Positions 1-43,951 of a stretch of DNA of 43,951 bases are shown here, piece by piece (positions within the stretch are counted from its first letter, which is position 1; the number at the start of each line of letters is the position of its first letter). The notes under the pieces were generated by a model. That model did no database searches, was not told the origin of the DNA, and was given only the letters and a program-made list of their open reading frames with translations. Origin of the DNA: Bacteroidia bacterium (GTDB lineage Bacteria > Bacteroidota > Bacteroidia > UKL13-3). The DNA lies in assembly GCA_049243005.1 (NCBI GenBank), contig JBMLOK010000424.1, positions 9,689 to 53,639 on the forward strand, given 5' to 3'. Position numbers and translations under genes: made by a program.

Positions 1-38
1 GGCCTCATTTATTCGCTTTTGATTTTTTTCAAAGGTGC

Positions 39-1601
39 TTATGAATTCGGCTCAGCTACTTCTTCTTGTTTCTCAGAACCATTCTTCTCAGGCCTCATTT
101 GAGGGAAGAAAAGCACATCCTGAATGGAAACTTCATTGGTCATCAGCATACAAAGTCTGTCAATTCCAATTCCGATTCCGGCTGTTGGTGGCATTCCGTA
201 TTCCAAAGCTCTTAAAAAGTCATGATCAATAAACATAGCTTCATCATCGCCTCTTTCCATCAGTTTTACCTGGTCTTCAAATCTTTCTCTTTGGTCGATT
301 GGATCGTTTAATTCAGAATAGGCATTGGCAATTTCTTTACCATTAACCATCAACTCAAATCTTTCTACTAAACCTTCTTTCGAACGGTGTTTTTTGGTTA
401 AAGGACTCATTTCAACCGGATAATCGATGATAAATGTTGGTTGAATAAATGTTCCTTCACATTTTTCGCTGAACAATTCATCAATTAGTTTTCCTTTACC
501 CATTGAAGCCTCCACTTGTATATGAAGTTTTTTACAAACCTCACGTAGTTCATCCTCATTCATTTCACTCACATCAATTCCTGTATTTTCTTTGATGGCA
601 TCGAAAATACTGATTCTTTTGAATGGAGCTTTGAAATTCAAGGTTTTATCTCCACATGGAACTTCTGTTGTGCCATGTAAAGCAATGGCGGTGGTCTCCA
701 ACATTTTTTCAGTGAAGTCCATCATCCAATAGTAATCTTTGTAAGCTACGTAAAATTCTAAAATGGTGAATTCAGGATTATGAGTTCTATCCATTCCTTC
801 ATTTCTGAAGTTTCTGCTGAATTCATAAACCCAATCAAAACCGCCAACAATTAATCTTTTTAAGTATAACTCATTTGCAATCCTTAAATAGAAAGGCACA
901 TCTAAGGCATTGTGGTGAGTGATAAATGGCTTAGCTGCCGCGCCTCCTGGTATATTTTGTAAAACTGGAGTATCGACCTCTAGAGCTCCATGGTTATTTA
1001 AGAAATCTCTGATGGTTTTAATCATCAAAGTTCTTTTCATGAATGTATCTTTAACCTGTGGATTTACAATTAAATCGGCATAACGTTGTCTGTATCTGAA
1101 TTCAGGGTCAGTTACTGCATCAAATGTTTCTCCTTCTTTTTCTTTTACAATTGGAAGTGGACGAAGTGCTTTGCTAAGAATTTGTAATTCCTTTGCATGA
1201 ATTGAAGTTTCTCCGGTTTTTGTTGTAAAAACATACCCTTTAACTCCAATAATATCGCCAATATCTAAAAGTTTTTTGAAAACTACATCGTAAAGTGATT
1301 TGTCTTCTCCCGTGCAAATATCATCTCTTCTAACATAAAGCTGAGACCTTCCTGCATCATCCTGAATTACAACGAAAGCAGCTTTACCCATGTCTCTAAC
1401 ACTCATGATACGGCCGGCAACACAAACTTCCTTCCACTTGTCATCTTCCTTATTTTCAGGGAATTCTGCCTTTATTTGAGCAGATAAAAAGTTAACTGGA
1501 TATTGTTCGGCAGGGTAGGGATTGATTCCCATTGCCAATAAGTCTGTAAGTTTCTGACGGCGTAATCTTTCCGGTTCGCTTAAGTGAATGTTTGCTTCCA
1601 T
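39..1601 (-). CDS. lysS: lysine--tRNA ligase, class II
   Basis: 520-aa ORF. It has an N-terminal OB-type anticodon-binding region and class II catalytic motifs (FRNEGMDRTHNPEFT; GIGIGIDRLCMLMT). The overall LysRS-like sequence is recognisable along the full length. Confidence 0.95.
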   Translation of the reverse strand: MEANIHLSEPERLRRQKLTDLLAMGINPYPAEQYPVNFLSAQIKAEFPENKEDDKWKEVCVAGRIMSVRDMGKAAFVVIQDDAGRSQLYVRRDDICTGEDKSLYDVVFKKLLDIGDIIGVKGYVFTTKTGETSIHAKELQILSKALRPLPIVKEKEGETFDAVTDPEFRYRQRYADLIVNPQVKDTFMKRTLMIKTIRDFLNNHGALEVDTPVLQNIPGGAAAKPFITHHNALDVPFYLRIANELYLKRLIVGGFDWVYEFSRNFRNEGMDRTHNPEFTILEFYVAYKDYYWMMDFTEKMLETTAIALHGTTEVPCGDKTLNFKAPFKRISIFDAIKENTGIDVSEMNEDELREVCKKLHIQVEASMGKGKLIDELFSEKCEGTFIQPTFIIDYPVEMSPLTKKHRSKEGLVERFELMVNGKEIANAYSELNDPIDQRERFEDQVKLMERGDDEAMFIDHDFLRALEYGMPPTAGIGIGIDRLCMLMTNEVSIQDVLFFPQMRPEKNGSEKQEEVAEPNS

Positions 1602-1648
1602 AATTTAAAAGTTCGCGAAAATACGACCTTAAGTTTGATACAAAAAAT

Positions 1649-1996
1649 CTAATTCATTAAAGGTTTCCTAAGAAATCCTCTAACTGATTTGTAATTGATA
1701 GATTTACAATGATCATTTGGGTCGATTGAAGAGCTTAACATCAATACTGGAGTTTTGTTTCCTGAATTTTCTAGTTCATTCAGGAATTCCCAGCCATTCA
1801 TACCGGGCATATTTATATCAAGTAGAATTAAATCAATTCTACTCGATTTTAAATGCTCCAATGCTTCATGTGCATTGGTAAAGTCCATAATTTCTAAAGT
1901 TGGATTTATTTTTTGTAAAAGCCTTTTGGTAACCAAATTATTAATTGGGTCATCATCTACAAGAATAACCTTTCCGTTTTTATCACTTATAATCAT
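1649..1996 (-). CDS. single-domain response regulator (receiver only, CheY-like)
   Basis: 115 aa. Acidic pocket VILVDDDP, phospho-acceptor context DLILLDINMPGMNGWEF, conserved Lys in LRKP, and no output domain. Confidence 0.85.
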   Translation of the reverse strand: MIISDKNGKVILVDDDPINNLVTKRLLQKINPTLEIMDFTNAHEALEHLKSSRIDLILLDINMPGMNGWEFLNELENSGNKTPVLMLSSSIDPNDHCKSINYKSVRGFLRKPLMN

Positions 1997-2024
1997 AATT
2001 TGGTCTCTTTCTTTTAGAAATAAA

Positions 2025-4040
2025 TTATGGTTTTACATAAATCTTGGTTGCATCTCTGTATCCAGATTTGCTTTGGTACCAATCGGTATAACTTGAACCA
2101 CCACTTTGAGCCCAAGAAGCAAATCTTAAATGAGCTAAAACAATCTGTGTTTTTTCCCATGGATAAGCAAATCTTTCAGGAATTGCTATGGCAAATGGAA
2201 GGTTATTTCTGGTTTTATAATAGATACCTTTTGAAGGTGTTGTAGCATCTGAATTTGTTCCTAATATAGCACTATTAACCAATGAAGTTGGAGTTTGACC
2301 GGTTAAATGAACCTCATATCCTCTTCCTTTTCCAGGTTCATCCACATAAATAAATGGATTGAAATTACCCAAGGTGATATTTTTTGAATTAGTTAAAGTT
2401 ATTGTACTGTTGATGGTATCAGTTTCAGTGTATTTTACTCCAACATTGGTATTATAACCCGAAATAATTGCCTTTGAATTACTGAAAACTTTTAGAATGG
2501 CTTTTGTTGAACCTTCTTCTATTCCTAGGCCGTTTCCGGTTACAGATGCTACTTCAGAAACATTAAATGGCATTTCAACACTAAATCCATTTCTGAACAC
2601 ACCACCTGCAGCTCTAAGTTTATATTTTGCTTTAATATCTTTTGTTCTGTTAGCTGCATCAGTTACAGCTTGGTATTGGAAATCAACCACTACATCATTC
2701 AAATCATAATCGCCTTTGCTTGGCCATAAGTCTTCGAATGCAACTGTAGCAAATGTGTTTTGATTTGGGTAATATACATTATAAGCTCTAGCTGGATCAC
2801 TTGGATATTCATCAAATTCATCATCAACGGAATCTCCATCTGTATCTTTTGCTTGGGTTGTAGGAACACAATTTTCTTTTTCTACGGCTTTAACAGGGTT
2901 TGCAGTTGCATATACAATTGCATCATTAAAATCTTCATCTGAGCCGCCATTACTTCTTACCAAATCTTCAAATCCAATTAAAAATCTTTCAGTTGGATTA
3001 TCATATAATAAAACAACATGTTCTGCTTTTGCAGGATTCGATTCAGGATTAAGTTCTTTAATTGTAGTATATAAATTCAATCCCATTCCAACTGTTCTGT
3101 TTGAACCGTTCCAACCATTGGCTGCAATTGCAAATCCAATGCAAGTATCAGCTCCAAATCTTCCAATGTATACTTTATCACCAGAAACCATAGAACCACC
3201 ACTACCACTAAATGAAGCATTTGGGAAAATGTGGTAGAATGAATCAATTTGGGAGATATTGGTTGGTTTGTTGTTTTTATTGTAAACAAAAAACATCAAT
3301 GAATTTTGATAACCAGCACCTTCAGCCACAAAAGTCACCCAAACATCACACATTTCTTTTAAAATCAAATTTCGCTCTTTATTACTTGCTAAGTATTCAG
3401 GATTGAATTGAGGAACAGGTCTTCTTTCAGGTAAAGAAACATTCACATCATTTAAGAATGATTGTGAAATATTATCTCTGCTTGGCATTAAATAATTTGG
3501 TCTTCCATTGTTATCCCATGTACCTAATTTTCTAGAAAATTTGCTTGCATTTTTACCTAAAGGAGCTATAGGATAATTCTTTCTTGTATCAGCAGTTACC
3601 AATCTTTGCGGAGCTGAACCACCAATATTTGCGTTTAATTTACCACCTTGAATAGTTCCTATCAGGTTATTAGGTAATCCTAAAAAATCTGTATTAATTA
3701 TAACCTCTGTTACACTTGTTGGAAGTTCTTTTGATACTTCAACATATCCATTGGCATCACTAATTCCGGTTAAATAAATAATACCACCATCTTCCGGTGA
3801 TTTATCCATAAAATCTACTCTAATACCCTTTAATGGTTGATCATTATTGGTTAATAGTTGAACTTTAAAATCAACATTTCGGGTAGTTTTGTAATCAAAA
3901 CCATCAGGCACAATCATATCGTTAATGTCGGTAACAAACTCTTGTGGAGTTTTATTGCCATTGTCAACCTGGTTTTCTAAAGTTTTTCTACAAGAAACCA
4001 AACTTGCTGCGATTGAAAGGATTAGGATATACTTTTTCAT
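2025..4040 (-). CDS. LruC-domain lipoprotein with Ca-binding thrombospondin-type-3-like repeat (DUF4842/DUF4114-like)
   Basis: The ORF is open to 4073, but the internal start at 4040 gives a lipoprotein signal MKKYILILSIAASLVSC. Motifs include DTDGDSVDDEFDEYPSDP, DYDLNDVVVDF and DEDFNDAIVYA. Family assignment is from memory of these motifs. Confidence 0.7.
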   Translation of the reverse strand: MKKYILILSIAASLVSCRKTLENQVDNGNKTPQEFVTDINDMIVPDGFDYKTTRNVDFKVQLLTNNDQPLKGIRVDFMDKSPEDGGIIYLTGISDANGYVEVSKELPTSVTEVIINTDFLGLPNNLIGTIQGGKLNANIGGSAPQRLVTADTRKNYPIAPLGKNASKFSRKLGTWDNNGRPNYLMPSRDNISQSFLNDVNVSLPERRPVPQFNPEYLASNKERNLILKEMCDVWVTFVAEGAGYQNSLMFFVYNKNNKPTNISQIDSFYHIFPNASFSGSGGSMVSGDKVYIGRFGADTCIGFAIAANGWNGSNRTVGMGLNLYTTIKELNPESNPAKAEHVVLLYDNPTERFLIGFEDLVRSNGGSDEDFNDAIVYATANPVKAVEKENCVPTTQAKDTDGDSVDDEFDEYPSDPARAYNVYYPNQNTFATVAFEDLWPSKGDYDLNDVVVDFQYQAVTDAANRTKDIKAKYKLRAAGGVFRNGFSVEMPFNVSEVASVTGNGLGIEEGSTKAILKVFSNSKAIISGYNTNVGVKYTETDTINSTITLTNSKNITLGNFNPFIYVDEPGKGRGYEVHLTGQTPTSLVNSAILGTNSDATTPSKGIYYKTRNNLPFAIAIPERFAYPWEKTQIVLAHLRFASWAQSGGSSYTDWYQSKSGYRDATKIYVKP

Positions 4041-4206
4041 AATTTTTATTGTATGAAACATATTTAATGCCAATTTTTAAATACTTGCAATTCAATATGT
4101 TGGACTTTCTAATTCTTCTTAATTTGGGAAAATTTAAGGATTGTTTTTCCCATTTTGAATTTAGGTTCAAGTTAAACTAAATTGTTTATTTATTTACTAT
4201 TTCTGC

Positions 4207-5697
4207 TTAATTATTCATTAATTTCAAAGTAGCCAATCCGTTTTTGGCTTCCTGATGAATACTCTGTTTGTATTCGTAATTTTTGAAATTTAATACTTTG
4301 TTATAGTATGTTTTTGATTGAATTAAATCTCCATTTCTCTCACTAATATAAGCAATCTGTAAACAAGCATTTGGGAGAAAATAGGTTGGAGGAGGGCTTT
4401 GGAAATCTAAGCAGAGTTTATAATGATACCTGGCTTTGGCATCCATTTCTAATTCATGATAATTACGTGCCTGCCTGTATTCAAATTCTATTTTTTGATA
4501 GGTTGATTTTAATTCAGAAACAGAAATAGTTTGGCAAACTTGTAATGATTTTTTAAACAATCCGGCATCGGAATATAATCTGGCTTTTAAAAGGTTTTTA
4601 TTTGGATAAATTCCATTTTCTATGTCTTTACTTACAATACTTTCTTCAATCGATTGCTGATTCAGTTTTAATGATAAAGCCCTGTATACCTTATATTTTT
4701 CAAGGTTCCCTGTTAAAAGAGAATACCAGGATAGTTTGCGATAAGCATCCTTTTTTAAAAAGTTAGAGCTCGAAAATGTAACATGTTTTTTCAACCATAC
4801 ATCGCCATCCATTTCCATTAAATTGAGTTTTGCAGAACCCATTAAGTAATCAAATGTACTTATCTGTTCGAATTCCAAACTTTGTGGTTTTTTACTAATT
4901 ACTTTAATACATTCTTCAGATTGAAAACATTTTTCTGCGGTAAATGCTCTTAAATAAGCTTCAGTTATACTTTCCTGGTAATTTAATGTATGGTTTTTTA
5001 CAAAATCCCAGGTTGCTTTTTTGCTTTTCCCAAAATTTAACATCAAGTAGGAGTATGCGAAAATTGCTTCTGAATGTTCTACTTTTAAATCGGTTTTAGG
5101 TTTACTTTTTTGAATAAAATCAACCAAAATATTCATTCCTTCCTTAAAATTTCCATCTAAACCAATCGACCTTAATGCCCATTTGTATTGATCGGGAAAG
5201 GTGCCAATTGCAGCGTAAAGTAGTCCGTAATTTTTCTGGTTTGTTAAATTACCGGGTTCCTTATCTCTTACTAATTTACTATACTTAAATGCTGCTCTGA
5301 AATTGAGTGCTGCACCTATGTATTCATTAAAAACAATTTTCGCAAAACCTGATTGAAGTTCAAATTGAGAAAGAGATATCTGCTTTTGATTGCTAGTAGT
5401 TTCCCAATTATCAAACTCATTAATTCTATCATCCAATTTGGATTTATATTTTGCATAATCACTTTTATTCTGACTTATCAATAACCTATAACATTCAATA
5501 TAATTTAGGTAATACAAACTTGCCAGGTTATCCGGGTTTTGTTTGATTTCTTCCTTAATTAAGGTTTCAGCGGGAATAAGTCTTAAAGTAGATATATGTT
5601 CCTGAGCTATTAATAATCGTTTTGTAAGTTCATAATATTTTGCGGCACCAACATTTATACTGCTGAACAATAGTGAAATAAGAAGAAATTTTTTCAT
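4207..5697 (-). CDS. secreted all-alpha / TPR-like protein of unknown function
   Basis: The ORF is open to 5724, but its first 9 codons overlap the terminator hairpin of the upstream gene. Met10 (5697) gives the signal peptide MKKFLLISLLFSSINVGAA. The composition is helical-repeat-like and no catalytic motif was recognised. Confidence 0.6.
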   Translation of the reverse strand: MKKFLLISLLFSSINVGAAKYYELTKRLLIAQEHISTLRLIPAETLIKEEIKQNPDNLASLYYLNYIECYRLLISQNKSDYAKYKSKLDDRINEFDNWETTSNQKQISLSQFELQSGFAKIVFNEYIGAALNFRAAFKYSKLVRDKEPGNLTNQKNYGLLYAAIGTFPDQYKWALRSIGLDGNFKEGMNILVDFIQKSKPKTDLKVEHSEAIFAYSYLMLNFGKSKKATWDFVKNHTLNYQESITEAYLRAFTAEKCFQSEECIKVISKKPQSLEFEQISTFDYLMGSAKLNLMEMDGDVWLKKHVTFSSSNFLKKDAYRKLSWYSLLTGNLEKYKVYRALSLKLNQQSIEESIVSKDIENGIYPNKNLLKARLYSDAGLFKKSLQVCQTISVSELKSTYQKIEFEYRQARNYHELEMDAKARYHYKLCLDFQSPPPTYFLPNACLQIAYISERNGDLIQSKTYYNKVLNFKNYEYKQSIHQEAKNGLATLKLMNN

Positions 5698-5707
5698 AGA
5701 GGTGCGC

Positions 5708-5733
5708 AAAAAAAAAAGCCGCAAAATGCGGCT
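5708..5733 (-). terminator. rho-independent terminator after the zinc-ribbon gene
   Basis: Stem AGCCGC (5717-5722) and GCGGCT (5728-5733) around loop AAAAT. The A10 run on the + strand gives a U-run on the minus transcript. Confidence 0.6.
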
Positions 5734-5753
5734 TAAATATAAATTTTATTTGT

Positions 5754-6518
5754 TTAGATTTTAATATCATCAACAATTTCATCAGAAAGACCAGAATCGA
5801 TTAAAACTCTACCACAGTTTTCGCAAACGATGATTTTCTTTCTTTGTTTGATATCACTCTGACGTTGAGGAGGAATTCCTGCAAAACATCCACTGCAACT
5901 ATCTCTTTGGATGTTTGCAACTCCGATGCCATTTTTTACCCCTCTTCTAATTCTTTCGTAAGATGAAACCAAACGCTCATCAGCAACAGTAACAGCAGTA
6001 GCACGAACTTTTAATAATTCTTGCTCTTCTTTTTCTGTTTCGTTGATGATATTATCTAATTCACCTTTTTTGTTTTTCAAATCTGTTTTTCTTCCTTCTA
6101 AATCACTTTGAAGATTGTCTAAAGAAGATTTTTTCTGCTCAATGTCGAACTGAATATTTTTGATTCTTTTTTCAGCAGCCATTTGCTCAAGTCCTTGAAT
6201 TTCAATCTCTTTTGTTAGAGCTTCGTATTCACGATTGTTTTTAACATTCTCTAATTGCTTTTCGTACTTTTTTACAAGTGCTTTAGCATCAACAATTTTG
6301 TTTTTGTTAACAGAGATGCTTTCATCCATTTTTTTGATTTCGGCCTGAACATTTCCTAGTCTGGTTTCGTAACCTGCAATTTCGTCTTCAAGGTCGGATA
6401 CTTCCATTGGAAGTTCTCCGCGTACTGAACGAAGGTTATCTATTTTAGAATCAATTAATTGGAGCTTGTACAAAGCTTTCAATTTTTGTTCAATGCTGAT
6501 TTCTGTTGCGCCTGCCAT
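5754..6518 (-). CDS. coiled-coil protein with C-terminal C4 zinc ribbon (COG1579-type)
   Basis: 254 aa with a long heptad-rich region, then CSGC...x...CENCGR. It is the conserved neighbour of the Nif3-family gene. Confidence 0.8.
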   Translation of the reverse strand: MAGATEISIEQKLKALYKLQLIDSKIDNLRSVRGELPMEVSDLEDEIAGYETRLGNVQAEIKKMDESISVNKNKIVDAKALVKKYEKQLENVKNNREYEALTKEIEIQGLEQMAAEKRIKNIQFDIEQKKSSLDNLQSDLEGRKTDLKNKKGELDNIINETEKEEQELLKVRATAVTVADERLVSSYERIRRGVKNGIGVANIQRDSCSGCFAGIPPQRQSDIKQRKKIIVCENCGRVLIDSGLSDEIVDDIKI

Positions 6519-6521
6519 GTT

Positions 6522-7622
6522 TTAAATATAATAGTTTACAGGGTTAGTGTGTGTAAATGATAAAAGGACCGCAAAATTAGGAAATTTTTTGACAATCAAG
6601 TCGCTTAGTAAATCTTTCGTGTATTTTTCGCTTTCAAAATGACCAATATCTGCGATTAAAATGCGATTTTCTGCATCAAAAAACTCGTGATATTTAAAAT
6701 CTGCACTTACAAATGCCTGAGCACCAGATGATATAGCTTTTTTTGTCAAAAAACTTCCGGCTCCACCACAAACTGCAATTTTATTAATTTTTTGATTACT
6801 TAATTTTGTGAACCTGATTAGTTTAAGCTCCATTTTAACTTTTAAGAATTCTAAAAACTCATTTTCGTCCATTTCTTTAGGTAAATTTCCAATAATTCCT
6901 GAACCCGTTTCCTGATTTTCATTCAATAAAGGAATTATTTGATAAGCAACCTCCTCATATGGATGAGCATTTTTTAAGGATTTTAGTACTGCCGATTTTA
7001 AATAAACCGGAAATATCAACTCAATTCTGGTTTCAGGTTCAAAATGTGTCGTACCTTTTTCTCCTACAAACGGATTTGTATTTTCATTTCCTCTAAAACT
7101 GCCAATTCCTTCGCTGCTAAAACTGCATTCTTCGTAATTTCCTACTTTTCCGGCACCTGCATCAAACATGGCTTTTTTTACATTATTTGCATGTGAATGA
7201 GGAGCATAAGTTATAAGTTTTACCAGATTGCCCGACTTTTTTTCTAAGATTTCAGTATTTGTAAGTCCTAATTTTTCTGCAATTTTTGAACTAACTCCAC
7301 CAAGTATATTATCTAAATTGGTATGAATTGCATAAATAGCAATATCGTGTTTGATAGCTTTTATGACGGTTCTTTCAATATAGTTTTTACCTGTTAATTT
7401 TTTAATTCCTGAGAAAATAATTGGATGATGACAAATGATAAGGTTACAATTCCTTTCAATGGCTTCTTCTACAACTTCTTCTGTACAATCTAAGCTGACA
7501 AGAATTGAACTGATTTGTTTAAGTTGATCTCCTATCAATAAACCGGAATTGTCGTATGATTCCTGTAAATATGGATTAGCTACAGAATCTAAATAATTAC
7601 AAATATCTTGAACAGTTGCCAT
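6522..7622 (-). CDS. Nif3-like dinuclear metal centre protein (YbgI / GTP cyclohydrolase 1 type 2 family)
   Basis: 366 aa with family-typical N-terminal (DNSGLLIGD, ICHHPIIF) and C-terminal (ADIGHFESE) halves and an inserted PII-like middle domain. Confidence 0.85.
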   Translation of the reverse strand: MATVQDICNYLDSVANPYLQESYDNSGLLIGDQLKQISSILVSLDCTEEVVEEAIERNCNLIICHHPIIFSGIKKLTGKNYIERTVIKAIKHDIAIYAIHTNLDNILGGVSSKIAEKLGLTNTEILEKKSGNLVKLITYAPHSHANNVKKAMFDAGAGKVGNYEECSFSSEGIGSFRGNENTNPFVGEKGTTHFEPETRIELIFPVYLKSAVLKSLKNAHPYEEVAYQIIPLLNENQETGSGIIGNLPKEMDENEFLEFLKVKMELKLIRFTKLSNQKINKIAVCGGAGSFLTKKAISSGAQAFVSADFKYHEFFDAENRILIADIGHFESEKYTKDLLSDLIVKKFPNFAVLLSFTHTNPVNYYI

Positions 7623-7624
7623 AA

Positions 7625-8266
7625 TTATTTCTTTTCAGCATACAAAAATTCTGCAAAGCCCATCAAGTCCCAAAAAACTCCACCCGGAATAAATTTATAC
7701 TTGATAAACTCTGTCACAATTGTTATTGGTAATAAAACAATGTATGGCCAATATCTTCTTGTACCTTTTTTTAGGATGGTAAAATGATTGTTTTCCAAAA
7801 CCTTACTAATTTCAGGAACACTGTAAATTCTTACATGAGTGGGGTCGTCGTAAAAATTTAAGGTTCTTTTCATACTTGGTAATTTGGTGCTCTTTTCACC
7901 AGGATACTCAATATAAATTTTGCCGCCTTTTTTTAGCTTTTTAACAAGTCCTTCAATCACCAAATCACCATTAAATAAATGTTCTATAATATGACTCATG
8001 ATGATTACATCAAAAAATGAATCAGGAATTTCATCAAATTGAAGTTTTGTTAAATCCATTTGATAAAACCCTTTCATGGCTTTAAAATCATTCTCATCAT
8101 TTTCATATTCCTTGGTAATATCAATTCCATAGTAATTACATTTCGGAAATATGCTTTGAGTTTTTGTAGCGCTATGACTTCCTGCTCCAACATCTAATAA
8201 GTTGAATTCCTGACTTTTGAAACTGCCAGGAAGGAATCTGAATTTATGAGGTATAATGAGTGCCAT
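7625..8266 (-). CDS. class I SAM-dependent methyltransferase
   Basis: 213 aa with SAM-binding motif I (LLDVGAGS) and a post-I acidic residue (YGIDI). It abuts the GT2 gene with no gap. Confidence 0.75.
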   Translation of the reverse strand: MALIIPHKFRFLPGSFKSQEFNLLDVGAGSHSATKTQSIFPKCNYYGIDITKEYENDENDFKAMKGFYQMDLTKLQFDEIPDSFFDVIIMSHIIEHLFNGDLVIEGLVKKLKKGGKIYIEYPGEKSTKLPSMKRTLNFYDDPTHVRIYSVPEISKVLENNHFTILKKGTRRYWPYIVLLPITIVTEFIKYKFIPGGVFWDLMGFAEFLYAEKK

Positions 8267-9082
8267 TTATTTTGAAGCCAGTTGTTTGTTGAATTTTATT
8301 TTTCGATAAAGCTGAAATATCGTTGAATTACTAAAGTTGCGAATAATTTTTACTTTTATCCAAAGTAGGGGATAAAATAAATGGTTTTTGAAAGAAACTA
8401 AAAATGGAAAATGTTTTTTCCCAAAATCTAGGTATTCTCTATAACCAGCCATTCTTTTATGATAGGTTGTTCCCTGAATATCATAAAATGCAATAACCAT
8501 ATCAATGAATGTACAGGCATTAGACTTTGCTTTAAATAAGCGCGCAAACCATTCTGTATCTGCAGCTAATTTGTATTTTGTATTAAAAAGCCCAATTTCA
8601 TCAAACAAAGCTTTTTTACTAAATGTAGCCTGGTGACAAATTGGATATTTTGTGTAAAAATCCTTTAGTTCTATAGGTTCTCCGGTTATATAATCTACGC
8701 CGGTTGGTTCATTTTTTGTTTGAACTTTTCCATATATAAAATCTGATTTTGCTAAATCCAGATTACTAAATAATGAGCTTAAAACCTGATTATTATAAAA
8801 AGAATCACCTGCATTTAAAAAGTAAAGCCATTCCCCATTTGCTGCTAAAATCCCTTTATTCATTGCATCGTAAATGCCTTTGTCTTTTTCTGAAATGATA
8901 TATCCAATTTTGGAATCGAATTTCCTGGCGATTTCCAAAGTTTTATCTGAGGAACCTCCATCGATGATAATAAACTCAAAATCTTGAAAATCTTGTGACA
9001 TTGCCGATTGAAGGCTTTGTTCAAGTACTTTTTCTGCGTTATAACAAACTGTAATTAGACTTAATTTAGGGGAATTACTCAT
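8267..9082 (-). CDS. glycosyltransferase family 2
   Basis: 271 aa: LSLITVCYNAEKVLEQSLQS...IIIDGGSSD...FLNAGD, a GT-A fold with a DxD-like motif. Confidence 0.85.
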   Translation of the reverse strand: MSNSPKLSLITVCYNAEKVLEQSLQSAMSQDFQDFEFIIIDGGSSDKTLEIARKFDSKIGYIISEKDKGIYDAMNKGILAANGEWLYFLNAGDSFYNNQVLSSLFSNLDLAKSDFIYGKVQTKNEPTGVDYITGEPIELKDFYTKYPICHQATFSKKALFDEIGLFNTKYKLAADTEWFARLFKAKSNACTFIDMVIAFYDIQGTTYHKRMAGYREYLDFGKKHFPFLVSFKNHLFYPLLWIKVKIIRNFSNSTIFQLYRKIKFNKQLASK

Positions 9083-9201
9083 TAAAATTTAGGGCAATTA
9101 CATTTTTTGTCTCTAAAAATTCCTTTTTTACTGCACGATGCTGTTCCTAACAAAATGCTACCTAAACAAAGCAATAAAATTATTCTTGAAATTCTTTTCA
9201 T
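9082..9201 (-). CDS. candidate 39-aa lipoprotein-like peptide (below the ORF-track cutoff)
   Basis: My own translation is MKRISRIILLLCLGSILLGTASCSKKGIFRDKKCNCPKF. It shows a basic n-region, a hydrophobic core and a Cys in lipobox-like context. Its stop overlaps the GT2 start by 1 nt (TAATG). Confidence 0.4.
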   Translation of the reverse strand: MKRISRIILLLCLGSILLGTASCSKKGIFRDKKCNCPKF

Positions 9202-9372
9202 GATTAACAAAGGTAAATAAAACAAAATAAAAACGGCTTTTGATTCAAATAAGTGCCCAAAACTTGCATTAGTAAGTCATTTTAAACTCAAAATATACTG
9301 TGTATGAGTTAATTGTTCATTTAATATGGTTAAATCTGATACTTTGCTTAAAATTGCCACTTTGTCTAAATT

Positions 9373-10014
9373 ATGGAATTAATCGATTTTATTTTACATT
9401 TTGATAAACATCTTCAGGATTTTATCAATGCTTATGGAGTTTTAGTTTATGGATTATTGTTTCTGATTGTATTTATGGAAACAGGTTTAGTTGTAACTCC
9501 ATTTTTACCAGGTGATTCTTTACTTTTTGCCGCAGGTGCATTGGCTGCTAATCCTGTAAATGGATTAAATATCTTTTTGATAATTATTCTATTGATTTTA
9601 GCTGCTTTATGTGGTGATAACTCAAATTATTTTATTGGAAAGTTTTTAGCTAAAAAAGGTGAAGGAGCTAAGCTTTTCGGGATTTTTACCATTAGAAAAG
9701 ACTATTTAGACAAAACACATCAGTTTTATGAAAAACATGGTGCCCGTACTATTATAATTGCGCGTTTTGTGCCTATTGTTAGAACATTTGCTCCATTTGT
9801 TGCAGGTGTAGGAAACATGGATTACAAAAAATACATCAGTTTTTGTATTGGTGGTGCTATTTTATGGGTTACTTCAATTTCATTAGCAGGATATTTCTTT
9901 GGAAGTTTACCATGGATTCAGGCAAATTTTGAAAAGGTTGTTTTTGGCATCATTTTGGTATCTTTGGTTCCTGTTGCCATTGAATTTGTTAAACATAAAA
10001 GAGCAAGTAATTAG
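9373..10014 (+). CDS. DedA / VTT-domain inner-membrane protein
   Basis: 213 aa with the family motif FMETGLVVTPFLPGDSLLFAAGALA and multiple TM segments. Confidence 0.85.
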   Translation: MELIDFILHFDKHLQDFINAYGVLVYGLLFLIVFMETGLVVTPFLPGDSLLFAAGALAANPVNGLNIFLIIILLILAALCGDNSNYFIGKFLAKKGEGAKLFGIFTIRKDYLDKTHQFYEKHGARTIIIARFVPIVRTFAPFVAGVGNMDYKKYISFCIGGAILWVTSISLAGYFFGSLPWIQANFEKVVFGIILVSLVPVAIEFVKHKRASN

Positions 10015-10747
10015 GATTTTAATTTTTCAATTAATCCTTTTTAGTTTTCCTGTTTGGGTTTTTGCAGAAAAATCAGCAGGAAACTGTTCTATATATTTTG
10101 ATGTGGAAGGCGAACAAGTCGCTGAATTGTACCCAAATTCTTATTTCATAGCACATAATTTTAATGCACGTAAATCTAGAATCTTATTGGATTGTTGGGT
10201 GAAAAAAAATCAACAATACGATGGAATCAGATTGGAAAGAGGTGCATTACTATTTAATTCATCTTTAAAAAAGACAGGTAAAGTTATTCGACCATTTAAT
10301 CCAATGCGTGAATTGGAGTCGAATGATAGCATGGCACATATTCAAATTGTAGCTTTTATTGATAATGCTTCTATTGATCCGATTTCGGTGCCAGAATTGG
10401 AATTAGAGAAATTATTGGGTAGTGCGGGTCAAAATGAGAGGTTTTCCTATTTTGAAGAATACATCAAAAAATTTGGCTATTTTGAGCAAGAAAAGTACGA
10501 AAATTATGAAAGCTGGCTGATTCCAGAATTTGATTTTGTTACGCAAACTTATACCAACAGAATTCTGATGATTTTTTACAATAGAGAGCTAATTTCTATT
10601 TTTCATCACCGACCGGTTAAGGCAAAAGTTTATGATTCTATCGAAACTGGCGGCCGTTTTGGAATGATTTATAATTCTAAATTTTCTGAAAATTCAAAGG
10701 CTAAATTGATGGAAATTTATAAGAGAAAAATGATCATTTCTCATTAA
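9986..10747 (+). CDS. secreted hypothetical protein (start uncertain)
   Basis: The ORF is open from 9899, but that ATG overlaps DedA by 116 nt. In-frame TTG codons at 9974, 9980 and 9986 precede a signal-peptide-like stretch NIKEQVIRILIFQLILFSFPVWVFA. No family was recognised. Confidence 0.45.
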   Translation: MLNIKEQVIRILIFQLILFSFPVWVFAEKSAGNCSIYFDVEGEQVAELYPNSYFIAHNFNARKSRILLDCWVKKNQQYDGIRLERGALLFNSSLKKTGKVIRPFNPMRELESNDSMAHIQIVAFIDNASIDPISVPELELEKLLGSAGQNERFSYFEEYIKKFGYFEQEKYENYESWLIPEFDFVTQTYTNRILMIFYNRELISIFHHRPVKAKVYDSIETGGRFGMIYNSKFSENSKAKLMEIYKRKMIISH

Positions 10748-10972
10748 AATCACAGGCCTAGTTTTGAATGATTTTGGATGAAAATCCTTTGTTTTTCCCA
10801 AAATTGGACAGTTTGACGAATTATTTTAACTTATTGTATTTTTTACACTTTCTATAATTGCTTGATGGTCAATGTGTTTTTTGTAAATTGTACAACTAAC
10901 ATGCTGAGTTTAAAATAAATTATGAAATCTTTCAATTCTTTGTTCATTTTTGTTTTATAACATGCCGCATTT

Positions 10973-12349
10973 ATGGCGACTCATAAAAATAGTTTTAAAA
11001 TATTTATAGTAGAAGATGATACCTGGTATAGGAATTTCTTATCGTATTCGGTAGGATTAAATCCTGACTATGTAGTTGAGTCATTTGCTGATGGTAAAGA
11101 TTTTTTGGCCAACATTCATAAAAAGCCGGATTTAGTAACTGTTGATTACAGTTTACCAGGAATGAATGGTGCTGAATTAATCAAAAAAATCAAAGAGATT
11201 GATGACCAAATCCAAATTGTTGTAATTTCGGGTCAGGAAGACGTTGGTACAGCCGTAGAATTATTGAAGCTAGGTGTATTCGACTACATCATTAAAAATG
11301 AAGATACAAAACCTCGTTTACTCAATTCAATTTTTAATGCCCTTACCAATACCGAGCTAAGAACTGAAATTGATGAACTAAAAGAAGACCTTGGTAAAAA
11401 GTATGATTTCAGCAAAACAATTATTGGTAATAGTGATATCATAAAAAAGACCTTTTCATTAATCGAAAAGGCTGCCAGTAGCAAAATTACAGTATCAATA
11501 ACAGGAGAAACAGGAACAGGAAAAGAATTGGTAGCTAAGGCTATTCATTACCATAGCGAAAGGAAAAAAGCTGCTTTTGTTCCTGTGAATGTGGCTGCAA
11601 TTCCAAAGGATTTAATAGAAAGTGAATTGTTTGGACACGAAAAAGGTTCATTTACTGGTGCTGATGCCAGACGAATTGGGAAGTTTGAACAAGCAAATAA
11701 AGGAACTATATTTTTGGACGAAATTGGTGAGCTTGATTTAAGTTTACAGTCTAAATTATTACGTGTACTTCAAGAAAGAGAAGTTACAAGAGTGGGAGGA
11801 AATCAAACCCTTTCAATTGATGTAAGAGTGATAGTTGCCACTCATAAAAATCTTGCACAAGAAGTTCAGGAAGGAAGATTCAGAGAGGATTTGTACTATC
11901 GATTATTAGGTTTGCCTTTAGCTTTGCCTGCTTTAAGAGATAGAGGTCATGATATCATACACATATCAAAATCTTTTATTGATGAGTATTGCAGAGAAAA
12001 TAAGGTAAAGAAGTTGATTTTAAGTTCTGAAGCACAAAAGAAACTTTTGGATTATACTTATCCCGGAAACATTAGAGAGCTAAAAGCAATTATTGAATTG
12101 GCTTGTGTAATGTGTGATGATGGAGTAATTGAAGGGAAAGACATTACTTACAATTCAGAAAAATCAGTTTCGAATTTTTTAAGTAAGGAAATGACCCTTG
12201 ATGATTATAATAATTTAATCATTAAGAATTATCTTGAAAAATATGATGATAATGTTATAACAGTTGCCAAAAAACTGAATGTGGGTAAATCAACCATATA
12301 CAGAATTATGAAAACTGAAGAATTCCAAAACATTTATAAAAGCAAATAA
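10973..12349 (+). CDS. sigma-54-dependent response regulator (REC + AAA+ enhancer-binding domain + Fis-type HTH; NtrC family)
   Basis: 458 aa. Receiver domain (FIVEDD; [14 protein letters not shown]), Walker A GETGTGKE, sigma-54 contact loop [15 protein letters not shown], and C-terminal [20 protein letters not shown]. Confidence 0.9.
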
Positions 12350-12359
12350 TAAAATCTAT

Positions 12360-12740
12360 ATGAAAAAGACATTACTAGCCCTTGATGATGAAATCAGTAT
12401 CCTTAAAATTCTGGATTTCTATTTTGGAAAAACCTACAATGTTGTAGCAAAACAAAATGGAAAAGAAGCTTTAGAGTGGATGCAACAAGGCGTAATTCCT
12501 GATGTAATTGTGGCTGATATTAATATGCCTGAATTAAATGGAATTGAGTTTATTAAGCAAATTCGTTCTAGTGGATTTTTTAAAGATATTCCTTTAATTA
12601 TGTTATCAGGTAATGAAGGAAGTGCTGAGAAAATTAAGTGTCTAAAATCCGGTGCTGATGATTATTTAATTAAGCCATTCAATCCGGAAGAACTTGAAGC
12701 TCGAATTGATAATATTTTTCGTAGACTAAAAAAGGTTTAA
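12360..12740 (+). CDS. single-domain response regulator (CheY-like)
   Basis: 126 aa: LLALDDE, DVIVADINMPELNGIEF, LMLSG, YLIKPF. No output domain. Confidence 0.85.
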   Translation: MKKTLLALDDEISILKILDFYFGKTYNVVAKQNGKEALEWMQQGVIPDVIVADINMPELNGIEFIKQIRSSGFFKDIPLIMLSGNEGSAEKIKCLKSGADDYLIKPFNPEELEARIDNIFRRLKKV

Positions 12741-12743
12741 TCT

Positions 12744-13940
12744 ATGGAGGCTTCCAATAACAAACCAAGAATTGCATTTATCTCAACTGATGCAGATTCA
12801 ATTGTAGAGTTCTCTCATTTGTTTAAAGAGGAATTTGAAATTTATCATTTCGATAATATTTTTCAATTTATTCAATGGACAAACAAGAATGAACCTGTAA
12901 AATTAATTGTTCCTCATTCTGATTTGTTAGGTGTAAATGGTATTACACTTAGAAAGAATTGTAAGAATGTTCCAAATACAGCCAATGTTCCTTTTGTTTT
13001 AATTGTTGATAGAATCAATGATTCAAGCAGAAATATTGCTTTACATGAGCAATTTGCCGATATTTTTGAACGTCCGGTTAATAAGGAAGAGTTTCTTACT
13101 AGAACAAAATATTTAATTGAAAATCCTCCAAGGTACCATAAGTCAATTTTGGATGCCAGAACGGAATTCCCTAAATACCATATGCCTTTTTCAAAAAGGT
13201 TGTTTGATATTATTGTAGCCTCAATTGCTCTGATAATGTTATCACCGATTTTATTACTGATTATTATAATCATCAGTTTGGAATCTAAAGGACCTGTATT
13301 TTATGCAGCCAAACGTGTGGGAACCGGTTATGTTCTATTTGATTTCTACAAATTCAGATCGATGCGCCAGGGTGCAGATGCCATGTTGAAAAACCTGAAA
13401 CATTTGAACCAATATGCAAACGCACCAGAGGAAAAATCAATTGAAGAATATAAAACCTTTTTGTGTGATGAGTGCAAAACTGCAAATACACCATGCAGAA
13501 ACAAATTATACATGGATGGTGATATGATTTGTGAAAAAGTATTCGCTGATGTAAAAAGAATTAAAGAAGGTTCTAAATTTATTAAAATCGAAAACGATCC
13601 ACGTATTACCAAATTTGGTAAAATCCTTAGAAATACCAGTATGGATGAATTACCTCAATTAATAAATGTATTAAAAGGTGATATGAGTATTGTAGGTAAC
13701 AGACCTCTTCCATTATACGAAGCTGAAAAATTAACTACAGATCATTTCTCTTTAAGATTTCTTGCTCCTGCAGGTATTACAGGTTTATGGCAAGTAACCA
13801 AAAGAGGTAAAGGTGGCCCAATGAGTGAAGAAGAAAGAATGGAACTTGATAATGAATACGCTAAAAATTATTCATTATGGAATGATATCAAATTAATTTT
13901 GAGAACAATTCCGGCCTTGTTCCAAAAGGAAAATGTTTAA
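12744..13940 (+). CDS. priming sugar-phosphate transferase (bacterial sugar transferase / WbaP-EpsE family) with N-terminal divergent receiver-like domain
   Basis: 398 aa. The C-terminal half has the TM helix RLFDIIVASIALIMLSPILLLIIII, then GPVFYAAKRVG, KFRSM, DPRITKFG and DELPQLINVLKGDMSIVGNRPLP. The N-terminal ~125 aa has a receiver-like pattern (RIAFISTDAD; KLIVPHSDLLGVNG). Confidence 0.85.
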   Translation: MEASNNKPRIAFISTDADSIVEFSHLFKEEFEIYHFDNIFQFIQWTNKNEPVKLIVPHSDLLGVNGITLRKNCKNVPNTANVPFVLIVDRINDSSRNIALHEQFADIFERPVNKEEFLTRTKYLIENPPRYHKSILDARTEFPKYHMPFSKRLFDIIVASIALIMLSPILLLIIIIISLESKGPVFYAAKRVGTGYVLFDFYKFRSMRQGADAMLKNLKHLNQYANAPEEKSIEEYKTFLCDECKTANTPCRNKLYMDGDMICEKVFADVKRIKEGSKFIKIENDPRITKFGKILRNTSMDELPQLINVLKGDMSIVGNRPLPLYEAEKLTTDHFSLRFLAPAGITGLWQVTKRGKGGPMSEEERMELDNEYAKNYSLWNDIKLILRTIPALFQKENV

Positions 13941-13971
13941 AAAAAAAACATTCATCAAATTATTCAATAAC

Positions 13972-14003
13972 AAAAAAGGAGTTTCAAACGAAACTCCTTT
14001 TTT
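13972..14003. terminator. bidirectional rho-independent terminator between convergent genes
   Basis: Stem GGAGTTTC (13978-13985), loop AAAC, stem GAAACTCC (13990-13997), flanked by A6 and T6 runs. Confidence 0.65.
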
Positions 14004-14021
14004 GTTATACATTGATTTAAA

Positions 14022-14636
14022 TTAAACCTTTTCCCACTTACCAGAATCTTTGTTATATTGTTTAATAACTCTTGCAGGATTACCTACTGCAATTGAAAAT
14101 GGCGGAATATCTTTTGTTACTACTGCACCTGCTGCTACTACGCAATGTTTTCCAATAGTAACTCCTGCTGTTACAACGGCATTCGCCCCAATCCAACTAT
14201 CATCTTCAATAAATATGGGTGCAGTACTCACCGGCTGTTTATGAATAGGTAAATTGATGTCTTCATAACCATGATTTAATCCACTCATAACAATATTCTG
14301 AGCAAGAATAACATTGTTTCCAACAGTAACTGGTCCAATTACAACATTCCCAATTCCAATTCTGCTATTATTACCAATTATTACAGGACCAACACCATTA
14401 TTTATAGTTGAAAAATCTTCAATAGTACTTCCTTCTCCTAAACTAAAAGGGTTAAATGGGAGTACATCAATTCTGGTTCTTCTTCTAATCACCGAGTTTT
14501 TACCTCTTTGGTGATAGAATGGATTTACAAAATATTTCACCCAAAGTCGTGGACGTGCCTGGCCTCTAGGTATCAGTAAATAATGAACAAATTTTTTAAG
14601 TGATTTATTCGATTTGATTGTTTCTGCTATTCCCAT
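14022..14636 (-). CDS. hexapeptide-repeat (left-handed beta-helix) acyl/acetyltransferase
   Basis: 204 aa with repeated [LIV]G hexapeptide periodicity (IGNNSRIGIGNVVIGPVTVGNNVILAQNIVM; IGANAVVTAGVTIGKHCVVAAGAVV). Confidence 0.85.
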   Translation of the reverse strand: MGIAETIKSNKSLKKFVHYLLIPRGQARPRLWVKYFVNPFYHQRGKNSVIRRRTRIDVLPFNPFSLGEGSTIEDFSTINNGVGPVIIGNNSRIGIGNVVIGPVTVGNNVILAQNIVMSGLNHGYEDINLPIHKQPVSTAPIFIEDDSWIGANAVVTAGVTIGKHCVVAAGAVVTKDIPPFSIAVGNPARVIKQYNKDSGKWEKV

Positions 14637-14642
14637 TACTAA

Positions 14643-15869
14643 TTATAAAGAAGGTTTAACTTTTTCAATGGAATCATAAATAGCTTTTACACTGTTTTCC
14701 CAGGTATGAGTAGCAGCAAATGCCATTCTTGATTCAATTTTTTGAGGATTATTTTCTGCTAATGCTTTTTTAATTAGCGGAGCATAATCATCAGATGTTT
14801 GTGCAAGATAACAATGCTCAGCAAATATTTCCATTGCTTTAGTTGCTGTAGCAACAGTTGGTTTTCCCATAGCCAAATATTCATCAATTTTTCTTGGATA
14901 ATTCCCAATAGTAACCTCATTTAGGATTTGAGGATTGATTGCAACATCAAATCCATTTAAATAATCTGCAAGAACATTTCCAGGTTTAGCTCCTAAAAAA
15001 TGAACATTTGGAAGTTGATGTAAATCGGAGTTTTTAAAACCTTCATCTTCCGGTCCAATTAAAACAATGCTCCAACTAGGTTCTTTTTTAGCAATTTTTC
15101 GAATAATCTCTAAATCAAGCCTTAAAGTATATAAAGCACCTATATATCCAATGATAGGTTGTTTAAGATTCCTCATATCTTCAGGGATTTCTCTACTTAC
15201 CTGAGGATTGAATGCGCTAATATCACAGCCTTGCCCAACATAAAAAGAGTTATTGTTGTGTTTTTGTGCCAGTGAAGCCAAATAAGTGGAGTTTGCACAA
15301 ACCAAATCAACCTTCGACATAAACTCAGCCTCTAATAAATGACCATGTTTTTGCCAGTAAGGAACACTCATCATATTATCACGTGTATAATAAATAGATA
15401 ATGCAGGTTTTAACATTTCCTTTAAATGATAACTGCGAAACATATCACTATCGGTAAAAATGATATAATCCTTAAAGTTTAATTCATCAATTGCTTTTTT
15501 AATTTCTCTTGAAAAACGCTTGTTATTTATTCGGTTAAATAGGCGAAATAAAAATGTAAAAGGAAGCCAGTTTATTGATTCTAATAGTGAAGTAGGTGAG
15601 AGGGTCCAAAGGTTCTCTTTTACAAGCTCTAAATTAGGTTTTAATCCTTCTTTCATTTCTTGCCGAATTTTTACATGGGGCTTGTCTTTTTCCCTTTTTG
15701 CACTTGACCTATCGAATGCATAATTAACATAAAGTACTCTGTTTTGCTTCGATAGTTCCTCTGCAATGTTAATGCAATTGCTACCAATTGGTAGGTAAAA
15801 AGGTTGTAGGCTTGTAATGATAATGTCGCGATTTCTCATGGGTTCCGAGTCTTTTTCAAGTTGATTCAA
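14643..15869 (-). CDS. glycosyltransferase, GT-B fold (GT4-like)
   Basis: 408 aa. The C-terminal half is GT1/GT4-like (VLIGPEDEG...HFLGAKP...FDVAINPQ...KIDEYLAMGKPTVAT). An alternative start at Met11 (15839) is possible. Confidence 0.75.
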   Translation of the reverse strand: MNQLEKDSEPMRNRDIIITSLQPFYLPIGSNCINIAEELSKQNRVLYVNYAFDRSSAKREKDKPHVKIRQEMKEGLKPNLELVKENLWTLSPTSLLESINWLPFTFLFRLFNRINNKRFSREIKKAIDELNFKDYIIFTDSDMFRSYHLKEMLKPALSIYYTRDNMMSVPYWQKHGHLLEAEFMSKVDLVCANSTYLASLAQKHNNNSFYVGQGCDISAFNPQVSREIPEDMRNLKQPIIGYIGALYTLRLDLEIIRKIAKKEPSWSIVLIGPEDEGFKNSDLHQLPNVHFLGAKPGNVLADYLNGFDVAINPQILNEVTIGNYPRKIDEYLAMGKPTVATATKAMEIFAEHCYLAQTSDDYAPLIKKALAENNPQKIESRMAFAATHTWENSVKAIYDSIEKVKPSL

Positions 15870-16012
15870 ATAACAGATTTTTTTTTGAATTTTAGCAGTT
15901 TTAAAAAATTAGACACCATTATTCTAAGGGTTAATAACTGCTTTCATACAATATATGCTTCTGAACTTACTTTGTTGTAGCACAAAATAAATAATGTGCA
16001 TGAACTATAAGC

Positions 16013-16765
16013 ATGAAAAAACTAAGTCTATATTTACTCATTTTGTTCAGTCTTTTTGCAATGTCATTTCAGGCAAATGCACAAGTTGACGAGTCTGTCT
16101 TTTTAGACCCAAAAGTTGATATTGAGGTTTTACTCCCAAGGTTTGATTCTCTATATCAAATTGCTTTAGCTAAAAATGAAAACTTTAAAGCTGAAGCCGC
16201 TGTCATGCGTTCGAACATGTGGACAGAAAGTTATACCCGTTGGTTATGGGCAAATAACGTAAGTGTATTCTATAACTATTCTTTCGGTAGTTTACCATTC
16301 TTTGGTTATGCAGATCCGGTTCAGCCTACTCAGTTAGTATTAGTAACAAGAGGTTATAGAGCAGGTGTAAATATTCAAATTTCAGTTTTTGATGTATTGG
16401 GTCATAAGGGTAGAGTGAATGAAGTAAAGGAAAAAATCATTGCTTCAAAACACCATAAAGAGGCTGTTGCACAGGAATTAAGAAGAAGTTTAGGTCAGTT
16501 TTATGCTGATATGGTTGGCTACAATAGATTATATAAAGCCAGAAACGAGGATTTATTAACTCAAACTGTAGCATGTGCTGTTGCAGAAAAAGAGTGGAGA
16601 GAAGGAACAATTCATATTTCTGAATATTCCAGACAAAAAAATGTGTTGGCTGATGCTGAGTCAGCTTATCATGAGGCTTTCAGGTTTTATTACAGTTCAC
16701 TGTTACAATTTGAGGCTTTATTGGGTGTTCCATTAAAGAGTTTAGTTAAAAAGAAAAAAGGATAA
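16013..16765 (+). CDS. single-repeat TolC/OEP-like outer-membrane protein (half-size)
   Basis: 250 aa with signal peptide ending FQANA|Q. It contains one OEP-type unit: a helix, two amphipathic strands (NVSVFYNYSFGS; GYRAGVNIQISVFD), then about 110 aa of long helices ending LLQFEALLG. Its stop lies 2 nt before the next gene. Confidence 0.55.
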   Translation: MKKLSLYLLILFSLFAMSFQANAQVDESVFLDPKVDIEVLLPRFDSLYQIALAKNENFKAEAAVMRSNMWTESYTRWLWANNVSVFYNYSFGSLPFFGYADPVQPTQLVLVTRGYRAGVNIQISVFDVLGHKGRVNEVKEKIIASKHHKEAVAQELRRSLGQFYADMVGYNRLYKARNEDLLTQTVACAVAEKEWREGTIHISEYSRQKNVLADAESAYHEAFRFYYSSLLQFEALLGVPLKSLVKKKKG

Positions 16766-16767
16766 TA

Positions 16768-18966
16768 ATGACATTTATACAGTTTTTAAGGATATTCAGC
16801 CGAAACCTAAAGTGGTTAATTTTCTTTCCATTATTGGTTGCTGTTTTGGTATATTTTCTTACCTCGAAAATGCCAAAAGAATACCAATCAGGTACAAGTG
16901 TGTATACCGGTTTTGCATCTGGTTATGGTATTACCAGTGGTGAGGAAGTTCAACGAGTGGATTATTTCGCTGTAAATAATGCATTTGATAACTTATTGGC
17001 TACTGTAAAAGCTCGTCAGACTCTGGAAGACGTTGCTATAAACTTGCTAGCTCAGCATTTATTGTTAGAAATGCCCGATCCTTTGTATTTAAGTGCTGAA
17101 AGTTTTGAACGATTAAAAAACGAAATTGATGAACCTACAAGAGCTAAGTTAATTGTACCTGGTAATTTCTCTGCTACTGTTGATCGTATTACCAAAGAAA
17201 AAAATAGCTCTACCGATAATGTTGTTGTAAAATTATTATCAGACCCTAAAGGACATTATAGTTTACAAACCTTATTCAATAATTTAACTGCTGAACGTAA
17301 ATCAACTTCCGATTTCTTGGATATCTCATTCAAATCAAGTGACCCGGGTGTATGTTTAAATACAGTGAAATTTGTTTCTTTGGTTTTTATCGAAAAGTAT
17401 AAATTCTTAAAAACTTCTGAGACAGTAAATGTTGTTAAATGGTTTGAAGCCAGATTAAAAGATGCTGCTGCTGAATTGAATAATTCGGAAAACAAATTGA
17501 AAGATTTTGGTATCCGTAATAAAATCATCAACTACTACGAACAAGCAAAAGCGGTTGCTATCGAAAATGAAACCAACGAAACTGAATACTACAAAGAGTT
17601 GATGACATTTGAATCGCATAAAAAAGCGATTGCTCGTTTAGAGGATCAATTAGAGTCAAGAGAAATTTTATTGAAAAACAACTCTGAATTAAATCGTTTA
17701 AGAAAGCAATTAGCTGATGCGCATGAAGAATACGAGCGTGCTAAATTGTATACCAATAGTGAAGAGAAAATTGCAAAATTAGCAGCGAAAGTAGATGCAT
17801 TAAAGCAAGAACTAAAGGTTTGGGTGCTACAATACTATAGTATCAACAATACTATGGAGTCTGTTCCTTCTTCTGTTGTGTTGGAAAATTGGTTGAGAGA
17901 AGTAATTGGTGCAGATGCATCTGAAGCTCGCTTACAGGTTTATGTAGATAGAAGAAAAGAATTCGATAGAAAGTATAATGAATTCTCTCCTTTGAACATG
18001 CAAGTTGGTCGACTTGAACGTGAAATTAGTGTTGCTGAAAAACAATACCTTGAAATCCTTCATGGTTTGCATTTAGCTAAATTACGTCAGCAAAATATTG
18101 AGATGTCGAATAACCTTCAGGTTATGGATAGCCCAATTTTCCCAACAAAACCGCTTCCTTCACGTAGATTATTGTTAATCATTCTTTCATTCCTTGCATC
18201 ATTCTTCTTGTTATTGATTTATTTCATTGCAAAAGAATTATTAGATGGTTCAATTAAAAATACTACTCGTGCAGAAGAATTAACTGGATTGAAAACATTC
18301 TCAGCATTACCAAACAGAGGTGGATTGAGTTCTCATTCTAATATTGGAAAAATTGAAAATACATTGTTGGATTACGGTGTAACCAATTTGAAAATTGAAT
18401 TAGAGAATAGTCCTGAAAAAACTGCGAATTATTTGATAACCATCATAAGTTCCCGTGAAATGGAAGGTAAAACTTATGCTGCTCAGAAACTTGCAGAGAA
18501 ACTATACAGCCTTGATTATTCAGTATTATTCCTTTCTAATGATGATGCGTTAGATGATGCAGAAACCGAGGATAGAAGATTTAGAATGATGCGTTATGAT
18601 ATTACAAGCAAATTCTTTAATGCTAAAACAGAAGATAATTTATTACCTGAGTTATCAAGAGTTAGAAAAGATGCTTATAATTTTATCATAGTTGAAATTC
18701 CGGCTATTAGCGTAAATGCTTTACCAAATCAATTAATTAAAAATAGTCGTTTGTCATTATTAGTTTTAGATGCTAGAAGAGGTTGGACAGCTTCTGATGA
18801 TTATATCTTAAAATTATTTAGCAAAGCTTCTAGTTCTGATAACAAAATCATGACTTGGTTAAACCATGTTGAGGTTGAAAACTTAGAGAATTTAGTTGGA
18901 TCAATACCAAAATCTTCAAAGCCAGTTAAAAAGGCATTGAAACAAGAAGTTATTGAAGAAGCATAA
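16768..18966 (+). CDS. polysaccharide co-polymerase / GumC-Wzc-like protein with degenerate C-terminal P-loop domain
   Basis: 732 aa: an N-terminal TM, a Wzz-like region, extended coiled coil, a second TM (LLLIILSFLASFFLLLIYFIA), then a ~240-aa cytoplasmic domain with the P-loop-like IISSREMEGKT. Confidence 0.8.
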   Translation: MTFIQFLRIFSRNLKWLIFFPLLVAVLVYFLTSKMPKEYQSGTSVYTGFASGYGITSGEEVQRVDYFAVNNAFDNLLATVKARQTLEDVAINLLAQHLLLEMPDPLYLSAESFERLKNEIDEPTRAKLIVPGNFSATVDRITKEKNSSTDNVVVKLLSDPKGHYSLQTLFNNLTAERKSTSDFLDISFKSSDPGVCLNTVKFVSLVFIEKYKFLKTSETVNVVKWFEARLKDAAAELNNSENKLKDFGIRNKIINYYEQAKAVAIENETNETEYYKELMTFESHKKAIARLEDQLESREILLKNNSELNRLRKQLADAHEEYERAKLYTNSEEKIAKLAAKVDALKQELKVWVLQYYSINNTMESVPSSVVLENWLREVIGADASEARLQVYVDRRKEFDRKYNEFSPLNMQVGRLEREISVAEKQYLEILHGLHLAKLRQQNIEMSNNLQVMDSPIFPTKPLPSRRLLLIILSFLASFFLLLIYFIAKELLDGSIKNTTRAEELTGLKTFSALPNRGGLSSHSNIGKIENTLLDYGVTNLKIELENSPEKTANYLITIISSREMEGKTYAAQKLAEKLYSLDYSVLFLSNDDALDDAETEDRRFRMMRYDITSKFFNAKTEDNLLPELSRVRKDAYNFIIVEIPAISVNALPNQLIKNSRLSLLVLDARRGWTASDDYILKLFSKASSSDNKIMTWLNHVEVENLENLVGSIPKSSKPVKKALKQEVIEEA

Positions 18967-18985
18967 TCAGGGATTATAATATTAA

Positions 18986-20320
18986 ATGCGTGCCATTACT
19001 CAAATCATTAAAAGTAAAAGCTTTTCCTCTTTGCTCGGGAATGGTATTGGTGCGCTTTTAGGTTTATTAACGTTTGCTTTTTTAGCCAGATTTCTTGACA
19101 AGTCTACCTTTGGTGCTTGGATTGTATTTTTAGCAGTTTATGGCATATTTGATACACTCCGCATTGGAATGGTTTTAAATGCATTGGTTAAAAACTTAGC
19201 ACAGGCAATTAATCCTTCTGAACAAGATCAGGTAATAGGTTCATCATTGGTGATTACCTCAATTATAACCGGACTTTATTTAGTTGTTAACTTAATCGGT
19301 TACATTGTTTGTGTCAGTTTTGATTTGCTTCCGGAATACCATTCCTTCTTTAAATGGTTTGTTTTAATTTCTCTTTTAACTCTACCACATAATTTCTCAA
19401 CCTGGCTGTTAAATGCTAAACTCGAAATTATATCGATGAGCATTATTCGTATATTAAACCAAATTGTTTTTATAGCATATATCTGGTTTTTTATTAAAGC
19501 TAATCCTAGTATCGATCAGGTTTTTATTGGATATGCAATTTCTAATTTAGTTCCAAGTTTACTTTGTGTTTTCTTAGGTTGGGCCGGAATTCAAAAGATT
19601 TTCTCTTATTCAAAAGAAATGATGAGTAAAATTTTTCATTTTGGAAAATACAGCATGGGTACACTTATTGGCTCTAATTTATTAAGAAGTTCAGATACTT
19701 TTATCATTAGTACAATGTTGGGTCCGGGTGGTGTTGCTACTTACAATGTTCCTACTAGAATGATTGAAATTATTGAAATGCCTTTAAGAAGTTTTGCTGT
19801 AACTGCACTACCTCAATATGCAAAACTCTTTGCTGATGGAGCAACTACAGAATTGAAGGCAATTTTCGAAAGAAGAACAGGTTTGGTTTTCTATTTATTA
19901 CTTCCAATTTCCGTTTTAAGTTTTCTTTTTGCCGATTGGATTGTGCTTATTTTAGGTGGAAATAATTATGCTGATTCTGCGATTTTACTAAGATTTTTCG
20001 CTACCTACATGGCTATTCTTCCTTTAGATAAATTCTCAGGGGTTTTATTGGATACAATCAATAAACCTGAAATTAATTTTATCAAGGTAATGATTATGCT
20101 GGTTGTGAATATTTCTTCCGACTACCTTGGCATTTACTTATTCGGAAATCTTGAATCAGTAGCATTTGCTTCTACATTAACCTTTTTATCCGGTATGTTA
20201 TTTGGTTATTACCAATTGAATAAACATCTGGGTTTAAATTTTAAAAATATCCTTGTATTTGGCTGGGATGAATTTCTTCACTGGTCTTTTAAAGTTTTGA
20301 AAATAAATGGCAATAAGTAG
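18986..20320 (+). CDS. oligosaccharide flippase (Wzx-like, MOP superfamily)
   Basis: 444 aa, polytopic (about 12 predicted hydrophobic segments), with polysaccharide-biosynthesis-protein-like organisation and a position inside the EPS locus. Confidence 0.75.
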   Translation: MRAITQIIKSKSFSSLLGNGIGALLGLLTFAFLARFLDKSTFGAWIVFLAVYGIFDTLRIGMVLNALVKNLAQAINPSEQDQVIGSSLVITSIITGLYLVVNLIGYIVCVSFDLLPEYHSFFKWFVLISLLTLPHNFSTWLLNAKLEIISMSIIRILNQIVFIAYIWFFIKANPSIDQVFIGYAISNLVPSLLCVFLGWAGIQKIFSYSKEMMSKIFHFGKYSMGTLIGSNLLRSSDTFIISTMLGPGGVATYNVPTRMIEIIEMPLRSFAVTALPQYAKLFADGATTELKAIFERRTGLVFYLLLPISVLSFLFADWIVLILGGNNYADSAILLRFFATYMAILPLDKFSGVLLDTINKPEINFIKVMIMLVVNISSDYLGIYLFGNLESVAFASTLTFLSGMLFGYYQLNKHLGLNFKNILVFGWDEFLHWSFKVLKINGNK

Positions 20321-21773
20321 ACCAAATACTACAACTTTCTTTTCTCCTGAGGTCAATAATGTATTGATTGGAGCAATGATTCTTATGACCGGTATTACCA
20401 TGTCGATTGTATTGTCGATGGGTAATCTGGGTATTGGTGCTTTAGTAGCTTTCTTACCTGTAATTTTTGGTTTGATTGTGCTAATTATCAATAATCCTCT
20501 TTATGGATTGCTTTTCTATATTAACTATTCATTCTTCTTTACCGGACTAAACAGATACATTGTTGGTGCTCCCTTGGGTTTATCAATTGACGGGGTATTG
20601 TTTTTAACAACCCTATCTATGATTTTCAGGTTAACCAAAGACAATGTTAAACTCTTAAATAATGGTATTTTATATACAACTTTACTTTGGTTTTTATATA
20701 CCTTATTAGAGATAACAAATCCTGATGCAAACAAAATAGGTTCGTGGGTTTACGCAGTAAGGGGGATTTCATTGTATGCTGTACAAACTGTGCCTCTAAC
20801 CCTTTTGTTATTTACTAAAAAGGAAGATTTAAATGCCTTTTTTAAGATTATTTTCGGGTGGGGAATATTCACTGCATTTTGGGGTTGGAAGCAAATTAAT
20901 ATTGGTATCGATGCCTTCGAAAAAAACTGGCTTGATGTTGAAGGTAAATCAACCCACATTCTTGGTGACCAGTTAAGGGCCTTTTCTTTGTATTCAGATG
21001 CAGGACAGTTTGGGGTTACTATGGCTTACGTGGCATTCCTGTTTTTGATTATGGCTTTAGGTCCCTATACAACTCGCAAAAAGTTACTTTATACGGTCGG
21101 TTTTTTTGTTTGTTTGATAGGAATGGGAACATCAGGTAGTCGTGGACCGGTATTCGTAATTTTTGTAGGTATAATTTCATACTTGTTATTGGTTAAAAAC
21201 TATAAAATTTTGTTTCCAGGTATTCTCTCAATAGCCTTGGTATTTTCAATCTTAAAGTTCTCCTATATTGGTAATGCTAACTATCAGATTTATCGTGTAA
21301 GAACAGCTCTTGACCCCAAAGAAGCCTCATTATTGGTTCGATTGGAGAATCAGGCAAAGTTGCGTAAATATTTAGAGACAAGACCATTTGGTTCGGGTAT
21401 TGGTACTACCGACGTTTGGGCAAAAAGATTTTACCCCGGTTCTTATTTGGCTAATTTGCCTACAGATAGCTGGTTTGTAAAAATCTGGGCTGAAAATGGA
21501 GTAGTCGGATTAAGTATTTATGCCTTTTCATTGGCCTTTGTAATTGTAATGGGTGTTGTAAATATTCGTAAATTAAGAAATCCTGATACCCGTCAAAAAA
21601 TGATTGCTTTATATGGTGGATTTTTGGGAATTGTTGTTGCAAGTTTTGGTAATCCGGTATTCGGACAAGCTCCATTGGGAGCTTTGATGTACATCTCGAT
21701 GACAATTCTTAGTACTGCAACTTTATTCGATTATGATGTGGTGGGTAAAAAAGGATTATTAAAGAATGCATAA
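20307..21773 (+). CDS. O-antigen ligase/polymerase-family membrane protein (Wzy-like)
   Basis: 488 aa, polytopic, with the Wzy_C-type motif region MGTSGSRGPVFVIFVG and a large periplasmic loop. The start is uncertain because of a 14-nt overlap with the flippase gene. Confidence 0.75.
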   Translation: MAISRPNTTTFFSPEVNNVLIGAMILMTGITMSIVLSMGNLGIGALVAFLPVIFGLIVLIINNPLYGLLFYINYSFFFTGLNRYIVGAPLGLSIDGVLFLTTLSMIFRLTKDNVKLLNNGILYTTLLWFLYTLLEITNPDANKIGSWVYAVRGISLYAVQTVPLTLLLFTKKEDLNAFFKIIFGWGIFTAFWGWKQINIGIDAFEKNWLDVEGKSTHILGDQLRAFSLYSDAGQFGVTMAYVAFLFLIMALGPYTTRKKLLYTVGFFVCLIGMGTSGSRGPVFVIFVGIISYLLLVKNYKILFPGILSIALVFSILKFSYIGNANYQIYRVRTALDPKEASLLVRLENQAKLRKYLETRPFGSGIGTTDVWAKRFYPGSYLANLPTDSWFVKIWAENGVVGLSIYAFSLAFVIVMGVVNIRKLRNPDTRQKMIALYGGFLGIVVASFGNPVFGQAPLGALMYISMTILSTATLFDYDVVGKKGLLKNA

Positions 21774-22687
21774 TGGAAAATCAACCAAAAATTACCATTA
21801 TCACCGTTAATTATAATGGTTTAATTTACACAGAAGCTTTTTTGAATTCTCTTCGAAAAATTACCTATAAGAATATAGAAATTATAGTTGTTGATAATGC
21901 TTCTCCTCAAGGTGTTGGTAATTTGCAATCAGATTTTCCAGAGATTAAATTGATACTGAGTTCTGAAAATCTTGGTTTTGCAGGAGGTAATAATTTAGGC
22001 ATCAAAGAAGGTTCGGGAAAGTATTTCTTTCTATTAAATAATGATACGGAAGTTGAACCCGGTTTTATTGAACCATTGGTTGAATTAATGGAGTCAAATC
22101 CGCAAATTGGAATTTGTTCATCAAAATTAGTTTACTACTCCCAACCCGATACATTGCAATTTGCAGGTAGCACCGGAATAAACCCTTATACAGGAAGAGG
22201 TTTTGCTATTGGTCATGGTGAAAAAGATGAAGCTAAATTTGATAAAAGCTACAAAACTTTACTTGCTCATGGCGCCGCAATGATGATCAGCAGAGCTGCA
22301 ATAGAAAAGGTTGGAATGATGGCGGAATTGTTCTTTTTGTATTATGAAGAAACAGATTTTTGTGAAAGAATAAAAAGAGGTGGATTCGAAATTTGGTATT
22401 GCGGAAAGTCAAAAGTTTACCACAAAGAATCCATGTCGGTGGGCAAAGAAAGCCCAATGAAAGTGTATTATTTAACCAGAAATCGAATTATTTATACCAG
22501 GAGGAATACAAAAGGACTACAGAAACTGCTAGCACTCAGCTTTTTTTATAGCTTTTCATTTCCGAAGGGAATTTTTAAGTATCTTTTGAGAAAAGAGTTT
22601 AAATTGCTTGCATCCTTTTGGCAAGGTGCCATTTGGAATTTGTACCATTTTCAAATCTATTCAAACACAGGTTTGATCATAAAGTAA
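21773..22687 (+). CDS. glycosyltransferase family 2 (soluble GT-A type)
   Basis: 304 aa: ITIITVNYNG, VVDNAS, GFAGGNNLG, LLNNDTEV. TAATG overlap with the upstream gene. Confidence 0.85.
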   Translation: MENQPKITIITVNYNGLIYTEAFLNSLRKITYKNIEIIVVDNASPQGVGNLQSDFPEIKLILSSENLGFAGGNNLGIKEGSGKYFFLLNNDTEVEPGFIEPLVELMESNPQIGICSSKLVYYSQPDTLQFAGSTGINPYTGRGFAIGHGEKDEAKFDKSYKTLLAHGAAMMISRAAIEKVGMMAELFFLYYEETDFCERIKRGGFEIWYCGKSKVYHKESMSVGKESPMKVYYLTRNRIIYTRRNTKGLQKLLALSFFYSFSFPKGIFKYLLRKEFKLLASFWQGAIWNLYHFQIYSNTGLIIK

Positions 22688-22693
22688 GAAATT

Positions 22694-23875
22694 ATGCCTA
22701 TACTCATTGAAATACTACTTTGGATTCTGTTTGGTGTACTTGCACTAAATGTAAGTTATTTCCTCTTTTTTAGCATGGGTAGTTTAATCCCTCGAAAACC
22801 CAAATATGCTAAGGTAGAAAAATACAACAATTTCCTAGTAATGATTCCGGCTTATAAGGGTGATGAAGTTATTATTCACACAGTTGAAGAAAGCTTCAAA
22901 CAGAATTATCCTCAGGAACATTATCGCATTTGTGTTATTGCTGATAAGCTTCAACCAGAAACAATCAAAGAATTAAATACACATCCTGTTTCTGTAGTTG
23001 AGGTTAAATTTGAAAAAAGTACCAAATCAAAATCATTAAATGCCGCCCTTGATGCAATGGAGGGTTCGGTTTTTGATTATGTTGTTTTGTTGGACATTGA
23101 TAACATTATGGACCCCGCATTCCTTGAAAAGATGAATGCGTTGTTACAACACAATGAAGTTGTAGTGCAGGGACATAGAATGGCTAAAAACTTAAATACT
23201 CCATTTGCAATTTTGGATGCAATAAGTGAGGAAATTAATAACAGTATCTTTAGAAAAGGTCATTATAAACTCGGTCTTTCTTCTGCTTTAATTGGTTCAG
23301 GAAAAGCGATGAGATATGATATTTTTAGAGATATCATGAGAAAGATTGACGCTGTTGGTGGATTCGATAAAGAAATGGAAATTTACTTAATTAGTGCAGG
23401 TATCAGAATTGGATATGACCATACTGCAATTGTGTTGGACGAAAAAGTACAATTACCTGAAGTATTTCAGAACCAAAGAAGAAGATGGTTATCGGCTCAA
23501 TTGGCTTACATGAAAAAATTTGCCTTCAAAGGCATCATCAAAGGTATCTTTACCTTTAAACCCGATTTACTTGATAAAAGTATCCAGTTGACTTTATTAC
23601 CTAGAGCAATTACTATTGGTACTTTAGGAATTTTTGGAGCTCTGTATTTTGTTGGTTTTGAAATGGGGAAATACTTTTTGATGTTATTAGGCTTAAATAT
23701 TTTAGCCATGTGGATTGCTTTACCAAGAAGATTTTATCATCCAAAATATTTAAAGGCCATACTTTATTTCCCAAGTGTTTTTATGTTGATGTTTATGAAT
23801 TTCTTTAAGTTAAAAGGAGCGAATAAAACATTCATTCATACACCTCATCAAGTAAACCAAGATAAAAAGAAATAG
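22694..23875 (+). CDS. membrane-embedded GT2, synthase-like (QxxRW motif)
   Basis: 393 aa: an N-terminal TM, a GT-A core (VMIPAYKGDE; LLDIDN), QNQRRRW, then C-terminal TM segments. Confidence 0.75.
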   Translation: MPILIEILLWILFGVLALNVSYFLFFSMGSLIPRKPKYAKVEKYNNFLVMIPAYKGDEVIIHTVEESFKQNYPQEHYRICVIADKLQPETIKELNTHPVSVVEVKFEKSTKSKSLNAALDAMEGSVFDYVVLLDIDNIMDPAFLEKMNALLQHNEVVVQGHRMAKNLNTPFAILDAISEEINNSIFRKGHYKLGLSSALIGSGKAMRYDIFRDIMRKIDAVGGFDKEMEIYLISAGIRIGYDHTAIVLDEKVQLPEVFQNQRRRWLSAQLAYMKKFAFKGIIKGIFTFKPDLLDKSIQLTLLPRAITIGTLGIFGALYFVGFEMGKYFLMLLGLNILAMWIALPRRFYHPKYLKAILYFPSVFMLMFMNFFKLKGANKTFIHTPHQVNQDKKK

Positions 23876-23883
23876 ACTGTTTA

Positions 23884-25179
23884 ATGATTTATCAGGCCTT
23901 ATATATTATTGAATTAATCCTCCTTTGTTATCTGGGCTTTAATGTCTTGTATGTTTCTGTGTTTTCTATTGCAGGTTCATTCTATAAGCGCACGGATTTC
24001 AGAACTAATAAAGTTGAAAAATACAATCGTTTTGTAATTCTGATTCCGGCATATAAAAGTGATGAGGTTATTTTAAACACTGTTGGTCATGCTTTAAATC
24101 AAAATTATCCAACAGAAAAGTTTGATGTAATTGTAATTGCCGATTCTTTAAAACAATTAACGATTGGCGAACTATTAGTCATGCCAATTAAACTTATTCC
24201 TGTTCAATTTGAAGTTAGTACCAAAGCAAAATCATTAAATACTGCTTTAGGTTTATTACCTGATAACGCTTATGATTATTGTGTAGTTTTAGACGTAGAT
24301 AATATCATGGAGCATGATTTTTTGAAAAAGATAAATGCTCGTCTACAAAATAATGAATTGGTAGTTCAAGGACATCGTACAGCAAAAAATTTAGATTCTG
24401 CATTTGCCATTTTAGATGGAATTAGTGAAGAAATTAATAACCATATTTTCAGAAGAGGACATGTAGCATTTGGCTTGTCAAGCGCTCTTTCAGGCTCAGG
24501 ACAATCTATTAATTATAAGTTTTTCAAAGAAGCAATGTTCAATATTCATTCTCCTGTAGAAGATAAGGAACTTGAATTTTATCTGGTTAAAAACAATATC
24601 AAAGTTTTATTCGAAGAAGATGCATTGGTTTTTGATGAGAAGGTTCAAAACTCAGCTGTCTTTATGAAACAAAGAAAAAGATGGGTGGCTTCTCAATTCT
24701 TCGATTTTAATTCTGTTCTATTAGAAGGTATAGCAAACTTGGTATTACAAGGAAATTTCGACTTTTTCGATAAAGCTTTACAAAGAATATTAATGCCTAG
24801 GGTTCTTTTATTAGGCTTATCGTTTTTTATGGCATTAACTGTAATCACTCCAATTTTTCATTTTGGACCTGTATTTTTTGCCATGTTTATATTGGTTGCT
24901 TTTAGTTATTTAATTGCCATACCAAGTCACTTCTTTAATTCAAATACATTCTTTGCTGCTTTACGTGTTCCTCAGGCTTTTCTATTAATGGTATTAGCTA
25001 TGTTCAGAAGTAAAGGAGCTGCGAAAGTGTTCAATCATACACAACACACCACCATTGTTGGAGCAAAAATTGTTGGTTCTGCTCAGGACTATCAGGAAAA
25101 TCAAAAGCAAATCAATCTAACCAAACAACAAGGTGAAATTTTAACTCTTAATAGCAATAGCAATGAGAATAGGAATTGA
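23884..25179 (+). CDS. membrane-embedded GT2, synthase-like (QxxRW motif), tandem paralog of the preceding gene
   Basis: 431 aa, colinear with 22694-23875 at roughly half of positions by eye (ILIPAYKSDE; VLDVDN; VVQGHRTAKNL; ISEEINN; KQRKRW). It carries an extra Q/N-rich C-terminal tail. Confidence 0.75.
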   Translation: MIYQALYIIELILLCYLGFNVLYVSVFSIAGSFYKRTDFRTNKVEKYNRFVILIPAYKSDEVILNTVGHALNQNYPTEKFDVIVIADSLKQLTIGELLVMPIKLIPVQFEVSTKAKSLNTALGLLPDNAYDYCVVLDVDNIMEHDFLKKINARLQNNELVVQGHRTAKNLDSAFAILDGISEEINNHIFRRGHVAFGLSSALSGSGQSINYKFFKEAMFNIHSPVEDKELEFYLVKNNIKVLFEEDALVFDEKVQNSAVFMKQRKRWVASQFFDFNSVLLEGIANLVLQGNFDFFDKALQRILMPRVLLLGLSFFMALTVITPIFHFGPVFFAMFILVAFSYLIAIPSHFFNSNTFFAALRVPQAFLLMVLAMFRSKGAAKVFNHTQHTTIVGAKIVGSAQDYQENQKQINLTKQQGEILTLNSNSNENRN

Positions 25180-26296
25180 GGCGCAAAGAATCTTCAGAAC
25201 TAAAAAGCATGGCATGGATATGGTTGCCCTTGAGTTAGTGAAACATCTATACGAGGTTGATCAAAAGAATGAATATGTTGTTTTTGTTAAAGAAGATGAT
25301 GACCATGCCTGTTTACCTTCTTTTCCAAATGTTGAATTAAAAGTTTTACCTTCTTCTCCTTATCCAGTTTGGGAACAATGGTTATTACCTAAAGCAGCTA
25401 AAAAAGCCGGTGTAGAGCTTTTACATTGTACCAGTAATACCGCTCCGGTTTTTCCCGGAATGCCTTTGGTTATTACTTTACATGATATTATTTATTTAGA
25501 GAAACTACATGTTAAAGAAGGCACTACATATCAAAAGTTTGGTAACTTATACCGTCGTTGGAATGTACCAAGTGTGGTTGATAAAGCTGAGATGATTATC
25601 ACCGTTTCTGAATTCGAAAAAAACAGAATATGTGATCATTTTGGTTATGAGAATAATCGTGTTGAAGCAATTTACAATGGAGTAAGTCGCCATTTTAACA
25701 GAGTAGAAGATCCTCATAAACTGGCAGAAGCTAAAAAGAAATTCAATTTACCCGATAAATTTATCTTCTTTTTGGGTAATACCGACCCTAAAAAAAATGT
25801 TCATGGGGTTTTAAAAGCACTCAGTATTTTAAAACACAATGGTGAATTACCTTGTAAATTACTTATGCTGGATATCAATAGAGATTACCTTGCAAGAGTA
25901 GCAAATGAAATTAATGATCCTGGAATTTTGGATGAGATTCAATTTACAGGTTATATTCCAAATGCTGATTTACCTGCTATTTATAGTCAGGCAAGTTTGT
26001 TTTTATATCCATCATTAAGAGAAAGTTTCGGAATTCCGATGATTGAAGCAATGAGATGCGGAGTACCTGTTATCACTTCAATTACCTCTTGTATGCCTGA
26101 AGTAGCAGGAGGTGCTGCTTTGTTAACAGACCCTTTTCAGCCAGAACATCTTGCTGCATCTATTAGGGACTTAATCCACAATGAAGCCAAAAAGAAGGAG
26201 CTTGTAGCCCTTGGTTATGAGCGAAGTAAATTGTTTTCATGGGTTGAAAATGCCCGAAAAACAGTTGATATCTATCACCAAATATTGAATAAATAA
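25163..26296 (+). CDS. glycosyltransferase family 4 (GT-B)
   Basis: 377 aa: MRIGIEAQRIF..., then the EX7E-type region PSLRESFGIPMIEAMRCGVPVITS. Confidence 0.85.
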   Translation: MRIGIEAQRIFRTKKHGMDMVALELVKHLYEVDQKNEYVVFVKEDDDHACLPSFPNVELKVLPSSPYPVWEQWLLPKAAKKAGVELLHCTSNTAPVFPGMPLVITLHDIIYLEKLHVKEGTTYQKFGNLYRRWNVPSVVDKAEMIITVSEFEKNRICDHFGYENNRVEAIYNGVSRHFNRVEDPHKLAEAKKKFNLPDKFIFFLGNTDPKKNVHGVLKALSILKHNGELPCKLLMLDINRDYLARVANEINDPGILDEIQFTGYIPNADLPAIYSQASLFLYPSLRESFGIPMIEAMRCGVPVITSITSCMPEVAGGAALLTDPFQPEHLAASIRDLIHNEAKKKELVALGYERSKLFSWVENARKTVDIYHQILNK

Positions 26297-26352
26297 TTAA
26301 GAAAAAATCCTCAAATTGCATTTATAAAGCCCCCTGATAAAATTTTAAAAAC

Positions 26353-27123
26353 ATGGAAACTACATACAGATCAGCAACCACCTATTCAGATATAGAAGAT
26401 ATCAAAAGGTTAGATTTCATTGTGAATTCAATTAAAGCAATGAATAATCCTGATGCCAAAATCCTGGATATTGGATGTGGTAATGGAAATATTAGTCTTG
26501 CTTTAGGTTCATTGGGATACAATGTTACCGGAGTAGATATTGACCAGGCTTCAATTGATACTGCAAGTAGCAGAAATACATTTTCAAATGTGAAATTTGA
26601 AGTTTTAGATGCCAATTCATTTGCATTAAATGATGCTTTTGATGCAGTAGTTTGTTCTGAGGTTCTTGAACATCTTCATAAACCTTATGAATTACTTGAA
26701 AGTATTTACCGCATTTTAAAACCGGGTGGTGTTTTTGCAGCAACTGTTCCTAATGGATATGGTCCTCGCGAAATGCTAATCACTAGACCAATGCAATGGT
26801 TAGGTAAACATAATTTAGATAAAGGTATCATTGCTTTCAAAAAACTTTTAGGATATAGTGCAAAAACTTTACAGTCATCAAATGAAGATTTAACTCACGT
26901 TCAGTTTTTTAGTGTGGGTGGTTTCAATCGTTTACTAAAAGGTGTTGGATTCAAAGCTCTTGAATACCAAAATGCCGATTTCCTTGAAAGAATTTTCCCG
27001 TTTTCATTGCTTACCAGAAGAATTAAAGCTTTACAAAGTTTTGATTGCTGGTTAGTTGATTTTTTACCTCGTCATTTTACCTGCGGTTTTTATACTTCAT
27101 GGACAAAACTAGGCAAACAATAG
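26353..27123 (+). CDS. class I SAM-dependent methyltransferase
   Basis: 256 aa: motif I ILDIGCGNGNIS, then VTGVDID and VVCSEVLEHL. Confidence 0.8.
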   Translation: METTYRSATTYSDIEDIKRLDFIVNSIKAMNNPDAKILDIGCGNGNISLALGSLGYNVTGVDIDQASIDTASSRNTFSNVKFEVLDANSFALNDAFDAVVCSEVLEHLHKPYELLESIYRILKPGGVFAATVPNGYGPREMLITRPMQWLGKHNLDKGIIAFKKLLGYSAKTLQSSNEDLTHVQFFSVGGFNRLLKGVGFKALEYQNADFLERIFPFSLLTRRIKALQSFDCWLVDFLPRHFTCGFYTSWTKLGKQ

Positions 27124-27124
27124 T

Positions 27125-28294
27125 ATGAGTATTTTTGAATGTATTTTTTGGATTGGAATTGCAATTGTCTTTTATAGCTATATCGGCTATGGAATTCTGC
27201 TATATTTTCTTGTAAAATTGAAGAACATTTTTTCTTCTCCAAAACAATATGATTTAAAGTACGAGCCTACTGTTAGTTTAGTTGTTCCTTGTTTTAATGA
27301 AGCTGATTATATCGAAGAAAAAATTAAAAACAGTTTACAATTAGAATATCCTAAAGAAAAACTTCAATTAATTTTTATTAGTGATGGTTCAAACGATGAT
27401 ACTGCATTAAGAGTTTCAAAATATCCACAGGTATTAGCACTTCACGAAGATGCCCGAAATGGTAAAGCAGCAGCTATGAATCGTGCCATGCAGTTTGTAA
27501 CAGGTGAAATTGTTGTATTCTGTGATGCTAATACAGATATCAACCCTGAAGCAATCAGAGAAATGGTTAAACATTATGCTGATTCTGAAGTAGGTGCTGT
27601 TACCGGAGAAAAACGAATTATCACCAAGGATAAAGAAAATGCAAGTGGTGCAGGTGAAGGCATTTATTGGAAGTATGAAAGCTTTTTGAAACAATTGGAT
27701 TCTGATTTTTATACAATTGTTGGTGCTGCAGGTGAATTAATGAGTTATAGAAAATCTCTATACAAAGAATTACCTAAAGATTCTCTTTTAGATGACCTGA
27801 TGCAAAGTATGCAAATCGCTCTTGAAGGTTACCGAGTTATTTATGAAAAGAACGCATATGCTGCTGAAACTGCTTCTGCGAATGTAGGTGAAGAACTAAA
27901 AAGAAAAATTAGAATTGCTGCAGGTGCATGGCAAAGTATGAGTCGTTTGCCCAAAGCATTTAATATCTTCTCGAATTTTAAAGTGAGTTTCTTATTCATT
28001 TCTCATAGAGTTTTAAGATGGACATTAGCCCCTTTATCATTATTGGTTTTATTGATTGTTAATTTTCTGCTTATGATAAATATTGGTGGTATTTATACTC
28101 CAATTATGGTAGCTCAGATTTTATTCTATTCAATGGCTTTACTTGGTTGGTACCTTGCCAATAAACAAATAAAGGTCAAAATTCTATTCGTTCCTTATTA
28201 CTTTTTTATCATGAATCTTTGCATGTACCTCGGACTCGCTAGATTTCTAAAAGGAAAACAAAGTGCTAATTGGGAAAGAGCCAAAAGAGCTTAA
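27125..28294 (+). CDS. membrane-embedded GT2 (Glyco_tranf_2_3-like)
   Basis: 389 aa: an N-terminal TM, VSLVVPCFNE, FISDGSNDDT, VFCDAN, RKIRIAAGAWQS, and 3-4 C-terminal TM segments. Confidence 0.8.
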   Translation: MSIFECIFWIGIAIVFYSYIGYGILLYFLVKLKNIFSSPKQYDLKYEPTVSLVVPCFNEADYIEEKIKNSLQLEYPKEKLQLIFISDGSNDDTALRVSKYPQVLALHEDARNGKAAAMNRAMQFVTGEIVVFCDANTDINPEAIREMVKHYADSEVGAVTGEKRIITKDKENASGAGEGIYWKYESFLKQLDSDFYTIVGAAGELMSYRKSLYKELPKDSLLDDLMQSMQIALEGYRVIYEKNAYAAETASANVGEELKRKIRIAAGAWQSMSRLPKAFNIFSNFKVSFLFISHRVLRWTLAPLSLLVLLIVNFLLMINIGGIYTPIMVAQILFYSMALLGWYLANKQIKVKILFVPYYFFIMNLCMYLGLARFLKGKQSANWERAKRA

Positions 28295-28335
28295 TTTTTT
28301 GTGTATTCTTGACGAATTTCTTATAATTTTACAAT

Positions 28336-28372
28336 AGCTGATTGATTTGTTTCAATCGGCTATTTGTTTGTT
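28336..28372 (+). terminator. candidate rho-independent terminator closing the EPS operon
   Basis: Stem AGCTGATTGA (28336-28345) and TCAATCGGCT (28352-28361) with one G-U pair and a 6-nt loop, followed by the T-rich ATTTGTTTGTT. Confidence 0.45.
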
Positions 28373-28516
28373 AATCAATATTTTATTATTGCTTTTTTTG
28401 AAATTACTTAGCTAGTTTTCTAACTGTTTTTAATTTGATAACTTTAATCTGGTTTTTGTTTTTGGACAGTTAATAAAATTAGCTTAATTTTAGCAGATTT
28501 ATATAAACTAAGAAAA

Positions 28517-31500
28517 ATGAATAGCCTTGTAAAAACGAAAAAACTTATACTATTTCTAAGTTTCTTGATTCTATTTTTTACCAATACAGTTTTTGGACAG
28601 AATATTTTCTCAGGTGAGCCAGTTCAGGTAGTTGGTCAAATGAATTCCTATTCTACAACATCTGCATCTAATTCAAGTTATAGAAGAATTTCTGTTTCAA
28701 CAGGAACTCCTACAGATGGAAGAGGACAATGGGTAAAAACATATAATGTTCAATCAAGTGGTGGAGATTTTACTCCAAGAAACATGAGTGGTGGCGGGGG
28801 AAATGGCTTCTTGTTTATTTCCGGTCCTTCTTCAAACAGGTTTCAAAACAAATGGGTATTTTCAGGAACTTCTGTTGCTGCTTTAAATGCGATTAATAAT
28901 GTTTCGGCTTTTAATTCCGGTAACGATATGGGACTAAATATGAATACTGCCGGTAGATATACTTTTGTTTTTAATGATTGTGGATATACTGCAACAAATG
29001 CAAAGTTTTATATTGCTTATACTCAAAATGCTCCGGTTACTGTTACAAGAAATTCCGTTACTGTTAATCCTGATAGAAGCGCTACAGTTGCTATCTCAAG
29101 TTCCGATTCATTGTCACCAACAGAAAATATTTATGTAAGATATTCTACTGGTGCAAATTTTGCATCTACAGGAACAAGTGCAATTGTTCAGGCAAGTCCA
29201 ACAAATGCTCCAACCAATACAACTTGGACAGCTACTATTCCAACAACCGGTACAGTTAGCAGTACTATCAGATATTATGTTTTTACTTCAACACTAAGTT
29301 TAAGTGCTTTAAATTCATTAATCGAATTAGAAAAATCTTTGGCAGTTATTCGTATTGATGATAGCCTTGGTTTAAATTACCAATATACCTTTCCATCAAC
29401 ATTCACATCCGTACAAAGCGGAAATTTCAGTGATGCAGCAACTTGGGGAACTGCTTATGTAGCAGGAGGTAATTATGTTATTTCAAACGGACATACTGTT
29501 ACAATAGATGCAAATAGTTCAGTAAATACCATTCAAATCAATGCTGGTGGAACATTAGTTGGTGACAATGGCACTGCGAAAACCTTAACCATAGCAAGTG
29601 GAGGTAGTTTCAGTAATTCAGGAACCTATACTTCAAGTTCATTTAGTACAATAAGTTTTGCTGGCTCAGGAAGTATAACAGGAACAACCGCATTTGGAAA
29701 TGTAAGTATTGCAGGTGGCGTAGATTTTGGAAGCGGCTCAAGTATCAATCATAACTTAACACTTCAACCGGGTTCATTTATTCAAACCAATGCACCAACC
29801 TATAATTCAGGATCAACCTTAATTTATAATACAGGTGGCACTTATGGAAGAAGTTTAGAATGGAGTGCATCGAGTGGAGTTGCTTATCCTCACCATGTTC
29901 AAATAAGCGGTAATACAACCTTAAACTTAAAGGGTGGTAGTAATACTGCTCGCTTTATGGCTGGTAACCTAACAATAGATGCAGGTTCAGGATTAAGTCT
30001 ACAGGATTTGACTATTACTAATCCAACTGTAATCGGATTAACAGTAGGAGGTAATATCCTCAACAATGGAACTGTTAATATGGGAACATCAACAGAAAGA
30101 ATAGTTGCAGGTTCTTATACCAATTCAACAGGAGCAACCACAAGTTTGAGTTCATTAAGTGGAGGCGATTTAGAAATCACAGGAAACTTATTAGATAATG
30201 GAACATTCAATTCCAATTCAAGAGCAGTATTTTTTAGTGGCTCATCGGTTCAAGAAGTAAGTGGTTCAGGTACATTTAATATCGATTATATCGTATCGAA
30301 TAAAAGTGCTGGCAGTATAAGAATGATGTCTGATTTATTGTGTGAAGGTCCAAATGGAGGAAATGCCATCACCTTAAATAATGTAACAGATGAACTTGAT
30401 TTAAACGGATTTAATTTAACACTAGGGAAATCAGGAGTTACCTCAGGATTTAGTGGTTCGGGAAGTTTCATAGGAGATGCAAGTTCTAATTTAACGATAT
30501 TGGGAAATGGAAGTTTTGGAACAATTCGATTCAGTTCTGGTTCAGAAATTATTGATTCCCTAAATATGAACAGACAAAGTTCAGGCAATGTAAACTTGGG
30601 AAGTGATTTAAATATATCGGGAGCCTTGACACTAACACAAGGTAATCTTCAAGTATTATCGAATTATATTTTACGCTACTCAGGAAGTTCAATCAGCAGA
30701 ACAGGAGGAACCTTACAAATAGGCAATAGTGGCAATGAATTGATATTTGAGAACAGTAGCAATTTGGTATTACCTGCATCAATTTTCAATGGGAATATTC
30801 AAACGCTTCGCATCAATGGAACAGGAAGTTTAACCATAAGTTCTGCCATCAGTATCAATAATTATTTGGTATTAAATGGTGGAAATTTAATTGGAAGCAG
30901 CAGTAATAGTATCAGTTTATTAAATAGTTCAGATACATCCTTAAACAGAATAGGTGGATATATCGAAGGTTCATTAATCAGAAGAATTCCGGCAAGCAGT
31001 GCAGGAACAATCAGTTATTTGTATCCAATAGGAAAAGTAAGTTATAGTCCATTTGAGTTGGTAAATCCAATCACCACAAGTGGAGGAGTAGTTGATATAA
31101 AAGCAGAAGTATTTGAAACAAGTACAGGTGGAACAGCAGGTACAAATATGTTCAGCATTAGCAGCAATAGATATTGGGAAAGTTCAATTAGTTCAGGAGC
31201 AAGTAATTTCACAAGCACAAATATCAAACTAACAGAAGCTTCAATTGGAACCATGAATGCCATTGCTTTAAGTGCAACTTTAACTGGTGCTTATGCTAAA
31301 TCGAGTGAACTTAATCCAGTAGGAAATTCAATTACTACATCTTCAATAAGCAGTCTTGGATTTTGGGTTTTTGGAGAAGCAATTCCAACTCTTACATCCG
31401 TACAAAGTGGAAATTTCAGTGATGCAGCAACTTGGGGAACAGCATATGTAGCAGGAGGAAATTATATTATTTCAAACGGACATACTGTTACTGTAGATGC

Positions 31501-33961
31501 AAATAGTTCAATAAACACAATTCAAATCAATTCAGGTGGAACTTTAGTAGGTGACAATGGCACAGCTAAAACCTTAAGCATAGCAAACGGCGGTAGTTTC
31601 AGTAATTCTGGAACCTATACTTCAAGTTCATTTAGTACAATAAGTTTTGCTGGCTCAGGAAGTATAACAGGAACAACCGCATTTGGAAATGTAAGTATTG
31701 CAGGTGGCGTAGATTTTGGAAGCGGCTCAAGTATCAATCATAACTTAACACTTCAACCGGGTTCATTTATTCAAACCAATGCACCAACCTATAATTCAGG
31801 ATCAACCTTAATTTATAATACAGGTGGCACTTATGGAAGAAGTTTAGAATGGAGTGCATCGAGTGGAGTTGCTTATCCTCACCATGTTCAAATAAGCGGT
31901 AATACAACCTTAAACTTAAAGGGTGGTAGTAATACTGCTCGCTTTATGGCTGGTAACCTAACAATAGATGCAGGTTCAGGATTAAGTCTACAGGATTTGA
32001 CTATTACTAATCCAACTGTAATCGGATTAACAGTAGGAGGTAATATCCTCAACAATGGAACTGTTAATATGGGAACATCAACAGAAAGAATAGTTGCAGG
32101 TTCTTATACCAATTCAACAGGAGCAACCACAAGTTTGAGTTCATTAAGTGGAGGCGATTTAGAAATCACAGGAAACTTATTAGATAATGGAACATTCAAT
32201 TCCAATTCAAGAGCAGTATTTTTTAGTGGCTCATCGGTTCAAGAAGTAAGTGGTTCAGGTACATTTAATATCGATTATATCGTATCGAATAAAAGTGCTG
32301 GCAGTATAAGAATGATGTCTGATTTATTGTGTGAAGGTCCAAATGGAGGAAATGCCATCACCTTAAATAATGTAACAGATGAACTTGATTTAAACGGATT
32401 TAATTTAACACTAGGGAAATCAGGAGTTACCTCAGGATTTAGTGGTTCGGGAAGTTTCATAGGAGATGCAAGTTCTAATTTAACGATATTGGGAAATGGA
32501 AGTTTTGGAACAATTCGATTCAGTTCTGGTTCAGAAATTATTGATTCCCTAAATATGAACAGACAAAGTTCAGGCAATGTAAACTTGGGAAGTGATTTAA
32601 ATATATCGGGAGCCTTGACACTAACACAAGGTAATCTTCAAGTATTATCGAATTATATTTTACGCTACTCAGGAAGTTCAATCAGCAGAACAGGAGGAAC
32701 CTTACAAATAGGCAATAGTGGCAATGAATTGATATTTGAGAACAGTAGCAATTTGGTATTACCTGCATCAATTTTCAATGGGAATATTCAAACGCTTCGC
32801 ATCAATGGAACAGGAAGTTTAACCATAAGTTCTGCCATCAGTATCAATAATTATTTGGTATTAAATGGTGGAAATTTAATTGGAAGCAGCAGTAATAGTA
32901 TCAGTTTATTAAATAGTTCAGATACATCCTTAAACAGAATAGGTGGATATATCGAAGGTTCATTAATCAGAAGAATTCCGGCAAGCAGTGCAGGAACAAT
33001 CAGTTATTTGTATCCAATAGGAAAAGTAAGTTATAGTCCATTTGAGTTGGTAAATCCAATCACCACAAGTGGAGGAGTAGTTGATATAAAAGCAGAAGTA
33101 TTTGAAACAAGTACAGGTGGAACAGCAGGTACAAATATGTTCAGCATTAGCAGCAATAGATATTGGGAAAGTTCAATTAGTTCAGGAGCAAGTAATTTCA
33201 CAAGCACAAATATCAAACTAACAGAAGCTTCAATTGGAACCATGAATGCCATTGCTAGAAGTGCAACTTTAACTGGTGCATATAGCAAAGCAAATACGAG
33301 CGCTGCAAGTGGAAGTTCTATTACAAGTAATTCTTTGACTTCATTAGGATACTTTTTATTTGGAGTAGATTCTTCTTCATTAAGTTCATCGGCAACATTA
33401 AATATAACTGCATTTTTAGAAGGCTTGTATTTAGGTTCCTCAAGCATGACAGCCTCACCGTTTAATGCTGATGGAGTTACCTCGAATTCAATTGCAGATA
33501 CAATAACAATTATTCTACATGACAAAAATAATTTTGATAGTATTTATGCAGTTAGTGGTACCATCAGCACATCCGGATTAGCAAGTTTATCACTGCCTTC
33601 ACTTTATATAGGAAATGCATATTATATAGCCATTAAACATAGAAACTCATTAGAAACATGGACAGCTGATACAGTAGTAATTACATCAACTACTAGTTAT
33701 AATTTTTCAGATGATGCGCTTAAAGCTTATGGCTCTAATTTAATTAATTTAGGTTCAGGTGTATTTGGAATTTATTCAGGAGATATCAATCAAGATGGTT
33801 CAATAGATTTTCTTGATTATCCAGATTTGGATATAGGTTCTCTTAATGGTGATTTAGGTTATTTGAACACTGATTTAAATGGGGATGCTTCCGTCGATTT
33901 TCTCGATTATCCAATAATTGATTTAAATTCTATAAACGGTGTTTTTTTAATGAGGCCATAG
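28517..33961 (+). CDS. giant secreted beta-helix-like surface protein with two 663-aa tandem modules and a dockerin-like C-terminal module
   Basis: 1,814 aa with Sec signal MNSLVKTKKLILFLSFLILFFTNTVFG|Q. The modules are G/S/N/T-rich and open with SGNFSDAATWGTAYVAGGNY.ISNGHTVT.DANS, a typical parallel beta-helix cap-like opening. The C-terminus carries GDINQDGSIDFLDY and DLNGDASVDFLDY. Confidence 0.85.
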   Translation: MNSLVKTKKLILFLSFLILFFTNTVFGQNIFSGEPVQVVGQMNSYSTTSASNSSYRRISVSTGTPTDGRGQWVKTYNVQSSGGDFTPRNMSGGGGNGFLFISGPSSNRFQNKWVFSGTSVAALNAINNVSAFNSGNDMGLNMNTAGRYTFVFNDCGYTATNAKFYIAYTQNAPVTVTRNSVTVNPDRSATVAISSSDSLSPTENIYVRYSTGANFASTGTSAIVQASPTNAPTNTTWTATIPTTGTVSSTIRYYVFTSTLSLSALNSLIELEKSLAVIRIDDSLGLNYQYTFPSTFTSVQSGNFSDAATWGTAYVAGGNYVISNGHTVTIDANSSVNTIQINAGGTLVGDNGTAKTLTIASGGSFSNSGTYTSSSFSTISFAGSGSITGTTAFGNVSIAGGVDFGSGSSINHNLTLQPGSFIQTNAPTYNSGSTLIYNTGGTYGRSLEWSASSGVAYPHHVQISGNTTLNLKGGSNTARFMAGNLTIDAGSGLSLQDLTITNPTVIGLTVGGNILNNGTVNMGTSTERIVAGSYTNSTGATTSLSSLSGGDLEITGNLLDNGTFNSNSRAVFFSGSSVQEVSGSGTFNIDYIVSNKSAGSIRMMSDLLCEGPNGGNAITLNNVTDELDLNGFNLTLGKSGVTSGFSGSGSFIGDASSNLTILGNGSFGTIRFSSGSEIIDSLNMNRQSSGNVNLGSDLNISGALTLTQGNLQVLSNYILRYSGSSISRTGGTLQIGNSGNELIFENSSNLVLPASIFNGNIQTLRINGTGSLTISSAISINNYLVLNGGNLIGSSSNSISLLNSSDTSLNRIGGYIEGSLIRRIPASSAGTISYLYPIGKVSYSPFELVNPITTSGGVVDIKAEVFETSTGGTAGTNMFSISSNRYWESSISSGASNFTSTNIKLTEASIGTMNAIALSATLTGAYAKSSELNPVGNSITTSSISSLGFWVFGEAIPTLTSVQSGNFSDAATWGTAYVAGGNYIISNGHTVTVDANSSINTIQINSGGTLVGDNGTAKTLSIANGGSFSNSGTYTSSSFSTISFAGSGSITGTTAFGNVSIAGGVDFGSGSSINHNLTLQPGSFIQTNAPTYNSGSTLIYNTGGTYGRSLEWSASSGVAYPHHVQISGNTTLNLKGGSNTARFMAGNLTIDAGSGLSLQDLTITNPTVIGLTVGGNILNNGTVNMGTSTERIVAGSYTNSTGATTSLSSLSGGDLEITGNLLDNGTFNSNSRAVFFSGSSVQEVSGSGTFNIDYIVSNKSAGSIRMMSDLLCEGPNGGNAITLNNVTDELDLNGFNLTLGKSGVTSGFSGSGSFIGDASSNLTILGNGSFGTIRFSSGSEIIDSLNMNRQSSGNVNLGSDLNISGALTLTQGNLQVLSNYILRYSGSSISRTGGTLQIGNSGNELIFENSSNLVLPASIFNGNIQTLRINGTGSLTISSAISINNYLVLNGGNLIGSSSNSISLLNSSDTSLNRIGGYIEGSLIRRIPASSAGTISYLYPIGKVSYSPFELVNPITTSGGVVDIKAEVFETSTGGTAGTNMFSISSNRYWESSISSGASNFTSTNIKLTEASIGTMNAIARSATLTGAYSKANTSAASGSSITSNSLTSLGYFLFGVDSSSLSSSATLNITAFLEGLYLGSSSMTASPFNADGVTSNSIADTITIILHDKNNFDSIYAVSGTISTSGLASLSLPSLYIGNAYYIAIKHRNSLETWTADTVVITSTTSYNFSDDALKAYGSNLINLGSGVFGIYSGDINQDGSIDFLDYPDLDIGSLNGDLGYLNTDLNGDASVDFLDYPIIDLNSINGVFLMRP
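29405..33382 (+). repeat. in-frame tandem direct repeat, 2 x 1,989 bp
   Basis: Unit 1 is 29405-31393 and unit 2 is 31394-33382. The core 29621-31267 is identical to 31610-33256 by eye (several lines spot-checked base by base, and the translations match). The edges are diverged. Confidence 0.9.
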
Positions 33962-33992
33962 TTTCTCAAAAAAAACAAAAGAATAGTTCAAA

Positions 33993-34019
33993 ATAAAGGC
34001 GGCCATTGGCCGCCTTTAT
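33993..34019. terminator. bidirectional rho-independent terminator
   Basis: GGCGGCC (33998-34004), loop ATT, GGCCGCC (34008-34014), extended by flanking ATAAA/TTTAT. It sits between convergent genes. Confidence 0.7.
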
Positions 34020-34038
34020 TTTTATCATTAATTACAAT

Positions 34039-34497
34039 TTAAATCAATTGTTTACTATGTGCTTTTGTATCTACTTTCTCTATAATATTTGAAAGTTTTC
34101 CTTTGCCGTCAATTACAAAAGTAGTTCTTAAAATTCCCATGTATTTTCTTCCATACATGCTTTTTTCTCCCCAAACTCCATAGGCTTCAGCCACTGAATG
34201 ATCTTCATCTGCCAACAATGAAAATGGAAGTTCATGTTTGTCTATAAATTTTTGATGTTTCTTTTCACTATCAGGACTCACACCTAAAATCTCAAATCCT
34301 TTACTTAAAAAGCTTTGATAATTGTCTCTTAAATCACAAGCTTCTGCAGTACAACCTGGTGTATCATCTTTTGGATAGAAATATAAAACTAGATTTTTTC
34401 CTTTAAAATCCTTCAATGAAACCAATTCTCCTTTTTCGTTTTTACATGAAAAGTTTGGAGCTTTATCTCCTATATTTAATTTTATTGTCATATCCAA
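34039..34497 (-). CDS. bcp: thioredoxin-dependent peroxiredoxin Bcp
   Basis: 152 aa with the peroxiredoxin active site FYPKDDTPGCTAEAC and full-length Bcp-like sequence. Confidence 0.9.
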   Translation of the reverse strand: MDMTIKLNIGDKAPNFSCKNEKGELVSLKDFKGKNLVLYFYPKDDTPGCTAEACDLRDNYQSFLSKGFEILGVSPDSEKKHQKFIDKHELPFSLLADEDHSVAEAYGVWGEKSMYGRKYMGILRTTFVIDGKGKLSNIIEKVDTKAHSKQLI

Positions 34498-34522
34498 TAA
34501 ACCTACTTGTTAAAGTTTTGTT

Positions 34523-36310
34523 TTACCAATCTAGTTGCCAGGTTTTTTCAAATTTGTTTCCTTTTTTATCAACTAGTTTTATACTCCAGTTGGCTTGGGT
34601 ATTATTTAAAAGCCCATTCGATTTTTCCCTGTAATAAACTTCATCAAAAGTGTAAATCAATAAATCATTTTTAGCATCATAATCACTAAGAACCCAATTA
34701 TTATTTAAGTATAAATCATAAGTTGCTATTCCCGAAAACTGATCATCTATTCTAATTCTAATTGAGGTGGTATCTCTTGCATTAAGCAAATTCGCAGTTG
34801 GTGATATACTATCTGCCGCTATTGTATAATTACCAAAACTTCCAATTTCTCCTTTAACCTTGTTATTGTAAAATTTCCCGCCGGCATAACTTAGTTTTCC
34901 TGCTTTGTTAACACTTGCCAGACATAAATATTTTGAATCACTAAATGAATAATCTGTAATATCAATTTCAATGCTTAAAGTTTTATGAATTGGTGTTAAA
35001 TTCTGATGTACTTTATACACTGGTGAAAAGGTGTTTTTTACTGATTCAGTTTTGTAACAATCTAAATAAATGCTGTCATAAAAATCTCCGGGTTCCGATT
35101 CAATTTTAAATCCTGGGAAACTAAATTTGTTCTTGGTATTTGGCTTCCACAATGGTTTTGATTGTATAGATTGGAAGTATTTTTCCTTTTCAGAATTCAA
35201 CTCGGGTTCTCCAGTTTTTACATACATCATTACATAGGTATAGTTATCATTGATATCTCCTAAATAAACAATAATTGAGTCGAGGTGATTGGGCTTTAAA
35301 TAAAATTTCCCTTTCTGCTTATTTGTTTCAATCATACTAAATGGATTTCCATCATCCTTAAAACACTTTTGTATTCTTTGTTGATTGAGTTTATACCAAG
35401 GGTAATCGATATGTTGATTGATGTATTTACTTTCACTAAAAGCAAACCGTTTCAATTTAAAGCCAAATATTTTTCTGTTTTGATGAATCAATCCGTAGTC
35501 ATACAAACCTTTTTCATCTCTTGTTTGATGGATATAATCATAACCTGCAATACCTAAGCCATATTGTTCAGGTGGAAGTTGAATAGTATCTTCATACACC
35601 AAAAGTTTGTGATATAAATAAACACTATCTCTTTGATACAATTTCTTTTGTTGAATAGGGATACGTTTTTGCAACAATAATCCTTCAGGAACAAACTGGT
35701 AAAAATGAACAACAGATAGAAATGGTTTTATAGTATCATTCGGTAACATTCCAAACAATCCGGGATTCCAGATTTCTTCAGTTCTTGTTTCTCTGATTTC
35801 AAAATGTAAATGAGGCCCTGTTGAGCCACCACTATTACCAGATAAACCAATTGTATCGCCTTTTTTTACCCAGATAAATGCTTGTTTAAAAACAGTGTCA
35901 AATGCGAATTTTTGTTGTTTGTATTGGTGCTTTTTTATCCAATCGGCTATTGCACCTTTGTAACATTGTAGATGACCATAAACACTTGTAAAACCATTTG
36001 GATGGTCAATATAAATTGCTTTTCCATAACCATTCGAAGCAATCTTAATTCTGGAGATATAACCATCCGCAACAGCGTAAACTGGAAGCCCTTCTTTTTC
36101 TTGTGTTTTTAAATCTACTCCGCTATGAAAGTGATTGTCTCTCATTGCTCCAAACGGAGAAACAAAGTGAGGCAATGAATCCATTGGATACCTGAAATAA
36201 GGTTTATAATCACCTTGTGCATTTGCTTGAATTCTTAGAACGAAAAGCAAGAATAAAAGCACACTTTTTATTATGCTGAAATTGTATGGTTTATTAATGT
36301 TTATTTTCAA
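34523..36310 (-). CDS. M23 family metallopeptidase with large C-terminal extension
   Basis: 595 aa with a signal peptide and the zinc ligand motifs HFHSGVDL and GPHLHFEI. Confidence 0.85.
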   Translation of the reverse strand: MKININKPYNFSIIKSVLLFLLFVLRIQANAQGDYKPYFRYPMDSLPHFVSPFGAMRDNHFHSGVDLKTQEKEGLPVYAVADGYISRIKIASNGYGKAIYIDHPNGFTSVYGHLQCYKGAIADWIKKHQYKQQKFAFDTVFKQAFIWVKKGDTIGLSGNSGGSTGPHLHFEIRETRTEEIWNPGLFGMLPNDTIKPFLSVVHFYQFVPEGLLLQKRIPIQQKKLYQRDSVYLYHKLLVYEDTIQLPPEQYGLGIAGYDYIHQTRDEKGLYDYGLIHQNRKIFGFKLKRFAFSESKYINQHIDYPWYKLNQQRIQKCFKDDGNPFSMIETNKQKGKFYLKPNHLDSIIVYLGDINDNYTYVMMYVKTGEPELNSEKEKYFQSIQSKPLWKPNTKNKFSFPGFKIESEPGDFYDSIYLDCYKTESVKNTFSPVYKVHQNLTPIHKTLSIEIDITDYSFSDSKYLCLASVNKAGKLSYAGGKFYNNKVKGEIGSFGNYTIAADSISPTANLLNARDTTSIRIRIDDQFSGIATYDLYLNNNWVLSDYDAKNDLLIYTFDEVYYREKSNGLLNNTQANWSIKLVDKKGNKFEKTWQLDW

Positions 36311-36311
36311 T

Positions 36312-36917
36312 TTATTTTACCTCGCAATGCAGCATTTTTTTATCACCAATAAATCCTTCAAGTTTATCTCCAATTTTAACCTGACCCACACCGGCAGGAG
36401 TTCCGGTATAAATCAAATCACCTACTTTTAAAGTGAAATATTGAGAGATAAAACTTACAATTTTATCGAATGAAAATATCATATCATTAGAATTACCATT
36501 TTGCACCAATTCACCATTTTTTAATAAGGAAAATTGTATTGGATTTTGTAAGTCATTTACATTTAAAAATTCACCAATAGGAGCAGAGCCATCAAAAGCT
36601 TTTGCCAGTTCCCATGGTAATCCTTTTTGTTTTAATTGAGTTTGTAAATCTCTTGCAGTAAAGTCGATTCCAAAACCAATTTCGGAATAGTAATTTGAAG
36701 CGAATTTCTCCTGAATTTTCTTTCCCATTTTGCTGATTTTAATAACAAGTTCAGCTTCATAATGAACATCATTACTAAAATCAGGAAGGTAAAAATCCTC
36801 ACCATTTTTTAATAATGCTGTATCGGGTTTACTAAAGATTACAGGATTTTCTGGTACAGCATTTCCTAATTCTTTTGCATGTTCACTATAATTTCTTCCT
36901 ACACAGAATATTTTCAT
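36312..36917 (-). CDS. fumarylacetoacetate hydrolase (FAH) family protein
   Basis: 201 aa: MKIFCVGRNYSEHAKE..., GFGIDFTARD, and YTGTPAGVG, as in short FAH-fold enzymes. Confidence 0.85.
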   Translation of the reverse strand: MKIFCVGRNYSEHAKELGNAVPENPVIFSKPDTALLKNGEDFYLPDFSNDVHYEAELVIKISKMGKKIQEKFASNYYSEIGFGIDFTARDLQTQLKQKGLPWELAKAFDGSAPIGEFLNVNDLQNPIQFSLLKNGELVQNGNSNDMIFSFDKIVSFISQYFTLKVGDLIYTGTPAGVGQVKIGDKLEGFIGDKKMLHCEVK

Positions 36918-36936
36918 TTTCTTTTTTTCTGAAATT

Positions 36937-36971
36937 AAAATCAGGCAATCAAATTTTGATTGCCTGATTTT
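36937..36971. terminator. perfect palindromic hairpin between the M3 peptidase and FAH genes
   Basis: AAAATCAGGCAATCAAA (36937-36953) pairs with TTTGATTGCCTGATTTT (36955-36971). It lies immediately downstream of the peptidase stop. Confidence 0.5.
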
Positions 36972-36975
36972 AAAA

Positions 36976-38679
36976 TTAATTATTTTTACTTAGTTCGTCT
37001 TTCACAAATTTCATTAATTCATGAATATATGCGGTGCTAAAGTTAAATTCAATTCCTGCAGTTTGATAGATTTCTCCAATTGTTTTTGAATAACCTAAAC
37101 TCAATGCTGCTTTATATTGCTCAATGGTTTTTTCTTTATCGTTCAGAAAGTTTTTCCAAACGGCCAATGCTCCTAATTGAGCAATTCCATACTCGATATA
37201 ATAAAATGGAACTTCAAACAAGTGTAATTGCTTCTGCCACGAAATGGTTCTGAAATGCTCAAATCCAGTCCAATCAACCATTCCTGTTCCAAATTCATCA
37301 CTTAGTTCAATCCAATATTTTTTACGTTCTGCCGCGGTATGTGTTGGGTTGGTATAAATCCAATGTTGGAATTTATCAATGATTGCAATCCAAGGTAGAA
37401 TTTTTATGATACCTTCTAAATGTTCTTCTTTTGCTCTTTTGAAATCTTCTTTATTTGGATAGAATACATCTTGTCCTTCATAACTCAATAATTCCATGCT
37501 CATACTTGCCAGTTCTGCAACTTCACTCGGACAGTTTTTAAAAGCAGCAAGTTCAAGGTCTTTACTTAAAAAAGAATGAACTGCATGTCCGCCTTCATGA
37601 ACCATTGTTTCTACATCTCTAGTGCTACTGGCAGCATTCATAAAAATAAATGGAACACTTGTTTCTGCCATTGGGTAATTGTAACCACCGGGAGCTTTCC
37701 CTTTTCTACTTTCCAAATCAAGCCTGTCCATATCATCCATGGTTTGAATGCACCAGGCAAAATAGTCGTCAACTTTTTTAAAGCAAGTAATCGTTTTCTC
37801 CAACAAATCAGCACCACTTGTAAATGGTTCTAAAGCAGGTCTGTTTTGTGTATCAACTTCAGTATCCCAAGGTTTTAATGAATGCCCTAATTCTTTAACT
37901 CTTTTTTCATTGAATTCTTTAACCAGAGGCATTACTTCTTTTTGAATTGCTTCATGAAAAGCAAAACAATCTTCCGGTTTATAATCAAAACGTCCTAATT
38001 CTGCGAATTTGTAATCTCTGTAGTTTTTAAAACCAGCGTTTACTGCAATTTGATGTCTTAATGCAATAAGTTTATCAAACAAATTATCTAATTCATCTGC
38101 ATGCGAAAATCTTTTTTCCTGAATAGTTTTGAACGCGTTTTCTCTAATAGTTCTATCAGGATTTTTTAGGTAGTTAGAAGCTTGTTGAAGTGTAAGTTCT
38201 TTTCCATCTAGTTCAATGGTCATACTTCCAACAATTGAACCATATTTTTGAGATTCAGTGGCAACTTCAGCCATTAAAGGAATGTTTTTATCACTAAAAA
38301 TTTCAATTTCCTTTTTAATGCTTCTTAAATAAACGAAGTATTTTTCTTCATTTAACTGATTTAAAAATTCGCTATTGATTAGCTTTTTATTCAATGAATC
38401 ACTATAAGGTGCTGTTTTAGGTTCAATTTCATTGACAAAGAATAAATAAGCTTCTTCCAATTCTTTAGCTGTGGTGTCACAAGTCATTTTAACATATCTC
38501 CAGGCTAAATTTTCGCTTAAAAAAGCATCTAGTTCACTGCGGTCCTTCAACCAATCTTCCAGCTCTTTAACAGATTTTATTTCTCTGTTTTGAAGACTTT
38601 CAAAATAAGGTTGAATGACATCCCAAGAAGTCACTTTAATTTTATCGGGTAAAAAACGTCTTTTTATTATTGTAATCAT
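36976..38679 (-). CDS. M3 family oligoendopeptidase (PepF-like)
   Basis: 567 aa with zinc motif VHEGGHAVH (HExxH) and a downstream Glu (EVAELASM). Family-typical length. Confidence 0.9.
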   Translation of the reverse strand: MITIIKRRFLPDKIKVTSWDVIQPYFESLQNREIKSVKELEDWLKDRSELDAFLSENLAWRYVKMTCDTTAKELEEAYLFFVNEIEPKTAPYSDSLNKKLINSEFLNQLNEEKYFVYLRSIKKEIEIFSDKNIPLMAEVATESQKYGSIVGSMTIELDGKELTLQQASNYLKNPDRTIRENAFKTIQEKRFSHADELDNLFDKLIALRHQIAVNAGFKNYRDYKFAELGRFDYKPEDCFAFHEAIQKEVMPLVKEFNEKRVKELGHSLKPWDTEVDTQNRPALEPFTSGADLLEKTITCFKKVDDYFAWCIQTMDDMDRLDLESRKGKAPGGYNYPMAETSVPFIFMNAASSTRDVETMVHEGGHAVHSFLSKDLELAAFKNCPSEVAELASMSMELLSYEGQDVFYPNKEDFKRAKEEHLEGIIKILPWIAIIDKFQHWIYTNPTHTAAERKKYWIELSDEFGTGMVDWTGFEHFRTISWQKQLHLFEVPFYYIEYGIAQLGALAVWKNFLNDKEKTIEQYKAALSLGYSKTIGEIYQTAGIEFNFSTAYIHELMKFVKDELSKNN

Positions 38680-38785
38680 ACTTTTAGAATTAAACTCAAA
38701 TGTATATTCTTCTTTTAGAATCTTAATCTTTTTTGCTTAAGATTTTTGTCAATCTTTCTATTGTAAATTTATATTTTATTGAGAT

Positions 38786-38875
38786 ATGTCATTTTTTTCT
38801 TTGCTCAGTCGATTCACTTTTGGGAACCAAATAAAACCAACCCAAATCATCTCATTTTTAAAATGGGATGATTAA
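38786..38875 (+). CDS. candidate 29-aa upstream ORF with a single Trp (possible tnaA leader)
   Basis: My own translation is MSFFSLLSRFTFGNQIKPTQIISFLKWDD. The stop at 38873-38875 lies 11 nt before the tnaA ATG. There is no independent support. Confidence 0.2.
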   Translation: MSFFSLLSRFTFGNQIKPTQIISFLKWDD

Positions 38876-38886
38876 AGAACCAAAAA

Positions 38887-40293
38887 ATGAGAACAATTAT
38901 AGAACCATTTAGAATTAAATCGGTGGAGCCTATTAAAATGACTACCCGAGAAGAAAGATTAGTGTACCTCGAAAATGCGCATTACAATTTATTTTCTTTG
39001 GATTCTGAAAATGTCTTGATTGATTTATTAACCGATAGTGGCACCAGCAGTATGAGTGCAAACCAATGGGCTGCTATTATGAAAGGTGATGAATCTTATG
39101 CCGGTAGTCCTTCATTTCATCGTTTTGAAAAAGCGGTTCAACATTTAATGCCGTTTAGCCATATTATTCCAACTCATCAGGGAAGAGCAGCTGAGAAAAT
39201 TTTGTTTTCAGCAATTGGTGGTCCGGGGAAATATATTTTAAACAATACTCATTTTGATACTACCCGCGCCAATATTGAATTTTCGGGTGCAGTTGGTGTA
39301 GATTTAGTAATTGAAGAAGGAAAGAATCCGCAGAGCGAACATCCATTTAAAGGGAATATGGATATTGAAAAATTGGAGGCATTTATTAAGGAGAAAGGTG
39401 CTGAAAATATTCCTTTATGCATGATTACTATTACCAACAATTCGGGTGGTGGTCAGCCGGTTTCAATGGACAATATCAAACAAACCAAATACATCTGCAT
39501 GAAGTATGGTATTCCTTTGTTTATTGATGCTTGTCGTTTTGCCGAAAATGCTTATTTCATTAAAATGCGTGAGCCCGGTTTCGAAAATCATAGCATTGAA
39601 TCAATTGTTCAGGAAATATTTTCTTATGCTGATGGCTGCACAATGAGTGCTAAAAAAGATGCATTGGTTAATATTGGAGGTTGGCTTGCAATGAATAATG
39701 ATGATTGGGCACTCACATGCAGAAATTTATTAATTCTAACTGAAGGTTTTCCTACTTATGGCGGCTTAGCAGGAAGAGATTTAGATGCAATTGCCACCGG
39801 TTTAGAGGAAGTTGTTCATGAAGATTATTTACATTACAGAATTATTTCTACCCAATATCTTGGCGATCACTTAACTAAAGCAGGCATTCCTATTATGCTC
39901 CCTGTTGGTGGTCATGCTGTTTATATTGATGCAAGAGCCATGTTGCCTCATATTCAACCATTGCATTATCCTGGTCAATCTTTAGCTTGTGAAATGTATT
40001 TACATGCAGGTATCAGAGCTTGTGAAATTGGAACCGTAATGTTTGGATTACAAGCAGATGGTGTTACTGAACTTCCTGCTTCCATGGATTTGGTTAGATT
40101 AGCAATCCCAAGAAGAGTTTATACCCAATCTCATATTGATTATGTAATTGAAGCTTTGATTGAAATCAATGAAAATAAGAATTCTTTAAAGGGAATGAAA
40201 ATTAACTGGCAGCCAAAACAATTACGCCATTTTAGCGCCAGATTTAGTCATATCGACTCTGATGAGATTAGAAAAAAGACAATTATTGATTAA
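38887..40293 (+). CDS. tnaA: tryptophanase (PLP-dependent beta-eliminating lyase)
   Basis: 468 aa, colinear with the TnaA/TPL family (EPFRIKSVEP, IDLLTDSGT, PTHQGRAAE, SAKKD with the PLP lysine). HFDTTR and LRHFSA carry Asp and His where, as I recall, E. coli TnaA has Asp137/His463 and tyrosine phenol-lyase has Thr/Phe. Confidence 0.8.
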   Translation: MRTIIEPFRIKSVEPIKMTTREERLVYLENAHYNLFSLDSENVLIDLLTDSGTSSMSANQWAAIMKGDESYAGSPSFHRFEKAVQHLMPFSHIIPTHQGRAAEKILFSAIGGPGKYILNNTHFDTTRANIEFSGAVGVDLVIEEGKNPQSEHPFKGNMDIEKLEAFIKEKGAENIPLCMITITNNSGGGQPVSMDNIKQTKYICMKYGIPLFIDACRFAENAYFIKMREPGFENHSIESIVQEIFSYADGCTMSAKKDALVNIGGWLAMNNDDWALTCRNLLILTEGFPTYGGLAGRDLDAIATGLEEVVHEDYLHYRIISTQYLGDHLTKAGIPIMLPVGGHAVYIDARAMLPHIQPLHYPGQSLACEMYLHAGIRACEIGTVMFGLQADGVTELPASMDLVRLAIPRRVYTQSHIDYVIEALIEINENKNSLKGMKINWQPKQLRHFSARFSHIDSDEIRKKTIID

Positions 40294-40314
40294 TAATTGG
40301 GCTTAATTTTTAAA

Positions 40315-40343
40315 AGCTGGTTCAATTTGAATCAGCTTTTTTT
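40315..40343 (+). terminator. rho-independent terminator after tnaA
   Basis: AGCTGGTTCAA (40315-40325) pairs with TTGAATCAGCT (40327-40337) with one G-U pair, followed by T6. Confidence 0.6.
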
Positions 40344-40545
40344 GATTTTAAGCCGATATTGTAAATAATTAAGCAAAAATTATCGTATTTTATGGATTGT
40401 TTAAATAATTATTCTTAAGCAAATTGCAATCCCTTAGAATCGTAGCCCTCTTCTATTATTGTCTTTTTAGATAGTTTAAGCCAAGTTATTTCTATTGACC
40501 TCAATTTTTTTTGATTAAATAGGAATAACTTTTTCTATTTTTAGC

Positions 40546-41169
40546 TTAAGGTAACAATCCATTTTCATAAGCAAAACTTACTAATTGAACCCTATTTTTT
40601 AAATCCAGTTTAATTAATAAATTTCTGATATAGGTTTCAATAGATCTTGGAGAAAAGTTTAATACTTCTGCAATCTCTTCAGTTTGACTCCCTTTTGCTA
40701 ATAATTTGATGATTTGTAAGTCCCTGTCACTAAATATGAGTTTTGGATAATCAAATTTTGTATTTTCCTGAATCTCAGTTCTGAAAATTTTGTCGAAGGC
40801 CAATTCACCACTAAGACAAATGTTTATTGCCGGTAATAAACAAACTTTAATTTTAGATGAAAATCCGGTGGCTCCGAGTTTAAATAGTTGCTCCGATAAA
40901 TTATCTGAATTAAATGAACTGATCATTAAAACTTTTTGATTGGGATCCATTTGTTTGATAGCTGCTAATGTTTCGAAGCCATCCATAACCGGCATGAACA
41001 AATCCAACAATATTAAATCGAAATTTTTTCTTTGCAGTACATTTAAAGCTAGTTTCCCATTTGTAGCCCTCGAATTAAGGTCTAAATCCGGGCTTGATTT
41101 TAAAGCCGATTCTATATAATAAGCTTCTGTTGGGGTATCTTCAACTAATAGGATTTTATTCTGTTTCAC
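40546..41169 (-). CDS. NarL/FixJ-type response regulator (REC + LuxR HTH)
   Basis: 207 aa: ILLVEDTP, DLILLDLFMPVMDGFE, and the C-terminal LuxR-type HTH EEIAEVLNFSPRSIETYIRNLLIKLDLKNRVQL. Confidence 0.85.
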   Translation of the reverse strand: MKQNKILLVEDTPTEAYYIESALKSSPDLDLNSRATNGKLALNVLQRKNFDLILLDLFMPVMDGFETLAAIKQMDPNQKVLMISSFNSDNLSEQLFKLGATGFSSKIKVCLLPAINICLSGELAFDKIFRTEIQENTKFDYPKLIFSDRDLQIIKLLAKGSQTEEIAEVLNFSPRSIETYIRNLLIKLDLKNRVQLVSFAYENGLLP

Positions 41170-41267
41170 TTCGCAAACTTAAACGGAATAAGCTAGATTT
41201 TGTTTTGATTAAAATTAGCTTTTTGTCTGATTTTTCTTAAAAATTTAGTTTTTGAAAAAATAGGAGC

Positions 41268-41301
41268 ATAAAAAAAACACATAAACAAATTGCCTATGTG
41301 T
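41268..41301 (-). terminator. candidate rho-independent terminator after the DUF5606-like gene
   Basis: ACACATA (41277-41283) pairs with TATGTGT (41295-41301) around an 11-nt loop. The A7 run on the + strand gives a U-run on the minus transcript. Confidence 0.45.
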
Positions 41302-41323
41302 TTTTGTATTTGGGGAATTAAAT

Positions 41324-41854
41324 TTATTCTGAATCTTTTGCTTTTTTAGCTGCTGTCTTTTTAGCTGCAGTTTTTTTAGCAGGAGTTTTCTTAGGTTTTT
41401 CTTCAATAACTTCTTCAGCTGCAATTTCTTTTACTTCTTCTTTAACTTCTTCAACTACAGCAGCTTCTTCGTCTTTTTTACCTAAAGTGTTAAAATCTAA
41501 AACCGATTTTAAAGCATGAAACCAATTCATTAATTTTTTGATATCACTATCATAAACTCTTTCGCTGTCTAATTGAATACATTCAATTAAAAAAGTTCTG
41601 ATTTTTTTAATGTCTTCTTTTGCTTCAGGTAAATTATTTGAATTGTTTAATTTGATAAACACATCTGATAAATGCATATCTCCTTCTAAAGTATAAATGG
41701 AAATATCTTCTAAAACAGAAACTTTATCGTGAAAACCTGTCGCAAATTTTCTACCTGTACCTATTGTCTCAACAATTAAACCATTCTTGCTTCTGCCTGT
41801 AACATGGTGTAAACCACTCATACCAGAAATTGCTACAACGTCTTTTAATTCCAT
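41324..41854 (-). CDS. DUF5606-like protein with acidic then Lys/Ala-rich C-terminal tail
   Basis: 176 aa. The N-terminal MELKDVVAISGMSGLHHV...RKFATGFHDKVSVLEDISIYT matches my memory of the Bacteroidota DUF5606 family. The tail is KPKKTPAKKTAAKKTAAKKAK. Confidence 0.65.
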   Translation of the reverse strand: MELKDVVAISGMSGLHHVTGRSKNGLIVETIGTGRKFATGFHDKVSVLEDISIYTLEGDMHLSDVFIKLNNSNNLPEAKEDIKKIRTFLIECIQLDSERVYDSDIKKLMNWFHALKSVLDFNTLGKKDEEAAVVEEVKEEVKEIAAEEVIEEKPKKTPAKKTAAKKTAAKKAKDSE

Positions 41855-42051
41855 CTTTTAATTTTTTAAGGAGGGCAAATGTAGAAAAAAAATGTAAGAC
41901 TCGTTTATAATCCTTTGTTCATTGAAAAAATGTTTTTTTTTCTTTAAAATCAGCTGTTTGTAAATTTTGAATAGATACAGTTGTATTTAATAATTAAAAA
42001 ATCGTTGAAAAAGAGTCACAATTCAATCCAAATAATATTTTTGCAGCCGTT

Positions 42052-42804
42052 TTGAAAAAAATAATCATTTTCTGCTTTTACCTGATTTCAATTTTTGATT
42101 TGAATGCTCAGCAAGTTATCAATATTGAAACCAAACGTTATGATACACGTGATTCCTCATGGCATGGAGATATTGAGTTCAATTTTAATTATATTCAAAA
42201 CAGAAATACCGTTGTTAATTTTGGGAATAAACTCAATTTTATTCTCAAAAGAGATGTTAATACTTACTTATTACTTTCTGAGTTTAATTTCCTTCAATCA
42301 AATAGTAAAAACCTCGATTATGCCAGCTATCAGCATTTCAGATTTAAGCGAGAATTAAAGCCTTGGTTAAGCGGAGAGGCGTTTGCCCAAACACAATTTA
42401 ATCAGCAAATTGGATTAAACTTTAGAGGTTTATTGGGAGCCGGACCAAGATTTCGTTTGTTTTTTGAAGATAGTATGAAAATGTTTTTGGGCCCAATGTG
42501 GATGTACGAATATGAAAGCACTACCGATACAGAGGCCAAAAATGTACACAATCGCTTGAGCTTGTATCTATCATTTTTATACTTTAAAACCAGGAATTTC
42601 AATTTTGATTTAGTAGCTTATTACCAGCCGGATTTGATTGATTTCTCGAATTTTAGATTCTCATCAGAAGCTAAAGTAGAAATGCATTTTACAAACCATC
42701 TGAGTTTTCGATTTAGTATAAGTCAGAATTATAATTCCATTCCTCCTCCAAATATTCCAAAGAATATAGCAAATGTCAGGAACGCTTTTGTCTACAAATT
42801 TTAG
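42052..42804 (+). CDS. outer-membrane beta-barrel protein (DUF481-like)
   Basis: 250 aa with a TTG start and signal peptide KKIIIFCFYLISIFDLNA|Q. It shows alternating amphipathic strands with aromatic girdle residues and a C-terminal ...FVYKF (terminal Phe). Confidence 0.55.
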   Translation: MKKIIIFCFYLISIFDLNAQQVINIETKRYDTRDSSWHGDIEFNFNYIQNRNTVVNFGNKLNFILKRDVNTYLLLSEFNFLQSNSKNLDYASYQHFRFKRELKPWLSGEAFAQTQFNQQIGLNFRGLLGAGPRFRLFFEDSMKMFLGPMWMYEYESTTDTEAKNVHNRLSLYLSFLYFKTRNFNFDLVAYYQPDLIDFSNFRFSSEAKVEMHFTNHLSFRFSISQNYNSIPPPNIPKNIANVRNAFVYKF

Positions 42805-42992
42805 TTATCTTTTTTTATAGTGACCATTTTCTCTTCATTCCTCAAATAATCAGGCTAATCCAGCTGTTATTTTAGGATTTTGATTTTCAATTTTTGCTTG
42901 ATTTTCAAATCTTTTCAAAAGCTTCATTCAAACCCGTTTTAAAGAGTTGTTTAATCAGTCTTAAAGCCTATTTTTGCCCAAAATCTTGTATT

Positions 42993-43951
42993 ATGGAGAG
43001 CATTGAAAAATATACACCTAAGCACAAAATCAGAGTAGTAACGGCGGCAAGTCTTTTCGATGGCCACGATGCTGCTATCAATATCATGAGAAGAATTATT
43101 CAGGCCAGTGGTGCTGAAGTAATTCATCTTGGACATGATAGAAGTGCAGAGGAAGTTGTGAATACAGCAATTCAGGAAGATGCCAATGCGATTGCCATGA
43201 CAAGTTACCAGGGCGGACACGTAGAGTATTTTAAATACATGTACGATTTGCTCAAAGAAAGAGGTTGTGAACATATTCGCATTTTTGGTGGTGGCGGCGG
43301 AACCATTTTGCCTGAAGAAATTGCTGAATTACATGCTTATGGTATTACCCGTTTATACCATCCTGATGATGGCAGAAGCATGGGTTTACAAGGTATGATT
43401 AATGACATGCTCGAAAAGTGTGATTTTCCAACCGGTCAAAATTTAAATGGTGAAGCAACGCATTTAAAAGATAAAGACTGGAAATCTATAGCAAGACTCA
43501 TATCCGCTGCAGAAAACAATCCTGAAGTTTTTGCCAATATGCATAAAACCATTCTTGATTCTGCTGCAGTTTCGCATGTTCCGGTACTTGGAATTACAGG
43601 TACAGGTGGTGCAGGAAAATCTTCTTTGGTTGATGAATTGGTACGTAGATTTTTGTTCGATTTTAAAAATAAAACTATCGGTATTATTTCGGTAGATCCA
43701 AGTAAAAGAAAAACAGGTGGTGCATTGTTGGGTGATAGAATTCGTATGAACTCTATCAAAAACAACAGGGTTTATATGCGCTCACTGGCAACACGTCAGA
43801 GTAATCTGGCTTTGTCGAAACACGTGAAAGAAGCAGTTGATATCATGAAAGCTGCAGCATTCGATTTAATTATTCTTGAAACTTCAGGTATTGGTCAAAG
43901 TGATACAGAAATCATGGACCATTCAGATGTGGCATTGTATGTAATGACTCC
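42993..43951 (+). CDS. icmF: fused isobutyryl-CoA mutase (IcmF-type), N-terminal part; continues beyond the window
   Basis: Absent from the ORF track because there is no stop before the window end. My own translation from the ATG at 42993 is [49 protein letters not shown]..., a cobalamin-binding DGHD signature. It continues with a MeaB-like G domain ([48 protein letters not shown]). Confidence 0.8.

Follow-up and report, generated by a model that had tools for sequence, protein, structure and literature searches.

Receiver and pseudo-receiver-fused priming transferase as a conserved pair in Bacteroidota exopolysaccharide loci: a proposed partner-docking switch

Priming transferases of exopolysaccharide (EPS) pathways draw on undecaprenyl phosphate (Und-P), which is scarce and common to peptidoglycan synthesis, and the post-translational gating of this step is a largely open subject. 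The first clear case came in 2025 and concerns large dimeric enzymes: phosphorylated EpsW (EpsW~P) of Myxococcus, a single-domain receiver, was shown to activate the priming phosphoglycosyl transferase (PGT) EpsZ directly and post-translationally (PMC12802240). EpsZ is a large dimeric monotopic PGT (monoPGT) with a 4-TM bundle and a cytoplasmic DUF, and EpsW, which is fed by the Dif chemosensory kinase, stabilizes the EpsZ dimer through contacts with the DUF and the catalytic domain. An NtrC-like activator, EpsI/Nla24, is likewise encoded in the Myxococcus eps region.

Other described systems share single features with the locus reported here. In the Caulobacter protein PleD, the second receiver is a non-phosphorylated adaptor packed against the phosphorylated first domain. 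PleD therefore resembles our locus in placing a canonical and a degenerate receiver before an enzymatic output domain, but it carries both receivers in one chain and its output is a GGDEF cyclase activated by dimerization, whereas here each receiver belongs to its own protein and a membrane-embedded PGT serves as output. The PEP-CTERM/XrtA PrsK-PrsR system, like our locus, has an NtrC-family response regulator within an EPS gene cluster (PMC1569441). The small monoPGT CapM of Staphylococcus aureus, as summarized in PMC12802240, is controlled by CapB tyrosine phosphorylation. On the basis of that summary, CapM likewise exemplifies post-translational control of a small monoPGT by phospho-signaling from the same locus, but CapB is a BY-kinase acting covalently on CapM, whereas the system here would employ a His-Asp receiver, most likely non-covalently. 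Finally, receiver fusion to a small monoPGT, which as cited there is the architecture we analyze (a receiver-type domain on a small monoPGT core), was noted in a monoPGT sequence similarity network (O'Toole, Imperiali, Allen, PNAS 2021, cited in PMC12802240). A preliminary description of the present DNA knew of no characterized receiver-fused priming enzyme; the fusion had in fact been recorded bioinformatically, but an experimental characterization was not found in the literature searched. A dead fused receiver with an obligate live partner also appears to be without a description in that literature.

The three-gene unit and its two regulators

The window, by which we mean the whole stretch of DNA analyzed, comprises 43,951 nucleotides from a Bacteroidia bacterium (GCA_049243005.1 JBMLOK010000424.1:9689-53639). 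It contains three consecutive + strand open reading frames, at 10973-12349 (gene 1, 458 aa), 12360-12740 (gene 2, 126 aa) and 12744-13940 (gene 3, 398 aa), with gaps of 10 nt between genes 1 and 2 and 3 nt between genes 2 and 3, in agreement with the preliminary description. Genes 2 and 3 share a frame and meet at a TAA-TCT-ATG junction (12738-12746, + strand); in relatives the spacing varies between -29 and +70 nt, and overlaps of 1, 4 or 8 nt are frequent. The unit is closed by a terminator-like hairpin with a 19-bp stem (13967-14008), situated between the PGT gene and a convergent acetyltransferase gene.

Gene 1 encodes an NtrC-family sigma-54 enhancer-binding response regulator, as had been recognized along with its GSFTGA motif. 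Pfam identifies Response_reg (8e-22), Sigma54_activat (PF00158; 4e-71, 238 bits) and AAA_lid_14 (PF25601), and the protein has the NtrC-family layout of a receiver, an AAA+ sigma-54 domain with a GAFTGA-type loop, and a helix-turn-helix (HTH). Its receiver (aa 10-112, nt 11000-11308) retains E14-D15-D16, a putative acceptor Asp58 (in VDYS), Ser86 and Lys108; the AAA+ domain occupies aa 150-315 (nt 11420-11917), the GSFTGA loop lies at aa 225-230 (nt 11645-11662), and weak HTH matches place the C-terminal HTH after the AAA lid at about aa 409-450. The NCBIfam models NtrC, AtoC and PEP_resp_reg all match under their equivalog cut-offs, and no equivalog cut-off is reached; TIGR02915 (PrsR), among the best of these matches, scores 365 bits, below its cut-off of 502.6. 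PrsK-type kinase, exosortase and PEP-CTERM genes were not seen in the window.

The activator is a clade-specific addition. It is found within 4 kb upstream of the receiver and PGT genes only in the window's close clade (L004, L087-L089, L092 and L093), which keeps the activator-receiver-PGT triad, and in Rufibacter (L012). Its target is unproven because a sigma-54 promoter was not found in the locus: the intergenic regions contain no good TGGCAC-N5-TTGC (-24/-12) promoter, and matches with up to two mismatches occur across the window at chance level (27 observed versus 26.6 expected).

Gene 2 encodes a stand-alone canonical receiver of the PhoB/OmpR type (Pfam Response_reg, 6e-26, 91 bits), again as first described. 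All five hallmark residues (D9, D10, D53, S83 and K105) are present, and the positions of D9-D10, the acceptor D53, S83, D101, Y102, K105 and R115 coincide with E. coli PhoB numbering. RpaB and PhoB are its best NCBIfam matches, and Foldseek superimposes it on BeF3-PhoB (1zes) with a TM score of 0.92-0.95 and an rmsd of 1.1-1.3 Å. We propose gene 2 as the phosphorylatable partner of the PGT.

The pseudo-receiver and transferase of gene 3

The assignment of gene 3 as the initiating sugar-phosphate transferase was borne out by a Bac_transf domain (PF02397) at aa 151-393 (nt 13194-13922; 5.8e-59, 199 bits against a cut-off of 27); TIGR03025 matches at 241 bits, under its cut-off. Foldseek aligns the protein to PglC (8e37_A; E 6e-11, TM 0.77). 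AlphaFold and the family alignment define a long helix at aa 149-181 (nt 13188-13286) with an invariant Pro168 in an 'LSP' motif, which, together with the PglC fold match, we take to be the PglC-type re-entrant membrane helix. Asp301-Glu302 (nt 13644-13649), invariant in 116 sequences, presumably forms the catalytic dyad, judging from what is known of the family. The catalytic domain also contains an insertion of ~65 aa with a CxxC-x7-C-x11-C motif (aa 241-263, nt 13464-13532). Gene 3 is without the 4-TM bundle or DUF of large monoPGTs, its only other domain being the N-terminal one discussed below, and it falls outside the EpsZ type, that of large monoPGTs without the dimerizing beta-hairpin. 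These features, taken from sequence and model, identify gene 3 as a small monotopic PGT of the PglC type with predicted activity.

The first ~126 residues of gene 3 have a receiver-type fold. The domain (aa 9-126, nt 12768-13121) matches the receiver 2zay_A in a phmmer search (E 1.4e-5, aa 9-124), and a family profile of the fused domain matches 95 PDB receivers, the best being PleD (4e-11) over chain residues 191-269, its second receiver domain. AlphaFold models a (beta-alpha)5 arrangement from b1 (9-13) to a5 (114-126) at a pLDDT of 79-92 per 10-residue block, and Foldseek superimposes the model on the receivers 2zay, 3gl9 and 1zes with TM scores of 0.82-0.86 and rmsd values of 2.2-2.3 Å. 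The preliminary reading of this region as a receiver therefore holds for its fold but is not reflected in Pfam: Response_reg (PF00072, gathering threshold 30.2 bits) gives no match here even at E<=1. The remaining matches are as had been expected, with Response_reg in genes 1 and 2, Sigma54_activat in gene 1 and Bac_transf in gene 3. Some fused homologues do pass PF00072, one from Flavobacterium petrolei (L010) just exceeding the threshold at 30.9 bits and another (P0141) reaching 56 bits. A linker (aa 127-148, nt 13122-13187) connects the domain to the membrane helix; it is modeled with low confidence (pLDDT <50 at aa 132-141) and carries a conserved NPP...Y..P..KR at its two ends.

Within this fold, the residues that support phosphorylation have largely been replaced. 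The peptides singled out earlier (STDAD, KLIVPHSDLLGVNG, FVLIVD and FERPV) are all present, and the reading of Val at the Thr/Ser site (Val88, in FVLIVD) and Arg at the Lys site (Arg110, in FERPV) was right. The nominated phospho-acceptor, Asp60, was misplaced. His58 (nt 12915-12917) occupies the acceptor column in four alignments, of which two are ungapped (against 2zay and against PleD), one was made with hmmalign on an HMM of canonical receivers and one with MAFFT together with canonical receivers. In the AlphaFold model, residue 58 is the last of beta-3. Asp60 instead aligns with CheY Asn59, two positions beyond the CheY acceptor Asp57. The acidic pocket attributed to STDAD is half retained: when the modeled secondary structure is registered against CheY, only Asp16 of this peptide falls in the beta1-alpha1 loop, and the acidic-pair site reads Thr15-Asp16, one of the two acidic residues having been lost.

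The same positions are hypervariable across the fused family. Among 116 full-length homologues, the acceptor column holds Tyr (27), Gln (17), Gly (15), Ala (13), His (11), Asn (8), Glu (7), Ser (6) and Lys (4), the Thr site Val (59), Ser (18), Leu (15) and Thr (12), and the Lys site Leu (32), Arg (29) and Lys (15). Over 79 distinct receiver/PGT pairs, an acceptor Asp occurs in 11 fused domains and the combination of Asp, Ser/Thr and Lys in one; the comparatively canonical P0141 keeps Ser and Lys, with Glu at the acceptor position. The stand-alone partners in these pairs carry the [DE]D-D-[ST]-K hallmarks in 71 cases and are degenerate at one or more hallmark positions in 8 (about 10%). Judged by its sequence, then, the N-terminus of gene 3 is a pseudo-receiver. 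Its direct phosphorylation is unlikely because His58 occupies the acceptor position, Val and Arg occupy the Thr and Lys sites, and all three columns are hypervariable.

Pairing of receiver and transferase across relatives

A survey of the receiver-PGT fusion, as the preliminary description had proposed, recovered the family in many Bacteroidota genera, comprising no fewer than 150 clusters at 50% identity. Immediately upstream, in the same orientation, a partner receiver is encoded at all 17 distinct genome loci, which include Sediminibacterium, Hymenobacter, Rufibacter, Flavisolibacter, Flavobacterium, Pedobacter, Pinibacter, Puia and Cytophagaceae, and at all 72 metagenome loci, counted only when at least 300 nt of upstream sequence was available. 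Thus, a canonical PhoB-like receiver directly precedes the transferase at 89/89 fused-PGT loci with enough flank versus 0/67 ordinary PGT loci. A receiver of the gene 2 type is therefore the universally conserved partner of the fused-PGT family, a relationship that the preliminary description had missed. The pairing is strict and specific, and it persists where the sigma-54 activator is absent, as it is at most family loci. Among the partners, conservation of the KPFNPEELEAR motif of gene 2, to which the beta5-alpha5 segment KPFNPxEL belongs, reaches about 99%.

Kinase genes adjoin the pair in some relatives. Directly upstream of it, Hymenobacter and Rufibacter encode a HisKA-HATPase-REC-Hpt hybrid kinase and Flavisolibacter a PAS-HK-REC kinase; no kinase was found in the window. 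In most loci, the genes after the pair are half-size OEP-like and co-polymerase-like ones. A natural receiver-pseudo-receiver-PGT triple fusion was not present among the best 150 representatives of 1.84 billion proteins. One metagenome-assembled genome (L015) places the receiver beside a short PGT that has no pseudo-receiver, and the pseudo-receiver may therefore not be the docking site.

A partner-docking model and its alternatives

We propose that phosphorylated gene 2 docks on the pseudo-receiver-PGT and thereby gates the committed step, as a fused variant of EpsW-EpsZ, and we put the chance that this is correct at about even. Since the fused domain is dead and an intact receiver lies upstream in every relative examined, the switch probably works through the partner and not by phosphorylation of the PGT. 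The unit would then constitute a two-layer control module of a Wzx/Wzy exopolysaccharide pathway, with a core pair, distributed across Bacteroidota, of a phosphorylatable PhoB-like receiver and a PglC-type PGT bearing a pseudo-receiver. A hybrid histidine kinase/Hpt phosphorelay would phosphorylate gene 2, which would bind the pseudo-receiver-PGT, and binding would switch the membrane-bound catalytic domain on or off, gating the commitment of undecaprenyl phosphate. In the window's clade, gene 1 would have been added upstream, presumably as the transcriptional output of the same or a related signal. The preliminary description had suggested that phosphorylation, or protein-protein mimicry of it, acts on the committed step; His58, Val88 and Arg110 speak against the former, and mimicry is the better option. 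Control at the committed step as well as at transcription is plausible.

The likeliest contact would be a PhoB/PleD-like receiver:pseudo-receiver heterodimer formed through the alpha4-beta5-alpha5 faces. On the partner side, the highly conserved KPFNPxEL segment is a candidate for the interface, and the best profile match of the pseudo-receiver is the adaptor receiver of PleD. In the pseudo-receiver, the polar positions under strongest conservation include Asp106 (always Asp or Glu) and Arg120 (114/116); their counterparts in PhoB are D101 and R115, which we take to be the central residues of the OmpR/PhoB dimer. Two absolutely conserved charged residues have been described at the center of the OmpR/PhoB alpha4-beta5-alpha5 dimer (PMC2586830). 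AlphaFold, applied to an in-frame read-through of receiver, Gly-Ser and pseudo-receiver-PGT with 23 paired rows, yielded a pTM of 0.40, a linker pLDDT of 36 and no defined packing; PleD was the top Foldseek match to this model, but the orientation of its two receivers differs from that in PleD (rmsd 11-15 Å). Genes that are adjacent and translationally coupled can be taken to act together, but physical contact does not follow from this. [quoted passage not shown]

The earlier analogy to the Myxococcus eps locus was well chosen and has become much stronger with the 2025 finding that EpsW~P acts on EpsZ (PMC12802240). In both systems a phosphorylatable single-domain receiver is genetically tied to the monotopic PGT that initiates a Wzx/Wzy EPS pathway, and both are proposed to be regulated via protein contact at the committed step, where Und-P is consumed. 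They differ in phylum (Myxococcota versus Bacteroidota), in enzyme (large, dimeric EpsZ with its 4-TM bundle and DUF versus a small PglC-type PGT with a fused pseudo-receiver) and in input (the Dif chemosensory kinase versus the hybrid HK-REC-Hpt kinases of relatives). The EpsW mechanism may not apply here, since small monoPGTs are reported as functional monomers (PMC12802240) and EpsZ-like dimerization may thus not transfer. A receiver pair would, moreover, have to act on the catalytic domain across a flexible linker.

The pseudo-receiver might alternatively be a constitutive structural, dimerizing or membrane-organizing module, like the extra domains of large monoPGTs, with the stand-alone receiver acting elsewhere in the pathway and not on the PGT; it could, for instance, serve a hybrid kinase/Hpt relay as phosphate sink or shuttle, modulate the sigma-54 activator, or regulate the co-polymerase or export genes. 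We regard this as unlikely but as a serious contender. The conservation of Asp106 and Arg120 is equally compatible with pseudo-receiver homodimers, and the Hpt hybrid kinases that adjoin the pair in relatives are a setting in which single-domain receivers often serve as sinks. The OEP-like and co-polymerase-like genes provide alternative targets, the read-through model shows no confident docking, and a Rosetta-stone fusion is missing among the best 150 representatives. Against these points, the PGT is the tightest and only universal neighbor of the receiver (89/89), with stop and start codons often overlapping, whereas kinases, activator and export genes are all variably present. Moreover, ordinary PGTs are without such a neighbor (0/67), and EpsW-EpsZ offers a precedent for a receiver of this kind acting on a PGT (PMC12802240).

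Two further readings fare less well than partner docking. Control could be essentially transcriptional, with the sigma-54 activator driving the EPS genes, gene 2 tuning the activator or a kinase, and the pseudo-receiver persisting as a relic. The activator is intact (canonical receiver residues, AAA+ domain, GSFTGA and HTH), a strong hairpin closes the single unit that the three genes make up, and the close clade keeps the triad, but we consider this reading improbable, given that most family loci are without the activator, whereas the receiver/pseudo-receiver-PGT pair is universal, and that TGGCAC-N5-TTGC sites are missing from the intergenic regions of the locus and at chance frequency in the window. 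A relic would also not be expected to keep its fold and non-catalytic residues, and F36, W45, P83, F84 and R120 are strongly conserved over at least 150 clusters at 50% identity. It is more improbable still that a kinase or Hpt phosphorylates the fused receiver on Asp60 and so switches the transferase directly. The receiver fold is present with both Asp16 and Asp60, the latter is kept in the close clade (P0004, P0017, P0021 and P0035), Asp and Glu are the commonest residues in its column (52 and 25 of 116), and a few members, such as the Flavobacterium petrolei protein and P0141, are more canonical. These observations are countered by the alignment of Asp60 with CheY Asn59, the end of beta-3 at His58, the Thr-to-Val and Lys-to-Arg replacements, the loss of one acidic residue, the silence of Pfam Response_reg, and the recovery of Asp, Ser/Thr and Lys together in a single member of 79, even P0141 having a Glu acceptor.

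Were the pair to act as proposed, a His-Asp phosphorelay would turn the use of Und-P on or off in a matter of seconds and need no new transcription. The pair would answer the problem that EpsW-EpsZ solves in a second way, by a different mechanism, and would be a rare receiver:pseudo-receiver heterodimer controlling a membrane enzyme. In the fused family, a small PglC-type enzyme, monomeric and amenable to structural work, comes with its own putative docking domain and an obligate partner, and many Bacteroidota that can be cultured, among them Flavobacterium, Pedobacter, Hymenobacter and Sediminibacterium, have kept it; the relation between partner and pseudo-receiver is therefore directly testable. 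A minor outcome concerns annotation: at least one database record names a fused PGT a response regulator, a name that should not be applied to these enzymes because the fused domain is not expected to accept phosphate.

Receiver fold of the transferase N terminus

Three consecutive open reading frames on the forward strand encode an NtrC-type sigma-54 activator (gene 1, 458 aa, 10973-12349), a stand-alone receiver (gene 2, 126 aa, 12360-12740; the partner) and a priming phosphoglycosyl transferase (PGT; gene 3, 398 aa, 12744-13940). The genes are separated by gaps of 10 nt and 3 nt, and genes 2 and 3 share one reading frame, with the junction TAA TCT ATG. Downstream, where the PGT gene and an acetyltransferase gene converge, a hairpin with a 19-bp stem followed by a T-run (13967-14008) ends the three-gene unit and is probably a bidirectional terminator. 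The surrounding locus is of the Wzx/Wzy polysaccharide type, comprising several GT2 and GT4 glycosyltransferase genes, the acetyltransferase, methyltransferases, and half-size OEP-like, co-polymerase-like, Wzx-like flippase and Wzy-like polymerase genes.

Pfam searches assigned Response_reg, Sigma54_activat, AAA_lid_14 and a weak C-terminal HTH to gene 1, in which GSFTGA lies at aa 225-230, and Response_reg alone (91 bits) to gene 2. Gene 3 matched Bac_transf at aa 151-393 (199 bits), with the 179-position profile stretched across 243 residues. For its N terminus, described previously as a receiver, Response_reg gave no match, even at E<=1, and full-length regulator models from NCBIfam matched weakly (PleD, 2.7e-4; PhoB, 3.2e-4). 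The receiver assignment itself held under other methods. A phmmer search of PDB sequences aligned aa 9-124 with the receiver 2zay_A (E 1.4e-5), and a profile built from 31 diverse family N termini found 95 PDB receivers, the top one being PleD (4e-11), a Caulobacter protein with two receiver domains, of which the second gave the best match. The AlphaFold2 model, based on a 116-sequence alignment, contains a clean (beta-alpha)5 domain (aa 11-130; pLDDT 79-92 per 10-residue block), beyond which a disordered linker leads into a long helix (aa 149-181) and then the PglC-like catalytic domain. Using Foldseek, this model was matched to PglC (8e37_A; E 6e-11, TM 0.77) and to many receivers (TM 0.82-0.86, rmsd 2.2-2.3 A over ~120 columns). 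Together, the phmmer, profile, AlphaFold2 and Foldseek matches identify the gene 3 product as a small monotopic PGT to which a receiver-fold domain is fused, and we regard this domain firmly as a receiver by descent and fold.

An insertion of ~65 aa within the Bac_transf domain carries a CxxC-x7-C-x11-C motif (aa 241-263; 13464-13532). It is kept in most of the PGT family (alignment consensus LCxxCxxxxxxCxxxLYxDGxxxCEK), with a Cys-free segment in its place in the clade of homologues P0066, P0069 and P0072. This motif may form a zinc knuckle; AlphaFold confidence is low there.

Degeneration of the fused domain

The preliminary description took Asp60 of gene 3 as the phospho-acceptor. Four alignments instead make His58 the acceptor-column residue and shift Asp60 to acceptor+2, equivalent to CheY Asn59: phmmer to 2zay, the family profile to the first receiver domain of PleD, hmmalign with an HMM built from CheY and canonical stand-alone partners, and MAFFT with canonical receivers. 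Strand beta-3 also stops at residue 58 in the AlphaFold2 model. The remaining hallmarks are lost as well: Val88 occupies the Thr/Ser site and Arg110 the Lys site, both as previously noted, and the acidic pair is reduced to Asp16 alone. With these residues, phosphorylation acting directly on the fused domain, as had been proposed, is unlikely; the earlier observation was otherwise largely correct, its error being the choice of acceptor.

Across 116 full-length homologues, residues at the acceptor site include Tyr (27), Gln (17), Gly (15), Ala (13), His (11), Asn (8), Glu (7), Ser (6) and Lys (4), those at the Thr/Ser site Val (59), Ser (18), Leu (15) and Thr (12), and those at the Lys site Leu (32), Arg (29) and Lys (15). 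The family shows no constraint at these three sites; conserved instead are F36, W45, G66, L69, P83, F84, D106, F108 and R120. In a set of 79 pairs from distinct loci, 11 fused domains have an acceptor Asp and a single one combines Asp, Ser/Thr and Lys. We conclude that the fused domain of gene 3 is very probably a non-phosphorylatable pseudo-receiver.

Some fused domains, such as that of the 424-aa homologue P0141, keep Ser and Lys and have Glu in the acceptor column, and Glu is the commonest residue at this position in the 79-pair set (19/79). These observations suggest a locked Asp-to-Glu intermediate en route to full degeneration. The orthologue P0004 (GCA_002256395.1, Bacteroidetes bacterium B1(2017); 79% identical) bears the NCBI name 'response regulator receiver protein', a misleading label for a sugar-phosphate transferase whose receiver has degenerated.

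The adjoining canonical receiver and its possible action

In every family locus that could be examined, a receiver gene of 115-157 aa (one copy being incomplete at a contig end) lies immediately 5' of the PGT gene on the same strand. This included five of five homologues inspected individually, all 17 distinct genome loci with a fused PGT (Sediminibacterium, Hymenobacter, Rufibacter, Flavisolibacter, two Flavobacterium, two Pedobacter, Pinibacter, Puia, a Cytophagaceae strain and MAGs) and 72 of the 72 metagenome loci in which 300 nt or more precede the PGT gene; 8 further loci end too near the gene to be judged. The two genes are spaced by -29 to +70 nt, with frequent overlaps of 1, 4 or 8 nt. 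In the same scan, none of 67 ordinary PGT loci had such a neighbor.

These partners are canonical: 71 of 79 carry the full [DE]D-D-[ST]-K signature, represented in gene 2 by D9, D10, D53, S83 and K105. The partner is also PhoB-like, as indicated by its top NCBIfam matches (RpaB and PhoB), by Foldseek comparison with BeF3-activated PhoB (TM 0.92-0.95, rmsd 1.1-1.3 A) and by a beta5-alpha5 motif, KPFNPxEL, that is ~99% conserved. The presence of a dead receiver on the enzyme and a live one always adjoining it, both independent of any transcription factor, is accounted for best if the partner, once phosphorylated, acts on the PGT enzyme itself. We consider such direct action an evenly balanced proposition.

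Docking could involve the alpha4-beta5-alpha5 face, as in OmpR/PhoB receivers, at the center of whose interface lie two absolutely conserved charged residues (PMC2586830). The partner retains PhoB D101 and R115, with which Asp106 (acidic in all homologues) and Arg120 (114/116) of the pseudo-receiver align. These two PhoB positions are presumably the conserved interface residues. Both the docking and its interface are inferred; Asp106 and Arg120 could also serve pseudo-receiver homodimers. In one Bacteroidota MAG (ELA624; locus L015, 2350-3609), a canonical receiver of 155 aa (DD-D-S-K) lies directly 5' of a 248-aa PGT without a pseudo-receiver. This arrangement, which either is ancestral, predating the fusion, or reflects secondary loss, bears on the docking site of the partner.

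The closest structural analogue of the pair, and the best profile match of the fused domain, is PleD, where an enzyme is controlled through the packing of one receiver, phosphorylated, against another that is dead. As a test of docking, we modeled the in-frame read-through protein as a single chain from 23 paired rows (the window protein and 22 other in-frame loci). The model (pTM 0.40) has a disordered linker and no PleD-like packing; Foldseek ranked PleD first for it, at rmsd 11-15 A. Two mixed alignments that added unpaired receivers and PGTs were unusable, as MAFFT stacked the receiver onto pseudo-receiver blocks and thereby also paired His58 with the canonical acceptor Asp. With the read-through protein as query, no receiver-pseudo-receiver-PGT triple fusion occurred among the best 150 matches from 1.84 billion representatives. 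The one long match, P0207 (615 aa), has a membrane O-acyltransferase domain (Acyl_transf_3) N-terminal to a closely related Bac_transf, so that this PGT subfamily has a further kind of fusion.

[quoted passage not shown] The action proposed here would be alike in that a phosphorylated receiver acts on the PGT itself. The systems differ in phylum, in enzyme class (small and monomeric here; large and dimeric in EpsZ) and in the presence here of a docking-type domain on the enzyme. According to the Discussion of PMC12802240, a monoPGT network study noted receiver fusions to small monoPGTs; going by that citation, the architecture as such is not new. Within the papers it covered, our literature search found no experimental work on the Bacteroidota receiver-PGT family and no statement calling the fused domain a pseudo-receiver or giving it an obligate canonical partner.

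Variable neighbors of the pair

Interest centers on the receiver/pseudo-receiver-PGT pair rather than on the triad; the sigma-54 activator was added locally, and any target is putative. An activator within 4 kb upstream is found only in the close clade of the window (at least 62% PGT identity; loci L004, L087-L089, L092 and L093) and in Rufibacter, there with an intervening hybrid kinase gene. The triad in the P0004 genome is syntenic with the window upstream and is not followed by EPS export genes. Gene 1 was rejected as a PEP-CTERM PrsR or NtrC equivalog, every NCBIfam score falling under cut-off.

Searching the window for TGGCAC-N5-TTGC with up to 2 mismatches gave 27 matches against 26.6 expected, none in intergenic regions of the locus, and a GG-N10-GC scoring scan of intergenic regions found nothing 5' of any EPS gene. 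The best sigma-54-like -24/-12 match, TGGCATCGGAGTTGCA (5917-5931, reverse strand; 10/11 consensus positions), lies inside a zinc-ribbon gene (5754-6518, reverse strand), ~190 nt 5' of a TPR-protein gene (4207-5724, reverse strand). The activator might act at this site, but a single match falls within chance.

No histidine kinase was detected by Pfam among window ORFs of at least 120 aa. The sole other two-component gene there encodes a REC-GerE (NarL-type) regulator (40546-41169, reverse strand), with no kinase adjoining. In relatives, kinases beside the pair illustrate what sort of phosphorelay feeds the module: directly 5' of it lies a HisKA-HATPase-REC-Hpt hybrid kinase gene (Hymenobacter, Rufibacter) or a PAS-HK-REC kinase gene (Flavisolibacter). 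Half-size OEP-like and co-polymerase-like genes come after the pair in many loci. The fullest module in one string is that of Rufibacter hautae (L012, 166-8158), with the order HK-REC, sigma-54 activator, PAS-HK-REC-Hpt, stand-alone receiver, pseudo-receiver-PGT, half-size OEP-like and co-polymerase-like, making this organism a good culturable model.

Follow-up and report, generated by a model that had tools for sequence, protein, structure and literature searches.

To our knowledge, all characterised polysaccharide pathways of diderm bacteria that depend on a polysaccharide co-polymerase (PCP) rely on an OPX (Wza-type) protein for reaching or crossing the outer membrane, and the recent OPX work that we know of has led only to a subdivision into three classes. 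OPX genes normally adjoin their PCP gene, in polysaccharide clusters of the Wzx/Wzy or ABC-dependent kind. The canonical TolC homotrimer, for its part, forms a 12-stranded barrel and a 12-helix tunnel. Within a Wzx/Wzy cluster, the OPX is the outer-membrane partner encoded beside the PCP and completes the trans-envelope conduit (PMC12881504, PMC13434223, PMC12819527, PMC9601211), a PCP/OPX model that was itself inspired by tripartite pumps (PMC6003464). The locus described here lies in a stretch of 43,951 nucleotides (the window) from a Bacteroidia bacterium and combines a Wzc-like PCP gene with a gene for a half-size, TolC-like protein (half-OEP), an arrangement which, with no Wza nearby, points to an undescribed polysaccharide route across the outer membrane. 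The original prediction, made on the sequence alone, had regarded this arrangement as apparently uncharacterised, and we found no publication describing a half-OEP/PCP pairing, a half-size, hexameric or mini TolC, or a TolC-like protein acting with a PCP/Wzy pathway.

The half-size (single-repeat) TolC/OEP-family gene, assigned with Pfam, AF2 and hhalign, lies at positions 16013-16765 of the plus strand, starts with ATG and encodes 250 aa. The original prediction had read its product as one TolC/OEP repeat made of a short helix, two strands and long helices, and had proposed a search with the OEP profile PF02321. In this search a single stretch is matched, with residues 44-238 aligned over the whole profile (1-187 of 187; E 5.6e-13, 49.6 bits with a cut-off of 22); the protein is one complete OEP repeat, not two, and lacks the two tandem repeats in one chain of ~420-500 aa that are the canonical trait of TolC and the other outer-membrane factors (OMFs). 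The AF2 model (pLDDT 82) has the proposed layout, with helices at 44-82, 125-196 (72 residues) and 202-237, strands in the region 84-122 between the first two helices and a turn between the last two. Its fold matches in the PDB are OprM, TolC, CusC, CmeC and VceC with a probability of 1.0 and E-values down to 1.3e-5; all significant matches are outer-membrane factors, about half of each target being covered (TMq ~0.55, TMt ~0.32). E. coli TolC is matched in its second repeat by hhalign (92% probability) and in each of its two structural repeats by the family profile, at 25-209 and at 230-427. When PDB chains are searched with a sequence profile of the family, none is found at E<0.01, the TolC structures being reached by the fold search only, and NCBIfam holds no model that matches the family.

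The half-OEP shares its structural unit with the OMFs (PF02321; TCDB 1.B.17; TolC, P. aeruginosa OprM, CusC, CmeC), namely a helix, a β-hairpin, a long helix down, a turn with the tip glycine, a helix up and a C-terminal 'LE.L.G'. It differs in having one such repeat of ~250 aa where the OMFs have two in 472 +/- 30 aa (PMC4827864). Six or more copies would be needed in place of the TolC trimer; a trimer of the half-OEP would yield only 6 strands. The genetic context is different as well: the half-OEP is encoded next to a Wzc-like PCP in a Wzx/Wzy polysaccharide operon, whereas the partners of OMFs are a membrane-fusion or adaptor protein and an RND, ABC or MFS pump.

Three regions of the half-OEP bear on its location and possible contacts. 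The first is a Sec signal peptide read from the sequence (16013-16081, plus strand; aa 1-23, MKKLSLYLLILFSLFAMSFQANA), with predicted cleavage between ANA and Q and without a lipobox cysteine. The glutamine Q24 is kept in at least 90% of the broad half-OEP family, which we take to reflect the Bacteroidetes habit of placing glutamine after the signal-peptidase I cleavage site. The second is a predicted outer-membrane β-hairpin (16259-16387, plus strand; aa 83-125), with strands at about 83-92 and 115-125 and an extracellular loop between them. Among 86 family members it shows strict alternation of hydrophobic and polar residues and the aromatic residues W79, Y89, Y91, Y115 and F126, and by hhalign it aligns to the TolC strand 'SLPIY'. 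Its pLDDT is low (54-65), which is no surprise where a barrel made of several chains is modelled as a monomer. The third is a periplasmic helix-turn-helix tip (16538-16642, plus strand; aa 176-210, RNEDLLTQTVACAVAEKEWREGTIHISEYSRQKN), proposed as a docking surface on the basis of its conservation and the alignment to TolC. Residues 191-210 form the conservation maximum of the close-family alignment and are among the top blocks of the broad alignment, and hhalign places the invariant G198 on the glycine at the tip of the 'VGT' turn of TolC.

The half-OEP stop codon TAA ends at 16765 and the PCP gene starts with an ATG at 16768, which agrees with the spacing of 2 nt given in the original prediction, as does the PCP/GumC-like nature of the downstream gene. 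The latter (16768-18966, plus strand, 732 aa) encodes a Wzc/PslE-like, PCP-2a-like co-polymerase with a degenerate kinase-like cytoplasmic domain. Its profile matches are TIGR03007 at E 2e-16, which falls short of the curated cut-off, GNVR at E 4e-4, likewise short of the Pfam cut-off, and a weak Wzz; the PDB matches of its own profile are PslE and Wzc, and its AF2 model matches full-length Wzc in Foldseek with an E-value of 1.8e-19. In this model, the PCP has helices of 58-79 residues, and the long helical domain (about aa 35-465) is flanked by terminal helices at 3-32 and 467-491, which we read as the two transmembrane helices. The distal turn (241-270) belongs to the best-conserved blocks of the protein. 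With two putative transmembrane helices, a long helical periplasmic domain and Wzz/GNVR motifs the protein has the architecture of a PCP-2a, and the cytoplasmic P-loop domain is also shared with E. coli Wzc and P. aeruginosa PslE. Although the fold of this domain matches BY-kinase domains (Foldseek), the Walker B-like motif is degenerate (VEIPA) and tyrosine is absent from the last 40 residues, so that the full set of an active BY-kinase (Walker A, A' and B with a tyrosine cluster) is not present. In these two features, and in having a half-OEP instead of an OPX as its partner, the PCP departs from Wzc and PslE.

Downstream on the plus strand follow a Wzx-type flippase (18986-20320; Polysacc_synt E 3.4e-19) and a Wzy-type polymerase (20307-21773; Wzy_C E 5.8e-10), both syntenic in relatives, and, in the same operon, a block of GT2, GT2, GT2, GT4, MT and GT2 genes (21773-28294). 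The GT and MT reading frames at 21.8-28.3 kb were labelled by homology to and synteny with annotated relatives (five loci, L001-L005). A secreted-looking protein of 1814 aa is encoded at 28517-33961. On the other side, a GT1-family glycosyltransferase (14643-15869) and a hexapeptide acyltransferase (14022-14636), both identified by Pfam, are encoded divergently on the minus strand, a position (14022-15869) that is kept in most relatives. The intergenic region of 143 bp between the divergent genes (15870-16012) is AT-rich and presumably holds both promoters. Further upstream, Pfam and NCBIfam identify on the plus strand a sigma-54 activator with a receiver domain (10973-12349), a stand-alone receiver (12360-12740) and a phosphoglycosyl transferase with an N-terminal receiver-like domain (12744-13940). 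The sigma-54 promoter consensus has 17 matches in the window, with 18 expected by chance, and none in 15870-16012. A receiver and REC-Bac_transf pair is also found just upstream of the half-OEP/PCP pair in four distant loci (L064-L066 and L070).

The coupling of half-OEP and PCP genes is near-obligate. A survey of other genomes, as envisaged in the original prediction, shows the half-OEP directly preceding a PCP homolog in 69 of 70 genomic contexts at 24-98% identity; the one exception is a family member without a PCP on its 7-kb contig (L071). The genome scan used the close-family alignment, and its 57 loci represent one Bacteroidota lineage. All 62 loci that were fetched through the half-OEP (L001-L062) have the two genes in the same order on the same strand, while the rest of the operon is sometimes different, and the gap between the genes ranges from -4 to 54 nt. 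The pairing recurs in four distant members (L065, L066, L070 and L064, which is Larkinella soli), and a search in the opposite direction, from PCP homologs of 40% identity, leads to it again (L067, a Crocinitomicaceae, L068 and L072). One genome carries two modules (L021 and L072), in each of which the PCP has its own half-OEP. The surrounding clusters are usually of the Wzx/Wzy type, and across about 70 pairs the tips of both the half-OEP and the PCP are nearly invariant. The carriers are freshwater metagenome-assembled genomes (lakes and ponds), activated-sludge contigs, the cultured Larkinella soli (GCA_003703975.1) and a genome of the Crocinitomicaceae; records with the module also include OW818688.1, GCA_002256395.1 and 57 GTDB genomes.

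The place of the half-OEP beside the PCP in a polysaccharide cluster is that of an OPX, and the absence of a Wza, which had been noted between 10.9 and 28.3 kb, extends beyond this region. No Poly_export/Wza gene turns up at 10.9-28.3 kb, covered by Pfam up to 21.8 kb and by homology and synteny from there on, and Pfam finds none in the other scanned reading frames of at least 100 aa in the 44-kb window and no Poly_export match (PF02563) in the half-OEP itself. Searches with jackhmmer and tblastn from an E. coli Wza seed found no Wza in 1.12 Mb of flanking sequence from relatives, covering 10 kb either side of each gene. Nor does Pfam find an OPX among the ten recurrent unlabelled neighbour families, where it returns housekeeping functions only (VWA-like, cytochrome c, TonB receptor, RsmB, aminotransferase, MBL, MetH). 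A Wza hidden in the window or in these flanks is ruled out within the reach of the Pfam, jackhmmer and tblastn searches, which, relying on one seed and on Pfam for selected reading frames, a very divergent OPX could escape. In comparison with Wza and the OPX proteins (PF02563; TCDB 1.B.18; Classes 1-3, PslD-PslE, WzaB-WzpB-WzcB), the half-OEP is similar in its inferred role and its gene position only and not in ancestry: it is related to them neither in sequence nor in fold, has no PES/Poly_export motif, is not a lipoprotein, and in the periplasm would form a helical tunnel where Wza and the OPX proteins have stacked α/β rings.

Our preferred reading, which we regard as somewhat better than an even bet, is that of a homo-oligomeric TolC-like exit duct which is docked on the PCP and replaces Wza/OPX. 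Several identical half-OEP copies would assemble into a TolC-like β-barrel with an α-helical tunnel, in which the antiparallel periplasmic helix pair of each copy, about 100 Å long, would end in the conserved helix-turn-helix tip. Docking would be end to end, between this tip and the distal helical tips of the PCP, and the two proteins would form a closed conduit through which the polymer made by the Wzx/Wzy system of the same operon could leave, the duct taking the place held by Wza/OPX in characterised Wzx/Wzy systems. We infer oligomerisation and its copy number, insertion into the outer membrane, contact with the PCP and passage of polysaccharide. The docking would be similar to that in AcrAB-TolC, MacAB-TolC and HlyBD-TolC, where a helical tunnel meets, tip to tip, the helical hairpins of a periplasmic protein anchored in the inner membrane, but the inner-membrane partner would be a PCP with a Wzy polymerase instead of an energised transporter, and the substrate would be a long polymer. 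In the AF2 models, the 72-residue helix of the half-OEP measures ~108 Å and the 72-79-residue helices of the PCP ~110-118 Å, and the sum of the two is within the range of the spans quoted for AcrAB-TolC (~210 Å) and Wza-Wzc (~250 Å) (PMC12881504).

The symmetry of such a conduit is a problem for the exit-duct reading and one that the pumps do not have. Six copies would give the 12 strands and 12 helices of TolC, which does not match an octameric PCP, whereas eight copies would allow a one-to-one match; as octamers are seen in Wzc and PslE, the relatives of the PCP with solved structures (PMC13434223), eight is an equally plausible number. The stronger claim that many Bacteroidota export their Wzx/Wzy polymers across the outer membrane by a half-OEP duct and by no other route is put forward tentatively, and we would place it a little short of even; such a duct might be eight-fold (16 strands, 16 helices) and match an octameric PCP one to one.

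The exit-duct reading is complicated further by a 177-aa version of the half-OEP in five species (L058-L062), in which the β-hairpin is precisely deleted. These variants keep the tip and the N-terminal motifs and are under purifying selection (dN/dS 0.09-0.26), which means that the helical part is selected even when it is unable to span the membrane. They would fit a half-OEP that is an accessory partner of the PCP, binding or capping its periplasmic top as a tether, gate or chain-length modulator, while the polymer leaves by an OPX or porin from another part of the genome. Many Bacteroidetes genomes encode OPX proteins, with Class 1 in ~24% and Class 2B in ~38% (bioRxiv 10.1101/2022.02.11.480155), our view of the loci extends over the 10-kb flanks, beyond which an unlinked OPX may lie, and the Class-3 OPX systems also split periplasmic and pore functions between proteins (PMC12819527). 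Against this stands the membrane-type hairpin with its aromatic girdle in all other family members, kept down to ~20% identity. Every PCP paralog, moreover, has its own half-OEP, and no OPX was detected in about 70 loci even though OPX genes normally adjoin the PCP. We consider an accessory role unlikely on balance, at roughly one chance in four.

Membership in the OEP superfamily would also allow an ordinary efflux or type-I-secretion factor, which is near the polysaccharide genes by chance or serves the large secreted-looking protein at 28517-33961. This is very improbable given the pairing with a PCP in 69 of 70 contexts over 24-98% identity, and no gene table shows a membrane-fusion protein (HlyD/MFP), RND or ABC exporter gene adjacent to the pair. 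The link to the 1814-aa neighbour was dropped, as BLAST at E<=1e-5 finds no relative of its gene in the related loci.

A last alternative concerns the gene itself, as the half-OEP has half the length that is canonical for an OMF. Close homologs number 46 (164-308 aa, mostly 244-283 aa) with 41 invariant columns in their alignment, and an exhaustive profile search at E<=1e-3 returns relatives in 504 clusters at 50% identity. The best 150 of the 504 clusters are all 89-322 aa long, with a single matched stretch in 148, and the profile separates family members (at least 119 bits) from full-length TolCs (at most 97 bits). A truncated remnant or mis-called fragment of a full-length TolC gene, an outcome that would have undone the original prediction, is therefore ruled out for all practical purposes by family size, length distribution and conservation, with hundreds of relatives that have the same length, full N-to-C coverage, the signal peptide and the C-terminal motif, and with no second OEP repeat encoded up- or downstream, where the divergent GT1 gene and the PCP gene are found.

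If the reading of the half-OEP as an exit duct is correct, the widespread Bacteroidota module of a PCP and a half-size TolC would provide a mechanistically different exit. On the stronger claim this would be a fourth route of polysaccharide export, independent of OPX, and its channel would be the first natural one of the TolC type that is not trimeric and whose protomers are unduplicated. A natural single-repeat protomer could be used to probe the origin of the duplicated, pseudo-six-fold architecture of TolC, and to see whether such a tunnel also forms from a different number of copies. With Larkinella soli there is a cultured carrier in which the duct would be directly testable. For the organisms themselves, the duct would explain how many environmental Bacteroidota secrete their matrix polymers.

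The single-repeat TolC/OEP-family protein (half-OEP) is encoded on the forward strand at 16013..16765 by an ORF of 250 aa with an ATG start, whose TAA ends at 16765, and the ORF of the Wzc-like polysaccharide co-polymerase (PCP; 16768..18966, +, 732 aa) begins 2 nt further on. Its N-terminus, MKKLSLYLLILFSLFAMSFQANA with the putative cut before Q, looks like a signal peptide for signal peptidase I and has no lipobox. The original prediction had described this ORF accurately, and the single repeat that it proposed is borne out by Pfam, which finds one OEP (PF02321) stretch at residues 44-238 spanning all 187 positions of the profile (E 5.6e-13; 49.6 bits, with the cut-off at 22); no NCBIfam model is matched.

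The surrounding genes in the window were assigned by Pfam, NCBIfam and homology. Upstream lie a sigma-54 activator with a receiver domain (10973-12349, +), a stand-alone receiver (12360-12740, +), a phosphoglycosyl transferase (Bac_transf) fused to an N-terminal receiver-like domain (12744-13940, +), a hexapeptide acyltransferase (14022-14636, -) and a GT1 glycosyltransferase (14643-15869, -). Downstream of the PCP gene, the forward strand encodes Wzx (18986-20320), Wzy (20307-21773) and, within 21773-28294, three GT2 enzymes, a GT4, a methyltransferase and a further GT2. The priming phosphoglycosyl transferase is preceded by the stand-alone receiver and, in the window and in the related locus L066, by the sigma-54 activator too; a receiver and transferase pair also adjoins the half-OEP and PCP genes in L064-L066 and L070, and the receiver fusion is itself seen in L065 and L066. 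This arrangement suggests phosphorelay control over the first step of polymer synthesis. An ORF of 1814 aa (28517-33961, +) has no Pfam match, and BLAST of the related loci gave no relative; its residues 291-931 recur at 954-1594, the two copies being 97.5% identical in amino acids and 97.6% in DNA at an offset of 1989 nt, and this near-identical 1.9-kb repeat could be an assembly artefact. At 9899-10747 (+), a 282-aa ORF that begins with TTG and is unmatched in Pfam overlaps the end of a DedA/VTT gene (9373-10014). Since about nine of the most closely related loci contain homologs, it is probably a genuine gene whose start codon lies further downstream.

The AlphaFold2 model of the half-OEP (28 homologs as input, mean pLDDT 82) begins with helices at 44-82, followed by a strand region (84-122), a helix of 72 residues (125-196) and, after a tight turn, a helix at 202-237. 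The low confidence of the strand region is expected when an oligomeric barrel is modelled as a monomer. All significant Foldseek matches in the PDB are outer-membrane factors (OprM, TolC, CmeC, CusC, VceC, SilC and OprN; probability 1.0, E down to 1.3e-5), with a TM-score of about 0.55 normalised to the query and about 0.32 normalised to the target, which implies that the model spans about half of each of them. In hhalign the family aligns end-to-end with the second structural repeat of E. coli TolC (precursor residues 226-427, 92% probability), placing the invariant G198 ('REGTI') on the glycine of the TolC 'SVGT' tip turn, and the broad family HMM matches each of the two TolC repeats once (25-209 and 230-427). 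In 86 family members, hydrophobic and polar residues alternate at positions 83-92 and 115-125, and aromatics are found at W79, Y89, Y91, Y115 and F126, the pattern expected for a transmembrane β-hairpin; 'LPL' at 123-125 is the counterpart of TolC 'SLPIY'. Conservation is maximal in the close-family alignment at blocks 191-210, which hold the periplasmic turn (AEKExxEGxIxxxEYxRQKN) and are also among the top blocks of the broad alignment, where the peak lies at 41-50 (LPxLDS) and block 231-240 is high as well. By fold and profile, the half-OEP is a member of the OEP superfamily.

A word-indexed search returned 46 homologs of 41-97% identity (164-308 aa, mostly 244-283 aa), those with names being annotated 'TolC family protein' from Bacteroidia MAGs, and their alignment contains 41 invariant columns. 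A profile search run exhaustively over 1.84 billion cluster representatives extended the family to 504 relatives at E<=1e-3, of which 220 reach E<=1e-10. The 150 best-scoring relatives are all 89-322 aa long, mostly 235-290 aa, with a single matched stretch in 148. Canonical outer-membrane factors have a length of 472 +/- 30 aa (PMC4827864), and with a profile built from distant members only, half-size proteins score at least 119 bits, followed by a gap before full-length TolCs (417-514 aa) at 97 bits or less. A truncated remnant of a full-length TolC is ruled out by this half-size family with its invariant columns and score gap.

The coupling to the PCP gene is far stronger than could be known from one locus. 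In all 62 loci fetched via the half-OEP (L001-L062), in which ORFs were labelled by homology, a PCP homolog follows directly on the same strand at a gap of -4 to 54 nt, even where the rest of the operon has diverged (L016, L049, L058-L061). Fifty-seven of these loci come from GTDB species-representative genomes, all MAGs and mostly labelled Bacteroidota or Bacteroidia from lakes and ponds; the few titles naming Vulcanococcus, Bifidobacterium or Methylacidiphilales are taken as mislabelling or mis-binning. Distant members (24-31% identity) keep the module in the cultured Larkinella soli (L064), a 5.4-Mb genome (L065), L066 and L070, in the order receiver gene, (REC-)phosphoglycosyl transferase, half-OEP and a PCP of 722-874 aa whose full-length identity to the window PCP is 30-34%, with Wzx, and Wzy where seen, elsewhere within the cluster. 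Conversely, PCP homologs of about 40% identity led to a family member of 258-270 aa directly upstream in L067 (Crocinitomicaceae), L068 and L072. As L021 and L072 belong to one genome (GCA_002256395.1), a single organism can hold two paralogous modules, with a separate half-OEP for each PCP; the two PCPs are 76% and 42% identical to that of the window, and the second module is followed by a Wzy gene alone. Altogether 69 of 70 contexts show the pairing, the sole exception being an orphan of 241 aa (L071:1511-2236) without a PCP on a 7-kb contig, beside a cyclopropane-fatty-acid synthase-like gene and unrelated genes.

A profile of the PCP finds PslE (E 1.4e-7) and Wzc (E about 1e-6) among solved structures, in entries with eight or more chain copies; PslE is reported to be octameric (PMC13434223). 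In the AlphaFold2 model (pLDDT 80), the two helices at 3-32 and 467-491 are taken to cross the membrane; the model also has an alpha/beta base, four periplasmic helices (58, 72, 26 and 79 residues) and a cytoplasmic P-loop domain, and Foldseek matches it to full-length Wzc (E 1.8e-19) and its C-terminal part to BY-kinase domains. This cytoplasmic domain (about 550-732) has the BY-kinase fold and a Walker A-like SSREMEGKT, but looks degenerate from its Walker B-like VEIPA and the lack of a C-terminal tyrosine cluster, with no tyrosine among the last 40 residues, and probably serves as a pseudokinase or ATP-binding scaffold, not as an autokinase. Conservation peaks at 71-100, 241-270 and 421-450, the second block containing the turn that joins long helices one and two; this turn is taken to be the distal tip. 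The best-scoring model for the PCP is TIGR03007, the XrtA-system chain-length determinant; no exosortase is present in the window, and in L001 (activated sludge), L002 and L003 (JGI metagenomes; 63% identity) genes for a VIT-domain protein and an exosortase (EpsH family) lie at 697-4608, about 5 kb upstream of the module.

As predicted, no Wza-type export protein (OPX) was found at the locus: Pfam finds no Poly_export domain among the scanned window ORFs of at least 100 aa, and jackhmmer and tblastn, seeded with E. coli Wza, find no homolog among all the ORFs or in the 1.12 Mb of DNA from related loci, where ten recurrent unlabelled neighbour families are housekeeping proteins. OPX proteins are common in Bacteroidetes (10.1101/2022.02.11.480155), and since one seed and flanks of 10 kb each side were used, an OPX unlinked to the module is possible. 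The half-OEP is not itself an OPX, as it has no PES domain. It differs from canonical outer-membrane factors in carrying one repeat instead of two and in having a PCP as partner instead of a membrane-fusion protein or transporter. Functionally, it would occupy the place of Wza, PslD or the WzaB-WzpB pair (PMC12881504, PMC13434223, PMC12819527, PMC9601211) while acting more like TolC on its adaptor. This analogy has already been drawn for PCP-OPX systems (PMC6003464), but its realisation with a TolC-type protein on a PCP was not found in the literature; nor were half-size TolC proteins, or TolC-like proteins paired with PCPs, found described, although subscription journals were thinly covered and absence is not proof.

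In the mechanism proposed here, half-OEP copies would assemble into a TolC-like barrel and tunnel, docked by its conserved tip onto the distal tips of the PCP oligomer, which are likewise conserved. Polymer made by Wzy within the PCP cage or beneath it could then pass through the duct to the cell surface. The modelled helices of about 108 A (half-OEP) and 110-118 A (PCP) would fit, their summed length being comparable with the spans quoted for AcrAB-TolC (roughly 210 A) and Wza-Wzc (roughly 250 A; PMC12881504). Six copies would give the 12 strands and 12 helices of TolC; as solved PCP relatives are octameric, the PCP may be hexameric, the duct eight-fold (16 strands) or the symmetry mismatched. 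The observations behind the original prediction (single repeat, PCP coupling, no Wza nearby) hold, and its functional interpretation is plausible though unproven; we lean slightly towards the half-OEP as an exit duct.

Alternatively, the half-OEP could bind or cap the PCP while the polymer exits via an OPX or porin encoded elsewhere. The main support for this comes from a 177-aa variant in five species (L058-L062, also P0050; ORFs of 534 nt; L058:8802 region), in which about 70 residues are lost through an in-frame deletion that takes out precisely the predicted β-hairpin and the membrane-proximal helix ends, while the signal peptide, the N-terminal LPPLDS motif and the whole tip are retained. 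The variant, too, is followed by a PCP, within an operon pared down to halfOEP-PCP-Wzy-GT2 that lacks Wzx over the stretch read, and pairwise dN/dS values of 0.09-0.26 among the five species indicate that it is maintained by selection. This shows that the hairpin is a discrete module and that the helical, PCP-facing part of the half-OEP has a selected function of its own. The variant therefore supports PCP binding by the half-OEP and weakens the case for pore formation as the essential activity of the family.

Follow-up and report, generated by a model that had tools for sequence, protein, structure and literature searches.

Gene conversion is known to make duplicated bacterial genes evolve in concert, as in tufA/tufB and the rRNA operons, and in the Hia/Hsf-type adhesins modules are multiplied or rearranged in frame. 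The repeats of CagY are also reported to be multiplied or rearranged in frame (PMC2194252). The closest described class for the gene reported here is that of the Periscope proteins (SasG/Aap, Rib/alpha C and the SHIRT repeats of Sgo_0707), in which highly identical repeats of surface proteins vary in number via intragenic recombination (PMC8201768). We examined a gene of an uncultured freshwater Bacteroidia bacterium that carries two adjacent, very large modules with a perfectly shared centre and diverged edges. The gene lies within a stretch of 43,951 nucleotides of DNA (33% G+C), hereafter called the window, and positions are given in window coordinates unless noted. An earlier note, made from the letters of the window, had described the duplication and proposed a history for it; here we compare the gene with related loci and weigh that history against its alternatives.

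Gene organization and genomic context

The gene and its features are listed in Table 1. The encoded protein is identical to P0121 (NCBI record). Upstream of the gene and on the same strand we observed a polysaccharide cluster, which encodes an initiating sugar transferase, an OEP-type outer-membrane protein (PF02321), a chain-length determinant-like protein, a Wzx-type flippase, a Wzy-type polymerase, five glycosyltransferases and one methyltransferase. The terminator-like hairpin at the end of this cluster suggests that the large gene may be transcribed apart from it. The downstream genes, on the opposite strand, encode AhpC, an M23 peptidase, an FAA hydrolase and an M3 peptidase.

Table 1. 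Coordinates of the features of the two-module gene in the window, and of the perfect inter-unit tracts in the window and in related loci.
Feature	Positions	Strand	Length	Basis or remark
Terminator-like hairpin between the last glycosyltransferase gene and the large gene	28333-28364	+		Consensus match only
Gene for a large secreted modular protein (signal peptide, N-terminal domain, two 663-aa modules, C-terminal domain)	28517-33961	+	1,814 aa	ORF and translation
Predicted Sec signal peptide (MNSLVKTKKLILFLSFLILFFTNTVFG/QNIF cleavage)	28517-28597	+		By-eye reading of the translation
N-terminal domain, single copy, residues 28-296	28598-29404	+	about 270 aa	
Unit 1, residues 297-959	29405-31393	+	663 codons	Self-comparison at 1,989-nt offset
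5' edge of unit 1 (counterpart in unit 2: 31394-31609)	29405-29620	+		21 of 216 nt differ between copies
Perfect tract, copy 1	29621-31267	+	1,647 nt	Direct comparison
Antisense ORF; twin at 32275-32577 (also 100 aa)	30286-30588	-	100 aa	ORF list
3' edge of unit 1, with the duplication junction GEAIPTL (31373-31393) at its end	31268-31393	+		
Unit 2, residues 960-1622	31394-33382	+	663 codons	Self-comparison at 1,989-nt offset
Perfect tract, copy 2 (identical to 29621-31267)	31610-33256	+	1,647 nt	Direct comparison
3' edge of unit 2, running into the C-terminal domain	33257-33382	+		Grouping with unit-2 edges elsewhere
C-terminal domain, residues 1623-1814: beta-sandwich, then dockerin-like calcium-loop motif pair	33383-33958	+	192 aa	
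Perfect tract, window	unit positions 217-1863		1,647 nt	
Perfect tract, L002	unit positions about 1-1815		1,817 nt	
Perfect tract, L003	unit positions 61-1941		1,881 nt	
Perfect tract, L026	unit positions 1-1814		1,816 nt	
Perfect tract, L027	unit positions 1-1574		1,574 nt	

Predicted domains, fold and secretion

No Pfam or NCBIfam family reached threshold anywhere in the whole protein, which also had no significant sequence match in the PDB. The predicted signal peptide points to secretion, and the mature start QNIF(S/Y)GEP was conserved among homologues. The surface location implied by the earlier note, which spoke of a surface-protein gene, is putative. A lipobox was absent from the protein. 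Searches of the whole protein for a T9SS C-terminal sorting domain (PF18962 / TIGR04183 type) returned none at E <= 1 in Pfam and NCBIfam, and the C-terminal 192 aa alone gave no T9SS-domain match at E <= 1 (Pfam) or E <= 0.01 (NCBIfam), so by the usual criterion the predicted product is not T9SS cargo. PF18962 was present in most of the remote homologues. Neither is the protein an autotransporter, as no Pfam or NCBIfam match to a C-terminal beta-barrel translocator (type V autotransporter) was found.

The N-terminal domain recurs with 50-68% identity at the N-terminus of many otherwise unlike proteins, most of them with a T9SS tail; its AF2 model was beta-rich and of only partial confidence. 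The AF2 model of residues 1-959 was confident over about 300-800, with short regular strands as in a beta-solenoid, and fell below pLDDT 50 for residues 822-959, the last 140 residues of the unit. Each unit is thus predicted to comprise a beta-solenoid (about 500 residues) and, after it, a region of about 150 residues for which the model is poor. The C-terminal domain was modelled at pLDDT of about 80-90 as a beta-sandwich followed by short helices. Foldseek with both AF2 models returned nothing at E <= 0.001; the best matches for residues of about 300-800 were the autotransporter beta-helix passengers Ag43, EspC, Hbp and SepA (E >= 0.015, non-significant). We treat this beta-helix resemblance, and a pilin-like one, as leads only.

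The dockerin-like motif pair lies at about 33779-33945 and consists of two 74-nt segments (33782-33855 and 33872-33945) spaced 90 nt. A profile of the C-terminal domain built from 11 homologues matched solved dockerins (E 1.6e-4 to 0.03), and PF00404 (type I dockerin) scored below the Pfam gathering threshold in 10 of the 11 members, at 11.1-15.5 bits against a cutoff of 22.9. We thus describe the C-terminus as dockerin-like, at a sub-threshold level. The first ~430 aa of the unit had 1,210 matches at E <= 0.001 among 1.84 billion representative proteins, of which 853 were at E <= 1e-10. This block, with more than 1,200 representative homologues, often occurs in several copies within proteins of 1,000-5,000 aa and is without a Pfam model.

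Divergence between the two units

Compared at an offset of exactly 1,989 nt (663 codons), the two units differed at 76 positions, with 21 in 29405-29620, none in 29621-31267 and 55 in 31268-31393. The probability that all 76 would miss one given block of 1,647 nt is ~1e-58. Directly beyond 29397-31393 the identity at this offset dropped to background (about 0.2-0.4). The earlier note had given this offset and these borders for the perfect core, and we found both to be exact, without a mismatch; differences were absent from the core rather than spread evenly through it. At the protein level, 28 of the 663 residues differed. The note's identical stretch of 549 aa corresponds to an identical run that in fact extends to 556 aa, longer than the perfect DNA tract because the changes flanking the tract are synonymous.

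The two edges differed in character. At the 5' edge, for which the note had estimated about 20 differences with some two thirds synonymous, we counted 15 synonymous and 6 non-synonymous changes (dS 0.37, dN/dS 0.10). The last ~125 nt, described as about half identical in protein, retained 20 of 42 aa, with 55 of 126 nt (44%) different (dS about 1.0, dN/dS 0.56). The two antisense ORFs that the note had reported exist and are identical, by construction, because both lie inside the perfect tract; considered as genes, we set them aside as shadows of the repeat, with no evidence of their being genes. All of the factual details in the note were thus confirmed.

Related loci and unit number

A homology search with follow-ups yielded 13 related loci at the same genomic position, and the comparison set comprised eight other two-unit loci and four one-unit loci. 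Two units were observed complete in the window, L001, L002, L003, L006, L026 and L027, and partially in L007; L008 is the same record as L003. The gene is broken in the CCAP1403_21 MAG, where the contig of L007 stops within unit 2 and the sequence resumes in L009. The latter begins at unit position 1408 and is already unlike unit 1 there, so that the L007/L009 break does not bear on a conversion tract in this MAG. A single unit was observed in L004, L005, L025 and L024, in line with the copy-number change anticipated by the earlier note. L025 and L005 are the same species; this lineage was assembled independently as L005 (MEGAHIT-style name) and as L025 (Logan), and both assemblies contain one unit, unbroken. 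The related records are Bacteroidia MAGs of lakes, ponds and cyanobacterial cultures.

The tree of flanking DNA was ((L007,(L002,L024,(window,(L001,L006)))),(L003,L025)), and the flank distance from the window was 6-8% within the close group, rising to 12.5% (L007) and about 21% (L003, L025). The difference in unit number (one versus two) thus separates lineages, at flank identities of 79-95%, rather than strains, with collapsed assemblies being possible among the one-unit cases. The one-unit L024 was nested inside the two-unit clade, and therefore module number probably changed more than once. The one-unit L025/L005 lineage was sister to the two-unit L003, which has the junction of the window's clade. 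The simplest reading of these sequences would be at least two losses of a unit, or recombination between lineages that spread the duplicated allele. A three-unit allele was found neither among the 13 loci nor among the cluster members with listed lengths. A scan of metagenome contigs gave two distant loci only and no new close relatives, and the distant homologues L011-L022 are at other loci and therefore uninformative on ancestral unit number.

Age of the duplication and selection on the units

Every two-unit locus, L003 included, showed the 1,989-nt period and the junction FGE(A/S)IP(TL/SF)/TS followed by (V/L/I)Q. The period and junction found in the window thus recur in the eight other two-unit loci, and their sharing by lineages whose flanks are only about 79% identical (L003 and the window) indicates a single old duplication. 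In three of these loci the units were diverged throughout, by about 5% in L001, 6% in L006 and 11% in L007, with longest perfect inter-unit runs of 144, 71 and 122 nt, respectively, which argues that the duplication is real and old and not an assembly artefact. As judged from these comparisons, it predates the split of the sampled lineages. The dN/dS ratio was 0.07-0.14 between orthologues in all three segments (5' edge, core and 3' edge) and between units in the first two of these, and was higher in one comparison, the between-unit 3' edge (0.28-0.56). Both the age of the duplication and the purifying selection on the 1,989-nt units that the earlier note had suggested are accordingly supported.

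Core identity by itself could also be obtained if the window's lineage had duplicated the module afresh and independently, or if selection alone held the cores identical, and nothing beyond that identity speaks for either. A fresh duplication would leave the whole unit identical and create a new junction, whereas here distant lineages have the junction in common and the edges have diverged; synonymous differences are beyond the reach of selection, and the orthologous cores have a dS of 0.27-1.2. With the old common junction, the diverged edges and this orthologue dS, we rejected both explanations as hardly credible.

Concerted evolution of the cores

In distance matrices and trees, the core sequences grouped by genome and the 3' edges (last 126 nt) by unit position. 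Unit-1 3' edges of the window, L001, L002, L006 and L007 were 5-22% apart, unit-2 3' edges of the window, L001 and L006 were 8-10% apart, and unit-1 versus unit-2 3' edges were 42-48% different. The window's unit-1 edge clustered with the unit-1 edges of L001, L002, L006, L007, L026 and L027, and its unit-2 edge with the unit-2 edges of L001, L006, L026 and L027 and with the corresponding edge of the one unit in L024. Five loci had perfect tracts, and the borders of these differed (Table 1), which together with the contrasting grouping of core and 3' edge bears out the earlier proposal that the centre was homogenised. Core substitutions separating the strains L002, L026 and L027 were carried by both units in 16 of 16, 29 of 29 and 15 of 15 cases, and those separating the window from L002 in 174 of 174.

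Position-specific sites gave the same picture in loci with diverged units. In the core of L001 and L006, 16 sites were position-specific in both genomes against 17 that were 'crossed', and 46 sites were position-specific in the 3' edge. These patterns imply that the core swaps sequence between units in all lineages and that the 3' edge does not. We also attempted to identify the donor unit of the window's core from the L001/L006 position-specific sites, and these were too few (16, with 17 crossed). The 5' edge was homogenised in L002, L026 and L027. In the window both copies of this edge carry private alleles, and it therefore escaped conversion in the window's lineage. Given these alleles and a dS of 0.37 between the window's units against 0.5 between the window and L001 orthologues, the edge has been unconverted roughly since the separation of the window and L001. 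Within-genome copies of the core are thus closer to each other than to their orthologues and the 3' edge keeps positional orthology, the pattern of concerted evolution of the two modules.

The diverged edges might instead derive from recombination with other lineages that imported foreign alleles into one unit, and not from old divergence between the copies. Exchange of this kind is indicated by a patch of about 600 nt in L002 (window about 33190-33790) that is 93-98% identical to L004 and elsewhere about 75%, and by the two types of dockerin-like tail, whose distribution is at odds with the flank tree. As an explanation of the edges we consider import rather improbable, since the unit-1 and unit-2 3' edges are each positionally conserved across five to seven lineages and both of the window's 5' edges have private alleles, which fits long independent evolution in place. 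The hypervariable 3' edge is nonetheless replaced by recombination between lineages as well, and its divergence therefore does not simply date the duplication.

Short-read assembly of the repeat

A de Bruijn assembler stores a perfect core once and can walk it twice; slight differences between copies may be dropped as bubbles, and coverage serves to estimate the number of passes. The general problem of assembling near-identical repeats in this way is covered in PMC6868369. For the present gene, the units could be real and the core identity, and perhaps the unit number, made by a short-read assembler that collapsed near-identical copies to one graph edge, dropped small differences and guessed the passes through the loop. 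Several records invite this explanation. L003 has a SPAdes-style contig name and 5x coverage, yet spans a perfect repeat of 1,881 nt; the CCAP1403_21 gene is broken inside unit 2 (L007, L009); all of the inter-strain core substitutions are in both units, as a collapsed edge would also give; and the one-unit contigs could in principle be collapsed assemblies.

Copies differing by 5-11% were, however, kept apart by assemblers in L001, L006 and L007, which means that the window's two cores have to be much more similar to each other than its two 5' edges are (9.7%). If conversion were much faster than mutation, substitutions would likewise be expected in both units. The sequences thus indicate that homogenisation is real even if it is below 100%, and we consider an assembly origin of the pattern unlikely. 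The earlier note's warning of mis-assembly stands for exact identity and copy number, as the case of L003 illustrates. The 'base-perfect' core may be a nearly identical one, and substitutions common to both units could partly reflect assembly collapse. The junction and the two distinct 5' edges establish at least two units in the window; two is the minimum, and exactly two is provisional.

Discussion

We consider it quite probable that the gene reflects one old in-frame duplication followed by repeated recombination between the units that homogenised their cores. A module of 663 codons would have been duplicated in tandem, in frame and once, before the related lineages split, and the two copies would then have recombined repeatedly by ordinary homologous recombination, in the form of intragenic gene conversion and unequal crossing-over. 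Non-reciprocal conversion would copy one core over the other, and the cores would thereby evolve in concert. In the window's lineage the latest event, or frequent ongoing events, would have homogenised 1,647 nt. The perfect tract stops on the right because the 3' edges, 44% different, cannot pair, and its left end falls inside a stretch kept about 10% diverged. Recombination between direct repeats relies on RecA-type machinery and on sequence identity. By analogy, RecA-type machinery would lie behind the homogenisation.

If the units crossed over unequally, one of them would be lost, in agreement with the one-unit genes of related lineages. Cycles of unequal crossover, with expansion to three units and contraction to two, might also have homogenised the centre in place of non-reciprocal conversion. 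The one-unit alleles at the same locus show that unit-number change happens, and diverged outer edges are expected of tandem arrays homogenised by crossover. Set against this are the lack of a three-unit allele in the loci and listed-length cluster members surveyed above, and the exchanges in L001 and L006, which are short patches and a better fit to conversion tracts. We find such cycles somewhat unlikely as the cause, and from sequence alone the two processes would be indistinguishable.

Module number may be of functional importance. A more far-reaching interpretation joins several of our observations, and we hold it to be very doubtful. Recombination, under selection, would switch a beta-solenoid adhesin between its one-module and two-module forms and so alter its reach or valency. 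The adhesin would be displayed through a dockerin-like anchor, without the usual T9SS tail, on Bacteroidia living with cyanobacteria, and conversion, by keeping the modules identical, would preserve the ability to switch. Were this true, the protein would be of the periscope type, with a repeat unit that is exceptionally large (663 aa), and would be displayed by a route so far unrecognised in the phylum.

The loci provide a natural series from uncultured freshwater Bacteroidia, with one old duplication, repeated homogenisation, one edge escaping and probable unit loss. As a practical matter, the copy number and exact sequence of this gene are not to be trusted from short-read assemblies. The analysis also flags two unannotated building blocks, the ~430-aa module and the conserved C-terminal domain with its dockerin-like end, neither of which would alter the present understanding of how repeats of secreted proteins evolve.

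Compared with known systems, the locus is a clear, ordinary and standard example of copies that evolve in concert through gene conversion, a phenomenon already known. As in tufA/tufB and the rRNA operons, within-genome paralogues are closer than orthologues, tract borders vary and segments that are too diverged escape. Unlike in those systems, the copies are adjacent modules within one reading frame, and therefore the same recombination can also alter the length of the protein. This is shared with Hia/Hsf and CagY, where in-frame recombination between large direct repeats gives forms with differing module number; we see no sequence or secretion-system kinship with either. The likeness to the autotransporter passengers (Ag43, Hbp, EspC and SepA) consists of a beta-helix as the best, non-significant fold match for ~300-800, and some relatives are annotated as 'autotransporter-associated beta strand protein' or with PF12951. 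Unlike autotransporters, the protein ends in a beta-sandwich and a dockerin-like module, and no search matched a translocator barrel.

The comparison with the Periscope proteins is the closest. Like them, the protein is predicted to be secreted and has tandem repeats highly identical in DNA (here a 1,647-nt perfect tract, in two copies only), repeat number differs between relatives, and intragenic recombination is the proposed cause. Both have an unrepeated N-terminal domain, and the C-terminal attachment region of the Periscope proteins may correspond here to the dockerin-like C-terminus. The differences lie in scale, structure and host. Only one or two units of 663 aa each are present here, against about 80-130 aa for the classical repeats (PMC8201768). 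For the unit, a beta-solenoid and another region are predicted, and not a small globular stalk domain. Periscope repeats form a rigid, elongated stalk on which an N-terminal functional domain projects; here the AF2 model is confidently beta-solenoid-like over ~300-800, with residues 822-959 below pLDDT 50. Finally, the variation in unit number is between species-level lineages and not between strains, and the host is an uncultured Gram-negative Bacteroidia bacterium.

Exchange at the 3' end of the gene

In the 3' part of its large gene, over L002 ~14670-15270 (window ~33190-33790), the two-unit locus L002 shares 93-98% identity with the one-unit locus L004, while outside this patch L004 and the L002 lineage are only ~75% identical, and the flanks of the gene in L002 are window-like. 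The patch represents an exchange between species-level lineages. The dockerin-like tail that follows occurs among the loci as two sequence types, GSIDFLDYPDLD... and GFIDGNDFTDVD..., with one type observed in the window, three loci with two units (L002, L003, L027), L004 and L010, and the other in L001, L006 and L026 (two units), L005, L024 and L025 (one unit) and L009, which continues L007 in the CCAP1403_21 MAG. The distribution of the two types conflicts with the tree built from the DNA flanking the gene. Three distant relatives (L011, L013, L017) carry, a few kb downstream, a second gene with the same C-terminal domain, and this recurrence points to a common module for sorting or anchoring.

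Coordinates of the tail, the second-gene C-terminal domains and other genes of the window
Feature	Position	Strand	Remark
Dockerin-like tail	window 33791-33958		two sequence types among loci
C-terminal domain at end of second gene	L011 19872-20441; L013 19869-20438; L017 9652-10221		54-55% identity
ORF with VTT/DedA domain	window 9373-10014	+	
ORF without family	window 9899-10747	+	overlaps ORF 9373-10014
Sigma-54-dependent response regulator and stand-alone receiver protein	window 10973-12740		head of polysaccharide cluster

Apparently interrupted copies and other genes

The large gene of the CCAP1403_21 MAG is broken inside unit 2 across two contigs (L007 end, L009 start), with ~260 nt absent between them if the gene has two units. 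The one-unit gene of L024 contains a frameshift in its N-terminal domain (~9720-10100), the frame switching after ...NKWVF, and is either a pseudogene or the product of a sequencing error. Within the window, the ORF without a family may be spurious, the alternative being a frameshift. The response regulator and the receiver protein may regulate the polysaccharide cluster at whose head they lie.

The records of L006 and L011 are titled 'Vulcanococcus limneticus' and 'Chitinophaga pinensis', respectively; both contigs are clearly Bacteroidia. Taken with the CCAP1403_21 MAG, these titles suggest cyanobacterial cultures as the source from which some of the bacteria were obtained.

The first part of the unit

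Residues 1 to ~430 of the unit (window 29405-30700) matched 1,210 representative homologues (E <= 0.001), often with several copies of this module per protein. No model for the module was found in Pfam or NCBIfam, and the only matches to known families, observed in some of its relatives, were faint ones to G8 (PF10162) and PATR (PF12951).
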